Below, piece after piece: positions 1 through 64,000 of a stretch of 64,000 nt of DNA; within the stretch, counting starts at the first letter, position 1; the number at the start of each line of letters is the position of its first letter. Location of the stretch: contig CM121341.1 in the NCBI GenBank assembly GCA_051530055.1, positions 14,982,784-15,046,783 of the forward strand, given 5' to 3'. This DNA comes from Neoechinorhynchus agilis. Its lineage: Eukaryota; Animalia; Acanthocephala. The notes beneath the pieces are model-generated. The model did no database searches. It was not told where the DNA came from and saw nothing but the letters and a program-made list of their open reading frames with translations. The translations under genes and the position numbers were made by a program.

Positions 1-211
1 AAATTAGTACAAACGATTATTTAAAACCTTTGATCAACATTGGAGTTACGAGAATTTGGGCGCTAGCAATAATCAGCGGAGAATACTAATCTTATAAAAT
101 CTCATTTATTCGATTTTTTTGGCTTGCAGTTAATTAAAATTAATTCTAAAACTTTCGACGGCAATATCTCGCAAATGCAGAAAATAGATTATTTTATCTT
201 TTTTTAATTCT

Positions 212-507
212 GGCTAGCCGGTTACATATATTCTGTGTTGAAGTGAGGCCTTTTCCACGACTGATGATTTTCCTTGGATATACAACCCACTGGTATGCTT
301 CAAGGAAGCGCCCACTAGGCCATCTCGACACAACTACGGAATGTGAAAACTCTGCTAGTTTTTAGATTGGGCCAAGTATTGAATTATTTTATCTTTAAGT
401 CTCTATAGCCGGTTACATTTATTCTCTAAGTGTTGTGAGCATCCCGAAAATTATCAGCCGTGTAATGGATGTTCACTTCAACACTTAGAAAAAATGTATC
501 AGGCTAG
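212..507. mobile_element. Degenerate fold-back element fragments (same family as 32899-33126 and 50294-50474)
   Basis: tagccggttacatttattctctaagtgttgtgagcatcc (from 407) pairs with ggatgttcacttcaacacttagaaaaaatgtatcaggcta (to ~507). The loop contains gaaaattatcagccgtg, shared with the 33 kb and 50 kb elements. A partial copy lies at 212-270. Confidence 0.5.
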
Positions 508-1177
508 TTATACATAAGATAAAAATAATTAGAAAAAATGTAACCAAAGGTCATACAAAAGTGTAAGGTATCGGCGGAGAATATGTTGAACAGCACTAAA
601 GTGTTGCCATGTGATGAGATTACATGAGTTAATTTTTTCTTGGATAATCGACCAACTCAGATTCGAGTTTTTAAAATAGTCGCGACGGCAAAAAGAATTG
701 CATTAAGTGCTGCAGTCGGTAAAGAATTAAGCCGATAACGGATCGATATATCGATAAAATACGAAAAAGTGAATTCCAAGGATACCGTTGATGGCAAATT
801 GAATTATAAAATGCAAGTGTTTACTTCAGGATTGGAAATTCTTCGAAGAATGAATAGAAATACACAGTAGAAACGAAAAAACCCAACAACAAACTGACGT
901 CACGGATCCACTTTACACTGGAGTTACACAAGTATTAGCAGCATGGCTGAAAATAGTCTTCGTAGTTACTTCATTAAATCTAACTTTTTGTTAATTTGAA
1001 ATAAGATTGTATTTATAGGAAGAATACATAATCACAACTAGCCAAATCAATCCATTGGCGAATTCCACTAATGACATTCAGTCACAAAATTTCGGCTAGG
1101 ACGTCATTGGTGATCTTCTTTCGTACTTCATCTCTAACATTGATTTTTCCATCTTTGGTGCACAGCGACGAAAGGAG

Positions 1178-4100
1178 ATGGATAGTGTGAAAGAGGAAAA
1201 TGATTTGTACTCTTTACTTGGAATCACTCGGTCCGCAACACTCAAGCAAATCCAAAATGCATTTCACAACGCCAGCCTCGAATTTCATCCCGATAGGGTC
1301 GAAACGGAGCTGCAAGCGGATGCTGCTAAGATGTTCGTTAGACTAAAGCGAGCCTATGACATTTTAAGTGATCCGGATAAACGAGCACTTTATGATGCAG
1401 TTGGTGAACGTGCCTTCCAAATGGGTGGTATGCAAATCGTGGCTGCGCGTTGCAAAACACCGGCAGAAATCCTTTCCGATTTCTACCAGGAGGAAGAACG
1501 AAGGCGAGAAGCCACGTTTCAGGCAGGAATTAACCAAAAGGTGAGCTTATCTCACGGGAGACGAATTTCATTCTTATTCGAATCGAATTGTTCGTGAATC
1601 GATAACAGACCATCGGGCGAAATTCTTCACTAACAATTATGAGCGTGACACTAAAGACCTTTTAGGCTCTGGCTGTAAACCAATGGACCGATTACTTTTC
1701 CGTTGGATCATATTCTGGCTTGTGATTTCATAGTTTTCTCTATTGATCGTTAAAGGTCTTTCTGTGTGCATATTCAGAAATACGTTTTTGGGTGCATCGC
1801 CTCTCGGTTTCTTGGATTACTAATGACTTGAATACAGATTTAAAACTCAATTCTACTGCCAATATTATATTTATATGTGTTCTTTGGTGATTCTTAAAAT
1901 AGAGACTGTTTTATTGATCTCAATATTTCGTCCATTTCGTCGAACGTTTGTTTGTAAGTAACTGACAAGTACAAGCAACCTGAAGAAGACGGACGAAATA
2001 TTGAGAACAATAAATCAGTCTTTATTTTTCAGAATCACCAAAGAACACGTATATAAATGAACAACTTTACAATATTGTTTTTCCAGATAGCTCCTGTTCT
2101 TTCGGCCTATCGATAATCTGAAAATGTTTTGATTCGTCCTTCTTAGGTTCAAGTGATTGCCGTAACCGATCTATCCAACTTCATTGACAATGAAGGGCAA
2201 TTTCAGCCCGACACCATTTCACTTCAAAGTGTTTTCGTTTCGAATTCCTCCGACTTGCTTCTTCCCCAATATGAAAACGCTCGTTTCCGTCTTGGGTATG
2301 CGGTTCAAATAAAAGACAATATGTCTGGATCATGTACAATCAAACCGGGACTTCGATTTTTGAAGAAAATGTTGAATTTTGGCGGGTGTCTAATCCTTGG
2401 AGTTGGCACAGGTGTGAACGGCATTGAAGCGGATGTTCTTGAGATAGGGCGAATGGTCGAATGTCGTTTTAAACTTCTCTCTTCTCCATCGGGATATGCT
2501 CCGTCTATTCGACTCTCCAACAACATGCATCGAATTGGTTCAATCGGTTCGGCAATTCTAAGCGGTCAATGTGCACTCAAAGTGTCCAAATGGAGTTCAT
2601 TAACGTACACTTTGAACTTTGTAAGAGATCGCGCATTTGGAGCCATAGGGATTGAATTATGGCGAAGTGCGATTGGTGCCCATTTAACTGCCGGATACAA
2701 AGATGAGGAAAAAGTGGGTGCGGCTTCCATCTCACTAAGTCCGGTCTCCGTTGCACTGAAATTGCGAGGCGAAAATATGCGTGGAACGTATACGCGAGTC
2801 ACATTCGATGTGACTATTGAACCTGATCAAGTATCCGTAATTCTAGGGTAAGTATATTAAACTTGTTCTCCCTATAATTCTCTTTTAAGTGCAATCCGAG
2901 GATCCGTCTCGTACCAATTCCCAATCATCCTGTCATCCGAACCATCACGAGCGTCCGTATTTTACTCCTTGGTACTTGTCGCTGCATCCTACTATGCATC
3001 TCGAAAAGTTTTTCAAAAGGAATGGATTGAGAGCAAATTCGACGGAAAAGGAAAAACAAAAGAGGAGGCTGAAAGGGAGCAGCAGATAGAGCCAAGGTTT
3101 GCGTCGGATTTTTAGGGTTTTCAGAAATCGGTCTTCGCATCTTTAGTGGCAGAAAATACTTCTGAATATCTTAGGTTTTAATAGTTTAAGTCATTTTTCT
3201 AGGTATTTCAGACAGATTTATGCTCGAAATGAGCCTTATAAGATTGAAGATTGGTGCATTGCAATGACCACAATACCTTATTTATTGTTTCAATTTCAAT
3301 TAGCGATATTCACTCAGAAATAGATTTATATTAAAAATTTTCGGCCTTTTCGTTGGCCTTCTTCAGTCAGATTGTTTGCAGCCAACGAAAAGGCCGAAAA
3401 TTTTCAATATAAATCTATTTCTGAGTGAGTATCGCTAATTGAAATTGAAACAATAATGATTAATTTCTTTACAACACCTTATTTATTGGATGGTAGTATA
3501 AACGTTAAACTCGCATTAATAAATGAGCACTACTCGGAATTCGTAAATCCCTAAAAAGTATGGCGTATAATCGGGGTTTTAATTGTAACTGAAATGGTTT
3601 CCCCATTACTTTTGCTGTCAAATTCGCTGCACGCGCTTTAATCTCGTTTGCATCATTTTTTAAAAAATTTGAATTTTATGAATTGATCAAAAAAGATTTT
3701 TTCCAATCACAAAAAGTTTCTTTTGATCAACAAACAAATTATATTGTGCGTTGGCGAATCCTGCCCCCGGTGCTTTCGTTACTCATTTATATTCGAAATA
3801 TTTCACAAGGTTTTCCTTGCCTCTTCAGTCGGTATTGCTTGTAAGTTTTTAAATGTGTTATACTCCGACTGAAGAGGCAAGGAAAACCTTGTGAAATATT
3901 TCGAATATAAATGAGTAACGAAAGCACCGGGGGCAGGATTCGCCAACGCACAATCAAATTCACCCCGAAGACAATGATATATGACATTAAAAACAAATTA
4001 TATGTTCAATTTTTAAATTCCATAGCGGTGGCGTGAATGATTTCATGAATTAATCCATCATTACAAAATTTCGAACGCTCAGTTCCAATGTGAACGGAGG

Positions 4101-4788
4101 AACATCTTTATATTATATTACCCCGAAGACACATCCAGAATTCCAAAGAATGCGCGAAAAAACCTCAACAACTTCGTTCATTTCCCTTTATCGAACAAAA
4201 CATTAACAATAAAAACTCCGCGGTTCTTGTTTTTAGCGAGGTCCCTAAGCATTTTTGTTTCATTGTTCATTTTTGGTTTATAGGGTGCCCAGCAATTCCA
4301 CTGGGGAAGCCCCTTCCCACGGAATTTCTATATACATTATGGATCTTAAATTCATGTTAGCAACAAAGGTTCCGATTCAACAATACGTACAATGATGAGC
4401 GGTACACGCGGTGCTGTCTTTTGTGAATTACTTCGTTTTGATTCTTCTGTGCCTTTCAACGCCAACCTTTGCATTAATGCGGCCGTCCTATCTTCGTGCT
4501 CTCGACAAGGAACACGAACGAGGCGTGAATGGAGTCGTTTTACGGCGTGCCACTTATGGGAACGAGAAGTCTGCATTTGACGTCAAGGTTCCTCTTCAGC
4601 TTCTTTTAACTTCAAGTGGCGATGGTCGTATGAGAATTAGACTTCCTCCTCACTACCGATTATGGGACCTCAGAGGTTTTTATAGGCCGGATACAGGATT
4701 AGTTCGCCTAGAAGTTGAATACGAACGAAATGGTCGCTTGACAAATGTTTGTTTTCTCGAGAGTGATGAACTAATTTTGCCAGATTAG
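1178..4788 (+). CDS. DNAJC11: DnaJ subfamily C member 11-like (J domain plus C-terminal DUF3395-type domain), multi-exon
   Basis: Exon 1178-1540 encodes a J domain with HPD. Exons 2147-2847 and 2890-3096 are joined by GT-AG introns. The last exon (~4461-4788) reads LMRPSYLRALDKEHERGVNGVVLRRATYG...DVKVPLQ...GFYRP...LEVEY, matching the DNAJC11 C-terminus. The last acceptor is unresolved (see findings). Confidence 0.85.
1903..2021. mobile_element. Short fold-back element with degenerate hammerhead-like core, in DNAJC11 intron 1
   Basis: Arms agactgttttattgatctcaatatttcgtcc and ggacgaaatattgagaacaataaatcagtct. The right side reads CTGAAGA-agacggac-GAA-ATAT-T. Confidence 0.55.
3282..3456. mobile_element. 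Fold-back element (~75-bp arms) in DNAJC11 intron
   Basis: Near-perfect inverted repeat ttattgtttcaatttc...ttttcgttggc / gccaacgaaaa...gaaattgaaacaataa. It is associated with an 18-bp direct repeat (3270-3287 vs 3471-3488, 17/18 identical). Confidence 0.8.
3332..3369 (-). ncRNA. Minimal type I hammerhead ribozyme motif (Penelope type)
   Basis: Minus strand UGA-CUGAAGA-A-GGCC(aacgaaaa)GGCC-GAA-AAUU-U-UUA: 3-bp stem I, conserved core, 4-bp stem II, palindromic 4-nt stem III. Confidence 0.65.
3794..3831 (-). ncRNA. Minimal type I hammerhead ribozyme motif (left-arm copy)
   Basis: CGA-CUGAAGA-G-GCAAGG(aaaa)CCUUGU-GAA-AUAU-U-UCG. Confidence 0.65.
3866..3903 (+). ncRNA. Minimal type I hammerhead ribozyme motif (right-arm copy)
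   Basis: Identical to 3794-3831 on the opposite strand: stem I CGA/UCG, core CUGAAGA...GAA, palindromic AUAU. Confidence 0.65.
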
Positions 4789-4826
4789 TGGTCTTTTGAT
4801 CCTCTCCCATCAAAACTTCGTTTCAG

Positions 4827-5447
4827 ATGGGTATTGACCTAGATCATCGCCATCTACGTAAAAGTCGCCGTGTCGCTACTCGTTCAAATGATCCATATTT
4901 AAATCTTCTTGTTAAAGTGTACCGATTTCTGGCTAGAAGAACTAAAAGTCGATTCAATGAAATCGTTCTGAAGCGTCTGTTCATGAGTCGTTCTAATCGT
5001 GGACCATTATCGCTTCTCCGTCTCATCCGTAATTACAAAGCTGCTCTAAGAGTCCGTGCCAAGGAATCTTCTACCGATACTAAGAAAGTCTTCAAAGCTC
5101 CAAGTCGACCAGTTGTTGCTGTTGTGGGTACTGTGACCGATGACCATCGACTCTATCACGTCCCTGAAGGCCTCCGGATCTGTGCTCTTCGTGTTACGGC
5201 TTCTGCCAGGGCCAGAATCATCAAGGCTAAAGGAGAAGTTCTTACCTTCGATCAACTGGCTTATGCGTGTCCAACAGGGTCAAACTGTCTCCTTCTTAGA
5301 GGTCCGATGAAGTCCCGTAAAGTCTATAAGCATTTCGGACTTGCACCAGGACAGAAAGGAAGCAAAAGCAAACCTTATTCTATATCACATGGACCGAAGT
5401 TCGACCGCAATCGCCGTAAGAGAAGAGTTCATGGACTTAGAAAATAA
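4827..5447 (+). CDS. RPL18: 60S ribosomal protein L18 (eL18)
   Basis: MGIDLDHRH...SNDPYLNLLVKVYRFLARRTKSRFNEIVLKRLFMSR...VVGTVTDD...LTFDQLA...LLRGP. Single ORF; the ATG is directly preceded by tttcag. Confidence 0.97.
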   Translation: MGIDLDHRHLRKSRRVATRSNDPYLNLLVKVYRFLARRTKSRFNEIVLKRLFMSRSNRGPLSLLRLIRNYKAALRVRAKESSTDTKKVFKAPSRPVVAVVGTVTDDHRLYHVPEGLRICALRVTASARARIIKAKGEVLTFDQLAYACPTGSNCLLLRGPMKSRKVYKHFGLAPGQKGSKSKPYSISHGPKFDRNRRKRRVHGLRK

Positions 5448-5657
5448 AGGTGTCGTTCGTGCTTTTAGGTGCTTCAATTCCACTCACACTTTTTATTTAA
5501 ATTTAGGATTTAATGTCTATTTTTCCATATTGTATTGTTTGAACGAAATGAATTTTTAAACTGTTTGCTATATTTTTAGTTATTAAATTGCCTAGAATAT
5601 ATTTAAATAATTTCGTTGAAATTAAAAATTTAGAAAACTCTTTCAAAACATTTCTAG

Positions 5658-6023
5658 ATGGGACCGAAACAAACAGGAAAGAAAGACTCTAAAGCAGCTA
5701 CCAAACCGAAGCAGTCTTCGGGAGGTGGCAAACAGAAAAAGAAAAAGTGGTCAAAGGGAAAAGTTCGTGAGAAGCTCACAAATGCTGTCCTGTTCGATGC
5801 CGCTACATTTGACAAACTCTTGAAGGAAGTTCCTGCCTATAAAATGATCACACCGAGCATTATCAGCGAGCGATTAAAGATTCGAATTTCATTGGCACAA
5901 GGTGGCATCAATGAACTTCTCAGGCGTGGACTTATAAAACAAATCGTCTCTCATCATGAACAAAAAGTTTACGCCAGAGCCACACTTGACACGGCCACTG
6001 ATGTAGCCGGAGGACAGGAGTGA
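5658..6023 (+). CDS. RPS25: 40S ribosomal protein S25 (eS25)
   Basis: [21 protein letters not shown]...[27 protein letters not shown]. Intronless; the ATG is directly preceded by ttctag. Confidence 0.97.
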
Positions 6024-6557
6024 CGACGATGAAAAATAGTGTGGTTAATATATCATTCTTATTGAATGTATCCGTTTAAAAACAGTTTAAACACTTCTTG
6101 AAATAAGAATTTCCTGGTGAACAACTCCGATCGAAATTTATTTTAGTGTTCACTATGACTGAATATTACGCGTAGTATGCAATATTATCGTCCACGATGT
6201 ATGCTACAACGAAATGTAATGGAAAAAATGAGGGAGTTGTGATTTTTAGGACAATCAAAGGAAATTTATATTAAAGATTTCATTCTGGTTGTTAGATATG
6301 ATATTAATTTGGATCGTTAAGGACGAATATATTTCGGCTGATTGAATCAGTCATTGTCAATTCTGTTACTTGTAAGTTTTCACGGCGTAACACGAAATCC
6401 ATATCTTTACTAAAAAATGAGCACCATCAAATTACCTACTCATGGTATTTTTTTACGTAAATCGATATTCCGCCAAAATCGAGAAAATTATAAATATCGA
6501 TTACGCGAAACACGAATTTACATTAACACCAAAATTTATTAATAATAACAACAAATA

Positions 6558-6996
6558 TCAATAAATTATCCATTTAAAGCCATAAGTAAAAACTGGCTGA
6601 ATAATTCCGTCAGTGTTCGATAATTTAGAACAATGAAGTGGTGGTTCAAATATTCCAAGACTTTCGCGCGTCGAAAAGTAGTTCACTTCTCCCATCTTCC
6701 TGGTATATTTTTGTCGACTATCCGTCATATTGTAACCTAATTTATTCATGGCCCGTGTCCGTGTATTCGAAAGCCATTTACAGATTTGTCTTTTTGTAAG
6801 ACCTTAAATTTTTAATCAGCCTTGTCTTAATCTCAATTTTAACAAACTTACCCGTATTCATCATCGCAGCATCGATCTCTTCGTTATTCATAAAGGGATG
6901 TGAGAAATGGCGATCAAACCAATCACTTAGATAGAAGATTTGGTACTTTGTAAATCTTCGATTCGGTACTACGTTTTCATGACCGAATACATTCAT
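6558..6996 (-). CDS. Divergent TALE-class homeodomain protein, copy A (129 aa)
   Basis: Exons 6996-6852 and 6802-6558 with a 49-nt GT-AG intron. Spliced homeodomain: NRRFTKYQIFYLSDWFDRHFSHPFMNNEEIDAAMMNTGLTKRQICKWLSNTRTR (HPF in the TALE loop, W-x-x-N-x-R-x-R in helix 3). Confidence 0.8.
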
Positions 6997-8275
6997 CGTT
7001 ATTCGATTGTATTCTTCAGTCTAATGATTTGCATACGAAAGGTAATGCTTGAAATGGTGATAGTTGGGCAATCGACAGGGAAACTTCAGCCAATCAGAGT
7101 ACGAGAATATTGAGCAATTGAATCTTTTATTACGGTAATACTTTGACCATTATGATATTCTGTAATGGATCAAAAGAAATCCGTGGCAAATAAAACTCTC
7201 TTTTATCTTTTTGTTCAGTTTATTGCTCAATATTAATTGATTGATCCAAATTCCATAGATCAAGAAGTATTTGAGATAATGCAGTCATTTCATATCGCAC
7301 AATGCAATAATATAAAAGAAAGCCGACGAATGTGAAAATGTCAAGAATTACAATAGGTTAAAAAAATTAAGATCTTGATCACAAAAAGGATTGTTTTGCA
7401 TTTAATTTTGCGTCGTTTTTTAAGCTCCTTTATAAGCCAGCAATGTCGTAATTCAATTTAAATGCATTCAGCACACGTTACTTGATTCGGTATTTTTTGC
7501 GTTGTTGACCTTACGAAAAGCCACAATTAATAGCGAATTTGTAAATGGGTCAAATCATGAAAGTTTACGGTTGTTGTAAAAAAGATGAACTCATCGGCAC
7601 TTTGTTGTTATAATTCAATACTCCACAATCCTAATTAATGGAGATTCTCACCAAAAAATTTTCTTTTCTGCAATTATGCGCATTGTGATCATCTTATTAT
7701 CTCTCTCCAGCTTTAAGAATGCCATCAATCCTAAAATTAATTTTGGAATCTTAGGTGTGCATATGGGTGACTAACAGAAACCTCATTTTTATGGAAATAT
7801 TATAGAGTTATTTCATCCAACATTGCTTAATTCTCTAAGGGATCATGGAGGCAAAAACAACTAACTTACTCCGTGCATCTGATCTATTTTGTTCGCTTCA
7901 GTTTTAGGAAATTTAAAAACGCTTAAGGTTTTCCGTCAGTTATAACCTATAGATTTGCAATAAAGTTTTGGCAAATATTCTGAAAATAAGCCAATGAAAA
8001 AGTTTTAGCTGAAAATAAGTTTGTAGTCGCAAATGGTGTAGACGCGACTTTGTAGGCACTAGGATCTGAAAACCAAAAAATAATTCTTTGAGTGGCTTTT
8101 AACTTGAATTATTCAATAAATTTGATGCGTTGTGGACAACTGCTATTGATGTTCAAACCACAACTATGAACGCTTACATTTAGAACATCAAAAGCTGCAC
8201 TTCAGTTGCTATGGTAACGGATGTTAAACGCAGAGCACTTATTACTTTTATTTTGACAACGCTTTATATTCATCA

Positions 8276-8755
8276 ATGGGGGCAGCTTGGCTTAGATCAT
8301 TATTCTGCAGCTTTTATGGTCAGCCTCGTACCGTGAAGAAGATCAAAGCGAGGAGTCGTATTCAAGTCAAAAAGCAAAGATCGTTAGCGCTATGTAAAAA
8401 AAGCCAAGCGAAGATGGATGAGGAACCTGGGCTTGAAAATGTAATGGCACAGTTAACAAGGGAGAACAGCCCAGAATCAAATTTTGATTTTGAAACAAGA
8501 ACAACAACCATTAAGATTGTTGGTAGGAAAAGCCGAAAGGAACAGCCTTCCTTACAAGGCAAGACAGTACCGCTGCCAATTGAGGCAAGCAGGAGGTCGT
8601 CATCGCATATCATTGTTCATCCAATGCCGCCGATCCCAGGCCAAGATGATGGTCATTATTTGAGGGTAACTCAGTCACTGGAGTACGCCATGAAGGCTTG
8701 TGGATTGAAACCGAAGGAAAGAGTATCACGTGCTTTGGATGTACTGGTCGATTAA
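8276..8755 (+). CDS. Hypothetical 159-aa protein, no recognised domain
   Basis: ATG-initiated 480-nt ORF, more GC-rich than its flanks. The N-terminus MGAAWLRSLFC is compatible with lipidation (inference). Confidence 0.5.
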   Translation: MGAAWLRSLFCSFYGQPRTVKKIKARSRIQVKKQRSLALCKKSQAKMDEEPGLENVMAQLTRENSPESNFDFETRTTTIKIVGRKSRKEQPSLQGKTVPLPIEASRRSSSHIIVHPMPPIPGQDDGHYLRVTQSLEYAMKACGLKPKERVSRALDVLVD

Positions 8756-9337
8756 ATGAAATTAAATTGTTTGTGATGACTGATTTAGAAAAACTATTTT
8801 AACTTTTCAACTGTAGATTAAATTCATTTAAAAAAGACATACGGTTCATCTCCGGTGGTCTGCAAAACTATAGATGTATCAATTTTATACCATTTTTAAT
8901 GGTTAACATAGCAGATGACATTTTCCTCCAATATCAATTATATTTGGAGATGAAAGATGTTTTATACGCACTTCCATTACCTACTGTAAAATTTGAAATA
9001 ACTAGTTGAATTCAGAAATGTAGCCGCATCATAATTTTTCATATATCATTGAAAGTGTTCGTATTAAACTCTTGTCTTAGACCATTTGAATTTCCAAAAA
9101 ATCCTGAAATTTCCATATCAATACAATTCGTCCGTATATAAATTATGAAAGCGCGGCATTATTTAATTTTTTGATTATAATATTTTCCCGTTTGTCGAAA
9201 ATAATTAGAATAACGGAAAACAACGAAAACAATACTATTAAATTACCAGCTCACGGTAATTTTTTACGCAAATAAATCTGTATTCTGCAAAAACCCAGAA
9301 ATTTATGAGTATCGATTGCGCCAAACGCGAATTAAAA

Positions 9338-9728
9338 TTAACGCCAAATTTTATTATTAATAATAAATATCAATAATTTCCCTCTTTTAAAACAATAAGT
9401 AAAAATGGGATCGATGATAATTCTGTCAGTATTGGAAAATTTAGAATGAGCAACAGGTTGTTCTAATATTCCAAGACTTTCTCGCGTCGAAAAGTAGTTC
9501 ACTTGTCCCATCTTCCTGGTATATTTTTGTCGACTATCCGCCATATTGTAACCTAATTTTTTCATGGCCCGTGTCCGTGTATTCGAAAGCCTTTTACAAA
9601 TTTATCTTTTTGTAAGACCTTAAATTTTTAATCAGCCTTATCTTAATCTCAATTTCAACAAACTTACCCGTGTTAATAATCGCAGCGTCAATCTTTTCGT
9701 TATTCATAAAGGGATGTGAGAAGTGACG
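9338..9728 (-). pseudogene. TALE homeobox copy B, broken
   Basis: It retains HPF, the intron, helix 3 and exon 2 (MKKLGYNMADSRQKYTRKMG...). After ...gggatgtgagaagtgacgttcg it jumps straight to the upstream flank, deleting the start codon and helix 1. Confidence 0.75.
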
Positions 9729-11039
9729 TTCGTTTGAAATGGTGATAGTTGAGTAATCAACATGGAAACTTTAGCCAATCAGAGTACGAGAATATGTAGC
9801 AATTTAATCTTTTATTACAGTAATACTTTAACCATGGTGTTATTCTGTGATTTATCAAAAGAATTCCGTGACACAAAAAGCTCTCTTTTATCGTTTTGTT
9901 CAGTTTATTGCTCAATAATAATTGACTTATCTAGATTCCACAGATTAAGGAGTATTTGAGATAATGCAGTCATTTCATATCGCACAATGCAATAGTATAA
10001 AGGAATGCTGACGAATATGAAAATGTCAAGAATTAAAATGTGTTGAAAGAAATTTAAGATCTTGATCACAAAAAGCATTGTTTCACATTTAATTATGCGT
10101 CGTTTTTAAACTCCCTTATAATGCAGCTATGTCATAATTCATTTTAAGTGCATTCAGCACACGTTACTTGCTTCGGTATTTTATGTTTATGATTTTACGA
10201 AAAGCTACAATGAATAACGGATTCATAAATTGGTAAAATCATGAATGTTTACGGTTGTAGTAAAAAGATGGACTCATAGGAACGATGTTGTTGTAATTCA
10301 ATATTCTACAATCCCAATTAATGGAGATCCATATCAAAAAAATTTCTTTTGTTCATTTGAATCAAGAATGGATTAATTTTCAAAACCACTTAAATAGATA
10401 CCACTTTTGAATTTTTCAATAAAAAAAACGATGTCCAAATTGCATTTGTTCATTAATTTCTCTGCATTATATTGAACTGAAGATAAAATTTTGAAATATG
10501 CTTTACCGATTTAGCGTTTAATTTGCAACATCTTTCTAACAAATAAAGTTGTTTTGAATAGGTCGCACTTATTACAGACTACATTTAGAAAATTAATAAC
10601 GCTTAAGGTTTTTTTAGATATAATCTACAGATTTGCAAAAAGTTTTAGCCAAATATTCTGGAAATAAGCATATGAAAAAGTTTTAGCTGAAAATAAGTTT
10701 CTAATCGCAAATGGTGTTGAAAAAAATTACGAAAAATTAAATGCAAAACAATGCTTTTTGTGATCAATATCTTAAATTTTTTTAAACCTATTTTAATTCT
10801 TGACATTTTCACATTCGTCGGCTTTCTTTTATATTATTGCATTGTGCGATATGAAATGACTGCATTATCTCAAATACTTCTTGATCTATAGAATCTGGAT
10901 CAATCAATTAATATTGAGCAATAAACTGAACAAAAAGATACAAGAGAGTTTTATTTGCCACGGATTTCTTTTGATCCATTACAGAATATCATAATGGTAA
11001 AAGTATTACTGTAATAAAAGATTCAATTGCTCAATATTC

Positions 11040-11123
11040 TCGTACTCTGATTGGCTGAAGTTTCCCTGTCGATTGCCCAACTATCACCATTTCAAGCATT
11101 ACCTTTCGTATGCAAATCATTAG
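11040..11123 (+). promoter_or_regulatory. Putative upstream elements of the homeobox gene: CCAAT box (ATTGG), octamer ATGCAAAT (11110-11117), possible acceptor cattag
   Basis: Motifs read directly from the sequence. Both motifs are also present in copy A; copy B keeps CCAAT but lost the octamer in its deletion. Function is inferred only. Confidence 0.25.
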
Positions 11124-11147
11124 ACTGAAGAATACAATCGAATAACG

Positions 11148-11586
11148 ATGAATGTATTCGGTCATGAAAACGTAGTACCGAATCGAAGATTTACAAAGTA
11201 CCAAATCTTCTATCTAAGTGATTGGTTTGATCGCCATTTCTCACATCCCTTTATGAATAACGAAGAGATCGATGCTGCGATGATGAATACGGGTAAGTTT
11301 GTTAAAATTGAGATTAAGACAAGGCTGATTAAAAATTTAAGGTCTTACAAAAAGACAAATCTGTAAATGGCTTTCGAATACACGGACACGGGCCATGAAT
11401 AAATTAGGTTACAATATGACGGATAGTCGACAAAAATATACCAGGAAGATGGGAGAAGTGAACTACTTTTCGACGCGCGAAAGTCTTGGAATATTTGATC
11501 CACCGCTTCATTGTTCTAAATTATCGAAAACTGACGGAATTACTCAGCCAGTTTTTACTTATGGCTTTAAATGGATAATTTATTGA
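11148..11586 (+). CDS. Divergent TALE-class homeodomain protein, copy C (129 aa)
   Basis: Exons 11148-11292 and 11342-11586 with a 49-nt GT-AG intron. The homeodomain is identical to copy A; there are 3 amino acid differences in the C-terminal tail. Confidence 0.8.
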
Positions 11587-12210
11587 TATTTGTTGTTATT
11601 ATTAATAAATTTTGGTGTTAATGTAAATTCGTGTTTCGCGTAATCGATATTTATAATTTTCTCGATTTTGGCAGAATATCGATTTACGTAAAAAATACCA
11701 TGAGTAGGTAATTTGATATTGATTAAATTTTTTGGGGTATGTATTACGCTTAAAGGGCCAAATCTTGTAATTCTCGTTGTATATGATGATCGCTTGTTTG
11801 CCCGATTTTCTTAATAAACTATATTTTAAAATTACCTAATTTGTTTTATTCGTCCTCTGTAAATTCTTAAGCTTAGAGAGTAATCTCAATTTTTTTTACT
11901 TTTTTAAACTTCAACTTTTGAAGTTGCTTTCGCTAGTTCGTATTTTCTCCTCGTTATAATTCTAAATTAAAATTTCCTCGTTTATAAATAATGAAAAGTA
12001 TGCACATTCGCTTATATCGATTTTTACACTAATGCTTTATCCTAAAATTAACTATTTACTGTTAAAAACTAACATTTTTAAAAATTCTTTTGATTAGATT
12101 ATTTGCCACACTTTAATAAATCCTAACAACAAAAGAAATCAGTTTCTAGCAAGATTTCGCATTTTTGAGTAAAAAATTAGTTTTATTAATTCGCAAATAA
12201 ATTCTGAAAC

Positions 12211-13445
12211 TTTTTTTTAACAAGAGCATACATAATTTATAGTTTCTTCGACGCCCCTATTCATCGGCGCAGGCCAAAATGCTAGCCGCATTGCCCCGCT
12301 GCACCGCAATGCTTATTTTTTGGGCTAGGAACGAAGTCGATCTTGGCTCTCCAGTCGCCGCGTTGATTCGTTTCCCCAATTCCTTCACGAGGGCCAGTGC
12401 CGACCCTCCCAAGGCCCCATACGTTTCCACACCGAAGGGGACAAAATGGTAATTTCGGATTAGCTCCCTGTATTTTGAGCATTTACGATCCTCTGCAGCC
12501 GTCGCCGCTCCTCCTGGACCTTTTTTCGAGTGGCTGATGTTGGAGTTTGCCAACGTGTCCACACACGTTGCATCCCACAACAAACATTTTCCCTCCCGCC
12601 AAGGAAATACGGTCACGCCATCAGGGCGTCTTCCATCTAATCTACAAAGATTAGTGGGTTCTAGAATGTTTGGAAGGGAAAGCGTTTTTAGAGTCCTACT
12701 CAGAATGGCATTGATTTCAGCATGCCTTGGAAATCGTCCCGATGACGTCTTGCATATGAGACCGTGTCTCCCCGAAGAGTCCACTATAGTGCCGCAGCGG
12801 CAGCGATGCGGGATGCAAATCGGTAGGCCTAATCTCAAGGATACTGCGATCCTGGCGACTGAGTCAGCAAGGAGAGTTCCAAGTTTCCCTTCAGGGAGGG
12901 CATTCAACCACGCTCCCGACTCCTTCGTGGAACAGGCTACCAGCCGGACCTGAGACACCTCATCCAGAAGATCTTTGAAAGAGTTGTGAATCTTCTGAAC
13001 GAGAGGAATGTCCCAAGACGACTGCTTGCACTCATTTGCGGGGAGCTGGTTGATGCCTGTCAATCGATGCCATTGATATAATCCTGTTTCAAAGATCGCA
13101 TCCTTCAGCGATTTGCCTAAAATGGCATCGACATAGACTTTACTTGCCCGGCAAGAGGAGAGGAAGGCAGGTAAAGCGACGTCTGAAGTGGTGCGAACTC
13201 CCAAACCACCATAAGCCGTGGGAAAAGTAGCCTGTCGCCAACCTGTGTCAGAAAATTTGACATTCAATATATGTTTCAGCTGCTTACGAATTACCCCGTC
13301 GAGCTCTGCTAACAATTTGTCTTCTCCGAAACATGGAGCTGCTCTTAGCTTATGAAGCAATTTCGGCATATAGAGGCAATTCTTGATCAAGAAGAGACCC
13401 TCATGTGCCGAAAGCTCAGAAGTTCGGCCGCAGAGCAACTCCGTT
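12211..13445 (-). mobile_element. 5'-truncated CRE-like non-LTR retrotransposon (RT C-terminus, CCHC knuckle, restriction-like endonuclease)
   Basis: Open 393-aa frame with LP..GGLG.R (ATFPTAYGGLGVR), CRCG...HGLIC, RH, RPDG, WDATC and AEDRKCSKY. An A8 tail lies at 12211-12218, just after the stop. Confidence 0.85.
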
Positions 13446-13809
13446 TTCGGGTATATATACTTTCACTGGATAAATTTTGAACACTCGATTTTATAGCACG
13501 ATTATTTTTATAGGGAACTACTACTAACTGTCCTAACTGAGCGCATTATTTATTAAAATAAAATTGGAGCGTTGACTTCCACTAAATTTATTCTTACTTC
13601 CCTTATACATGACACGCGGCTTCCCCGGCGTTTAAAGCAACGAATAAAAAATATTCTTAATTCCTGTAGTTTCCCAGAAAAGCGGAGTATATGATTGAAC
13701 AATAAAAAAATTCAACAGGGTATTTCAAAAGTTTATAGCATTTCTAGTGAGCATTCTTTTGTCGAGCTACTTTTATCTTAAAAGTAATAAAAAAATAACA
13801 GTTGAGTGC

Positions 13810-16800
13810 TTAAAACGCGCGTCTAAATTTAAGTGAAAAAAACGAGATGAACACATGAACCCGTTTTCAAATATGGAGTTTTGATTTCCGATGTTAAATT
13901 TAAAAACATCAGTGTTTTCCAAACGCGCGCCCAGATTAAAGGGAAACAAGGTACGCAAACATATTAACGCGTTATATAATACGGAGCTTTAATTTCCTAT
14001 GTTTTATCGAAAACCATCAGTATCTTCTTTGCTGGAATTTAAAATAACCATGCATTCCACGCCCATTTCCAAATAAAAATAAAACCCAGAACGCGAACAG
14101 GCGACTGCGTTTTCAAATATCGAGTTTATAATTCTTGTGCAAGAATGTGAAACATCATTGCTTTCCACGCGCGCTTTGCAATTAAAATAAAAAATAGAAC
14201 GCGAAGACATGAACGCGTTTTAAAATTCAGAATTTATGTTTCTTGTGTAGGAATGTAAAGCATCCTTGCTTTCCAAGCGGACTTCTCAATTGAAGAAAGA
14301 AGAACGCAAAGACATGAACGCATTTTCAAATTCAGAGTTTATGTTTCTCTTTAGCAATATAAAGCTTACTTTTTTTAAAGCATCGAATTTTTATTTACTA
14401 AGCTTACTTGCTTTCTACCCGCGCTTCTCATCTAAAATAAAAAACAGAACGCGAAGACATGAACGCGCTTTAAAATATAGAATTTGTATTTCCTGTGCAG
14501 GAATTTTGGACATCACTGTTTTCCCCTTGCGCTCCTCATCTAAAATAAAATACAGAACACGAAGACATTAATGCGTTTTATAATATAGAATTTGTATTTC
14601 TTGTGCAGGAATGTAAGACATCACTGCTTTCCACCCGCGCTTCTCATCTAAAATAAAATACAGAACACGAAGACATGAACGCGTTTTCAAATATGGAATT
14701 TGTATTTCTTGTGCAGGAATGTAAGACATCACTGCTTTCCACCCGCGCTTCTCATCTAAAATAAAATACAGAACACGAAGACATTAATGCGTTTTATAAT
14801 ATAGAATTTGTATTTCTTGTGCAGGAATGTAGGACATCACTGCTTTCCACCCGCGCTTCTCATCTAAAATAAAATACAGAACACGAAGACATGAACGCGT
14901 TTTCAAATATGGAATTTGTATTTCTTGTGTAGGAATGTAAGACATCCTTGCTTTCCACCCGCGCTTCTCATCTAAAATAAAATACAGAACACGAAGACAT
15001 TAATGCGTTTTATAATATAGAATTTGTATTTCTTGTGCAGGAATGTAGGACATCACTGCTTTCCACCCGCGCTTCTCATCTAAAATAAAATACAGAACAC
15101 GAAGACATTAATGCGTTTTAAATATAGAATTTGTATTTTTGTGTAGGAATGTAAGACATCCCTGCTTTCCACCCGCGCTTCTCATCTAAAATAAAATACA
15201 GAACACGAAGACATGAATGCGTTTTCAAATATGGAATTTGTATTTCTTGTGTAGGAATGTAAGACATCCTTGCTTTCCACCCGCGCTTCTCATCTAAAAT
15301 AAAATACAGAACACGAAGACATTAATGCGTTTTATAATATAGAATTTGTATTTCTTGTGCAGGAATGTAAGACATCACTGCTTTCCACCCGCGCTTCTCA
15401 TCTAAAATAAAATACAGAACACGAAGACATTAATGCGTTTTATAATATAGAATTTGTATTTCTTGTGTAGGAATGTAAGACATCCCTGCTTTCCACCCGC
15501 GCTTCTCATCTAAAATAAAATACAGAACACGAAGACATTAATGCGTTTTATAATATAGAATTTGTATTTCTTGTGCAGGAATGTAGGACATCACTGCTTT
15601 CCACCCGCGCTTCTCATCTAAAATAAAATACAGAACACGAAGACATTAATGCGTTTTATAATATAGAATTTGTATTTCTTGTGTAGGAATGTAAGACATC
15701 CCTGCTTTCCACCCGCGCTCATCTAAAATAAAATACAGAACACGAAGACATTAATGCGTTTTATAATATAGAATTTGTATTTCTTGTGCAGGAATGTAGG
15801 ACATCACTGCTTTCCACCCGCGCTTCTCATCTAAAATAAAATACAGAACACGAAGACATGAACGCGTTTCAAATATGGAATTTGTATTTCTTGTGTAGGA
15901 ATGTAAGACATCCTTGCTTTCCACCCGCGCTTCTCATCTAAAATAAAATACAGAACACGAAGACATGAACGCGTTTTCAAATATGGAATTTGTATTTCTT
16001 GTGTAGGAATGTAAGACATCCCTGCTTTCCACCCGCGCTTCTCATCTAAAATAAAATACAGAACACGAAGACATTAATGCGTTTTATAATATAGAATTTG
16101 TATTTCTTGTGTAGGAATGTAAGACATCCTTTTTCCACCCGCGCTTTCATCTAAAATAAAATACAGAACACGAAGACATTAATGCGTTTTATAATATAGA
16201 ATTTGTATTTCTTGTGTAGGAATGTAAGACATCCCTGCTTTCCACCCGCGCTTCTCATCTAAAATAAAATACAGAACACGAAGACATTAATGCGTTTTAT
16301 AATATAGAATTTGTATTTCTTGTGCAGGAATGTAAGACATCACTGCTTTCCACCCGCGCTTCTCATCTAAAATAAAATACAGAACACGAAGACATTAATG
16401 CGTTTTATAATATAGAATTTGTATTTCTTGTGTAGGAATGTAAGACATCCTTGCTTTCCACCCGCGCTTCTCATCTAAAATAAAATACAGAACACGAAGA
16501 CATTAATGCGTTTTATAATATAGAATTTGTATTTCTTGTGCAGGAATGTAGGACATCACTGCTTTCCACCCGCGCTTCTCATCTAAAATAAAATACAGAA
16601 CACGAAGACATTAATGCGTTTTATAATATAGAATTTGTATTTCTTGTGTAGGAATGTAAGACATCCCTGCTTTCCACCCGCGCTTCTCATCTAAAATAAA
16701 ATACAGAACACGAAGACATTAATGCGTTTTATAATATAGAATTTGTATTTCTTGTGCAGGAATGTAGGACATCACTGCTTTCCACCCGCGCTTCTCATCT

Positions 16801-19800
16801 AAAATAAAATACAGAACACGAAGACATTAATGCGTTTTATAATATAGAATTTGTATTTCTTGTGTAGGAATGAAGACATCCTTTTTCCACCCGCGCTTCT
16901 CATCTAAAATAAAATACAGAACACGAAGACATTAATGCGTTTTCAAATATAGAATTTGTATTTCTTGTGTAGGAATGTAAGACATCCCTGCTTTCCACCC
17001 GCGCTTCTCATCTAAAATAAAATACAGAACACGAAGACATTAATGCGTTTTATAATATAGAATTTGTATTTCTTGTGTAGGAATGAAGACATCCCTGCTT
17101 CTCATCTAAAATAAAATACAAACACGAAGACATGAATGCGTTTTCAAATATGGAATTTGTATTTCTTGTGTAGGAATGTAAGACATCCCTGCTTTCCACC
17201 CGCGCTTCTCATCTAAAATAAAATACAGAACACGAAGACATTAATGCGTTTTATAATATAGAATTTGTATTTCTTGTGCAGGAATGTAGGACATCCCTGC
17301 TTTCCACCCGCGCTTCTCATCTAAAATAAAATACAGAACACGAAGACATTAATGCGTTTTATAATATAGAATTTGTATTTCTTGTGCAGGAATGTAGGAC
17401 ATCACTGCTTTCCACCCGCGCTTCTCATCTAAAATAAAATACAGAACACGAAGACATTAATGCGTTTTATAATATAGAATTTGTATTTCTTGTGCAGGAA
17501 TGTAGGACATCACTGCTTTCCACCCGCGCTTCTCATCTAAAATAAAATACAGAACACGAAGACATGAACGCGTTTTCAAATATAGAATTTGTATTTTTGT
17601 GTAGGAATGTAAGACATCCCTGCTTTCCACCCGCGCTTCTCATCTAAAATAAAATACAGAACACGAAGACATTAATGCGTTTTATAATATAGAATTTGTA
17701 TTTCTTGTGCAGGAATGTAAGACATCACTGCTTTCCACCCGCGCTTCTCATCTAAAATAAAATACAGAACACGAAGACATTAATGCGTTTTATAATATAG
17801 AATTTGTATTTCTTGTGTAGGAATGTAAGACATCCCTGCTTTCCACCCGCGCTTCTCATCTAAAATAAAATACAGAACACGAAGACATTAATGCGTTTTA
17901 TAATATAGAATTTGTATTTCTTGTGCAGGAATGTAGGACATCCCTGCTTTCCACCCGCGCTTCTCATCTAAAATAAAATACAGAACACGAAGACATTAAT
18001 GCGTTTTATAATATAGAATTTGTATTTCTTGTGCAGGAATGTAAGACATCCCTGCTTTCCACCCGCGCTTCTCATCTAAAATAAAATACAGAACACGAAG
18101 ACATTAATGCGTTTTATAATATAGAATTTGTATTTCTTGTGCAGGAATGTAAGACATCCCTGCTTTCCACCCGCGCTTCTCATCTAAAATAAAATACAGA
18201 ACACGAAGACATTAATGCGTTTTATAATATAGAATTTGTATTTCTTGTGCAGGAATGTAAGACATCACTGCTTTCCACCCGCGCTTCTCATCTAAAATAA
18301 AATACAGAACACGAAGACATTAATGCGTTTTATAATATAGAATTTGTATTTCTTGTGTAGGAATGTAAGACATCCCTGCTTTCCACCCGCGCTTCTCATC
18401 TAAAATAAAATACAGAACACGAAGACATTAATGCGTTTTATAATATAGAATTTGTATTTCTTGTGTAGGAATGTAAGACATCCCTGCTTTCCACCCGCGC
18501 TTCTCATCTAAAATAAAATACAGAACACGAAGACATTAATGCGTTTTATAATATAGAATTTGTATTTCTTGTGCAGGAATGTAAGACATCCCTGCTTTCC
18601 ACCCGCGCTTCTCATCTAAAATAAAATACAGAACACGAAGACATTAATGCGTTTTATAATATAGAATTTGTATTTCTTGTGCAGGAATGTAAGACATCAC
18701 TGCTTTCCACCCGCGCTTCTCATCTAAAATAAAATACAGAACACGAAGACATTAATGCGTTTTATAATATAGAATTTGTATTTCTTGTGCAGGAATGTAA
18801 GACATCCCTGCTTTCCACCCGCGCTTCTCATCTAAAATAAAATACAGAACACGAAGACATTAATGCGTTTTATAATATAGAATTTGTATTTCTTGTGCAG
18901 GAATGTAAGACATCACTGCTTTCCACCCGCGCTTCTCATCTAAAATAAAATACAGAACACGAAGACATTAATGCGTTTTATAATATAGAATTTGTATTTC
19001 TTGTGTAGGAATGTAAGACATCCCTGCTTTCCACCCGCGCTTCTCATCTAAAATAAAATACAGAACACGAAGACATTAATGCGTTTTATAATATAGAATT
19101 TGTATTTCTTGTGCAGGAATGTAGGACATCACTGCTTTCCACCCGCGCTTCTCATCTAAAATAAAATACAGAACACGAAGACATTAATGCGTTTTATAAT
19201 ATAGAATTTGTATTTCTTGTGTAGGAATGTAAGACATCCCTGCTTTCCACCCGCGCTTCTCATCTAAAATAAAATACAGAACACGAAGACATTAATGCGT
19301 TTTATAATATAGAATTTGTATTTCTTGTGCAGGAATGTAGGACATCACTGCTTTCCACCCGCGCTTCTCATCTAAAATAAAATACAGAACACGAAGACAT
19401 TAATGCGTTTTCAAATATGGAATTTGTATTTCTTGTGTAGGAATGTAAGACATCCTTGCTTTCCACCCGCGCTTCTCATCTAAAATAAAATACAGAACAC
19501 GAAGACATTAATGCGTTTTATAATATAGAATTTGTATTTCTTGTGCAGGAATGTAGGACATCACTGCTTTCCACCCGCGCTTCTCATCTAAAATAAAATA
19601 CAGAACACGAAGACATTAATGCGTTTTATAATATAGAATTTGTATTTCTTGTGTAGGAATGTAAGACATCCCTGCTTTCCACCCGCGCTTCTCATCTAAA
19701 ATAAAATACAGAACACGAAGACATTAATGCGTTTTATAATATGGAATTTGTATTTCTTGTGTAGGAATGTAAGACATCCCTGCTTTCCACCCGCGCTTCT

Positions 19801-20850
19801 CATCTAAAATAAAATACAGAACACGAAGACATTAATGCGTTTTATAATATAGAATTTGTATTTCTTGTGCAGGAATGTAAGACATCCCTGCTTTCCACCC
19901 GCGCTTCTCATCTAAAATAAAATACAGAACACGAAGACATTAATGCGTTTTATAATATAGAATTTGTATTTCTTGTGCAGGAATGTAAGACATCCCTGCT
20001 TTCCACCCGCGCTTCTCATCTAAAATAAAATACAGAACACGAAGACATTAATGCGTTTTATAATATAGAATTTGTATTTCTTGTGCAGGAATGTAAGACA
20101 TCACTGCTTTCCACCCGCGCTTCTCATCTAAAATAAAATACAGAACACGAAGACATTAATGCGTTTTATAATATAGAATTTGTATTTCTTGTGTAGGAAT
20201 GTAAGACATCCTTGCTTTCCACCCGCGCTTCTCATCTAAAATAAAATACAGAACACGAAGACATTAATGCGTTTTATAATATAGAATTTGTATTTCTTGT
20301 GCAGGAATGTAAGACATCCCTGCTTTCCACCCGCGCTTCTCATCTAAAATAAAATACAGAACACGAAGACATTAATGCGTTTTCAAATATGGAATTTGTA
20401 TTTCTTGTGCAGGAATGTAAGACATCCTTGCTTTCCACCCGCGCTTCTCATCTAAAATAAAATACAGAACACGAAGACATTAATGCGTTTTATAATATAG
20501 AATTTGTATTTCTTGTGCAGGAATGTAGGACATCACTGCTTTCCACCCGCGCTTCTCATCTAAAATAAAATACAGAACACGAAGACATGAACGCGTTTTC
20601 AAATATGGAATTTGTATTTCTTGTGTAGGAATGTAAGACATCCTTGCTTTTCAAACGCTTTTCTCAATGGAAATAAAAACGAAACGCGAAGAAATGAGCG
20701 CGTACTATAATATCGGGTTTTGCTTACCTGTATTCGATCGTAAAACATCCATGCTTTTCAAACACCCATCTAAATTACAACGAGAAACAGAACGCGAACA
20801 CATAAACGCGATCTATAACATTGGGTTTTTATTTTTGAAACGGTTTTAAT
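13810..20850. repeat. 108-bp tandem satellite, about 57 homogeneous units plus degenerate edge units
   Basis: Unit taaaataaaatacagaacacgaagacattaatgcgttttataatatagaatttgtatttcttgtgcaggaatgtaagacatcactgctttccacccgcgcttctcatc; period checked at 14649 and 14757. Diverged copies lie at 13810-14430 and 20650-20850. Confidence 0.97.
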
Positions 20851-22727
20851 ATATAATCATTTACCGAGTGTAGAACTAAACAATAATTCCAATCACATTC
20901 TCCGGTATCTCACACATCGACATATCGCATAACATAAATTCGGCAGATCCTTGAGCGACATGACCGACTCGCTGTCTTCTCGCAGTAACCTTTAGATGCC
21001 ATATAGATCCGTTTTTGACAGCTCGAAGTGCCATCAAGCAATTTTACATTACAAATCTCAATGTGTACAGTTGCTCTTGATTTAAAAACGATCAACGGTG
21101 GTATTTTTATGATAGAAAGGATACTAACGGCGAATATTATTTACTCATAAGAGTTATATTTCGAGCTCTAAAAACACCATACTGTAAACTTGTTCAATTC
21201 AAACTAAAAATGATGTTTTGCCGATCAAAATGTCTAGTTTTTTAAGATAGAAGCATTACTTAGAATTCATCAAGAAAAAATCCTCCGGGATGATAGAGTT
21301 AGAGATGTAGTGATCATAAACCGGAATAAAAAATATTTTATCGAATTAAGATATTTCGCGAAGCCTTGATCCATCAGTCAAACGTTACAACGCGGGTGGA
21401 ATGAGCGGGTGTACGGTCCCTAAACCTCATAAATGGCGATCGAAAATAGTAGTTTATTAGAATAAGGTACATGAGTCCTATTATGTATTTTTTTACCAAT
21501 AAGCGTGCTATTATATGTAGCGGTAAGTGGGTTATAAAATCTTTAAGTTATACAAAACGTTGCTTTAGCAAAACCAAAGAAAAAGCTTTGATCGAAAAAT
21601 ATTTTTCCTCTTGCCAATCATAAAGTCTTGGTTCTTTCTTGCCAACAACAATCTCAAACTTACGGAAATTTACGTTTTGTCAATTTTCGCTTTCAGTTAT
21701 TTAATCATGGGGAATTTAATTCCCTTGACCATTATTTGGCGCTTTTGTAGTGTTGATACGTTCAAAAGTAGTATTGACAGTTTCAATATCAACTGACTCC
21801 GATTTATCGTTTCGGCCTTTCGTTTTTTGTTAGAGCCTATTTTGTTTTTCTCAGCTATGTCATTTATTAGGCAAATCGATAACAAACTATGATAAAAATC
21901 TATATCTCGCATTAACGCTCAAAGAACGCCATTTTTATACAATGGATTGTTCAGAATTCAATTGCAATCGGTGCTTATTTCACAACTACTTAGCAGATAA
22001 ATCAGATATTCCATTGAAATCGTTGACTTATATTTTATTTTATTTTCTTAAGATCCATTTTCATTGTGCGAGTTTATATCGTGACTTATTGCCTTCTGAT
22101 TTTTTGTAAATAATGTTTAATCAACTGCAGCCTATCGGCAGGTCCGAAATTACTACTCTATATTTTAGTTTTCGTTAAAAACGTTACTTTACCGAGTTGC
22201 AATCGTGATTTCAAGAATTTTCATTTCTTTTAGTATTGTATTCGGGTGTTTAGATATGTTATTATTTTGGTCGGCCCTCGAAATAGTCAAATTTTTTCGA
22301 CGTCATAAAAACTTACAATCAATTTGAATTAATAATGGCTGATTCAATTAATCGAAATACATTCGACTTTAATGATCTCCGCCTAGTGTCGAAGACCGAC
22401 CAAAATATTAACTATTGAAAACAATAATTCAAGTCACATTCCCCGGTACCTCATATATCGAGATTTTAACCATCCCTTTCGGGTCGCGAGGGCCAACCAA
22501 AAAATTACGCTTTCACTTCTTTTGAAAAAAATCGCTTCAAGATGCCGCATGCCCGCATATTTCAGAGATATTCCATAAGAATCTGTCACTTTTCTATAAA
22601 ATCGTTCAAAATGGCCTTTTGTATTGTTGATGGCTTCTTACAGTGAACTCATATTCGCTGATTTCGAACGTAATTAATTCTAGCCTTATTTTACGTTCGA
22701 AAAAGTCCTTTAGCATTTATCTTTTAG

Positions 22728-23740
22728 ATGTACCGAGTTGACAAGGAACAACTTAGAGATACTTCAAATGTTATCCTTTCCACGCCAAAGCGCTTTATAG
22801 ACTCCATAAAGGAATCATTGGACATACAAATTCAATCGATGAATTCTAACGAAATGGAATTCCATTTGAAAGGAGTAGATCCCTCTGTTGCTAATGCAAT
22901 AAGGCGTACTCTTTTATCGGACGTACCCTCAATGGCATTCGATCGATTCACTGTGCTAAACAATACATCAATTTTTCCAGATGAAATTCTGTGCCATAGA
23001 ATAGCTTTGATTCCTTTAAAAGCGGATCCTCGGCTCTTTGAGAGCAGACTAGAAAATGATCATGACAGTGGGTCTAATTCACTCAAATTTAGCCTGGAAC
23101 TAGTATGTGAGAAGATTGAGAATGAAGTAAAGTTTGAGAATGTTTATAGCCGCGACATCAAGTGGCATCCTTTAAAAAGCTGGTTAGGGTTTTGCTCGGT
23201 ATACGATTGAAACCATAATCGACTATGGGAGATCAGGCCGAATTTCTGAAGGAAACTGATGTCGCTCCAGTATCAAAAGATATTCTTCTTTTTAAAATGG
23301 TTCCTGGACAACGGATAAAAATGAATATGCTGGCCGTCAAAGGAATGGGCAGGGACCACGCTAAATTCTCACCCGTGTCCCTGGCTTCATATAGAATGTT
23401 ACCGACGATTAGTCTGAAAAAGCGTGTTCAGGGAGAGTTGGCTGTTCGACTTCAAAAGTGTTTCACCCCTGGAGTGATTGGACTAAGAGAAGGGGAAGGT
23501 GGACCCGAAGCGTATGTAATAGATCCTCTTCTGGATGCTTGCAGCCGTGAAGTATTTTTGTATCCGGAGTTAGCAGACTTAGTGGAACTCGGTCGAGTCA
23601 GAGACCATTTTGTGTTTAAAATTGAATCAACGGGTGCACTTAAACCTTATGAGTTATTCAACGAAGCCGTAAAAATCCTAATTCAAAAATGCCAGGAAAT
23701 CAAAAAGGACATCGATTTCGAACGCGTATTGAACGAATAA
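22728..23740 (+). CDS. POLR1C: RNA polymerase I/III shared subunit AC40 (RPC40), two exons
   Basis: EFHLKGVDPSVANAIRRTLLSDVPSMA...NNTSIFPDEILCHRIALIPLKADPRLF; GMGRDHAKFSPVSLASYR; RDHFVFKIESTGAL. The two ORFs need a ~53-nt intron near 23171-23231 whose borders are unresolved. Confidence 0.92.
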
Positions 23741-25353
23741 TAGGTGCGTCGAAGAATGTGATAAAATTGTTTCTGTACTATCATATAAGCCGGGATTTAT
23801 TTCTTAATTTACAATAGCAGGTGACGAAAATTGAATATGTATGAATTGTTTAATTTGGTCAGTATCCACGACTTTGAATTGGTTGAACTTAAGAAATCCG
23901 TCTTATTTGAAGTGGGCGGCTTACTGAAAAACCACTATCGCAATATTATGCATTTTAAATTATTTACAATGCTGATAAAATGAGTCAAGCCTGTAAAAGT
24001 TATTCGTAATTGCTGTAAGATTTCGGCACAAAAGGTGCATTTCCGTTATTTACTTATGATTATCGACATTTAAAATAATCACAAAACAAAAGTAAAACAG
24101 AGACTTTTATTTTTATTTCGATTAGTTTAGATATTTTATCGATGACAATTGATATACACTGCGAATATGATCGAAAATCGAATAGTTTTTCTCGGACAAG
24201 TGATTTTAGTATCTCCATATCATAAAATTTATTATCGCTCTCTAAATATGAGAAAAATCACATTATGAAGTACAGTGATGCATGAAATGTAAAAAATTGA
24301 AACAGCGAACAATAAAATATTTGTCATCTTTTATGTCACAATATTTATCGGCGTATCTAATTGTTTCGAACCCGTGTTCCAGTGTGGTAGTGATAATGGT
24401 CATGTTTATAGGATAGTTTTTGTTTCCTGATATGGATAACAAAAGTACATCCTTTCAATGTCTCGGTCGTTTCCATTCTAATCTGAGAGGCGGAACGCTT
24501 TTCATCCCCGATAATTTTAATAGATCATCTCTTATCTGAATTGTTGATTATTGTCAAAGTACTGAACAATAATCTCTGTTAGTGTAGAAAATTAAGATGA
24601 GCTTAAGTGAACTCTAGAAATCGCAATGATCAATTCGAAAGTGCATCATTGATTTTCACAAAATTTGTGGATTAGAATTCTTTTTTCGCGTGATTTGCTA
24701 ACCATGTTTCTGACACCTAAACGAATTTTTGAGGTAACGATTATTAACAGAATATGCCTGTAAGTTTGCTGATAGTCTAAAATCAAAATTAATTGAAGTT
24801 TATTAATAGTAACACTATTTTTAATCTGTCAGTTACATAAATTGTGTCGGAAAAATTCAAGTGAACTAAATGTAAAATTCATTGGTGCTGAAAATCAAGC
24901 TTACATTTTTGATGCTGTGGGTTTGACATAAGATTCATTTTTTTCTGACGATGAATTAGTCTACTTTGAAGCGAATCCTTTCGGGACGAATCATTATTCC
25001 CAGGCTTTTCACAGAAAGCGAGATGTTACCATTTAAAAATGAATTTCGATTCTTGGTCATGATTTTGACGGAATTAGTAAAAAATTCTCAGAAGATCGAA
25101 ACGTTACTGACATTGCATTTCATTACTATAGTCGCAAAGAAAGTGGAGTATACAGACGGAACAATGGAAAAACAGCATATTTTGTTCTCGTTTTTAGATG
25201 ATTAAATACAATAGAAGAGGGCACCAAAAGCTTAACAAAAGACAATGTATTCGTCTTTTAGTGAAACGTATTAGAAATATGAGATGTCACAGCGTCGACG
25301 CCTCTTGATATTCAAAAACCTTTCAAATTCAAGTTGCGCAAAAGTATATAAAA

Positions 25354-25872
25354 ATGGCGATTCCCGTAGCTTATATCCGAGCGGCTCGTTCATCTTTATT
25401 GACAATCATGCATATTCATATCCTTGTTTCGTTAGTGATCACATTCCTATTCGTCGACGATTCAGCTGAATTCAGGCAATCGACACATCTCGATCAGCAA
25501 TTGGCAGCTCACAAAAACATATTAAAGTTTTTACATCTCCCAATGATCCTTGTTATAGTTCTATCGAGCATAAAAGCAGGTATTCTTGTGAAATATTGGA
25601 AGTTCCAGAAATTGGAAATGATAGGAATTTTCGCTCTTCAAATTTCAATTGCCATTTTAAGTGTATTTGCGATCTACAATGAACAAGGGATCTTGCCCTG
25701 CGTTGCTATAGCGGGAACTTCTGTTCTGACTTCCATTTTGAGATTGATGATAGAATATTGTGAACACAAGCTTCATGGAGAGCGGCCTCCGTGGGAACAG
25801 CCAGGGGCAGAACTTGTGATGAATGCACGCCTTGCTGTTCACTGTAATGGACATGCAGCTATAATTCCGTGA
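25354..25872 (+). CDS. Hypothetical 172-aa membrane protein, about 4 hydrophobic segments
   Basis: ATG-initiated ORF with four long apolar stretches; family not recognised. Confidence 0.6.
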   Translation: MAIPVAYIRAARSSLLTIMHIHILVSLVITFLFVDDSAEFRQSTHLDQQLAAHKNILKFLHLPMILVIVLSSIKAGILVKYWKFQKLEMIGIFALQISIAILSVFAIYNEQGILPCVAIAGTSVLTSILRLMIEYCEHKLHGERPPWEQPGAELVMNARLAVHCNGHAAIIP

Positions 25873-26514
25873 CATAAATATTTTTTGGAAGAGCATAAAT
25901 TGTTTCACGGTTCTTAAGGGTGACTTGGTTGGCTGCTCTATGTATGAAATGCGGAGTCTGAAAACTCTATAGATTTCAAAACACTTTTGAACAACCGTTA
26001 TGCGTCATTTTTTTCCAGATAACGACATTCAGCATAATTCACCAAATAATTCCTTCTGAAATAATTAGCTACCAAAGTTCTTCTCCCGTAATTTTTGGTA
26101 TGGAACTTGATATTCGTAAACAAAATGTGGAGTACTTTTCGAATCTCGAAAAGTATCAAGTCGCTAAATTCCGGTAGGTCATTCTGCCTATCATTATCAA
26201 CATATTCCGAACTTCTCTAAACCGTGTAATTTATCAAAGATTTATCAATATAACGTCAACAAAAGGTCACAATCTTCGACTGCTTAGCTTGTTTTCTAAG
26301 AAATTCTTAACAACTTGCTGCGTTGGGTTGTTGCTGAGTATAAATGTTCAAATCAATATCCCATATTATGGAACACATTCCTTTTAAGTGTAAATATTTG
26401 TTTCCACCATATTTATAGCACACTATCAATTACTAATTTGTGATATTAACATCTATACCAAAAATATTGATTGAATTCACCAGAGAAGTATCGTGAATTC
26501 GTGATAACTTCAAT

Positions 26515-27780
26515 TGTATAAATATAGAATTTGCAATTCTTGTGCAGGAATGTAAAACATCCATGCTTTCCATCTGCGCTTCTCATTTAAAATAAAAAAC
26601 AGAACGCGAAGATATGAACGCGCTTTAAAATATAGAATTTGTATTTCTTGTGTAGGAATGTAAGACATCCTTGCTTTTCAAACGCTTTTTTCAATGGAAA
26701 TAAAAAACGGAACGCGAAGAAAATTCGATCGTAAAACATCCATGCTTTCCAAACATTCATCTTAATTATAACGCGAGACAGAACGCTAACTCATGAACGC
26801 GATCTATAATATCGGGTTTTTATTTTCGAAACGGCTTTAATATATAATCATTTACAGAGTGTAGAACTAAACAATAGTTCCAATCACATTTTCCGGTATC
26901 TCACTCGCAGTTGCGTGTGCACTTGGATGCAAATGCCAACTTTTTTCAATATTAATCGTTGAATTTCATTAAGTCCATTATGTGTAAATGATGATCCGTG
27001 TTATTAATTTGTTTAAATCGGTTTGAGTGGGTTTGGAATGATCGGAGTAAATGTTAAATTAACATTATGTTCAGAAATCAATTGCAATCGATGTTTATTT
27101 CACAACGACTTAGCAGATAAATCAGATATTCCATTGAAATTGGTGACGCAAATTTGATTTTCTTTTCTTGTGGTCTCTTTTCATTGTGCGGGTTTATATC
27201 GTGACTTCGTAAATAAAATTTACCCGAGTGCAGCCTACCGGCAGGTCCGAAATTACTACTCTATATTTTAGTTTTCGTTAAAAATGCAACTTTACCGAGT
27301 TGCAATCGTGATTTCAAGCATTTTCATTTCTTTGAGTATTGCATTCGGTGGTTAGATATGTTATTATTTCGGTCGGTTCTACATCCATTTAATGTCTCCG
27401 TGGTTTCCATTCTAACCTGAGAAGCGGTAAGTTTTTCATCCCCAATAATTTTACTCGATCATCACTTATCTGAATTGTTGATTACTGTCAAAGTACTGAA
27501 CAATAATCTCTGTTAGTGTAGAAAATTAAGATGAGTTTAAGTGAACTCTAGAAATCGCAATTATCGATTCGAAAGTGCATCGCCTTATATTTTTCCATCA
27601 CATATATCTTCACAGTTTGTGGATTGCAATTATTTGTTCGCGTGTTTTATTAACTATGTTTTTGACACCTAAACGAACTTTTGAGACAAAGCTTAGTAAC
27701 AGAACCTAGCTATAAGTTTACTGCTTGCGTAAAATCAAAATTAATTGAAATTTATTAATGGTAAGACTATTTTCCAATTT
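26515..27780. repeat. Composite direct duplicate of three upstream blocks, including ~1.7 satellite units
   Basis: 26515-26905 matches ~20500-20915, 27068-27375 matches 21950-22275, and 27380-27780 matches ~24445-24830, in the same order and orientation. Confidence 0.85.
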
Positions 27781-28545
27781 TTAAATTGCTTAAATTGTCG
27801 CGGTTCGAATAATATCGCTTTCTTCACTCAAAAGGCGAGATGAAAAAGGCAACCAATCACAGTTTGGTTCAAGTACACGCTCAAAAGTCGGTAAATACCA
27901 ACACGTTTTATTGTTAAAGGTAGAGGAGACACTGGAGCAATATGAAAGATTCCTTGTATGTGGTTGTTTATTCATGTGAATAAAGGGGAATAAAATTGTG
28001 GTAGTAGGGTTGAGAGGCGTTTTGATTGTTTGATGAAGCGATTAAAAAGTAATTCGGTGTACGGGGAAATCAATTCTGCTTTGAACTCTTAAGAACCCCG
28101 AAATTAGCAATGCTGGTTTTCTTGGCAAGCTTGAAATTGTTTGGAAAGAAAGTACACTATATATCCCGCAAATTTCTTAATTGAAATGCTTAGGATAACA
28201 CCAAGAATATGTAAATCATCGCAAAGAACGCCACTTTTTACTTATTATGTTTAAGGATAACACTACTTTTCGTTGTATTCCGCGAGCATTGGACTTAAAA
28301 TAATTTTAGTAAACAACCCAACAGCAATTTTTTACAGATTTCGTTTTAGGATAACATTGTTTTTAGCATATAACGTACTTATCCGATTCACAGGTTTCTA
28401 TTTACTCGTAGTTAGAATATTTTCAAATGGATAAAAGTTTAAATGTGCATATGGATCTCTAAAGCGATACCATCAGTCAAACCCTATAAAAAATAATACA
28501 TCGGTGGTCATTTATTTCTATGCCCAATTCACAACTGGAATCTTC

Positions 28546-29832
28546 TTAATCCAACCAGTATGTAAACCCTCTACTTGATCCGTAGCTGGAAATGCCGACC
28601 AAGTTTCCGCCATATCGAGATGAAGCTGCCTGTCGATCTCTTGATTGTGATGGCGTTTCGTCACTCTGATATCGCCGATGTCCGCTGTAAAATTGCGAGA
28701 AGCGATAGTTTGTACCATTATTGTTGTCCCAAGATCCAAGTTCGGGCTTCAAATTAGCTGGTGAACAGTAGCATATTGCAAATTCCACACAGGACGGACT
28801 TCGTCCAAGATAAATTGAGAAGGAAAATTTGCTGGTACGTCCGTCGTAAGAATTTTCTTTATAGGTGGCCTCGACATTTCTGAAGCTCGTCCAACCGTCT
28901 GTGGTAATACGGACAAATACGCGTTTATGATAGGCAGCGCGTTCATCATCCATAACCGCTATGATTCCAGTGATGCTGCTTTGAAAAGTATTTGCCTCGA
29001 GAAGGCAAACGCGTTGCCTTTCAAGGCGCTCTTTAAATCCGATTTCGTATCCAGGATTCTGGAAAAACGACACATATCCTGAGCCTTCAGTGTGTTCTGT
29101 AGAAGTCGAGGAAGATCCCGGCAAAGTTTTGTCATTTATAGTTACGCTGTATTTGTCGAAGTAAGTAACAACTGCTAGGTCCAGTCCAAGCGAATCAGCA
29201 AATCGCACAACCTTTTTCTTCTTTGTGCCATTTTTCTTTGTGTGTAGAATTGATTTCAATATATTTGTGGATTCTTCAGCCTGTACCTGAACTATGGGAC
29301 CATCCTCGAAGATTTGGTCATTTGAAAGACTCGCTAATGGTTCCATGTTTTGCGGCGGTAAAATTTCTGTACCCGACTGTTCAATTTCCTTCTCTTGGGC
29401 TCGACCAAGCGTCTTTTCGGCTTCAACTTCGGCAATGGTCATTCGACATTCTCCATCACCCGCCAGATTCCTTTCCAGTAAAACTTTCGACCTGTTAAAT
29501 ACTCCCTCGATATAAGCACTTAAAAATACGTCGCGACTTGAACCATTTTCTGCAACGTTAGCCATTTTCATAAATTCCAGTAGCTTGTCAACACTTTGGG
29601 CCTTTCGGTTCTCACGCAAATTGTTCCAAATTTGTGTATTTTGTTGATGTTGTGAATTCATACGACCGTTAATGATGCAAGGTACGGATGAACTACGGCG
29701 TATAACGGGTTTCTGATTTGGCGATCCCTTCCCTGTTTCACGACAGGTACTTGGATTTTGTTGATTTTGCATAATCGCAATCGAAATATCCGATAGTATG
29801 CTAGATGGAGAAAAGTTATCGCTGATAAGCAT
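28546..29832 (-). CDS. PPP1R3: Protein phosphatase 1 glycogen-targeting regulatory subunit (CBM21 domain)
   Basis: RVxF docking motif KKVVRFADSLGLDL; CBM21 motifs RVCLLE, KRVFVRITTDGW, EFAICY and WDNNNGTNY. Intronless ORF. Confidence 0.9.
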   Translation of the reverse strand: MLISDNFSPSSILSDISIAIMQNQQNPSTCRETGKGSPNQKPVIRRSSSVPCIINGRMNSQHQQNTQIWNNLRENRKAQSVDKLLEFMKMANVAENGSSRDVFLSAYIEGVFNRSKVLLERNLAGDGECRMTIAEVEAEKTLGRAQEKEIEQSGTEILPPQNMEPLASLSNDQIFEDGPIVQVQAEESTNILKSILHTKKNGTKKKKVVRFADSLGLDLAVVTYFDKYSVTINDKTLPGSSSTSTEHTEGSGYVSFFQNPGYEIGFKERLERQRVCLLEANTFQSSITGIIAVMDDERAAYHKRVFVRITTDGWTSFRNVEATYKENSYDGRTSKFSFSIYLGRSPSCVEFAICYCSPANLKPELGSWDNNNGTNYRFSQFYSGHRRYQSDETPSQSRDRQAASSRYGGNLVGISSYGSSRGFTYWLD

Positions 29833-32800
29833 TTTATGAAATGTACAAGCGTGAAACCCTCTACAGCCGTAAAAGTAAAGATTATCTGGAAATCATGTAC
29901 ATCCGAACGTTGATTGGCCGAAACGTTGGGGTGCCGTTTACAATGCCACAGGGGAGGGGTGATTATAATCGTTTCAAGTGTGAAATATCTATGCTTAATT
30001 GGATAAAAAGCATGATAGGAAAAGATTAATAATTAGAAATCGCTACGTGGCAAGGTTTCTTTTTGATCTAAAGAAAACCTCCAATTCAATTAATAACACT
30101 TATAACCGTGATATCTGTGAAAAATTGATATAATCAAAGGCGGAAACGTGCACATGAGAGAATTAGACATGGTAGGGTATTATAAACAACACTTATAAAC
30201 ATGATTATTTGCAAAATATTGTCTATTTTTGAAAGCATAAAGGTTAATTTTTAGTTAGTAAAAAAGCATAAAATTATATATCAATCAGCTGTGCTATTCA
30301 GAAATGGAGGCAATGGAGGACAAAGGTGTTTAGCCACTCCCACCGAACTTTTATAAAAATTAAATGCTGAAAAACAACCTGAAAACCCAGTATAAGAATT
30401 TTATACTGCTTATATGTCTTTATTCATGATTGTCATAAACCTATTTATCTCCACTTGAAGTGCCAAGGGTTAACTCACTAAAGGCAAAAATGTGTACGAT
30501 TTCCTTTAAAAAAAACCTCGCGAATCGGTCACTTTCTTTGTTGTTGACGTTAAAGTCTCAAAATAAACGAATGTCGACGAAATCTATTCTTCAAACACGC
30601 CTAAAGATTTCTCACTTCTAGGGTCATTGGGAAATTTAAAGAGTTTTATGCATGTCACGCGGTTATTGATATGGGCAAAACAATTGCTAATTCTGGAACA
30701 GTCTAGATGGTTGTTCGATTCCCTCCTAAGAATCGGATCCGAAATGGAAGAGTTTAAAGCGCGCCGGATATATTGGACATCTAGCTATTAATGATTCTTG
30801 GCGAAAATCTGAGCAGTACCCAAGTAATGAGATTTATCGGAAGTAATTTGCTCTGCTCTTACGTTGACTTCAATTTCCGAGATTTCAACTAAAATTAGGC
30901 TTCAGATTTTTCGGCTGGTAATAGAAAAACAGCTTCTAGATAATCCCAAGCTTCTTAGACGAACGCATTTTGTTGGCATTTGTTTATTTGGTGTCCATTA
31001 GACGAGTCGTTAACTTTGGAACTCATCTCTATTTATCATCATAGAAGACATCCACTCCGCCTATTTGGCGCGCCGATGATTGTTCGTGTGATGAACACTT
31101 GATGTAAAAATGAGACTGCGAAATTTCGGTTACATCTTGGCACCGTATGCGTCTGCACTTACATACAGAAAAAGTTGGATGTCTGTGAGTGGCAGTGAAA
31201 TAGAAGAAGAAGTGGTGTGAAAAGTTAGTGATGAAAACGGGAAGCGAAAAATCTGTCTGGTCGGTTATTGTGCAAAGGCGCAACCGTTAAATCCAAGTGG
31301 ACATTTTAGCAAATAAATCTTTAGCATGTAGGATTATAAGGCATTTCCAGCTTAGTGCACTTACTAGTGAGGTTTCCTTTGACTGGTTGAAGATTACAGC
31401 GAGCTGAAGGAATTTCTCAAGAACCAAAATTATCCGATTTCTCTGCTCGATGTTTTCTATGAGTAAACCCTAGCCGCGAAAAAGGCGTGCACGTGATAGT
31501 GTTAAGGCGTGCCTAAAGACGTTCAACGAGGCCATCACAACAATAGATCATGAGTTTTGTCTCGCCTCGGGTAAAAAAGGACGAAATTACTTGTATAATG
31601 CGTGGTTGAGCAAGAGAGACATCTCCGGCAAGACAGAAATCGTCAGGAGTTGTCACCATCTTATGCGATTTGCAAATGGAAAAACTGCGTTATTGCAGTT
31701 TAATTTTAGTGGCCTTTAAGACAGTCGAAATGATAACACATAATTAATCGGTTAGCCGACAAAATTCTAGCAAGGACGAAAGTTTGTTGTTTGAGACATC
31801 GGCTGTTTCTAAATACTTACCTTATTTGTAAAGCGATTACTGGCTCTTAAAATATAGATCCAAAAGTATTAGGTGATAGTAGTTGAGATGTGTGATAGTT
31901 AATGTACACTAAAATGAGATTGCAACGATTCACAATGTTATGAAATCCAAAACCACAAGTGTACTAACCTTTTTAGCTACGTGGTGAAGAAAAACACTCG
32001 TTTTTATCCAACAACCCGTCGAAAAACATCGTCAAAACATTTCGGCGTGATTGACTAAAACTTTTAGAGTGAAATCTCGACTTATCATGAATGCTGTTTG
32101 AATCCCAGTTGCCGAATGTAATGAAATGTACGCACATCTCCTCTCTTCATCCTTTGAAAACTGATTTTTTTTATCTCAATTGATGCACGTTTATTCCTAT
32201 AAAATATAGAAATCATTCTATGTTAATCGTTGCCATTTTCATTAGTTTCGAAGAAGCTAACTTAATCTGCGCTCCAGACGACTGCTTTACAGAGCACCTC
32301 GTGCAGTTTTACTAAATACAGTTATCAAAATCAATAGTAAATTGCAGCACATTATGTATGTCGATTAGTTTTCCGGGTGATCGGATTAGTAAATAAAAAT
32401 CCAAGATGTCTTCGTATTATCATGTGTTAGAGAGGAAATTCAACCTTGCTTGATATTCATTTGTTCAGATATCGCGCAATTCTAGAACGTGTGCAGCAAT
32501 AACAGCGTCAAGTATTTTTACCATATTCAATCCACACCATAATAAAACATCACCGACATAACAACGCGTTTTAAGATAAACCGTTGAACTTATATTTAAA
32601 CTTCCTTCTTTATTAAGCATTTTAATAAGAAAGACCCATCCTGAGTATGTCTTCAAATCATAAAAATTTCGATACTTTTCAGAATTAAACATTGTATGTT
32701 TACTGAATTTTTGGGATCTTTTTACTACAACCACCAGCGGCCTAATGGGATTTCTGAAATTGTTCCCTTTACTCGAATATGTATTTAATCATAAAAGGCG

Positions 32801-32898
32801 ATTTACATCGCGAAAAACCTTAAGGTGATTAGAACATGAAAGTCGATTAGATATTCCTTTAATTTTTTGAAGTCTGACCAGCCGGTAACTTTTCAGTA

Positions 32899-33126
32899 TC
32901 TATGTGTGGCTTATTTCACGGCTGATAATTTTCCTTGGGCACACAGCCCACCGATCTGGCTCAGGAAAGCGCATAAAATCACTTATCTGAGGATCCGGAG
33001 GGATACGTACAAAACTCATAACCGTATGGTTTAGGGTATTAAGTGATTTTATGCGCTTCCCTGAACCAGATCGGTAGGCTGTGTGCCAGAGGAAAATTAT
33101 CAGCCGTGAATAGGGCCACAAATAGA
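32899..33126. mobile_element. Fold-back element with ~87-bp imperfect arms
   Basis: Arms tctatgtgtggc...gcgcataaaatcactta and taagtgattttatgcgc...gccacaaataga; homologous to 50294-50474. Confidence 0.8.
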
Positions 33127-33974
33127 TGTTTCTTTAAGTTCAACATTGTATTAAAAATCGACGGAAAATTTCAGAAATTATCTTCATTTAAAATTGTTAC
33201 TTAAAATCAAACGCAACTGTGTTATGAGGCGGCTTTAAGGCGAGATGTGACAATACATCAGAAATGACATATCCGATATTGATGCGCATATAATCGCATT
33301 CATTTCTAAGCCTTTATTATGTCAACAGCACTTCTTTATCTGTTGTATACAGGTCTCTTGGGTAAAAACAAGTGTAAACATCGATTTTTTCATGTGAATA
33401 AACAACATTTTATTGGATGCGTCAACTCATTTGCTTAACTCCAAAAGTTCCGTAAATTTGGGTTGGTTATTTTGAGGGAATGAGTTTTAACCGTAGTGCT
33501 TTTCGGACAAAATTAAGGATGTGATACACTGTATAAATGGATCTTTTTATAGTCGACATTTTCAAAGCTAAAGTGCATTCCATAATTAGCATAACTCTAA
33601 AGTGCTTAATTCAACGAAGTGCTGCGTAAAACGCCTGGCTAAAAAAGAACAAGTACCTCATGCTGAAATATGAATCTCATATAGAAATGCAGTGGAATTT
33701 AAGTCGATTAGATTAAGAATTGTTTGTTTTGTAGTCCTTTCGGAAAACATTATTCATGCAAAACGTGACTAGACGATACTGCAAAATTTCTTTACGATCC
33801 TTTTTTCGCTGAATACAAAATTATATTTTTTAAGAGAGGCATCGGCGTTAGATAGATATTTCGCCGCTAAGTGATTTGTTGTGTATTCAAATAAAAATGT
33901 CATAAACGCGATTTGATCTTCATGCTTGAATTAAGAAAAGTGTCTGTTTCATTAAAGTTTCTATGGTACAACGA

Positions 33975-35050
33975 TGATAAATGACCGACGACAACGATGC
34001 CACTACCACCGACGACCCCGAGCCCGTCCCCTCGCCTCGCTCGGAACCTGGATGTTAGACCACAATATGAAGACGGAAACTTACCCGCCTGAAACAAGCC
34101 AAGTGAAGGGAACATCATCAATACGTCACTTTCAACTTCATCAGTCAAAGGTGTCACACGACCGAGCTTCTCTATAGGATTATGTGAGGTTTGTGATGGG
34201 ATTTTCTCCCTGACGAAAACAGGAGTTCTTACGGTCTATGGACCCCGTAATTCACGCTGCGGTGGTTCCGGTTCACCCTCTAAGTCCATTGATGGTGTGC
34301 GCCAGAATCCTCTCACGACATCACCAGTACAAAATGAAATTCCAAATGTAGGGAATATTGTGCGAGAGTTCTGCCCAGGAACGTTCTGAAAAGAATCCCA
34401 AGGGGCACGGGATATCAGGCCGCAAAAAGAGATTCACCGCTTTATTGACAGACTGTATCGAGACTAACTCAGAGTTGTCGTGGATGTGTCTCTCTGTGTT
34501 CCCTAGACTAGTATTTTCCGGAAGCAGAGATTGCCAATCTTCAATCGCAACTTTCGGTGCTGTGCGAACGAGTTGATGAATTATCTTTACACGATGCTCC
34601 GTTCCTTATCAAGAAAACCCACTTCATTCCAAAATCGTTGTATAAGCTGCACACACCGCGTTTTTTTAGACATAAGGGTAAGGTGGCAAGTTTAGATGAG
34701 ACGGTGAAAGCCTCTCTCGAGAAAATTTTAAATACTCAGCTGTCGGACGAGGCTTAGCGTCAAGCGTCCTTGCCTGTGTCGTCCGGCGGTTTGGGTATCC
34801 GAAAAGCAGCCGACATTTCTCTGCCAGCCTCTTATTTGGGATCGTATGAAGTCAGCCGCAAAATGGTTCAATCTTTTTTTGACGAGAATTACACTTTGGA
34901 TGAAGATTTAGTGAAGGCTCTTAATCTTTGGTGTGGAGACCCAGGCAGCGAGCAAGTACACGTCAATGGTTGCAAACAATCAGTTTGGGACTCACCCCTG
35001 GTAGCGAGAATTCATAACTCTTTAATTTCAGATTCTCATACCTGGTGAAC
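33975..35050 (+). mobile_element. Decayed, internally deleted CRE-like retrotransposon
   Basis: N-terminal zinc-finger-like CDGIFSLTKTGVLTVYGPRNSRCGGSG (~34195-34275). The later frame with stops, LCERVDELSLHDAPFLIKK...RQASLPVSSGGLGIRKAADISLP...KQSVWDSP, aligns by eye with 12257-13438. The RT core is missing. Confidence 0.7.
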
Positions 35051-35836
35051 CGAACTCGATTGACGGCAAAGGGCAGAGCGCGATGAACCTCAGGCTAGTG
35101 CAATGGAATGAAGGAGGGCGTTGGGCATTTCACGTCTAAAACCACAGCTAGGAAAGTATGGCATGTTTTTTATACAAGAAACCAAGCCCATCTACTCGCT
35201 GACCGATCTTCCAAGTAACCTCAGTAGTTTTATAACTCATAAGGCCTTTTAACGTTGTTTCAACCATATTTCCTACCTAAACGTATCTCTGAATTTGTAT
35301 CCCCAAACTTGTCTTATGCGATTTTTTCTATTACCCGTAATAGGAATGTCTTTTAGCATGTAATATCTACATCAGAGCCAATAAAATTCATTTATCGGGC
35401 CGTAAAAAATATTTTAAATTCCGGGATAGATTTCATCTTCGGAAATTTTAATGATCCATCCAAGAAATGGTTACGAGCAGTTATTAAGACAACCGATTCC
35501 CATGGTATTATCTCCAACAATTTTCTCACATTTCAGTTGCCCTCCTCCCTATCCTATTTGGACCTATGGCGGAGGAGATGTGCAATAAAACCGCTTGCCG
35601 CTTCTCAGAGCTCCCTTTTTCGAAAAGCCGGTCACGATTGTATCATATGGAGCTCAGAAAAGAATCTCCTACTTTGTAAGAAATTTAAACTCGGGTTTCT
35701 AAACATCCACCACTTTAACACTGCTTTAAAATTCTTTTTCACCGGCAACAGGAGCGTTACGCTAGGAGAGATCAATAATTTTTTAATATCTTCCAGCACC
35801 AACTTCTTCACTACGGTCAAACAAGTTAACAACACG

Positions 35837-36440
35837 TTTTATTTATTTATTTTGTTTAAGAAGAGGACCCATGTACCTCTGGATCCTCGTGATCATTTTA
35901 GAGTGGATGACGGATTCGGAGTGGATGACGGATCCGGTTTGGATGACTGATCCGGAAAGGATGTTGGATCAGAAGTGGATGACGGATTCGGAGTGGATGA
36001 CGGATCCGGAATGGATGTTGGATCCGAAGTGGATGACGGATCCGGTGTGGGTGACGGATCCGGAGTGGATGTTGAATCCAGGGTAGATTACAGATCCAGG
36101 GTGGCCGGAATGGATGTTGGATCCGAAGTGGATGACGGATCCGGTGTGGATGACGGATGGCTTCTGCAAAACCCCGAGTGCTCTTTCCCTTTACGGGAGA
36201 AACTTAATGTGAAACAAACAGGGCAAATCTTCAGCTCTTAAATTCTGGCCTGCTTTATACTTTTCATGTAGGGTTAGTTTCTAATTGAACAAGGACAGAG
36301 GAAGGATTAGATTGCTCCTTCTGATTTCTTCTCAATAACGGCACGTCGTTTCTAAGAAAAAAATCGTTGCTTGGCAGTAAGCGGCTGTGTCGTGAATCAA
36401 AACCTCGGGACTTAACAGTGCGGTGAGAACGCTCTGTAGC
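35837..36440 (-). mobile_element. SINE-like element: weak tRNA-like head, internal minisatellite, 3' hairpin and (TAAA)n tail
   Basis: The minus strand ends gaggatccagaggtacatgggtcctcttcttaaacaaaataaataaataaaa, and the 3' ~100 bp recur at 45206-45325. The head has a B-box-like gaggttttgattc. Confidence 0.45.
35901..36159. repeat. 18-bp-based minisatellite (gtggatgacggatccgga / atggatgttggatccgaa variants)
   Basis: Read directly from the sequence; it explains the MTDPEW/DDGSG ORFs. Confidence 0.9.
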
Positions 36441-36559
36441 TTCCATTCCGATAGTTGTTCACTTGTGTCTCACGCTATTTTCTTACCCATCAAACCAAGG
36501 CACCCTGATCTCCACTCATCTGATATCGTACAATGGTGGAGATCACGAGATAAGATTTC

Positions 36560-37200
36560 CGATAACGGCTCATCAATATGCCTCAAAGCCTCTAATGTAA
36601 TCGACAAGGTCAACATCACCGATATCGCTAAGGCTCAAATTAACCTTCCGAAACGTACTTTCCTTATTAAAAAGAAAGGCAAAAGGGGAGGGAATTTTCG
36701 CCCTGTATCCATTCAGAACTCACTGATTTATATTTACGAACGGGCTCTAGCTAAATCTCTTTTATAATTTGCATTAAATAACGACTGCATCGACCGATGA
36801 TTCCACGGTTTTTTATCCCATAAATCCGTTCCGACGGCAATGACTGAAATTATTACTAACTTTAATTCAAATCAGAAATCAATGAACATTTAAATCTCCT
36901 TTGATATTTTCATAATAAGGATCCTTCGTTATTTCCACTTCCCTTATAATCCCATTGCGCGAGTGCACAACACTATGATCTTTAAGCAATTTTTTTTATC
37001 GAGATGACACATTTCACCAGATCTATAATCAAACGAAGGGAGTTCCGCAGGGGTCTCCGCTCTAACCTATCCTTTTCTGCTTGGCATCCAAATTTCTTCT
37101 TTATAATTGCAGGGTTTGTAATGATTTAATCCTATATGCAAATGATTGCCACTCAACTCGCTGAAAACACAATTTATTTTAAAATCTAGATCGGTTGTGG
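36560..37200 (+). mobile_element. Decayed reverse transcriptase, probably non-LTR
   Basis: IKKKGKRGGNFRPVSIQNSLIYIYERAL, FHGFLSHKSVPTAM, NQTKGVPQGSPL*PILF and ILYANDC (YADD-like), broken by stops and frameshifts. Confidence 0.7.
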
Positions 37201-37699
37201 ACAAAAGACGTGTTCGTGACTTTTATAAACAATTTTTTAATCTGACCTCGTCTTTACGGTTGTGGGGTGTACCCTCACATCCAATATGCTTATTAGACAC
37301 GATTTTTGCAAATTAAAGAGGCTATTACGCGTGGCTATAGTTAAAGCTAGTAGAGCTCTCAAACTTGGACTCGGCTCTCATGAGACCAAAAGTATGTGGA
37401 ACTCTTAAGCAATCTCAGGCCTAGTTTTCCACTCAAGAGGTGGACCCAACGACTAATTTTCATTAGCACTTTCCTAGGGGCTCTGAGCAAACTCCCTTAT
37501 TCTTGGAAACACTCGAACGACTGGACGGACAAAGCGCTTAAATGGACAGCTATGCTTTAATTAATTATTGTTGACTAATAACTAGTATCTCACGCACACT
37601 AGTAGTCGACCCACTACTGTTTTTCTCGAATAAATCTATGCTGTTGCTGAGGATGATGTGAATTTCCAATGCCGAATAAATCATCTAAATAAAAGCTGA

Positions 37700-38700
37700 G
37701 GAAGCACCATAACGCCTACATGCGTATCGGTGTTTTGAGAGCCTTTTGCTGAGTACCTGTTTGGTTTGTCCCACACATTTAGCTGGGCAGTTATTGCAAT
37801 GGACATCCTATACAACGTCATGGTGCTCATATTTTGGCTTATAAGTAAGGATTTCTGCAAGGGTATTATACAAAATGATCGTCTTGCCCAGGTCACGAAA
37901 ATCCCGTCTATGGTTCGATTGACTTTCATTGTCTACAAATTTTATCCCTATATATTTGATTTTGTCATTCTCAGTACATGTCAGGATTATTTTCTTGTGT
38001 CTATTTGCGGCGTTCTTGACTTTGTGGAAAGCTATTCTTATCGCCGATTTGGGATAGATAATCGCTCTCAGAGTTTGAACAATCAAACGTATTTCAGCCT
38101 GTCGAAACCAATAAATTAGGCGTATTTTATCGCCGCTCAGAAAGAGGGACACAGCTACAGATATTTTATATGAATCCGGAATGTGTCTAAGACCAATGCA
38201 AAGGAAACGATGCTCAAAACACAGATCCAGGAGACGACGACTAACAGAAACATCTAGAAAATTCATGGTTCACTACTCACTCGCTTTTGTTGTTACAGCC
38301 TATTTGATGTTGATGTGTCTCGAATCTAACAATTCATTTAACCTTTTGGCATCTGTGTTATCTTCGATGATAAAGAATGCATCGTCCATATATCGTCAAT
38401 ATTTCATGAGTCTAGGTAGCCAACTTCAATATCTTTTTCCCACTCTCGCGTGAGCAGCTCAGCTAGGGTTGGAGCTAGAGGTGATCCCATAATCATCGTG
38501 TTGCTAGAACCGTCTTTGTCGTACACCACAATAATTCCTGGGCTTAATCGTCGAAATTTTGTGAGGGCTGCTTACATACACTGACCAACCGATTAGCAGA
38601 AGAAAGTGATAGATTCTTGAATTGGGATATTTGTGAATCAAAGACATCGCATCAACGGTATAAAAACGAAGTCCTTACATAGTGTATTGGCGCATTTCCT
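37700..38700 (-). mobile_element. Decayed Penelope-like element (RT plus GIY-YIG endonuclease)
   Basis: In order on the minus strand: DAMSL/FTNIPIQESI (~38605-38655), MGSPLAPTLAEL (~38455-38490), RYMDDAF (~38378-38395), NFLDV, HIPDSYKISVAVSLF, IYPKSAI, NTLAEIL, then VV*DVHCNNCPAKCVGQTKQVLSKRLSKHR (~37715-37820). Confidence 0.85.
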
Positions 38701-39698
38701 TGGCATGTCTTTATTCACAAATGTACCGATTTAAGAATCTATCATTTCATTATAACGCTATGATATCTGTGTTTTAGATGGCAAACTTTGTTAATGTCGG
38801 AAATAAATCAGTGAATTTAAATCCGGGGTGACAAAACTACCAAAAGCAAGCATTTAAATTTATTGAACGTCTACTCTAGTATGGATTTTGTGTGTATATG
38901 GAGACTTAGAATTTTTTACATTAAAAAATCAATAAACGTTGAGTGCTATGTTAAGAAGTATGAGAAGTTTTTAGAATAAAAGCACGTTTCTATGTTTACC
39001 ACAAAGGATTCAGAAAGTCCTATTGATTTCAAACTAACAAATTCAAGAGCAACAGCCGAGCAATCACGTTGCGAACTTCTTAACAAGTTAAAAATGTCGA
39101 TGAAAATCTAAACGTGTCGAGATTCCTTAGCTTCAAATAAACTTCCATTTGGCATATTCAATTGACAGAAAAGGCCTTATTTTACAAGTTGCTAAGTTGA
39201 GAGCTTCCTTACTAAGACCATTTCGGCTTGTTGTGCGAGTCGAACATATGAATTTATTTGGAAGTAAAAAATTCGCAAGTATAAAGAATTCGCTTAAATT
39301 GTATTTTGAGTTGTCTATAAATCAACAAGAAAACCTGATAATTTTCATTCGATTGATCGTCGATCCTTTGAACATTCAACAGGAACCTTAAAGCAGCTCC
39401 ATCGAAAAGGTTTCGTGAGAAAACCGTTACATTAACTTTCCATCAAAAATGTTATATTTATGATATGATTGCGATGAAAGTATAAGTCTAAAATAAATAG
39501 TGTCCCAAGGGCGAAGAATTAGACTGCAAATATGAAACAATCTGCAATTTTTACTATTAGTGGATGTATAGCATCAATAGTTTTCTCCCGCTTAAAAATA
39601 CTAAGCCGTCTACATTTGTGACTAATGCACCCAGCGCCGCGCGACATCACTCACATCGGATTATTTTTCCCTTTTTCTCTCATATACAGGTATAGATC

Positions 39699-40483
39699 AT
39701 GGGTACCAACAACACCGGTATGGCGAACGAATGTCGACTGGTACCACCCGATCCATTTAATATTGAGCTTGGCAAGTTCAAACGGAATCCTGCTTGGCCT
39801 GCCGAAGCCTTTGTCTGCTTTCAAATAGTCGTAAACGTATACGACTTCCATCGCAAACTCCGCGATGCTAAAGAACGCGGTGGAAGGATTTTCACCTTGT
39901 TTTTTGCCAGCCCGGACGAGAAAGGGAACTTTTGGTGTCCGGACTGTCAAAAGGGTAGGTTTTGTACCGATTTAATTAAAAAAAATCGGAACGAGCATTC
40001 GTTTTGGGTTAATCTACTCTTTTATTTGGCCGATACAGAGCGATTTCTTCGCCGAAATAAGAGAGATCAATCTGTAGTCTAATTCGGAATTTATTAAGCC
40101 GATTCAAAATAACTAGAATTTACAAATAAATTCCAATGTTTTATAAAACCTTTCATCACTTTCATGGTTTCACATAAGCCCTGCTATATTTCCTTTTAGC
40201 CGTTCCAGCACTTTGCAATACCCTTCCCAATATTGAACAGAATTCTACGTTTTTAATTGTGTACGTCGGTGACAGAGATAAGTTAGTGTGGAGATAATTA
40301 ATTTCAATCATCGCATCTCGCGCTCTTAGATGGAAAAATCCTAACAACGAATTTCGTGCAGATCCAGATATCCGTGTGCAATCAGTTCCAACGTTGTTGG
40401 AATGGGGGACAAGTAAAAAATTGGTTGAGGCTGACTTGTGGGAGGAAGATATGGTCTCGATATTTATAAGAAAAAAAGAGTAG
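39699..40483 (+). CDS. TXNDC17: Thioredoxin domain-containing protein 17 (TRP14)-like, 3 exons
   Basis: IFTLFFASPDEKGNFWCPDCQK, then GT-AG introns 39955-40199 and 40282-40329, then VYVGDRDKWKNPNNEFR...VPTLLEWGTSKKLVE. The start codon is uncertain. Confidence 0.88.
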
Positions 40484-40532
40484 AAGAAGACCTGCCCAAC
40501 ACATATTCAAGCATTTATTGTGTCAGTAACCG

Positions 40533-42792
40533 TCAATTAAAAAGATTTCTTTTATATTTAGGAGTGCTGTTTGTTGTCGATAGTGGGGTATTCGCCGTTT
40601 GTTTCACAGACTGTTCGCGCTTTTCCTGCTCTAATTGGGCTTTTCGAACCTCCAGTTTATCACGATCTTCCTTTATATTCGCTTGATAGTTTTCGCGTGT
40701 CCGTAATACCTAAAGGGTAGATAAGACATAGCGAATTTCAAATGAAATAATTTTAAAGAAAAAAAACTTAAACTACTTTGGGTTGTGTACATTTTTCAAT
40801 AACTCACGGCAGGCCATTTGCAAATCAAAGCTTACATTTAGTCGAGTTTCTTCCAATTTTTGCATTTTTTCCGCAACTTTATTCTCATACACTTGCTCCA
40901 TGTCGACCCGAGTATGATAAAGTCTTTGTTCGAATTCTCGTTTCTCATCCTCAATCTGAGACAACAGAGTTCGCCTTAAATTTTAGGCAAATAAGGGATT
41001 TCGATACCAACAACACATACTGCTTTCCAGCACCGTTAGCTTCAAAAGACGTAATCTCCGTGAGTTTTTGTGAACGATAAGATTCATAGTGGATACAATG
41101 AGTACTTTCCCTAAGATCGTACATATGTGTTCTAAAGTAAAACGCAAGGTAATCGAATGAAGCATTCCGAATGATTGCAATTACCTAATAAGCATTTTCC
41201 TCAACGGTAAGAAGTCACAATGTTCGGTATTATCCGCGTTCACAAATCCCCAAGCATATTCACGCCCGCGGTATATTCGTCCACTTTCCTCGTCTTTGCG
41301 AACACAATTGCTACCTATTACTGCAAAAGGTATCAATGTTTTGGGATCAATTCCATCGAACTCTTCAGCAGGAGCTGTGGTCGCGCTTAAACCAAAGTCA
41401 TAAATCTTGATACGGTGCTTATTTAGGTCAGACATTATTTGTTTTTTAAACGCCTTTAATTCTTGATTTGTCAGAGTATCTGATTTTGCAATTAATGGAA
41501 CAATGTTCACTCTATCACTGAGTCGCGTCATAAGTTCAATGTCAATAGAACGAAGACTTCTCATATAAAAAGTCAGTGACCTAAAAGTTATCATTCCTAA
41601 AAGAAACTTACCAATGACCGGTTGGAGCTATGAAATACAGACAACAATGAACGCGATGGTCGTCAATAGGCAATTTTCGGTCAATGTTGAATTCAGCATT
41701 CAGGTATTCAGCAAATCCGTTGTTTACGTGTTGAACAATTGGTTCCCAACTAAAGTTATAAGTGGAGATTTTTACAAAAATCGATTTAAGCGAAAATACT
41801 GATAATAGGAATACTAAGTTGATATTATCACGTAAACGCAATTTGGGAGTTACACACACGACTATTTAACAAATTGAACAGAAGACATACCATCCACTAT
41901 TATCGAGTGAATCGCCAAATCCAGGAGTATCGATCAAAGTCAAATTTAATCCTACTCCATTTTCAGTTAGTCTAATACTTCTGGTCTTTATTTGGGTTGT
42001 CACTTTTGCGCTTTCAACATTGATACGATTCATTTTCGGCTCAACATCGCTTAGCTCAGTCATGAATAATGAATTTAAAAATGTACTTTTACCAAGTCCA
42101 GATTCGCCTAAGTTTTTTATGAGAATAAGTACAACACGTAGTGTGTCATGACCTAACCTACGACCATCAGGTTAAAACAGAAACCACGACGAACTGCACG
42201 TCGGTGAAGTTGGTTTGGAAACGTTGCAAATCCGACATAAGATTCAGGGGACTTGAATACAATCGGTTTATCGAAACTGGATTGCTGTGTTTTTGGAACT
42301 TTATTCTCATCTTTTATCTTAGCGTTTTGTGCATCCAATGGAGCACGTGGGGCATGTTTGAGTTTTGGTTGCTGTTCACTAGCAGCTTCTTGACTCGGCA
42401 ATGGTGGAGCTGGAAATTGGTCTGCTGATTTAACTCCATTTGCTATCATTCCAATTCGAATGTTCACAGGACGCACTGAATCGCGATTGCGCTAAATATC
42501 AACTGGGTGTGATTATCTGCAAGTACAAAAGCATTGCGAAGAGCTACCCAAAAATTAAAAATGTCACGGTTCCGTTCCAGAATTGCAGTAGCATCCATTG
42601 TACCAGGAAAACAGGGGGAATTACGGAACCAGATAACGTGACAGGTTATCTTAGCATACACATGCAGATCTCAGAATAAACACACAATCGATCTCAGATG
42701 AATAGGGTCGCGGTCATTACCTGGCACGGTGGGCTCTCTTCTCCTGGTTGCTGAGAATCAGGTTTTCGCTTCAGCGCTAATGGTGTCTCCAT
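40533..42792 (-). CDS. SEPT7: Septin, SEPT7 group, multi-exon
   Basis: [66 protein letters not shown] and coiled coil [12 protein letters not shown]. All introns resolve as GT-AG. Proposed first exon 42792-42721 ([10 protein letters not shown]...). Confidence 0.92.
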
Positions 42793-43627
42793 CGAAAATT
42801 GTAAATATGTAAGAGGTGTCTGATGATTGATGGACAAATACTTATGGTCAATGTGCGTTCAACTACTAACTGCGGCAGGTTATTAAACTTCGACGTCATC
42901 GTGGCGGTTTTTAAAATCTACTAGGGAAAGTGAGAAACTTATCAAATTTTTAATGCGATTTGTTAGACCTCTCGCAAAAAATTCGAGCTTTTAAATAGAT
43001 CCTATACCCAAAATCAAGGCTGAAATATATCACTTTTATAAGTACAGAATTTAAAAATTAACCTACCAAAGTGAATGTATGCATCTCCCACATTTGAGAT
43101 GCTTTTAAACGAACGTAAAATTCCGAAACATCTTTTTTGCAAGACAAACACAAAAGCACACTGAAAACATAAATCAATACTGCTAAAAACGTTGTTACTA
43201 CATTTGCTTTGTATAAGAAAGGACGCTGAATAATATAAAGTATATGTATTTTAAGGGATCCTTCAGACCATTGGAAGCAAGGAAATCGTATACTTTGACT
43301 GACTTTTCAGTTAGTTTTTATTGACACAATTTTTTCCTAATGGCATTGTAATCATTAAAGGTATCCTTCAATATTGTAGGTCCCACCTAAACTTTCTAAG
43401 GGCAGCAAGTATCACAAATATCTACACAATCGCGCAGTAAATTCCGTAATTTTCAATGTGGTGCACGAAATGTCCGCTTTTAAAATAGCAAAATAATAAC
43501 TTTTTATTAGCGTATTTAAGAAGCAAAAATCTTTCATTCGCGTCAAATACAATTTTCAAAGTGTTTGGCACCAAAGGTACTTTTATAGTTCTTCTATTTA
43601 TTAAATTTGTTATTTGAGTCTTCACCC

Positions 43628-43707
43628 GGTAGAGAACGTTTTATTGCAGACGGTTCAGGGATGAACTTGACGAGGTTCGAAACGTCTGTAATAAAACGTT
43701 TTCTACC
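43628..43707. mobile_element. Small fold-back element with a Penelope-type terminus
   Basis: Arms ggtagagaacgttttattgcagacg and cgtctgtaataaaacgttttctacc. It contains GAA-ACGT-C-TG followed by AATAAA; the upstream core is mutated (GGGATGA). Confidence 0.5.
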
Positions 43708-44537
43708 TGCTGAATACCTAAATAAAAAATTTAATCAATTACTCCGGTACTTCGCATATCGCCACCTTTTCACCTTCTTTAAAATAACATAAAAGACAAA
43801 AGAGTGATTACTTTCTTATGCTCCCGTCTGGATCATTGAATATTTTTAAACATTTTGGTTCTTATGGCATTAGCGAATTAATCAAGAAAGTAGCTGAAGA
43901 TTGCCGTGTTTGAAGAATTTCCCTATAAATGCATATTATTGATTTAAATCTCGATCTGCATTAAACGCAAATCTAGGAAAAAAGGTTACATTCTAACAGT
44001 GCACATTAAAATGTCTAAAATCAAAAACTTGTATTTAAGAGTGGATTATTCATGCTATGTGTTGATTGCAGAAACTGCCATAAGCGAATACAGGAATAAT
44101 TATAGCGATGTCATTTCAGAAAGATATTTGACTGACGACTCGCATCGAAAGGCAAAATTGACAGTGGGAATATTTATGGCGCTAATCCGTGTGTGATGAG
44201 CTCGACCTCATAGAATAAAAAAGTCTGAATACAATTATGCGGCATATTCTCGGAAAGTCAACTTGGCTCTATGGAGTAGACATAGAGGTGGTAAAATGTC
44301 ATATAAGAACTGAAGCATATTATGCCAGCGAGGCATTTCAAAGACCTTTTCCCATGGAGGCTATTAATGGGGTCAACAAAGAAGCTGTTGAAGGGAATGT
44401 CATTAAAAGATGATTAATATATTACGCACGAAGGACAGATTAGATATTTTTGAATTATTTTTAGAAAATTTCTGAAGTGAAACGGGTGGGGCAATTAAAA
44501 TTAGCGCAGTAAGTGTAAATATGTCGTAAATGATCGG

Positions 44538-44795
44538 TCAAGTGAAAGGAATATCGGTACTTTCCTTTTCATTTGCCGAAGATCTTACCTGTTGGCTAAG
44601 ATATTTGCTTGACAGGTAGCAGCTGGGATCGAGAGACGAAGGAGTTGGAGAATTTAGATAATTGGAACGATAGAAGATATGCCGTGTCATATCGTGATTG
44701 AATCGAGCACCGTTCATTTGATACTGCTGCTGGTCCTCTGACGCCTCCATGGATATATTGTAGTCGTTCGGTTTTTGTTGTTTTTCGTTTGACAT
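44538..44795 (-). other. Possible first coding exon of an unidentified gene
   Basis: ATG-initiated Q/S/N-rich reading frame with a strong donor cag|gtaaga near 44590. No downstream exon was identified. Confidence 0.3.
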
Positions 44796-45205
44796 TATGT
44801 ATAGGCTACTTTTCTAGAGTGATTTTATCTCACGAGAAACGAAACAAATTTTGTGACAGACAGTGCTTCGTTTCGGACGAAGACTAATTCTCGCTTGAGA
44901 GGACATGTATTCGTCTAGTCAATAGAAGCATTCTCCTTACGTGTGGATCCCATTCAAAAGACGTATTTCCCTTCTATAGACATCGCTTAATGGTCTTAAT
45001 CGCTGTTTGCAGTATGTGTGGAAAGACGTACCGGTCTTGCATTTGATTGCTGAAGCACACAAAGACGGCAAGCGTAGATTTAAAGATTACGAACCGTTTC
45101 AAATTTATTTGTCAAAAATTAGATTTCTCTTCTGTCCGAAATCGCATTCATCCCACTTTTGCCGTTTCTAGACACATTGAGGTCGTAGAATCGGGTTCGT
45201 AAAGA

Positions 45206-45325
45206 TTTATTTATTTTTGTTTAAGAAGAGGATCCATGTACCTCTGGGTCCTCGTGATCACTTTAGAGTTGATGACGGATCCGGAAATTGGAGTGGATTA
45301 TGTGGATGACGGATCCGGAGGATGA
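45206..45325 (-). mobile_element. 5'-truncated second copy of the 35837-36440 SINE-like family
   Basis: tttatttatttttgtttaagaagaggatccatgtacctctgggtcctcgtgatcactttagag...gatgacggatccgga is nearly identical to 35837-35935. Confidence 0.75.
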
Positions 45326-46118
45326 CTGTCGACGACAGTGTTTCAAATCAGTTAAAAAACAAAACAGGTACATTAAAACTCTCGCATGTACTGTTTTTGT
45401 CCTTTAAACCTATGGAGCATTGTAAGTGTTTTTGGTTGTTAGCTTCGTAAAAGATTTTAAGCATCAACATTGAAATGTATCAGTTCTTCATCTCTAACGA
45501 ATCATAAATCGTACACGCTCAAATATTAAAGAATTTCTTTTACTCAACGAGCTATTGATTAATAATTATAGGGATTTTTAACTTTAACAAAAGATTTATT
45601 TTCACTGAACAGACATAAACATTCAGACTAGAATGCGTTTTAACTAACCTCGATTATATTCCATGCTTGCATTGACGAACTGATGAACTTTTAAGAAAGG
45701 ATCTATATTAGATCCAACAGATTTTCAGATTTACCCTACAACGCAGTACAATATTTTTCCTAAGTAATAGAAACAACTATCAAGTAAGGACTAAAGGTGT
45801 AAGGACGTATTGTTTATGATTTAACAATGAATCTGTGTTTCCTAATAACTGAAATTCGCAAATCGGTATCCGAAACTAAGTAATTTTTAGAATTAATGGA
45901 CGATTCAGTGGAGCAGTCAACTTTTTGCCGATGCAAAATTGTTTTCCCAGTCGATTCCGTTCCATAATATTTCAAATTATATTTTTTATACATTGACCAT
46001 TCCATGTAAAGTTCGTGTGGCAGTTAGACTATGATAATTTAACTTTCTATAGTCAACAAAGCCGTCTTTATTCTGTGCGGATTGTGCTATAGATCTTGAA
46101 AACACGCGCATCGATCTT

Positions 46119-49100
46119 TCACCACCGTCTTCTCGGCGTATTCTTATTTGAATCATGGACTTGTGAGGTCTTTGGCATAATATCTCCACCGCCGAATCTA
46201 CTTCGACTTTTATTTTCGACTACATTTTCATTTCTTCTATCGTTCCCACTTGTTTTATTTGTGGTACTTGTCAGATCGCCTTCAGCTGCTTCGGCTATTT
46301 CACTTTCGGTAGTCTTTGAGGTGTCTTCTTTGCTACCTTTATCTGCTGTGGTTCTCTCTGTTTCGCTCGGTTGGTCATTTACATTAATTTTTGATGAAAT
46401 TCTTGGCGAGTTAAGTTTGCCCGTTTCAAACGTTCCTGTTTTGAATCTACTACGCTTTTTTGGTTCCTCCTTTTCTGCTTTCTTTGTTTCGTTGAATTTT
46501 GGTGCAGCATCACTGCTCTTCTTTATCACAGGTAATCCCAATTTATTCGATTCTCCATTTTCATCCAACAATTTTGAAGTTGACACCTTTTTTGGTGCTT
46601 GTTGTCCTCCTTCTTTGCCTTCCACCGTTGTTGCAAAACGTTCTTTTGTTTTAGATTCCACGTTTGCTGTCTTATCTATATTTCCGACTTTTGTTGATTT
46701 CATTGTTTCACACGTTTCTTCATCATCATCTTTTTCAACTGTTGTTGCAAACCTTTCACGTCTTATGGGCTTGCTTTTTTCTAATTTTTCTGTTTTATTG
46801 ACGCTTTTTAATTCAACTTTTTTATCTGCCTCCGTAAATGTCTCCAACGTCTTTGGTTCAGACTTATTTTCATCTTTCTCATCCGCCGCTGCGAACCTTC
46901 CACGCCTTTTGGGCTTGCCCTCTTCTTCTTTTCCCGATGCACAAATCTTTTTAGTGTTGTCACTTACCTCCTTCTTATCTGGAGGTGTCTCTAACGTCTT
47001 TGGTTCAGACTTATTTTCATCTTTCTCATTGGCTGCTGCGAACCTTCCACGTCTTTTGGGCTTGTACTTTTCTTCTTTTTCCGATGTATTGGACTTTTTC
47101 GCCTTATCGTTAACCTCCTTCTTCTCTGAAGGTATCTCTAGCTTCTTTGGTTCAGACTTATTTTCATCTTTCTCGTCCACCGCTGCGAACCTTCCACGTC
47201 TTTTGGGCTTGTCCTCTTCTTTTTCCGGTGCAGCAGTCTTTTTAGCTTTATCGCTAACCTCCTTCTCTGTAAGCATCTCTAACTTCTTTGGTTCAGACTT
47301 ATTTTCACTTTTCTCATCCGCCGCTGCGAACCTTCCATGTCTTTTGGGCTTGTCCTCTTCTTTTTCCGGTGCAGCAGTCTTTTTCGCTTTATTGCTAACC
47401 TCCTTCTTCTCTGTAGGTGTCTCTAACTTCTTTGGTTCAGACTTATTTTCACCTTTCTCATCGGCTGCTGCGAACCTTCCAAGTCTTTTGGGCTTGTCCT
47501 CTTCTTTTTCCGGTGCAGCAGTCTTTTTCGCTTTATTGCTAACCTCCTTCTTCTCTGTAGGTGTCTCTAACTTCTTTGGTTCAGACTTATTTTCACCTTT
47601 CTCATCGGCTGCTGCGAACCTTCCAAGTCTTTTGGGCTTGTCCTCTTCTTTTTCCGGTGCAGCAGTCTTTTTCGCTTTATTGCTAACCTCCTTCTTCTCT
47701 GTAGGTGTCTCTAACTTCTTTGGTTCAGACTTATTTTCACCTTTCTCATCGGCTGCTGCGAACCTTCCAAGTCTTTTGGGCTTGTCCTCTTCTTTTTCCG
47801 GTGCAGCAGTCTTTTTCGCTTTATTGCTAACCTCCTTCTTCTCTGTAGGTGTCTCTAACTTCTTTGGTTCAGACTTATTTTCACCTTTCTCATCGGCTGC
47901 TGCGAACCTTCCAAGTCTTTTGGGCTTGTCCTCTTCTTTTTCCGGTGCAGCAGTCTTTTTCGCTTTATTGCTAACCTCCTTCTTCTCTGTAGGTGTCTCT
48001 AACTTCTTTGGTTCAGATTTATTTTCACCTTTCTCATCCACCGCTGCGAACCTTCCACGTCTTTTGGGCTTGTCCTCTTCTTTTTCCGATGCAACAGTCT
48101 TTTTCGCATTATCGCTAACCTCCTTCTTCTCTGGAGGTGTCCCCAACTTCTTAGGCCCAGACTTATTTTCATCTTTCGTATCCGCCGCTGCGAACCTTCC
48201 ACGTCTTTTGGGCTTGTCCTCTTCTTTTTCCGATGCAACAGTCTTTTTCGCTCTATCGCTAACCTCCGTCTTCTCTGGAGGTGTCTCTAAGTTCTTTGGT
48301 TCAGACTTATTTTCATCTTTCTCATCGGCTGCTGCGAACCTTCCACGTCTTTTGGGCTTGTTCTTTTCTTTTTCCAATGTATCGGTCTTTTTCGCTTTAT
48401 CGCTTACCTCCGTCTTCTCTGGAGGTGTCTCCAACTTCTTTGGTTCAGACTTTTTTTCATCTTTCTCATCGGCTGCTGCGATCCTTCCACGTCTTTTGGG
48501 CTTGTCCTTTTCTTTTTCCAATGTATCGGTCTTTTTCGCTCTATCGCTAATCTCCGTCTTCTCTGGAGGTGTCTCTAACTTCTTTGGTTCAGACTTATTT
48601 TCATCTTTTTCATCGGCTGCTGCGAACCTTCCACGTCTTTTGGGATTGTCCTCTTCTTTTTCCGATGCACCAGCCTTTTTAGTTTTGTCACCAACCTCCG
48701 TCTTCTCTGGAGGTTTCTCCAACTTCTTTGGTCCAGACTTATTTTCATCTTTCTCATCGGCTGCTGCGAATCTTCCACGTCTTTTGGGCTTGTCCTTTTC
48801 TTGTTTGTCCGATGTATCGGTCTTTTTCGCGTCATCCCTAACCTGCGTCTTCTCTGGAGGTGTCTCCAACTTCTTTAGTCCAGACTTATTTTCATCTTTC
48901 TCATCGGCTGCTGTGAACCTTTCACGTCTTTTGGGCTTGTCCTTTTCTTTTTCCGATATCTCGGTGTTTCCAGTTGCGAAGTCGGACTTTTTTCGCTTGT
49001 CTTTTGTACTAATTTTTGATGTTGTTGGTTTAGAAGTTTCGTCCGCTGCTGTGGCTGATGCAGCAAACCTGTTGTCTTTCTCCGTTTCATCCTTTAACCA

Positions 49101-50093
49101 TTCTTCGTCTTTGCTATTGTCTTCATGCGAGCTTTCACTGCTTTCGTTATCCTCTTTCTCAACACCGGTTTCCGCTTTTATATTTTTTTTTGGCCTCTCA
49201 TTGTGTTTTCCGACTTCTGACGCTATCAATTTCTTTTTTTTTCCTGTTTTTTCTTTCACTGTTCCCGCATTAGCTATTGGTTCTCCTTTTGACGAATCGC
49301 GAAATCTATCACGGGTTTTAGAACCCTCTACCAGTGCTTCAGTAATATCCTTTCTGGCTTCTAATATTTCACCTTCATCATCATCGGTCACTTTGTTTTC
49401 CGATGATTCGATCGCTTGCTTTGAGTGGTCTGCGCTCATCTTTCCTTCCTCAATTTTTTTTTGTTCTTCATTAACTTCGCCTATTGAATCATCTTCCGAA
49501 ATGCCTTCATCTACTTTACGTTCACTTTCTTCATCGTCTTTAGTTACATTGTCTATTGACTTTCTTTTCCCGTTTGCTATCTTCTTTAAGTTTTCAATTG
49601 CTACTTTATCTCCAACATCATCAACCACGTTGCCGTTATCTTCCTTTTTCTTTTTTCTCTTTTTTTCTTTTTTCTTATTAAATTTCTTCTCTTCATCCCC
49701 AAAACCGACTTTCTCCAAATCACCAGCATCTTCAATAGCTGTTTGTTCTTTAAAATCTTTTCTCTTCTTTTTCTTGACCTTTGAAATCCGTTCACTGTCT
49801 TCAGCGTCATTTTCAATATCCTTGCCTTTCTTTGCCCTTTTCCCTTTCCTCTGGATTTTCCCCTTTCTCTCCTCTGGAACATTTTCGTCACTCTCCACAC
49901 TCTTGATTTCGTTAGCTTTTTTTCCTTTTGATGTACGAGTCTCGGATTCATCGATGACTTCAGCGTCAACTTCCTCTTTGTTTGCGACAATCTCCTGTTC
50001 CTCTTCCACATCACTTTGCGACTCAATTTCTTCACTTTCTACTGTAGAAGCTCTCTCGTAGTTTAAAATTGAAACATGGTTGTAATGACCCAA
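46119..50093 (-). CDS. Large K/E-rich low-complexity protein or exon with 15 copies of a ~48-aa repeat
   Basis: Open for 1324 codons. Unit EKEEDKPKRRGRFAAADEKDENKSEPKKLETPPEKKEVSDKAKKTAAP with a 144-bp period (47401 and 47545); indels between units keep frame. True start and end not established. Confidence 0.8.
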   Translation of the reverse strand: MGHYNHVSILNYERASTVESEEIESQSDVEEEQEIVANKEEVDAEVIDESETRTSKGKKANEIKSVESDENVPEERKGKIQRKGKRAKKGKDIENDAEDSERISKVKKKKRKDFKEQTAIEDAGDLEKVGFGDEEKKFNKKKEKKRKKKKEDNGNVVDDVGDKVAIENLKKIANGKRKSIDNVTKDDEESERKVDEGISEDDSIGEVNEEQKKIEEGKMSADHSKQAIESSENKVTDDDEGEILEARKDITEALVEGSKTRDRFRDSSKGEPIANAGTVKEKTGKKKKLIASEVGKHNERPKKNIKAETGVEKEDNESSESSHEDNSKDEEWLKDETEKDNRFAASATAADETSKPTTSKISTKDKRKKSDFATGNTEISEKEKDKPKRRERFTAADEKDENKSGLKKLETPPEKTQVRDDAKKTDTSDKQEKDKPKRRGRFAAADEKDENKSGPKKLEKPPEKTEVGDKTKKAGASEKEEDNPKRRGRFAAADEKDENKSEPKKLETPPEKTEISDRAKKTDTLEKEKDKPKRRGRIAAADEKDEKKSEPKKLETPPEKTEVSDKAKKTDTLEKEKNKPKRRGRFAAADEKDENKSEPKNLETPPEKTEVSDRAKKTVASEKEEDKPKRRGRFAAADTKDENKSGPKKLGTPPEKKEVSDNAKKTVASEKEEDKPKRRGRFAAVDEKGENKSEPKKLETPTEKKEVSNKAKKTAAPEKEEDKPKRLGRFAAADEKGENKSEPKKLETPTEKKEVSNKAKKTAAPEKEEDKPKRLGRFAAADEKGENKSEPKKLETPTEKKEVSNKAKKTAAPEKEEDKPKRLGRFAAADEKGENKSEPKKLETPTEKKEVSNKAKKTAAPEKEEDKPKRLGRFAAADEKGENKSEPKKLETPTEKKEVSNKAKKTAAPEKEEDKPKRHGRFAAADEKSENKSEPKKLEMLTEKEVSDKAKKTAAPEKEEDKPKRRGRFAAVDEKDENKSEPKKLEIPSEKKEVNDKAKKSNTSEKEEKYKPKRRGRFAAANEKDENKSEPKTLETPPDKKEVSDNTKKICASGKEEEGKPKRRGRFAAADEKDENKSEPKTLETFTEADKKVELKSVNKTEKLEKSKPIRRERFATTVEKDDDEETCETMKSTKVGNIDKTANVESKTKERFATTVEGKEGGQQAPKKVSTSKLLDENGESNKLGLPVIKKSSDAAPKFNETKKAEKEEPKKRSRFKTGTFETGKLNSPRISSKINVNDQPSETERTTADKGSKEDTSKTTESEIAEAAEGDLTSTTNKTSGNDRRNENVVENKSRSRFGGGDIMPKTSQVHDSNKNTPRRRW

Positions 50094-50293
50094 AATTTTA
50101 TTTACAGTATTAAAAATCCTAAAAGATGCGGTGTTGATTTCGCTTGTAAAGGGACCGAGACGGATTTTAAAAATATGATAATGGAATAGATGCCAAAATA
50201 GATTCCGTCCTTGATCTTCTACGTAGGAAATTTTCTTAAAATCGTGTGTAGAATATTTTTTACGTTTTTATTATGGCGAAATAAAGAAATGTG

Positions 50294-50474
50294 ATTTATT
50301 CAGTATCTATGTGTGACCTTGTTCACGGCTGATAATTTTCCTTTCGCACACAGCCCACTGATCTGGTCCAGGGAAGCGCATAAAATCACTTAATACCCTG
50401 AACCACACGGTTGTGAGTTTGTACATCTCTCCGGATCTTCAGATACCTCGCCACACATAGATACTGAATAAATG
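50294..50474. mobile_element. Fold-back family member with 22-bp terminal inverted repeats
   Basis: Arms atttattcagtatctatgtgtg and cacacatagatactgaataaat; the body is homologous to 32899-33126. Confidence 0.75.
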
Positions 50475-51268
50475 TTACCGGCTGGCCAGACTTCAAAAAA
50501 TAAAAAGGATTTAGTTTTATTAAAATTTCGCCCTTTACGTGGAGTTTCTTTAGAATTTTTAAAGTGTTTTATCCCCAACGCTTAAGTGCGGATTGAACAC
50601 TTTAGCAATTCTGAAGAAGTAGCACATATACGACGAAATATTAAAATTAAATCATTTTTCCTTATTTCGCCTGACCACAAATGAGCGCATTCTGAAATAT
50701 GAATCTTGTCTTACCCAACAAGAATCAGCCAGACGCATCTCAATTTTTTCTAAAAACCACAACTATATCCATAGCATATTCATTTAGAGATACATTGTTT
50801 TGAATAGAGTATTAATTTTTATCAGTCTCCTTCATATCTAGCCTAGCCATTAACACATGTAAACATAGTAATGGGACTTGGGAATGTTCCCGGCGCATTG
50901 TCTCTGCTACAACAAAATGAACGGCAAGCATAACAGTACGCAAAAAGCAAAATTCGTCGAGTTGTCGCCAAAAACAACAAGTTGTCTCATATTTCAATTT
51001 CCCGATCTAATAGTTTCATAAACTGCGTACATATAGAAGGGAGAAAAGTAAGTGAGATGCGTGTATTAGTGCTCATTGCAAAAAAATCGATTGGCTTAGA
51101 AAATTGGTTTGTTTTATTTAGGTCCCGTGAAAAGTTGTGACGTTAACTTTCTGAATTAAAGCAACAAGTCTTCACCTTTCAAACCTATCAATTAAATTAT
51201 TTATGGCAATTTTTATCTTTTTTAGACTTTAGTATTTAAAACTAAGCGTTAAAAAAGTATACTATAGG

Positions 51269-51745
51269 TTATGCAATCTTTACGAACAGAGTCCCTACTT
51301 TTAATTCGACTGATTCTGTTTCGCTTTCATCTGAACTGTCCTCTTCCTCAGATTCATCGTCGGTATCCTTATTCTCTCCTTCGCTGCCCCGTACACTAGT
51401 AGTCTGTTCAGTTTCGCTCTTTTTCGCTCGTTTTGCATTCCACTCTTCTTCGGTCATAAATTTCAAGAAAACTTCAAGTTTTTCACACTCAATAGCCCGT
51501 TCAAATTCATCAAATGAACCACATGCTTGCTCATCATTGAATACTTGTGGCAAAATAGGTTTCCCATTTTCATCTCTAACACCGTTCTGCAAGTATAATT
51601 CTCGCTCTTCTCTGTAAATGGGATCCGATATATCTATGGCTCGGTGATCTATCTTGAATCCATGTAGAATGCAATCCAGGTACAACTGCTGGTCTCGAAC
51701 GTTTCTATTGGCGGTTGTATTCGTAACAAACACCTTTATTGTCAT
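51269..51745 (-). CDS. SH3BGR: SH3 domain-binding glutamic acid-rich (thioredoxin-fold) protein
   Basis: MTIKVFVT...QQ...KIDHRAIDISD...LPQVFNDEQACGSFDEFERAIECEKLEVFLK, plus an acidic tail. Confidence 0.88.
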   Translation of the reverse strand: MTIKVFVTNTTANRNVRDQQLYLDCILHGFKIDHRAIDISDPIYREERELYLQNGVRDENGKPILPQVFNDEQACGSFDEFERAIECEKLEVFLKFMTEEEWNAKRAKKSETEQTTSVRGSEGENKDTDDESEEEDSSDESETESVELKVGTLFVKIA

Positions 51746-53203
51746 ATTTAACTGAATTTTTGTTGGTGATTGGTTGCAATGAGAATCTTATGTTTCGCTC
51801 TCTATATGTTGTGATATAGCGAAACCTTATATTTTGCTATTTATGAATACTGTTGCTTTTTTCTACGTTATGTTCTCTTTTGTCATCGTCTCTCATAGCT
51901 CAGCACAGGAAAAGGGATGTAAGTTTTGTGCAATACGGTGTTACCAGCATACATTTTTTGTCAAGAGCGCTATTGCGGTAAATGGGCTCCAAGCGAGAAA
52001 ATGCTTTTAGCACGCATTCTTTGAATACAAGATAAACCAATAGGACCTTTGAGTATACTTTTCATATACCACATAAATGCAATGTTTTGTACAGGTTAGA
52101 GGGGTGAGGTACACAGAACCTATGTATAATAAACAATGATTGATAAATAGCACATTAGTATCCCTCTTTAGTACACGAGAACAATCTTTAACGTAAGCAG
52201 TTATAAATTGTGATATTTGTGTGAGAACTATTTCTGAGCAAACCTTATAAGTCATAAATGGTTTCTTAGTTGTCCCAACGGTCAAGGATATGGAGAAACG
52301 GCAACATCCTAAAACAAATTTCTATGCTAACAAGCATTATTTTGATTAACTTCTCTTTATTCATACTGCCATGTAGATCGCTACGTAGCGCGTAAATATT
52401 CTGTTTGTCGTAATGAGATCTTGCTCGATTGATAAGCTTCCCCCTCGATTGTTCGATAAGATAAATAATGTAATTTTGCGCTCAATATTAACTTTTTACC
52501 TGGTAATTTGATTTGCTACCAAAACCATCGACTATTTTTAAGTCTATAATGTGAGATTCACTTGTGAAAATTCTTTAATGAAATGTAGTTCTGCCAAGAC
52601 CGTAGTCAAAAGAAACATTTACTCATTGAGCAATCAAGCTCTATGTATCAACAATTAAAGAGTCCGAAATTGACACTTTGTTAAATGCGCTGTGGTAACA
52701 TATTATGTCGAGAGACGTTCAACAATACCACGGAATCAAGAATGGTTTCTCGGTGTCAATTATCGCCCATTCTATTTTTAGATAAGAAGTTCGCGCACTA
52801 ACTCGTTAGTGAATGCTCGTGACGTTCACATTGTGTAGCTTCGTGAGATTTTCATCGTTGGAGATTTTTAACCCGTTTTTTTGCAAAAGAAAAAATATTT
52901 GTCGCGGGTACTAAAATATTCCCAAACGAATGTTCGAAATGGCTTTGACTTTTTTTGAGTGAATTGGAATTTTCATTTGTGCGCAATTGTCGTTAATTGA
53001 AGGCGGCCAGCAGATCTATTCCTTTTTACGAATTATCCGGCTCTTGGTTTTTCAAATAGCATGCTAATTGCTACTTCATTAAAATTCAGGTTTTTCGTAC
53101 GGGTTTCGGTAAGGAATTGTTTATACGGAGTAAATTTAAACCTAACTTAATTCCGTTAATTCGCTGGGACTTTAATATTCCATTTCAGATATCAGTACTT
53201 CCG

Positions 53204-53986
53204 ATGACCGACGAAGGCAGGAAAGATATCCCTACGGAACACGAAATTTTAGATGATTTACACAACGAATGGGAATCTTCTACCGTAGAAGTGCAAAAAA
53301 ATGCTTTAAAGTTCAATGAAGAGTACGTCATTTACTCTTTTCCGCGTTACCTGGCCGATATCCTGGATAAGTCCCTTAATGGCCAAACCGGAGGAATAGT
53401 CGGTTATATGCACGATAATAAGTTTGTATTATCCGACACTTCGTACGCCGAGGATGTTCCTCAGGAATATGAACTCGGAGAGCCAGTATCGATTACACGG
53501 CAAACGTTTTTAGCCGAAATCAAAACGGTAACTGATGATGACAACGGCGATGAGAAAATCAAATCTTTTGGCATCCTAGGAAATATACAGAAGAGGATTC
53601 ACGTAAAAACGGATCCCGAGGATGAACTTTATCTTGGATTTAAGGAGTCGACATACGCAGCGAAGAAACCCAGGATTATACAAGAGGATACAAAAAAAGC
53701 ATATGAGCCAATTGTTGTTAAGAGACCAACATTACCTAAAGTTGAAAATCGTCGAAAGTGGTCTGAACGCCGAGAACGTGGTGAAGAAGAAGATGTAAAG
53801 GAAATGTTGTTGGAATGTTTTGCCGAGCAGAGATATTACACTCTAAACGAACTTGTGGATTTAACCGATCAACCACACCAGTTCCTTAAATCAGTTCTGA
53901 GCGACCTTTGCATTTATCACACCGGTGAAGTAAATCGCAACAAATACGAGCTAAAACCGGAATACTCCCAACATGTCAAAAAATAA
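53204..53986 (+). CDS. GTF2F2: General transcription factor IIF beta subunit (RAP30)
   Basis: C-terminal winged helix EMLLECFAEQRYYTLNELVDLTDQPHQFLKSVL...YELKPEY; N-terminal FPRYLA. The first ATG in the ORF is at 53204. Confidence 0.88.
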   Translation: MTDEGRKDIPTEHEILDDLHNEWESSTVEVQKNALKFNEEYVIYSFPRYLADILDKSLNGQTGGIVGYMHDNKFVLSDTSYAEDVPQEYELGEPVSITRQTFLAEIKTVTDDDNGDEKIKSFGILGNIQKRIHVKTDPEDELYLGFKESTYAAKKPRIIQEDTKKAYEPIVVKRPTLPKVENRRKWSERRERGEEEDVKEMLLECFAEQRYYTLNELVDLTDQPHQFLKSVLSDLCIYHTGEVNRNKYELKPEYSQHVKK

Positions 53987-54460
53987 AAAATTGGTTTATC
54001 GTCATTATGAAATCGACTTCTTATTCCGATGAAAATAGATTGCGGTCGTTGTTGCGCACTATATTTGTTTTATTCTCATTACCTTATAAAATTAGGAAAT
54101 ATGCGATGATCCTTAGAAAGTTTTATCAACTCGAAAAATTGAACATTGAGTTCGTGATATTTTAACAAATTTTGAATCATCTAATGGAATATCGAATTTA
54201 GTACAACCAATTCATATTGAGTGAACTAAAAACAATTTTAGTAAGAGAAATCAGACAAAAACGAAATTGGCTGTATAGGGACAGAAACGTACCCTCACAA
54301 GACCATTAGATTCCCTTTAAAAATCGATGAATCCCCCGATTGACGTTCTAGCATTCGAACTTTTCAATAAGGATTGCTAGGGCGAAGACTATGAAAGTGT
54401 AAAATTACATACCATCCCACAATCAGACCGAGAAAAATCGATTTTCGAATGGAAGAAATT

Positions 54461-56731
54461 CTAGCCGAAGCATTTTATTCTGTCATTAGAAAGAAGTGAG
54501 AATGATAAGCTGTTTTTGTCGAATCTGAGAGGTATTCTACCAAGCTCACCATCATAGCGATTTTTCACAACATCAAGGAACTTAAAAACCTCGAGTCGTC
54601 CGTCGCTGGTATAAACCTTATTTTCCTGTAGGATAAGCACATTATCTGCTTCTTGAGACGCTTTAGCTGAACCGAAAATGCTTTGCATATTAAGATACTG
54701 CGCACCGCCGGATTCATTTTCCTTCCTTGGATGGATAACAAGTGTCACGTGGCAGTTATATACCGTTGCGAATCGTCGAAGTGAATGCACAATTACGTCT
54801 TGCCGATAAAATCGATCAGTGCATCCGTAATCCATTCCCATCATAAATTGAAGGTTGTCGATAATAACATGCTTTAAGGTGCCGCTTGATCCTCAATGGT
54901 TGTCGCCCGAATCCGAAAAGAGAATCAAACTCGCATATTCGGTGAACCATGACGGCGGACGCCATGGTTGCTGTTACTCGTTGAATGTTACATGCTCCAT
55001 GAAAGTTCATATAGTACATTGGGAGGCGGTCAAAAGACCCGGAACAATCTGCGAAGAATTGCTCGTTTTGAAGACGCAAACTGCTTCCACAATATTGAAT
55101 AATCATTGTCTTAGCTAAGCGATGATTTTGAAGTTCAAAACTTCCCCACAGTGTTGATAGTTTAGAACAGATAAGAAGCATTATTTTAAAGAATAGTCAC
55201 TTAAAGGTAACATTTCGAGAAGTAGCTGTTTTTTGGATAGGGCACAAATCGGTATGTAGATTATTTAGAAATATTCTTTTATGTCAGCGATCAAAAGTGC
55301 AATTTTTAAAAACTAAATGAAAGTGCAAACTTCTGAATGAAACTAAATTTAAAAGATCAGATAAAACCGACGAAATTTACTTCAAATTAAGAGTCATAAC
55401 ATTGTCTAAAAGGCTATTAAAAAATTTGGAGTTGATTTTTCAACAGAAATATTTAAACACGTAAGTTTTATGTTTAGTTCGATATTCAGAAAAGATGGAT
55501 TTAACCCCGGAATTTGAAATGTTCTAATGATCTTGTCTGTATAGAATTCACACATAGGTCAAGACTGTAATCACTAAGGAACGTAGTCTTTCCACAACCA
55601 GTGGAACCAGTTAGTACTGTCAGTTCTCCAAGCCTGTGACCTTTCAGGATTTGATTAAGCAGAGGATACCGCTGCCAACGAGCACCGCTGTATTGCTCTT
55701 GACTAGTTAATTCGCTCCTTACTGCATCTTGAAAATAACTGAATTTCTGAATCTCTTCATTTATAATGGGATAGGCATCTTGAAACAAAGGTTTTACTGA
55801 TTGACCAGCCTGCTGACGGATTTGTTTTGGAGGCTGAAGTGAGCTCATTAGGAAACAACGCTGCGGATTTAGCAAACTGGCTAACTGAAACAATTTTTCA
55901 CTAGTTTTCTCGTCACTCGGCCACAAATACACTTTTTTAAACTGATCGAACATCGCCAAAATGAAATCATCTATGATTTGAATTCTCGATCTTGTCTAAA
56001 AATAGCTCAGATCAACAGAATTCAAAATATATAGGAAAGAATAGGAGAGCCAGACAAGGTTTTGACTGTCCAATTGCCTCGTAGGCGTTCAATGCATCTT
56101 CCACGCAACTTGTCACAATGACTTCAGTATGTCTCGGATTGAGAGTTTGAAGGCCAAACATAGGATATGAAGTCTGCATTGAAGTAAAAGTCACAGCATC
56201 GATTATTGTGCTTCTATCGGCCCCAAAGATTGGAAAAACGAACACGCGTTCGGCTGAATCATCCTTCATTCGACACACTTTTGCTCCATATTTACACAAA
56301 GTAGATCTACTTAAATCCGAGAATTCGGAAGATTGATCTTCACCGGTTTTGTATTTGCACAATAAAGGGCTATCAGATAATTTGATTTGAGTTCGACGAC
56401 AAGATTTAAGCTTTTGCGCCAACGCCAGCTCCAAATCGCCCCTTGAACCATGCCGATGACAATGAAGACAGACGAAACGGCCTGTTTGCTTCTCAATGTA
56501 GAATTTGGTGGTTGATTGCTGGTGAGCATTTAACGAAGATTCCATTGAGCTTTCATTTGAACCATATCCAGTGGATAGAGGACATTGATTGCGACATCGG
56601 TAGAAATTCCAACCTTGGTCTGCTTGAAGAGCATGATTTCTCAGAAGGTCGCGAACATCATGAAGATCCCTCAGTTGTCGGGTAAAACCACTTTTTGTAG
56701 CTAAAATACTTACCAACCGCTTTCCTAACAT
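54461..56731 (-). CDS. TWNK: Mitochondrial replicative helicase Twinkle, 4 exons
   Basis: FVCLHC zinc domain, [40 protein letters not shown] (Walker A), [39 protein letters not shown] and KNRYDG. Likely start at ATG 56731. All three intron borders are atypical. Confidence 0.93.
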
Positions 56732-56929
56732 TACGCCTTCCTCTAGCAGCAACACAACAGAATACCTTCCCAAAAAGGTTCAAGTCGCTTGATCTGCTTT
56801 GTCTAAAAAGGAGAAGGATAATCACCGATTTTAAGGCAAGCGTCCGGAAGAATGATTGTTTATCGAAGAAAATTGTAAGGAATTTCGATCGTGTTTAAAT
56901 TGACACTTGGGCGGGATTTTGTAGTGATA

Positions 56930-58600
56930 AACAACAACATTTCTTTGAACTTTTCTCCCACTTGAGAGGTCGTTCTTTTCAGCATTGTCGGTTTTCGTCT
57001 TTGTTCTCCTTTCCGAGAGTCTTGAGATCTCCGCTCACACTGTCCTCCCGCCTCTTCTTGGGCATCCCTCTTCTCCTTTTCCCCTCGAGCTCGATTCTCC
57101 ATGCGCTCTTCACCCAGGCATCTTCATCTGCTTGTGTCACCTGCAGGTACCATCGCATTCGCCTCTTAGCGATTGCCTCCTTCATCGGCTCGATAACAAA
57201 CAGTTTTCGCACCTCCTCGTTGGGCACTTGATCCTTGCGTGTCAATCATGCGGACCATCTCAGCATCCGCATTTCGTTGACGGCTAATCGTTGAGCGTCT
57301 TCCTTCTTCATAGCCCACGTCTCTGCTCTGTAGAACCATGGCGGGCTTGCTCTTCGAGCTTGTTCGGGAGATGCTTATCGCAAAGGATGGCTGTTGTCTT
57401 CCTCCAGTTGTTCCAGCTGCATTGAACTCTTTGCCCGATCTATGGTGCGAGCTCACATTGCATGTTCAACAGGCTGCCCAAATATTTGAATGTGTTCATC
57501 TTTTCGATCTGAGTTCCTTGCATATCGAGGTTACCCGGCCCCATGTATTTCGTTTTGCGCCTGCTCACTCAATCCGTTGCTCTCTAATCGCTGTCGCCAA
57601 CTCTCCAGCAAATTCCTGAGCGTGTCCACGTCCCTAGCTGTGAGCACCAACTTGTCCGCGAATAGTATCGTCCATGGTGCGTTTATTTCTCTTTCCGCAT
57701 TTCCAAGGACGTCTATCACGATCGCAAACAAGAATGGGCTCAGGGCCGAACCCTGTTGCAGGCCCACGGAGACTCGAAATAGTCGGTCGTTCAGCTGTGG
57801 CATCGCACGCAGGTGTAGCATACTCGATGCATTGCTTGGACCACGGCGACATAGTGTTCGGGGCAATTCCTTTTCCTGAGGCATGCCCACACCAGATCTC
57901 AAAGGACTGTGTCGTACGCTCCTTCCAAATCGACGAACACACTGTGCAACGGGCACTGCATCTCACTGAACCTCTCATACAGCTGCCTTAGCACGAATAT
58001 TGCGTCAATTGTGCTTCTGCGCCGGGCATGAATCCTCGTTAGTCTTGGCTGATTTGGATCTCCTCTCTAATCCTGTGATCGATCATTCGTTCCCACAGTT
58101 TCATTGTGTGAGGCATGAGTTTGATGCTCCGGTAGCTCCTACACTGCAGAACATCTCCTTGGCTTTTGAAGATCGGTATCAATATGCTTCCCTGCCATTC
58201 CGACGGGATCTTTTCCTCCGAATCTATCTTCTGAAAGAGCCTCGCGAGCAACTTTATTCCGAAGACTCTCAGGGATTGCCACAGCTCGATCGGAATGTTA
58301 TCTGGACCAACACTCCTACCAGTCTTCATTTTCCTGAGCTGTGCAACCACCTCATCGAACGAGTACGGCCTCATCATATTGACATTCGGGTGTACGTCCT
58401 CTAGAGGCAGTCTGTCATGCTCAGTGTTAAGCAGAGTGCTAAAATATTCCTTCCACCTATCCAAAATATCTTTGCACTGGTACAGCGTCTTTCCGTGGCT
58501 ATCACTGATCATTTTGAGGTGCACGACATCGCGCGATTTTTTATCCCTTACTTTGGCCAAGAAAATCTTTATTTTCGAGCTTACATCTTTGTTAGTTATC
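56930..58600 (-). mobile_element. 5'-truncated, decayed RTE-clade LINE
   Basis: ILDRWKEYFSTLLN, MKTGRSVGPDNIPIE, ILIPIFKSQGD...YRSIKLMPHTMKLWERMI, GFMPGRSTIDAIF, GLQQGSALSPFLF, ILFADKL, RKDQVPNEEVR and GKRRRGMPKKR, with frameshifts between ORFs. Confidence 0.92.
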
Positions 58601-58612
58601 AGAAGAGCGATA

Positions 58613-58647
58613 TTCCTGAAGAAGCAGTAAAACGGCGAAAGCTAGAA
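58613..58647 (+). ncRNA. Minimal type I hammerhead ribozyme motif followed by AATAAA
   Basis: UUC-CUGAAGA-A-GC(aguaaaacg)GC-GAA-AGCU-A-GAA: stem I UUC/GAA, palindromic AGCU stem III, H17=A, AATAAA at 58648-58653. Confidence 0.65.
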
Positions 58648-58852
58648 AATAAAGATTTTTCTTTATCATTACAGCAACCCAAATGTAAATTTTCGAAAAC
58701 AATACTTGATCAATCATGTGGCTGGAAAATCAAGTAGTATTTCACAAGGTTAATTAATTTAGAATTTATTATTTTTCGAATGAATTGCCGTTTCAGCGGT
58801 GTGTCTTTTAAAGTCTAAATGTTTTGTTTACTTCTGAACTTTTTTGCCATGT

Positions 58853-59635
58853 TTATTTTGTAAAAGTTTCAACAGAAACTCCTTTGATGGCTACCGACTG
58901 CAGCAATGGAAGCAATGCTCTGATTCCTTCGGTGAGAACCTTTACTTCCTTTCCGAAAATCGCCATGCATCCAGTAAAATAAATTTTTACGGTCACTCTA
59001 GGCTTTCTCAAGCAAATGTCCAGCGTATTCGCTACTTCTGATTCGAATATACTTTGCGATAGCTGCTCAAACATTCCCCGACCCATTTCCAATTTAAGTT
59101 TATCCTGCAAAATCTTCAAGTCTAATTTAAAAGGAACTCTATACGTTGCAAACACATTGATGATTCTAAAGTCCCGAACACCCGTGACCGGAAATCCCAT
59201 TTTGCGGAGGCGTTGGTACGTCTCATAGGCGAACATGAATGCGGTTTCTTCATCCCGTGCAGCATATCCAACACACCGCCCATTATGGTGGACCCTAACG
59301 GCTCCAAATGGTCTTTGAAACTTCATTACAATGAAACGACCTGGTGTCATTGCAGTAAAATCAACACTGGGACAATTTCGTTGGATCTCTTTTACGTTAA
59401 ATTCACATCCCAACTCAAAAGCTGTCACAATGTTGTTAACATTCAGTGACTCAATGCCACTTGCTTCAATTGTGTCGCCATTTATATCGAAAGTAGCCAC
59501 ATTGAACGTAGCCATATCACATAGGTCGTCGTCTCCATTAATCAGTGATTTGTCGTTTATAAATTCACTGAAGTGATCAAGCATGCAAGCATCGCGAAGT
59601 TGCGCGAGATCACCGGATATTCCTAATTGATCCAT
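58853..59635 (-). CDS. Divergent TBP-like factor (TRF2/TLF-like core)
   Basis: Two TBP half-repeats: LNVNNIVTAFELGC...IVMKFQRP...NGRCVGYAARDEE and FRIINVFAT...PFKLDL...FESEV...KPRVTVKIYFTGCMAIFG. Intronless. Confidence 0.8.
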   Translation of the reverse strand: MDQLGISGDLAQLRDACMLDHFSEFINDKSLINGDDDLCDMATFNVATFDINGDTIEASGIESLNVNNIVTAFELGCEFNVKEIQRNCPSVDFTAMTPGRFIVMKFQRPFGAVRVHHNGRCVGYAARDEETAFMFAYETYQRLRKMGFPVTGVRDFRIINVFATYRVPFKLDLKILQDKLKLEMGRGMFEQLSQSIFESEVANTLDICLRKPRVTVKIYFTGCMAIFGKEVKVLTEGIRALLPLLQSVAIKGVSVETFTK

Positions 59636-60413
59636 CCAAAATATTCAATGTTTGTCAACAATCTATTGCTTGCAATAGCATCCAAGACGTAAGAATGGAT
59701 AAATGACACCACTATTCGTAAATTTGTCAAATGTTGAGCACCCGTTGAGCCAGAATTGCTCACCTGTTCTCTAACATCAAGGAACCAATAGGCCGCAGAA
59801 TATTCTATATGTGCAAAACGTCAAAGATGCCTAGTCAACACCGTGCATCGATTCCTGCTGTCCCGGATGAAGTCTCTAGGGCACACCAAGGAGGACTTTT
59901 ACGAGTGCCAAGGGGACCGCTAACTAACTGCAGACAGGTCCGTCCGGATTCACAAGACGACCATCATATAGGTTACCTGGAAACAGCGAACCATTAGTTA
60001 AAATCAAGAAAATCCCTCTCTAATGCACCAAACTGAATGCAAAAAGAGGCACTTCTCGTGATGCTATGAACTCAGACCCATCCTGATGAAGCAGCGTTGA
60101 CAAGCGTCGCGAACTTCACTGAAGCGACTTTAGCGAATGGCTCCACACTTAAGTCCACTCGAGATGCTGAGGAGTTGACGGGAGCAGGGCTGATGCTACT
60201 CGCACCTCGGGCCCTCCTTCCATATTCGCTATGGACAACCAAAATGATGACAGTCCTGAAACATATTTTCAAATTTCGAAATTGCATGACAATAAAATGA
60301 ACCAAGCATCAAAATATTTTATAGAAAGGTGAAAACTAAACCTTCATCTTTTAGAAATAAGTAATTCCAACACATTGTCACGTTTTAGTTAGTTTATTTT
60401 AATTATCAAAAAA

Positions 60414-63400
60414 TCACTCCTGTAAAAGCATAGCGACTCCTGCGATTATCCACTTAGCTTTATCGTCTTTTGTTTTCAGTGGAAACTTTGAAACATAATT
60501 GGGTCCTCGAGTCCTAACCCTGTACATTGGGCACTCGTATGTTCCACGCAAATCCATTTGATCGCTCAAAACTGCTCGGACGTGAACTACAGGCAACAGT
60601 TCAGTTACCTCATTTGAAACACAATCGACTAAAACTCCATCTGCTGTACTATATGAAGCCCCGTCAATATAAACTCCATGAATGTATACGCCTTCCTTTA
60701 GTGCCGGCAAGTATTCACCCGTCGATCTTTTGGTGATACCAAAAGTCAAACTGATTTTGTCGAGGGGCCATTTGTTAGCCCGTGCACTAGTTTGCATTAT
60801 TGCAGTTAAAAATGATTGAGGATTGAATAGTCCACCTAGCCAAACAGTTCGAGGAAGAACTCCGGAGGACATCCATGTGTCCAGTTCTCGGTATCGTTCG
60901 TTAAGATCAGTCATCCATGCACCCAAAGGAAGTAAGGAAGGATACGCTTTCTGTGCCCATAAAGGAGGAACTTGATTCATCTCTAAGCATTCTTGCAAAT
61001 GTTCCATCGCTATAGACATCGTTAGTTCTCCACGGAATCCGGCCGCCAATTCTTTTAAACTGTTCCTGATTTCAGTCAACAACAAATTCATTTGATGGCA
61101 TTCCTGAAGGCCTACGACGTTATATGGAGTTCGCTCAGTCAAGCGTATCTCGATTTCAACCAACGAAAGGTCCTCTGGTACAATCATTAAGATGTTCTCA
61201 ACTAAAGCTAGTAGCCTCTCCTCTCGACTGACCACCTGCATTGCATCGTCAATTACCTGACTAATGACTGTCTGAAGTTTAAGTGTTTCCGCAAAAAGTT
61301 TGTTTGCAACGGTCTGTGTAAATTTGATCTCAACATTCGAATGCATTCCATATTGAGTAGGTGACTCATTTTTAAGATTTTTCTCAACGTGAAAGATGTA
61401 ATCTTCTATTGTATCAACCACCTCAGGAAGCGGGAACGACGGATAAATGGTGGCACCTCTATGGACCTAAACAAAGCAGGGAAATTTTAGAAGTTAAACA
61501 TTATCATTTAAAACATTCTTGTCCTTTTAAGCGACCCACAGCAGTGACGGAGGTTGAAACGCATACGGGAAATAAACGTCTATTTTTTATTTTATTATAT
61601 GTGGCAATCGTCGATTTTTATCGGGATAATATTAAAAAGTTTAAAAGTTACGATCAGCGTGATGGCGACGGTCGAGGAAGGACAAAAGCTGGAATTCGGC
61701 GGGAGGTGGTGAGTGTGTTAATTGTCGAGAGATGAAGATTAATAAAAGTAGGGATCACAAGACGAGTAGAAGATTTGGGAAGTTATCTTCCGCTCCAATT
61801 AAATTAAGTCTAGGATTTTTCTCTTAAAGTAAACAAAAGGTTGAAAAATCCTTTGTACCAAAACTATTAAAAACAACAATATTTGAGTTGCTTATTGTCC
61901 ATTACACAAAAATCTTACCATTGATTTGTTAAGAAATTTTTCAAGATATGTTCGGCACATTCTGCGATCCCAATCATCCGTGATATGTCCACCGTACATT
62001 ATTTCTCCAATTAAATATCTCAGATCCGTCCATGGAACATTTGTAGCTTCACGGAATACGTGACTGACTAAAAGGTTTACGCATATATTCAAATCGCTCA
62101 TGCCAAACGGATAACTCTTGTTCCATCCAATTGCTCCGTACTTTCGTCGTTGTGTTATCGCAGCATGGAAGTAGCACATCGCAAAAACTAGTTGCTTAAT
62201 AAATCCTGCATTGGGTGGAATATCGAGGCAATCAATATAATTTGTATCCTCTAGTGCTTTACATAGATTTATACTAAGTCCCGTGGGTGGCTCGTTTGTT
62301 ATCTTCAACGACATTTCCAATATTCCGTTCGGTATGACATGAAGAGACGCATCCACTGCTGGTTCAGCCGTTAAAAAAGCTCTATATTTGGCATGACCTT
62401 TGAAGCTATTGTTCTCAAGTATTTTCTCAAGAGTAGGAAGCCATGTTGCAACAAGATGTATATTCTGAAGAACGACCCAATGCCCTTGTTTACTTGCCTT
62501 TAGAAGAGCTTGTTCAGCCAAATTCTCTTGACCTTGACCAAGCGAAACGTTAAAAAGATTCCCCCTTTCCATAGAAAATCCCAATTTTTCTCCAAACGCT
62601 TCTAGTTCATTAACTGGATCAACGCCTGGTGACAATATAAAGAACACTGGAATTGTGTTGTCACTCTCATCAAAAATCTCTTCCATACTGGTAGTTATCG
62701 GCTTGCGAAATTCTGGACCGAGAGTATTCTCAATGTAGCGGCTAAACAAGAAACAGGATTAAAACATAGCTTATTAACATTGTAAAATTTACCTAACAGA
62801 AGCGAGAATTTTATCCGGTCGCAATGCACGTTGCAGGCATAGTCTTTCAATCGCATTTATTTTGTTCCATGGTGAAGGAAGATCGGCGTCTTCAGGAGTT
62901 TTCGAAGACAAAAAAGATTCCCAGCGTTTTGGATTACTTAAAAAATCGTCGGTTATCCCAGCGAATAACGGAATCGATGAAAGTCTTCGTACTGCTGACC
63001 ATACTTTGCTGGAAAGGAGTTCAGTTGGTGAATTCTCTTCTTCTACATCAAATCGGAGTAAAAAGTCGAGTAGATCCATATCACTAATCTCATGATCGGA
63101 TTTGCTAACCTAGTATGAAAATGTATATCGAATTTGTGATGATAATTATTTTATAAAAAATGAGGCGCGCTGGTGATTTGTTAAAAACGCGCTCAACAAT
63201 TATATTTGCTATAATTCGAAAATCTTTTACAGACAAAGGTACTAATAACAAGCTCGAACTTACACTTATTGCCAATTGGAAAGCCAATAGTAACTTGTGC
63301 TCCTCGAAAAGACCACGGCAAGCATAAGAATAAAGATGGTATGTGACTGAGTGCATTATTTGAGCAACACGATTTGTTTGGTCCACTCCTTCCGCCATAC

Positions 63401-64000
63401 TTTGGACTCCGCGTCTAAAAACCGTTCTGAAAGCTCTGAGATTATATCTGTACATCGGGTGGATTTTTTGTAAATCCGATAATAGCGCGAAAATCGTAGT
63501 TCCTCGAATAGCGGTTGATCTGTAAAAATTCCTTGATTTGTCAATATTCTCATTTAATTTCTTCGCTTCCTCAGTGTCCAATTCGATGGCTTTAGAAGTT
63601 CTGACATTCTTTTCCAGTGACTCAACTAACTCAACATTTTGAACGAAATTTCCTTCCGCCTCGGACAACATTTTCAGCAGAGATGACTCGAGATCTTTTA
63701 GTTCTACTTTGTTTTTATTAAGAGTCGATGTCGTCTGCTTCTTGCTCTCCTCCAAAGCAGGATTTTCCTAGATATTTGAAATTTTGTGATTCAATTGATG
63801 ACAAACCGATTTATCTTACAGATTCAACCACTATACTAAGCAGCTGAGATTCAAGACTTTGTGGTGTTGCGTTGAAGTCAATCAAAGTTACTAAAGCTTG
63901 TATTTCCGGACGGAATACAGGATTAGCAAATCGGGTATGAAGAACGACCATAAACTTCTCATTAACCAAACAATTTTTACCATCTATCGAAAGTTGATAA
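60414..64000 (-). CDS. Axonemal dynein heavy chain, outer-arm beta type (DNAH9/11/17-like), 3' part
   Basis: PVFFILSPGVDP, VSLGQGQE, GHWVVLQNIHLV, KITNEPPTG, YLIGEIMYGGHITDDWDRR, WLGGLFNPQSFLTAIMQ, YECPMY and KWIIAGVAMLLQ*. Four GT-AG introns are visible; the gene continues beyond the window. Confidence 0.95.

Follow-up and report, generated by a model that had tools for sequence, protein, structure and literature searches.

The question raised by this locus is how the gene for the mitochondrial DNA helicase Twinkle is spliced in the acanthocephalan Neoechinorhynchus agilis, given an intact coding sequence and three introns for which good GT-AG borders are hard to find. The window analysed is a 64-kb stretch of chromosome CM121341.1 (assembly GCA_051530055.1), and its coordinates, used throughout, become those of the record when 14,982,783 is added. 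Twinkle lies on the minus strand in four exons that encode 590 aa, and its coding sequence of about 1.8 kb contains neither a stop nor a frameshift and keeps every helicase motif. Exon 1 (56051 to 56731, with the ATG at 56731) is an open frame for the N-terminal primase-like region; exon 2 (55535 to 55995) carries the linker and Walker A (GSTGCGKT) and ends in ...DLCVNSIQ(T); exon 3 (54933 to 55152) runs from (T)LWGSFE to MVHRIC; and exon 4 (54461 to 54871) extends from the Walker motif to the C-terminus and the stop codon TAG (54463-54461). The end of exon 1 depends on how intron 1 is drawn (56051 for a GC-AG drawing, 56044-56045 for a 49-nt excision, 56017 in GenBank). The protein shows the SF4/DnaB-like helicase domain with Walker A, Walker B and H3/H4 and is collinear over its full length with metazoan Twinkle, matching rotifer orthologs with E = 2.9e-110 and 52% identity and human Twinkle (7T8B) with E = 7e-98, without gaps at junctions 2 and 3. 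Twinkle junctions were scored in bits against a profile built from 88 orthologs.

In GenBank, Twinkle is represented by fragments of 394 and 121 aa, and exon 4 is absent from the annotation. Model P0047 is 100% identical to exon 1, takes a GT-AG pair for intron 1 and ends exon 1 at 56017, and P0121 (121 aa) is a separate model that contains exon 3 and runs through intron 3. Another gene of the window, RPAC1/POLR1C, is represented by P0123 (160 aa), which ends within its intron, and both genes are cut off at the odd introns. Fragmentation as a mark of such introns was nevertheless rejected, since the dynein models are also split at three textbook GT-AG introns. When exon 3 by itself or the RPAC1 junction was queried against sequence databases, only the truncated models of the genome itself matched. 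A HMMER scan of exon 4 against 1.84 billion representatives gave no match above 67% identity, and the top matches examined were rotifer-like or mammalian, with no acanthocephalan relative among them. Rfam detected no RNA gene in the 64-kb window, and Rfam and tRNA scans gave none in the introns.

Twenty-three introns were placed in and beside the window, 19 of them GT-AG (in dynein, septin, homeobox and DNAJC11 genes) versus four others, namely the three of Twinkle and the one of RPAC1. The local GT-AG introns mostly measure 42-55 nt, and introns 1, 2 and 3 of Twinkle and that of RPAC1 measure 55, 382, 61 and 53 nt; as these lengths are not multiples of 3 and stops lie inside, each of the four must be removed. 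Where checked, the 19 GT-AG introns have gapless or near-gapless junctions relative to homologs, so that the contrast with the odd introns is real, and because these 19 are plain GT-AG, three Twinkle introns without a good GT-AG solution are beyond chance. An earlier note on this DNA had inferred a class of non-canonical introns beside ordinary GT-AG ones. The coexistence is supported, with 19 GT-AG introns and a fourth odd case in RPAC1, but arbitrary borders are not required; possible known classes are GC-AG for intron 1 and RPAC1, GA-AG for intron 3 and A(T/A)-AC for intron 2.

Intron 2 alone is beyond any GT-AG or GC-AG solution, and for introns 1 and 3 there is, in each case, a possible GT-AG alternative. 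Drawn AA..AC at 55534-55153 (minus strand, 382 nt), intron 2 scores 517.6 bits with exact length and leaves no gap relative to human 7T8B, in agreement with the exact fit to homology proposed before. The one-residue-shifted AT..AC option, also foreseen, lies at 55531-55153 and adds one Arg (511.0 bits), and a TA..AC drawing (55541-55160) gives SISTLWG. Since ACA is repeated at both borders, the drawings AC..CA, CA..AA and AG..CA (starts from 55536 to 55533) yield the same mRNA. Read on the minus strand, the sequence before exon 3 has AGs at 55314, 55277, 55227 and 55201; the next one, 55142, is within LWGSFE, and the last 48 nt of the intron are free of any AG. The earlier note had judged the AG at 55201-55200 unusable and a canonical acceptor absent, which is borne out: a TGA in the frame of exon 3 follows directly (55199-55197), and an exhaustive listing of in-frame, stop-free GT-AG, GC-AG and AT-AC pairs contained neither a GT-AG nor a GC-AG pair that would preserve the invariant LWGSFE. 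A base-call error is unlikely, as at least three base changes would be needed for GT..AG and the assembly is a hybrid one supported by Illumina reads (PMC12690905).

Intron 2 also contains a branch-like CTTAT motif (55175-55171), and its AC end is preceded by a pyrimidine run. The site is occupied by a GT-AG intron in Aplysia, in phase 1 within the Val codon of QGV/xTLWG (slashes mark intron borders), and in Adineta vaga by an intron that matches in protein position and can be slid, in its listed sequence, to GT-AG borders; a position common to a mollusc and a rotifer indicates an old intron and no fresh insertion. Several other routes around the missing acceptor were rejected. Nested or recursive splicing through an inner GTTAAA...TTTAAG pair (55505-55200) leaves 76 nt and a frameshift, and read-through of the TGA, translational bypass or a split protein conflict with mismatched take-off and landing codons and a gap of 382 nt. 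A-to-I editing that would make GU or AG was likewise rejected, as no AT..AA drawing is consistent. A 10-nt identity, AGACAAGATC, shared by intron 1 at its 3' border and intron 2 at its 5' border is at chance level (E = 18 in the self-comparison).

For intron 3 the preferred drawing is GA-AG (54932-54872, minus strand, 61 nt; tgc/GAGTTT...TTAAAG/cat); this drawing and an AT..AC one at 54936-54879 had both been put forward before, and both exist. A GT-AG option at 54930-54885 (46 nt) inserts DGTLK before HVIID, a site at which all 43 orthologs displayed from the 88-sequence alignment are free of insertions. For intron 1, homology sets only weak limits, 55 drawings lying within 5 bits of the best. 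Its preferred drawing, GC-AG at 56050-55996 (minus strand, 55 nt; ctg/GCTCTC...TTTTTAG/aca), restores the G-to-P spacing of the human and rotifer proteins. The 49-nt excision of the earlier note, sliding between CT..AG (56044-55996), TA..GA (56043-55995) and AT..AC (56042-55994), was recovered by enumeration in all three forms, but that note had overlooked the in-frame GC-AG solution. Profile scores are 517.6 bits for TA..GA, 513.7 for GC-AG and 507.5 for the GT-AG option (56016-55971, 46 nt). As had been stated, GT-AG solutions exist for introns 1 and 3 and fit poorly, each losing about 10 bits with the profile from all 88 orthologs.

The fourth odd intron is in another gene, 33 kb from Twinkle. 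RPAC1/POLR1C, a subunit common to RNA polymerases I and III, occupies 22728 to 23740 on the plus strand in two exons, and a PDB search matched it to human RPAC1 (7A6H) with E = 1.8e-73. The preferred GC-AG drawing of its intron (23179-23231, plus strand, 53 nt; aaa/GCTGGT...TGGGAG/atc) gives KWHPLKNQAEF, and the best homology-free drawing (23175-23227, AA..TG) gives WHPLGDQ, the length of KWxPxGxQ being fixed in all homologs. A single in-frame GT-AG drawing keeps the start of exon 2 (AEFLKET), at 23199-23236 with 38 nt. Profile scores there are 292.6 bits for the free drawing, 291.1 for GC-AG and 277.8 for GT-AG, which is 13-15 bits worse. Nested splicing was rejected here as well, the inner GT..AG pairs producing a stop or a frameshift. 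In the mollusc Tegillarca the intron is found 5 codons further downstream, which marks the position in N. agilis as new. Arbitrary borders for intron 1 and RPAC1 (TA..GA and AA..TG) were dropped after exhaustive enumeration gave the GC-AG solutions.

Each of the four odd introns admits a G..AG or A..AC drawing in which the second position is left free (GC-AG, A(A/T)-AC, GA-AG and GC-AG), and the GC-AG, AA-AC, GA-AG and GC-AG drawings cost 3.9, 0, 0 and 1.5 bits for introns 1, 2, 3 and RPAC1, respectively. Acceptable borders are many (10 to 55 drawings within 5 bits of the best, per intron), and the joint chance that all four offer G..AG or A..AC among them is about 0.017; with borders so under-determined, the rule rests on p of about 0.02. 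The four donors (CTG/GCTCTC, GAC/AAGATC, TGC/GAGTTT and AAA/GCTGGT) share the local consensus at +1 only, and the RPAC1 acceptor would be GAG, used by 0 of 17 local GT-AG introns. In three of the four odd introns a GT-AG drawing is also available, in frame and of plausible size, an observation that speaks against permissive splicing, as does a sample of 23 introns.

We give about an even chance to U2-type splicing with relaxed recognition of the intron ends, as in Oikopleura and Eurytemora, with borders and a spliceosome type that we infer from the sequence. Twinkle would then be a working four-exon gene, and its three introns and that of RPAC1 would be short spliceosomal introns of ordinary size and composition, removed by the major (U2-type) spliceosome despite the absent GT..AG pair. 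The catalytic end nucleotides would be kept, either G at the start with AG at the end or A at the start with AC at the end, and freedom at the second position and in the remaining donor would produce GC-AG in intron 1 and RPAC1, A(A/T)-AC in intron 2 and GA-AG in intron 3. Compatibility of a first G with a last G, and of a first A with a last C, is known from splice-site suppression studies in yeast and mammals. With a genome of 46 Mb, introns about 50 nt long and heavy loss of introns, N. agilis may possess a permissive spliceosome of the Oikopleura dioica or Eurytemora affinis kind, which would handle permissive introns beside a majority of strong GT-AG ones.

It seems unlikely to us that only intron 2 is unusual (AT-AC or a similar rare type) and that introns 1, 3 and RPAC1 use GT-AG with lineage-specific insertions. 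GT-AG is the overwhelming prior in animals, in-frame, stop-free pairs are available at lengths of 46, 46 and 38 nt, with donors (GTTGAT, GTTTGA and GTATAC) that resemble the local GTTAGG, GTTTGT and GTATTA, and P0047 adopts the pair of intron 1. These pairs imply, however, replacement of LP... at intron 1, DGTLK before HVIID at intron 3 and KSWLGFCS for GxQ in RPAC1, at a loss of about 10, about 10 and 13-15 bits, whereas no insertion occurs at these sites among the displayed orthologs and KWxPxGxQ and HDIxHVIID are of fixed length from yeast or insects to human; the 38-nt RPAC1 option is also below the length of every local GT-AG intron. Improbable, in our estimation, are introns of a non-conventional kind, in which RNA structure or a transposon past determines the borders and an end hairpin joins the exons, as modelled on Amoebophrya introners, Euglena non-conventional introns and MITE-derived Fritillaria introns. 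Intron 2 does have ACA as a 3-nt direct repeat spanning its two borders, together with an inverted repeat of 13-14 nt with a loop, at most 15 nt from each end, in which GATCATTAGAACA (55520 to 55532, minus strand) pairs with TGTTCTAAACTATC (55169-55156); its perfect core of 8 bp is reached in 95 of 5000 shuffles (p of about 0.02), and the layout is that described for the non-canonical introns of Amoebophrya (PMC7789003). At intron 3, pairing is possible between the exon-4 junction and the final 7 nt of exon 3. Yet in end-pairing energy the four odd introns have only a slight advantage over 15 GT-AG introns and over mismatched pairs (Fisher p of about 0.15), fold z-scores range from -0.2 to -1.1, no 6-mer is common to three or more of the four, the 64-kb window holds no second copy of intron 2, and that intron occupies an ancient position.

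There is a slight probability that nothing is spliced, the Twinkle copy being non-functional (a pseudogene of recent origin or, from the pooled worms, a defective allele) or the assembly wrong at the borders. The gene has been lost in some animals, such as nematodes, and the GenBank models are truncated at the odd introns. The assembly, moreover, comes from pooled individuals and mixed read types (PMC12690905). Against such decay stand about 1.8 kb of coding sequence without frameshift or stop, with all motifs and 52% identity to rotifers, beside which at least 5 of 12 splice-site bases would have changed, a non-neutral pattern; intron 2 needs at least three substitutions, so a base-call slip does not account for it, and the same feature recurs in RPAC1, an essential gene of single-copy type. 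Very improbable, finally, is removal of the inserts from DNA, as ciliate-like, TA-bounded internal eliminated sequences excised in somatic nuclei. All four introns can be drawn with a TA start, intron 2 can be drawn between two TAs with one retained (in-frame SISTLWG), and its left end, TACAG, resembles the Paramecium end consensus; but its right end is off consensus and its site is that of an ancient spliceosomal intron, the TA-retention rule causes a frameshift in RPAC1, and introns 1 and 3 fail, none of their listed TA-starting drawings being followed by TA. We know of no DNA elimination of this kind in Syndermata.

Together, Twinkle and a neighbouring essential gene suggest unusually permissive splicing in the tiny genome of N. 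agilis. With slightly less than even confidence, we propose that acanthocephalans evolved a permissive major spliceosome independently, that about one-sixth of N. agilis introns lack GT, including an ancient AC-ending one without a minor-spliceosome signal, that donors are recognised without a U1-type consensus, and that GT-AG-only annotation by BRAKER truncates Twinkle and RPAC1, so that part of the reported 'gene loss' may be artefact. As the models of both genes are cut at the odd introns, statements on acanthocephalan gene content or 'gene loss' that derive from GT-AG-only gene finders need checking. To our knowledge, more-than-trace departures from GT-AG are found in very few animals, namely the larvaceans Oikopleura and Fritillaria and the copepod Eurytemora, and our literature search found no account of such introns in acanthocephalans. 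If confirmed, N. agilis would be a further independent case, in Syndermata and again in a drastically compacted genome; it would add weight to the connection of genome compaction and intron turnover with relaxed splice-site recognition, and would offer a new system in which to study how a 5' splice site that lacks a U1-type consensus is located.

Among known intron classes, the U12 type tolerates AT-AC and other ends and has a short branch-to-3' distance, and two sites near the 3' end of intron 2, TTCTTATC at 55177 and TTCTAAAC at 55167, are its best matches to the branch site TCCTTRAY, which in U12-type introns stands 10-15 nt from the 3' end, with 6 of 8 positions. The absence of a U12 consensus reported earlier was reproduced: an exact RTATCCTT occurs neither in 54400-56800 nor in the surroundings of the RPAC1 intron, and its one-mismatch matches are inside exons or mid-intron, never at borders, so that a U12-type assignment was rejected. 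Amoebophrya introner-type and Euglena introns (PMC7789003, PMC12501133) share variable ends with the introns described here, and intron 2 adds a direct repeat at its borders and an inverted repeat near its ends; unlike in those systems, pairing across the four N. agilis introns is non-significant, the 64-kb window shows no repeated family, and the host is an animal with mostly canonical introns. Intron 1 and RPAC1 are like U2-type GC-AG introns in their in-frame GC..AG ends, ordinary length and near-optimal homology, but the compensating AG/GCAAGT donor context is absent (CTG/GCTCTC, AAA/GCTGGT), and their share, 2 of 23 introns, would be about 9%, compared with about 1% in most animals.

The two best drawings of intron 2 start with A and end in AC, as U2-type AT-AC introns and the A..C-ended introns of Fritillaria borealis do (PMC13326754), although an ATAAGT-like donor is missing and an AG-AC drawing like that of F. 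borealis costs one extra residue. Fritillaria shows massive non-GT/AG splicing by a U2-type spliceosome (PMC13326754), and more than 90% of its introns are non-canonical, whereas in N. agilis such introns are a minority. O. dioica and E. affinis are documented to have GA-AG introns at high frequency, and known GC-AG and GA-AG donors are usually compensated by a strong flank, AG/GAA in Oikopleura and Eurytemora (PMC7072748). Intron 3, best drawn GA..AG, would be alike in its ends but lacks that flank (TGC/GAGTTT), a comparison made on one example from genomic sequence. In its very compact genome, introns of about 50 nt and coexisting canonical introns, N. agilis resembles Oikopleura.

The genome of the eoacanthocephalan Neoechinorhynchus agilis (46.2 Mb) is a hybrid Illumina and long-read assembly from pooled worms, annotated by BRAKER, with 74 RNA-seq libraries, and introns go unmentioned in the paper describing it (PMC12690905). 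Twinkle is encoded on the minus strand between the ATG at 56731 and the TAG at 54463-54461 (adding 14,982,783 gives the CM121341.1 record coordinate), its coding sequence being divided among four open segments that use three frames. Joined, these encode about 590 aa; the product contains all helicase motifs and aligns with human Twinkle (PDB 7T8B; E = 7e-98) gaplessly across junctions 2 and 3; it was also aligned to 88 metazoan orthologs, and its closest full-length relatives are rotifer Twinkle proteins (52% identity). The conceptual translation of the helicase exons has one 100%-identical database protein, the GenBank model P0047, on CM121341.1 of assembly GCA_051530055.1. GenBank holds the gene only as fragments: in a 394-aa model, intron 1 is removed at a GT-AG pair and translation then continues into intron 2 until it meets a stop; a 121-aa model begins within intron 2 and leaves intron 3 unspliced; exon 4 is unannotated. 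Directly upstream of the Twinkle start lies a decayed retroelement (57000-58650, minus strand), with reverse-transcriptase-like open frames carrying stops and frame changes; further frames of this kind occur at 12260-13462 (minus strand) and 34000-35000.

Around each odd intron, all in-frame, stop-free GT-AG, GC-AG and AT-AC pairs were enumerated, and the Twinkle drawings (possible border placements) were given bit scores with an 88-ortholog profile. Upstream of exon 3, AGs occur at 55314, 55277, 55227 and 55201, and the next one falls within LWGSFE. The earlier note had claimed that intron 2 lacks a canonical acceptor, and this holds: a TGA in the exon 3 frame comes right after the AG at 55201-55200, and the exhaustive listing contains no GT-AG or GC-AG pair retaining the invariant LWGSFE. 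The 382-nt excision proposed there (55534-55153, AA..AC) indeed yields DLCVNSIQT/LWGSFE, keeping a six-residue spacer fixed in all orthologs. Since ACA is directly repeated (3 nt) at both borders, AC..CA, CA..AA and AG..CA drawings give an identical mRNA; 17 drawings of intron 2 score no more than 5 bits below the best. Both good drawings of this intron, AA..AC and AT..AC, have the 3' end AC/A at 55154-55153, preceded by a pyrimidine run and by CTTAT, which resembles a branch site.

The 49-nt drawings of intron 1 were reproduced as previously described, as were GA..AG and AT..AC for intron 3, and the GT-AG options of these two introns (56016-55971 and 54930-54885) fit poorly, losing about 10 bits each. 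An in-frame GC-AG solution for intron 1 had been overlooked (56050-55996, 55 nt, ctg/GCTCTC...TTTTTAG/aca); it restores the conserved Gly-to-Pro-position spacing of the human and rotifer proteins and, at 513.7 bits, falls between the best free drawing (517.6) and GT-AG (507.5). Intron 1 is only loosely constrained by homology: 55 drawings come within 5 bits of its best, the corresponding number for intron 3 being 10. A motif search found the U12-type 5' motif at none of the borders. Together with the AG positions, the pair enumeration and the profile scores, this bears out the observation on the Twinkle borders.

The single intron of RPAC1/POLR1C (22728-23740, plus strand; human RPAC1, E = 1.8e-73) interrupts the gene between WHPL and GDQAEF, within the motif KWxPxGxQ, whose length is constant from yeast to human. 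The sole in-frame GT-AG pair retaining the start of exon 2 (23199-23236, 38 nt) swaps GxQ for eight other residues at a cost of 13-15 bits, whereas a GC-AG pair (23179-23231, 53 nt) encodes KWHPLKNQAEF and scores 291.1 bits, the best free drawing reaching 292.6. The acceptor in this GC-AG drawing is GAG, which is used by none of 17 local GT-AG introns. The GenBank model P0123 (160 aa) ends inside the intron.

To learn whether unusual borders are peculiar to Twinkle or characterise the genome, a census took in every intron placeable by homology in the window and its flanks; it gave 19 GT-AG introns against four others. Ten belong to an upstream axonemal dynein heavy chain (DNAH9/17-like, minus strand, window 60414-64000 and L001, numbered separately, 1-6315; PDB E = 5.6e-161); these measure 43-452 nt, are all GT-AG with good consensus, and where compared with DNAH9 their junctions are gapless or at most one residue off. 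The remaining GT-AG introns are in a septin gene (6), a TALE homeobox gene (1) and a DNAJC11-like gene (2). The dynein gene is split into four GenBank models, with three breaks at textbook GT-AG introns (L001 657-707, 3469-3622 and 4814-5265), so model fragmentation is no evidence for odd introns; the public annotation is unreliable for separate causes. Apparent single ORFs are RPL18 (4827-5447, plus strand), RPS25 (5658-6023, plus strand), actin (3472-4602 of L006, also separately numbered), TFIIF-beta, SH3BGR, a TBP-like gene and a CBM21 gene, the single frames of the first three coinciding with single-interval GenBank models.

The TALE-class homeobox gene occurs as two near-identical, inverted copies (6561-7020, minus strand; 11124-11583, plus strand) sharing a two-ORF layout, and an incomplete third copy (9341-9601, minus strand) separates the two; a DNA-level reading places the GT-AG intron of the first copy at 6851-6803, inside the homeodomain. 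Elsewhere in the window, a satellite array at 14409-20650 comprises 58 copies of a 108-bp unit (95% matches), preceded by two diverged units at 14072-14348. A large gene at 46119-50738 (minus strand; GenBank model of 1030 aa) has an extreme AT skew (about -0.5), long open frames on both strands and a coding tandem repeat at 46839-48957 (144 bp, or 48 aa; 14.7 copies).

All four odd introns can be drawn with catalysis-compatible end nucleotides, intron 2 as A..AC and the other three as G..AG. Position +2 is then C in intron 1 and in RPAC1, A in intron 3, and A or T in intron 2. The joint probability of finding a drawing of this type for every one of the four, computed from the counts of homology-acceptable drawings and local base composition, is about 0.017. 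Such a border rule is suggestive and no more; the odd donors, which otherwise bear no likeness to the local consensus, and the GAG acceptor of RPAC1 both count against it. We give roughly even chances to a permissive U2-type splicing that would remove GC-AG, GA-AG and A(N)-AC introns. The earlier proposal of a non-canonical class beside ordinary introns stands in part: the census agrees with it, but GC-AG, the standard second class of U2-type introns, fits intron 1 and RPAC1.

That only intron 2 is odd, the rest being GT-AG introns with insertions, is possible but rather doubtful given the bits lost by their GT-AG options. Introns defined by structure or transposons seem unlikely. The first and last 30 nt of intron 2 do share a perfect inverted repeat of 8 bp (55520-55532 and 55156-55169; 95 of 5000 shuffles reach 8 bp, p about 0.02), which with the direct repeat at the intron borders matches the layout reported for Amoebophrya non-canonical introns (PMC7789003); however, end pairing of the four odd introns together is not significantly above that of GT-AG introns, they show no family resemblance, and the 64-kb window contains no second copy of intron 2. 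A pseudogene or an assembly error, which we rank next, is also unlikely: some 1.8 kb of coding sequence shows no damage, yet at least five splice-site bases deviate from GT..AG, intron 2 alone would require at least three substitutions, and the same feature recurs in an essential second gene, RPAC1. DNA-level excision appears highly improbable. None of TA-bounded DNA excision, nested or recursive splicing, editing, bypass or stop-codon read-through works for all four odd introns.

Aplysia Twinkle has a phase 1 GT-AG intron in the Val codon of QGV/xTLWG, and Adineta vaga has one at the same protein position, where its listed sequence slides to GT-AG. As this position is 0-5 nt from that of intron 2, the latter is most likely an ancient intron with altered ends, and not a new insertion. 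The positions of introns 1 and 3 and of the RPAC1 intron are common to none of the species compared. The remaining ancient Twinkle introns are lost in N. agilis, whose gene has three introns where that of Adineta vaga has 12 and that of Aplysia at least 11. With RPL18, RPS25 and actin apparently intronless as well, intron loss in the lineage is extensive.

A literature search for such introns in acanthocephalans or rotifers found no report. High frequencies of GA-AG introns are confined to Oikopleura dioica and Eurytemora affinis (PMC7072748), and in Fritillaria borealis non-GT/AG introns dominate and are handled by a U2-type spliceosome (PMC13326754). N. agilis resembles Oikopleura in that its genome is very small, its introns measure about 50 nt and their turnover is heavy. 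If permissive U2-type splicing is the right reading, N. agilis would be a further, independent case of it, with donors unusually free of consensus.
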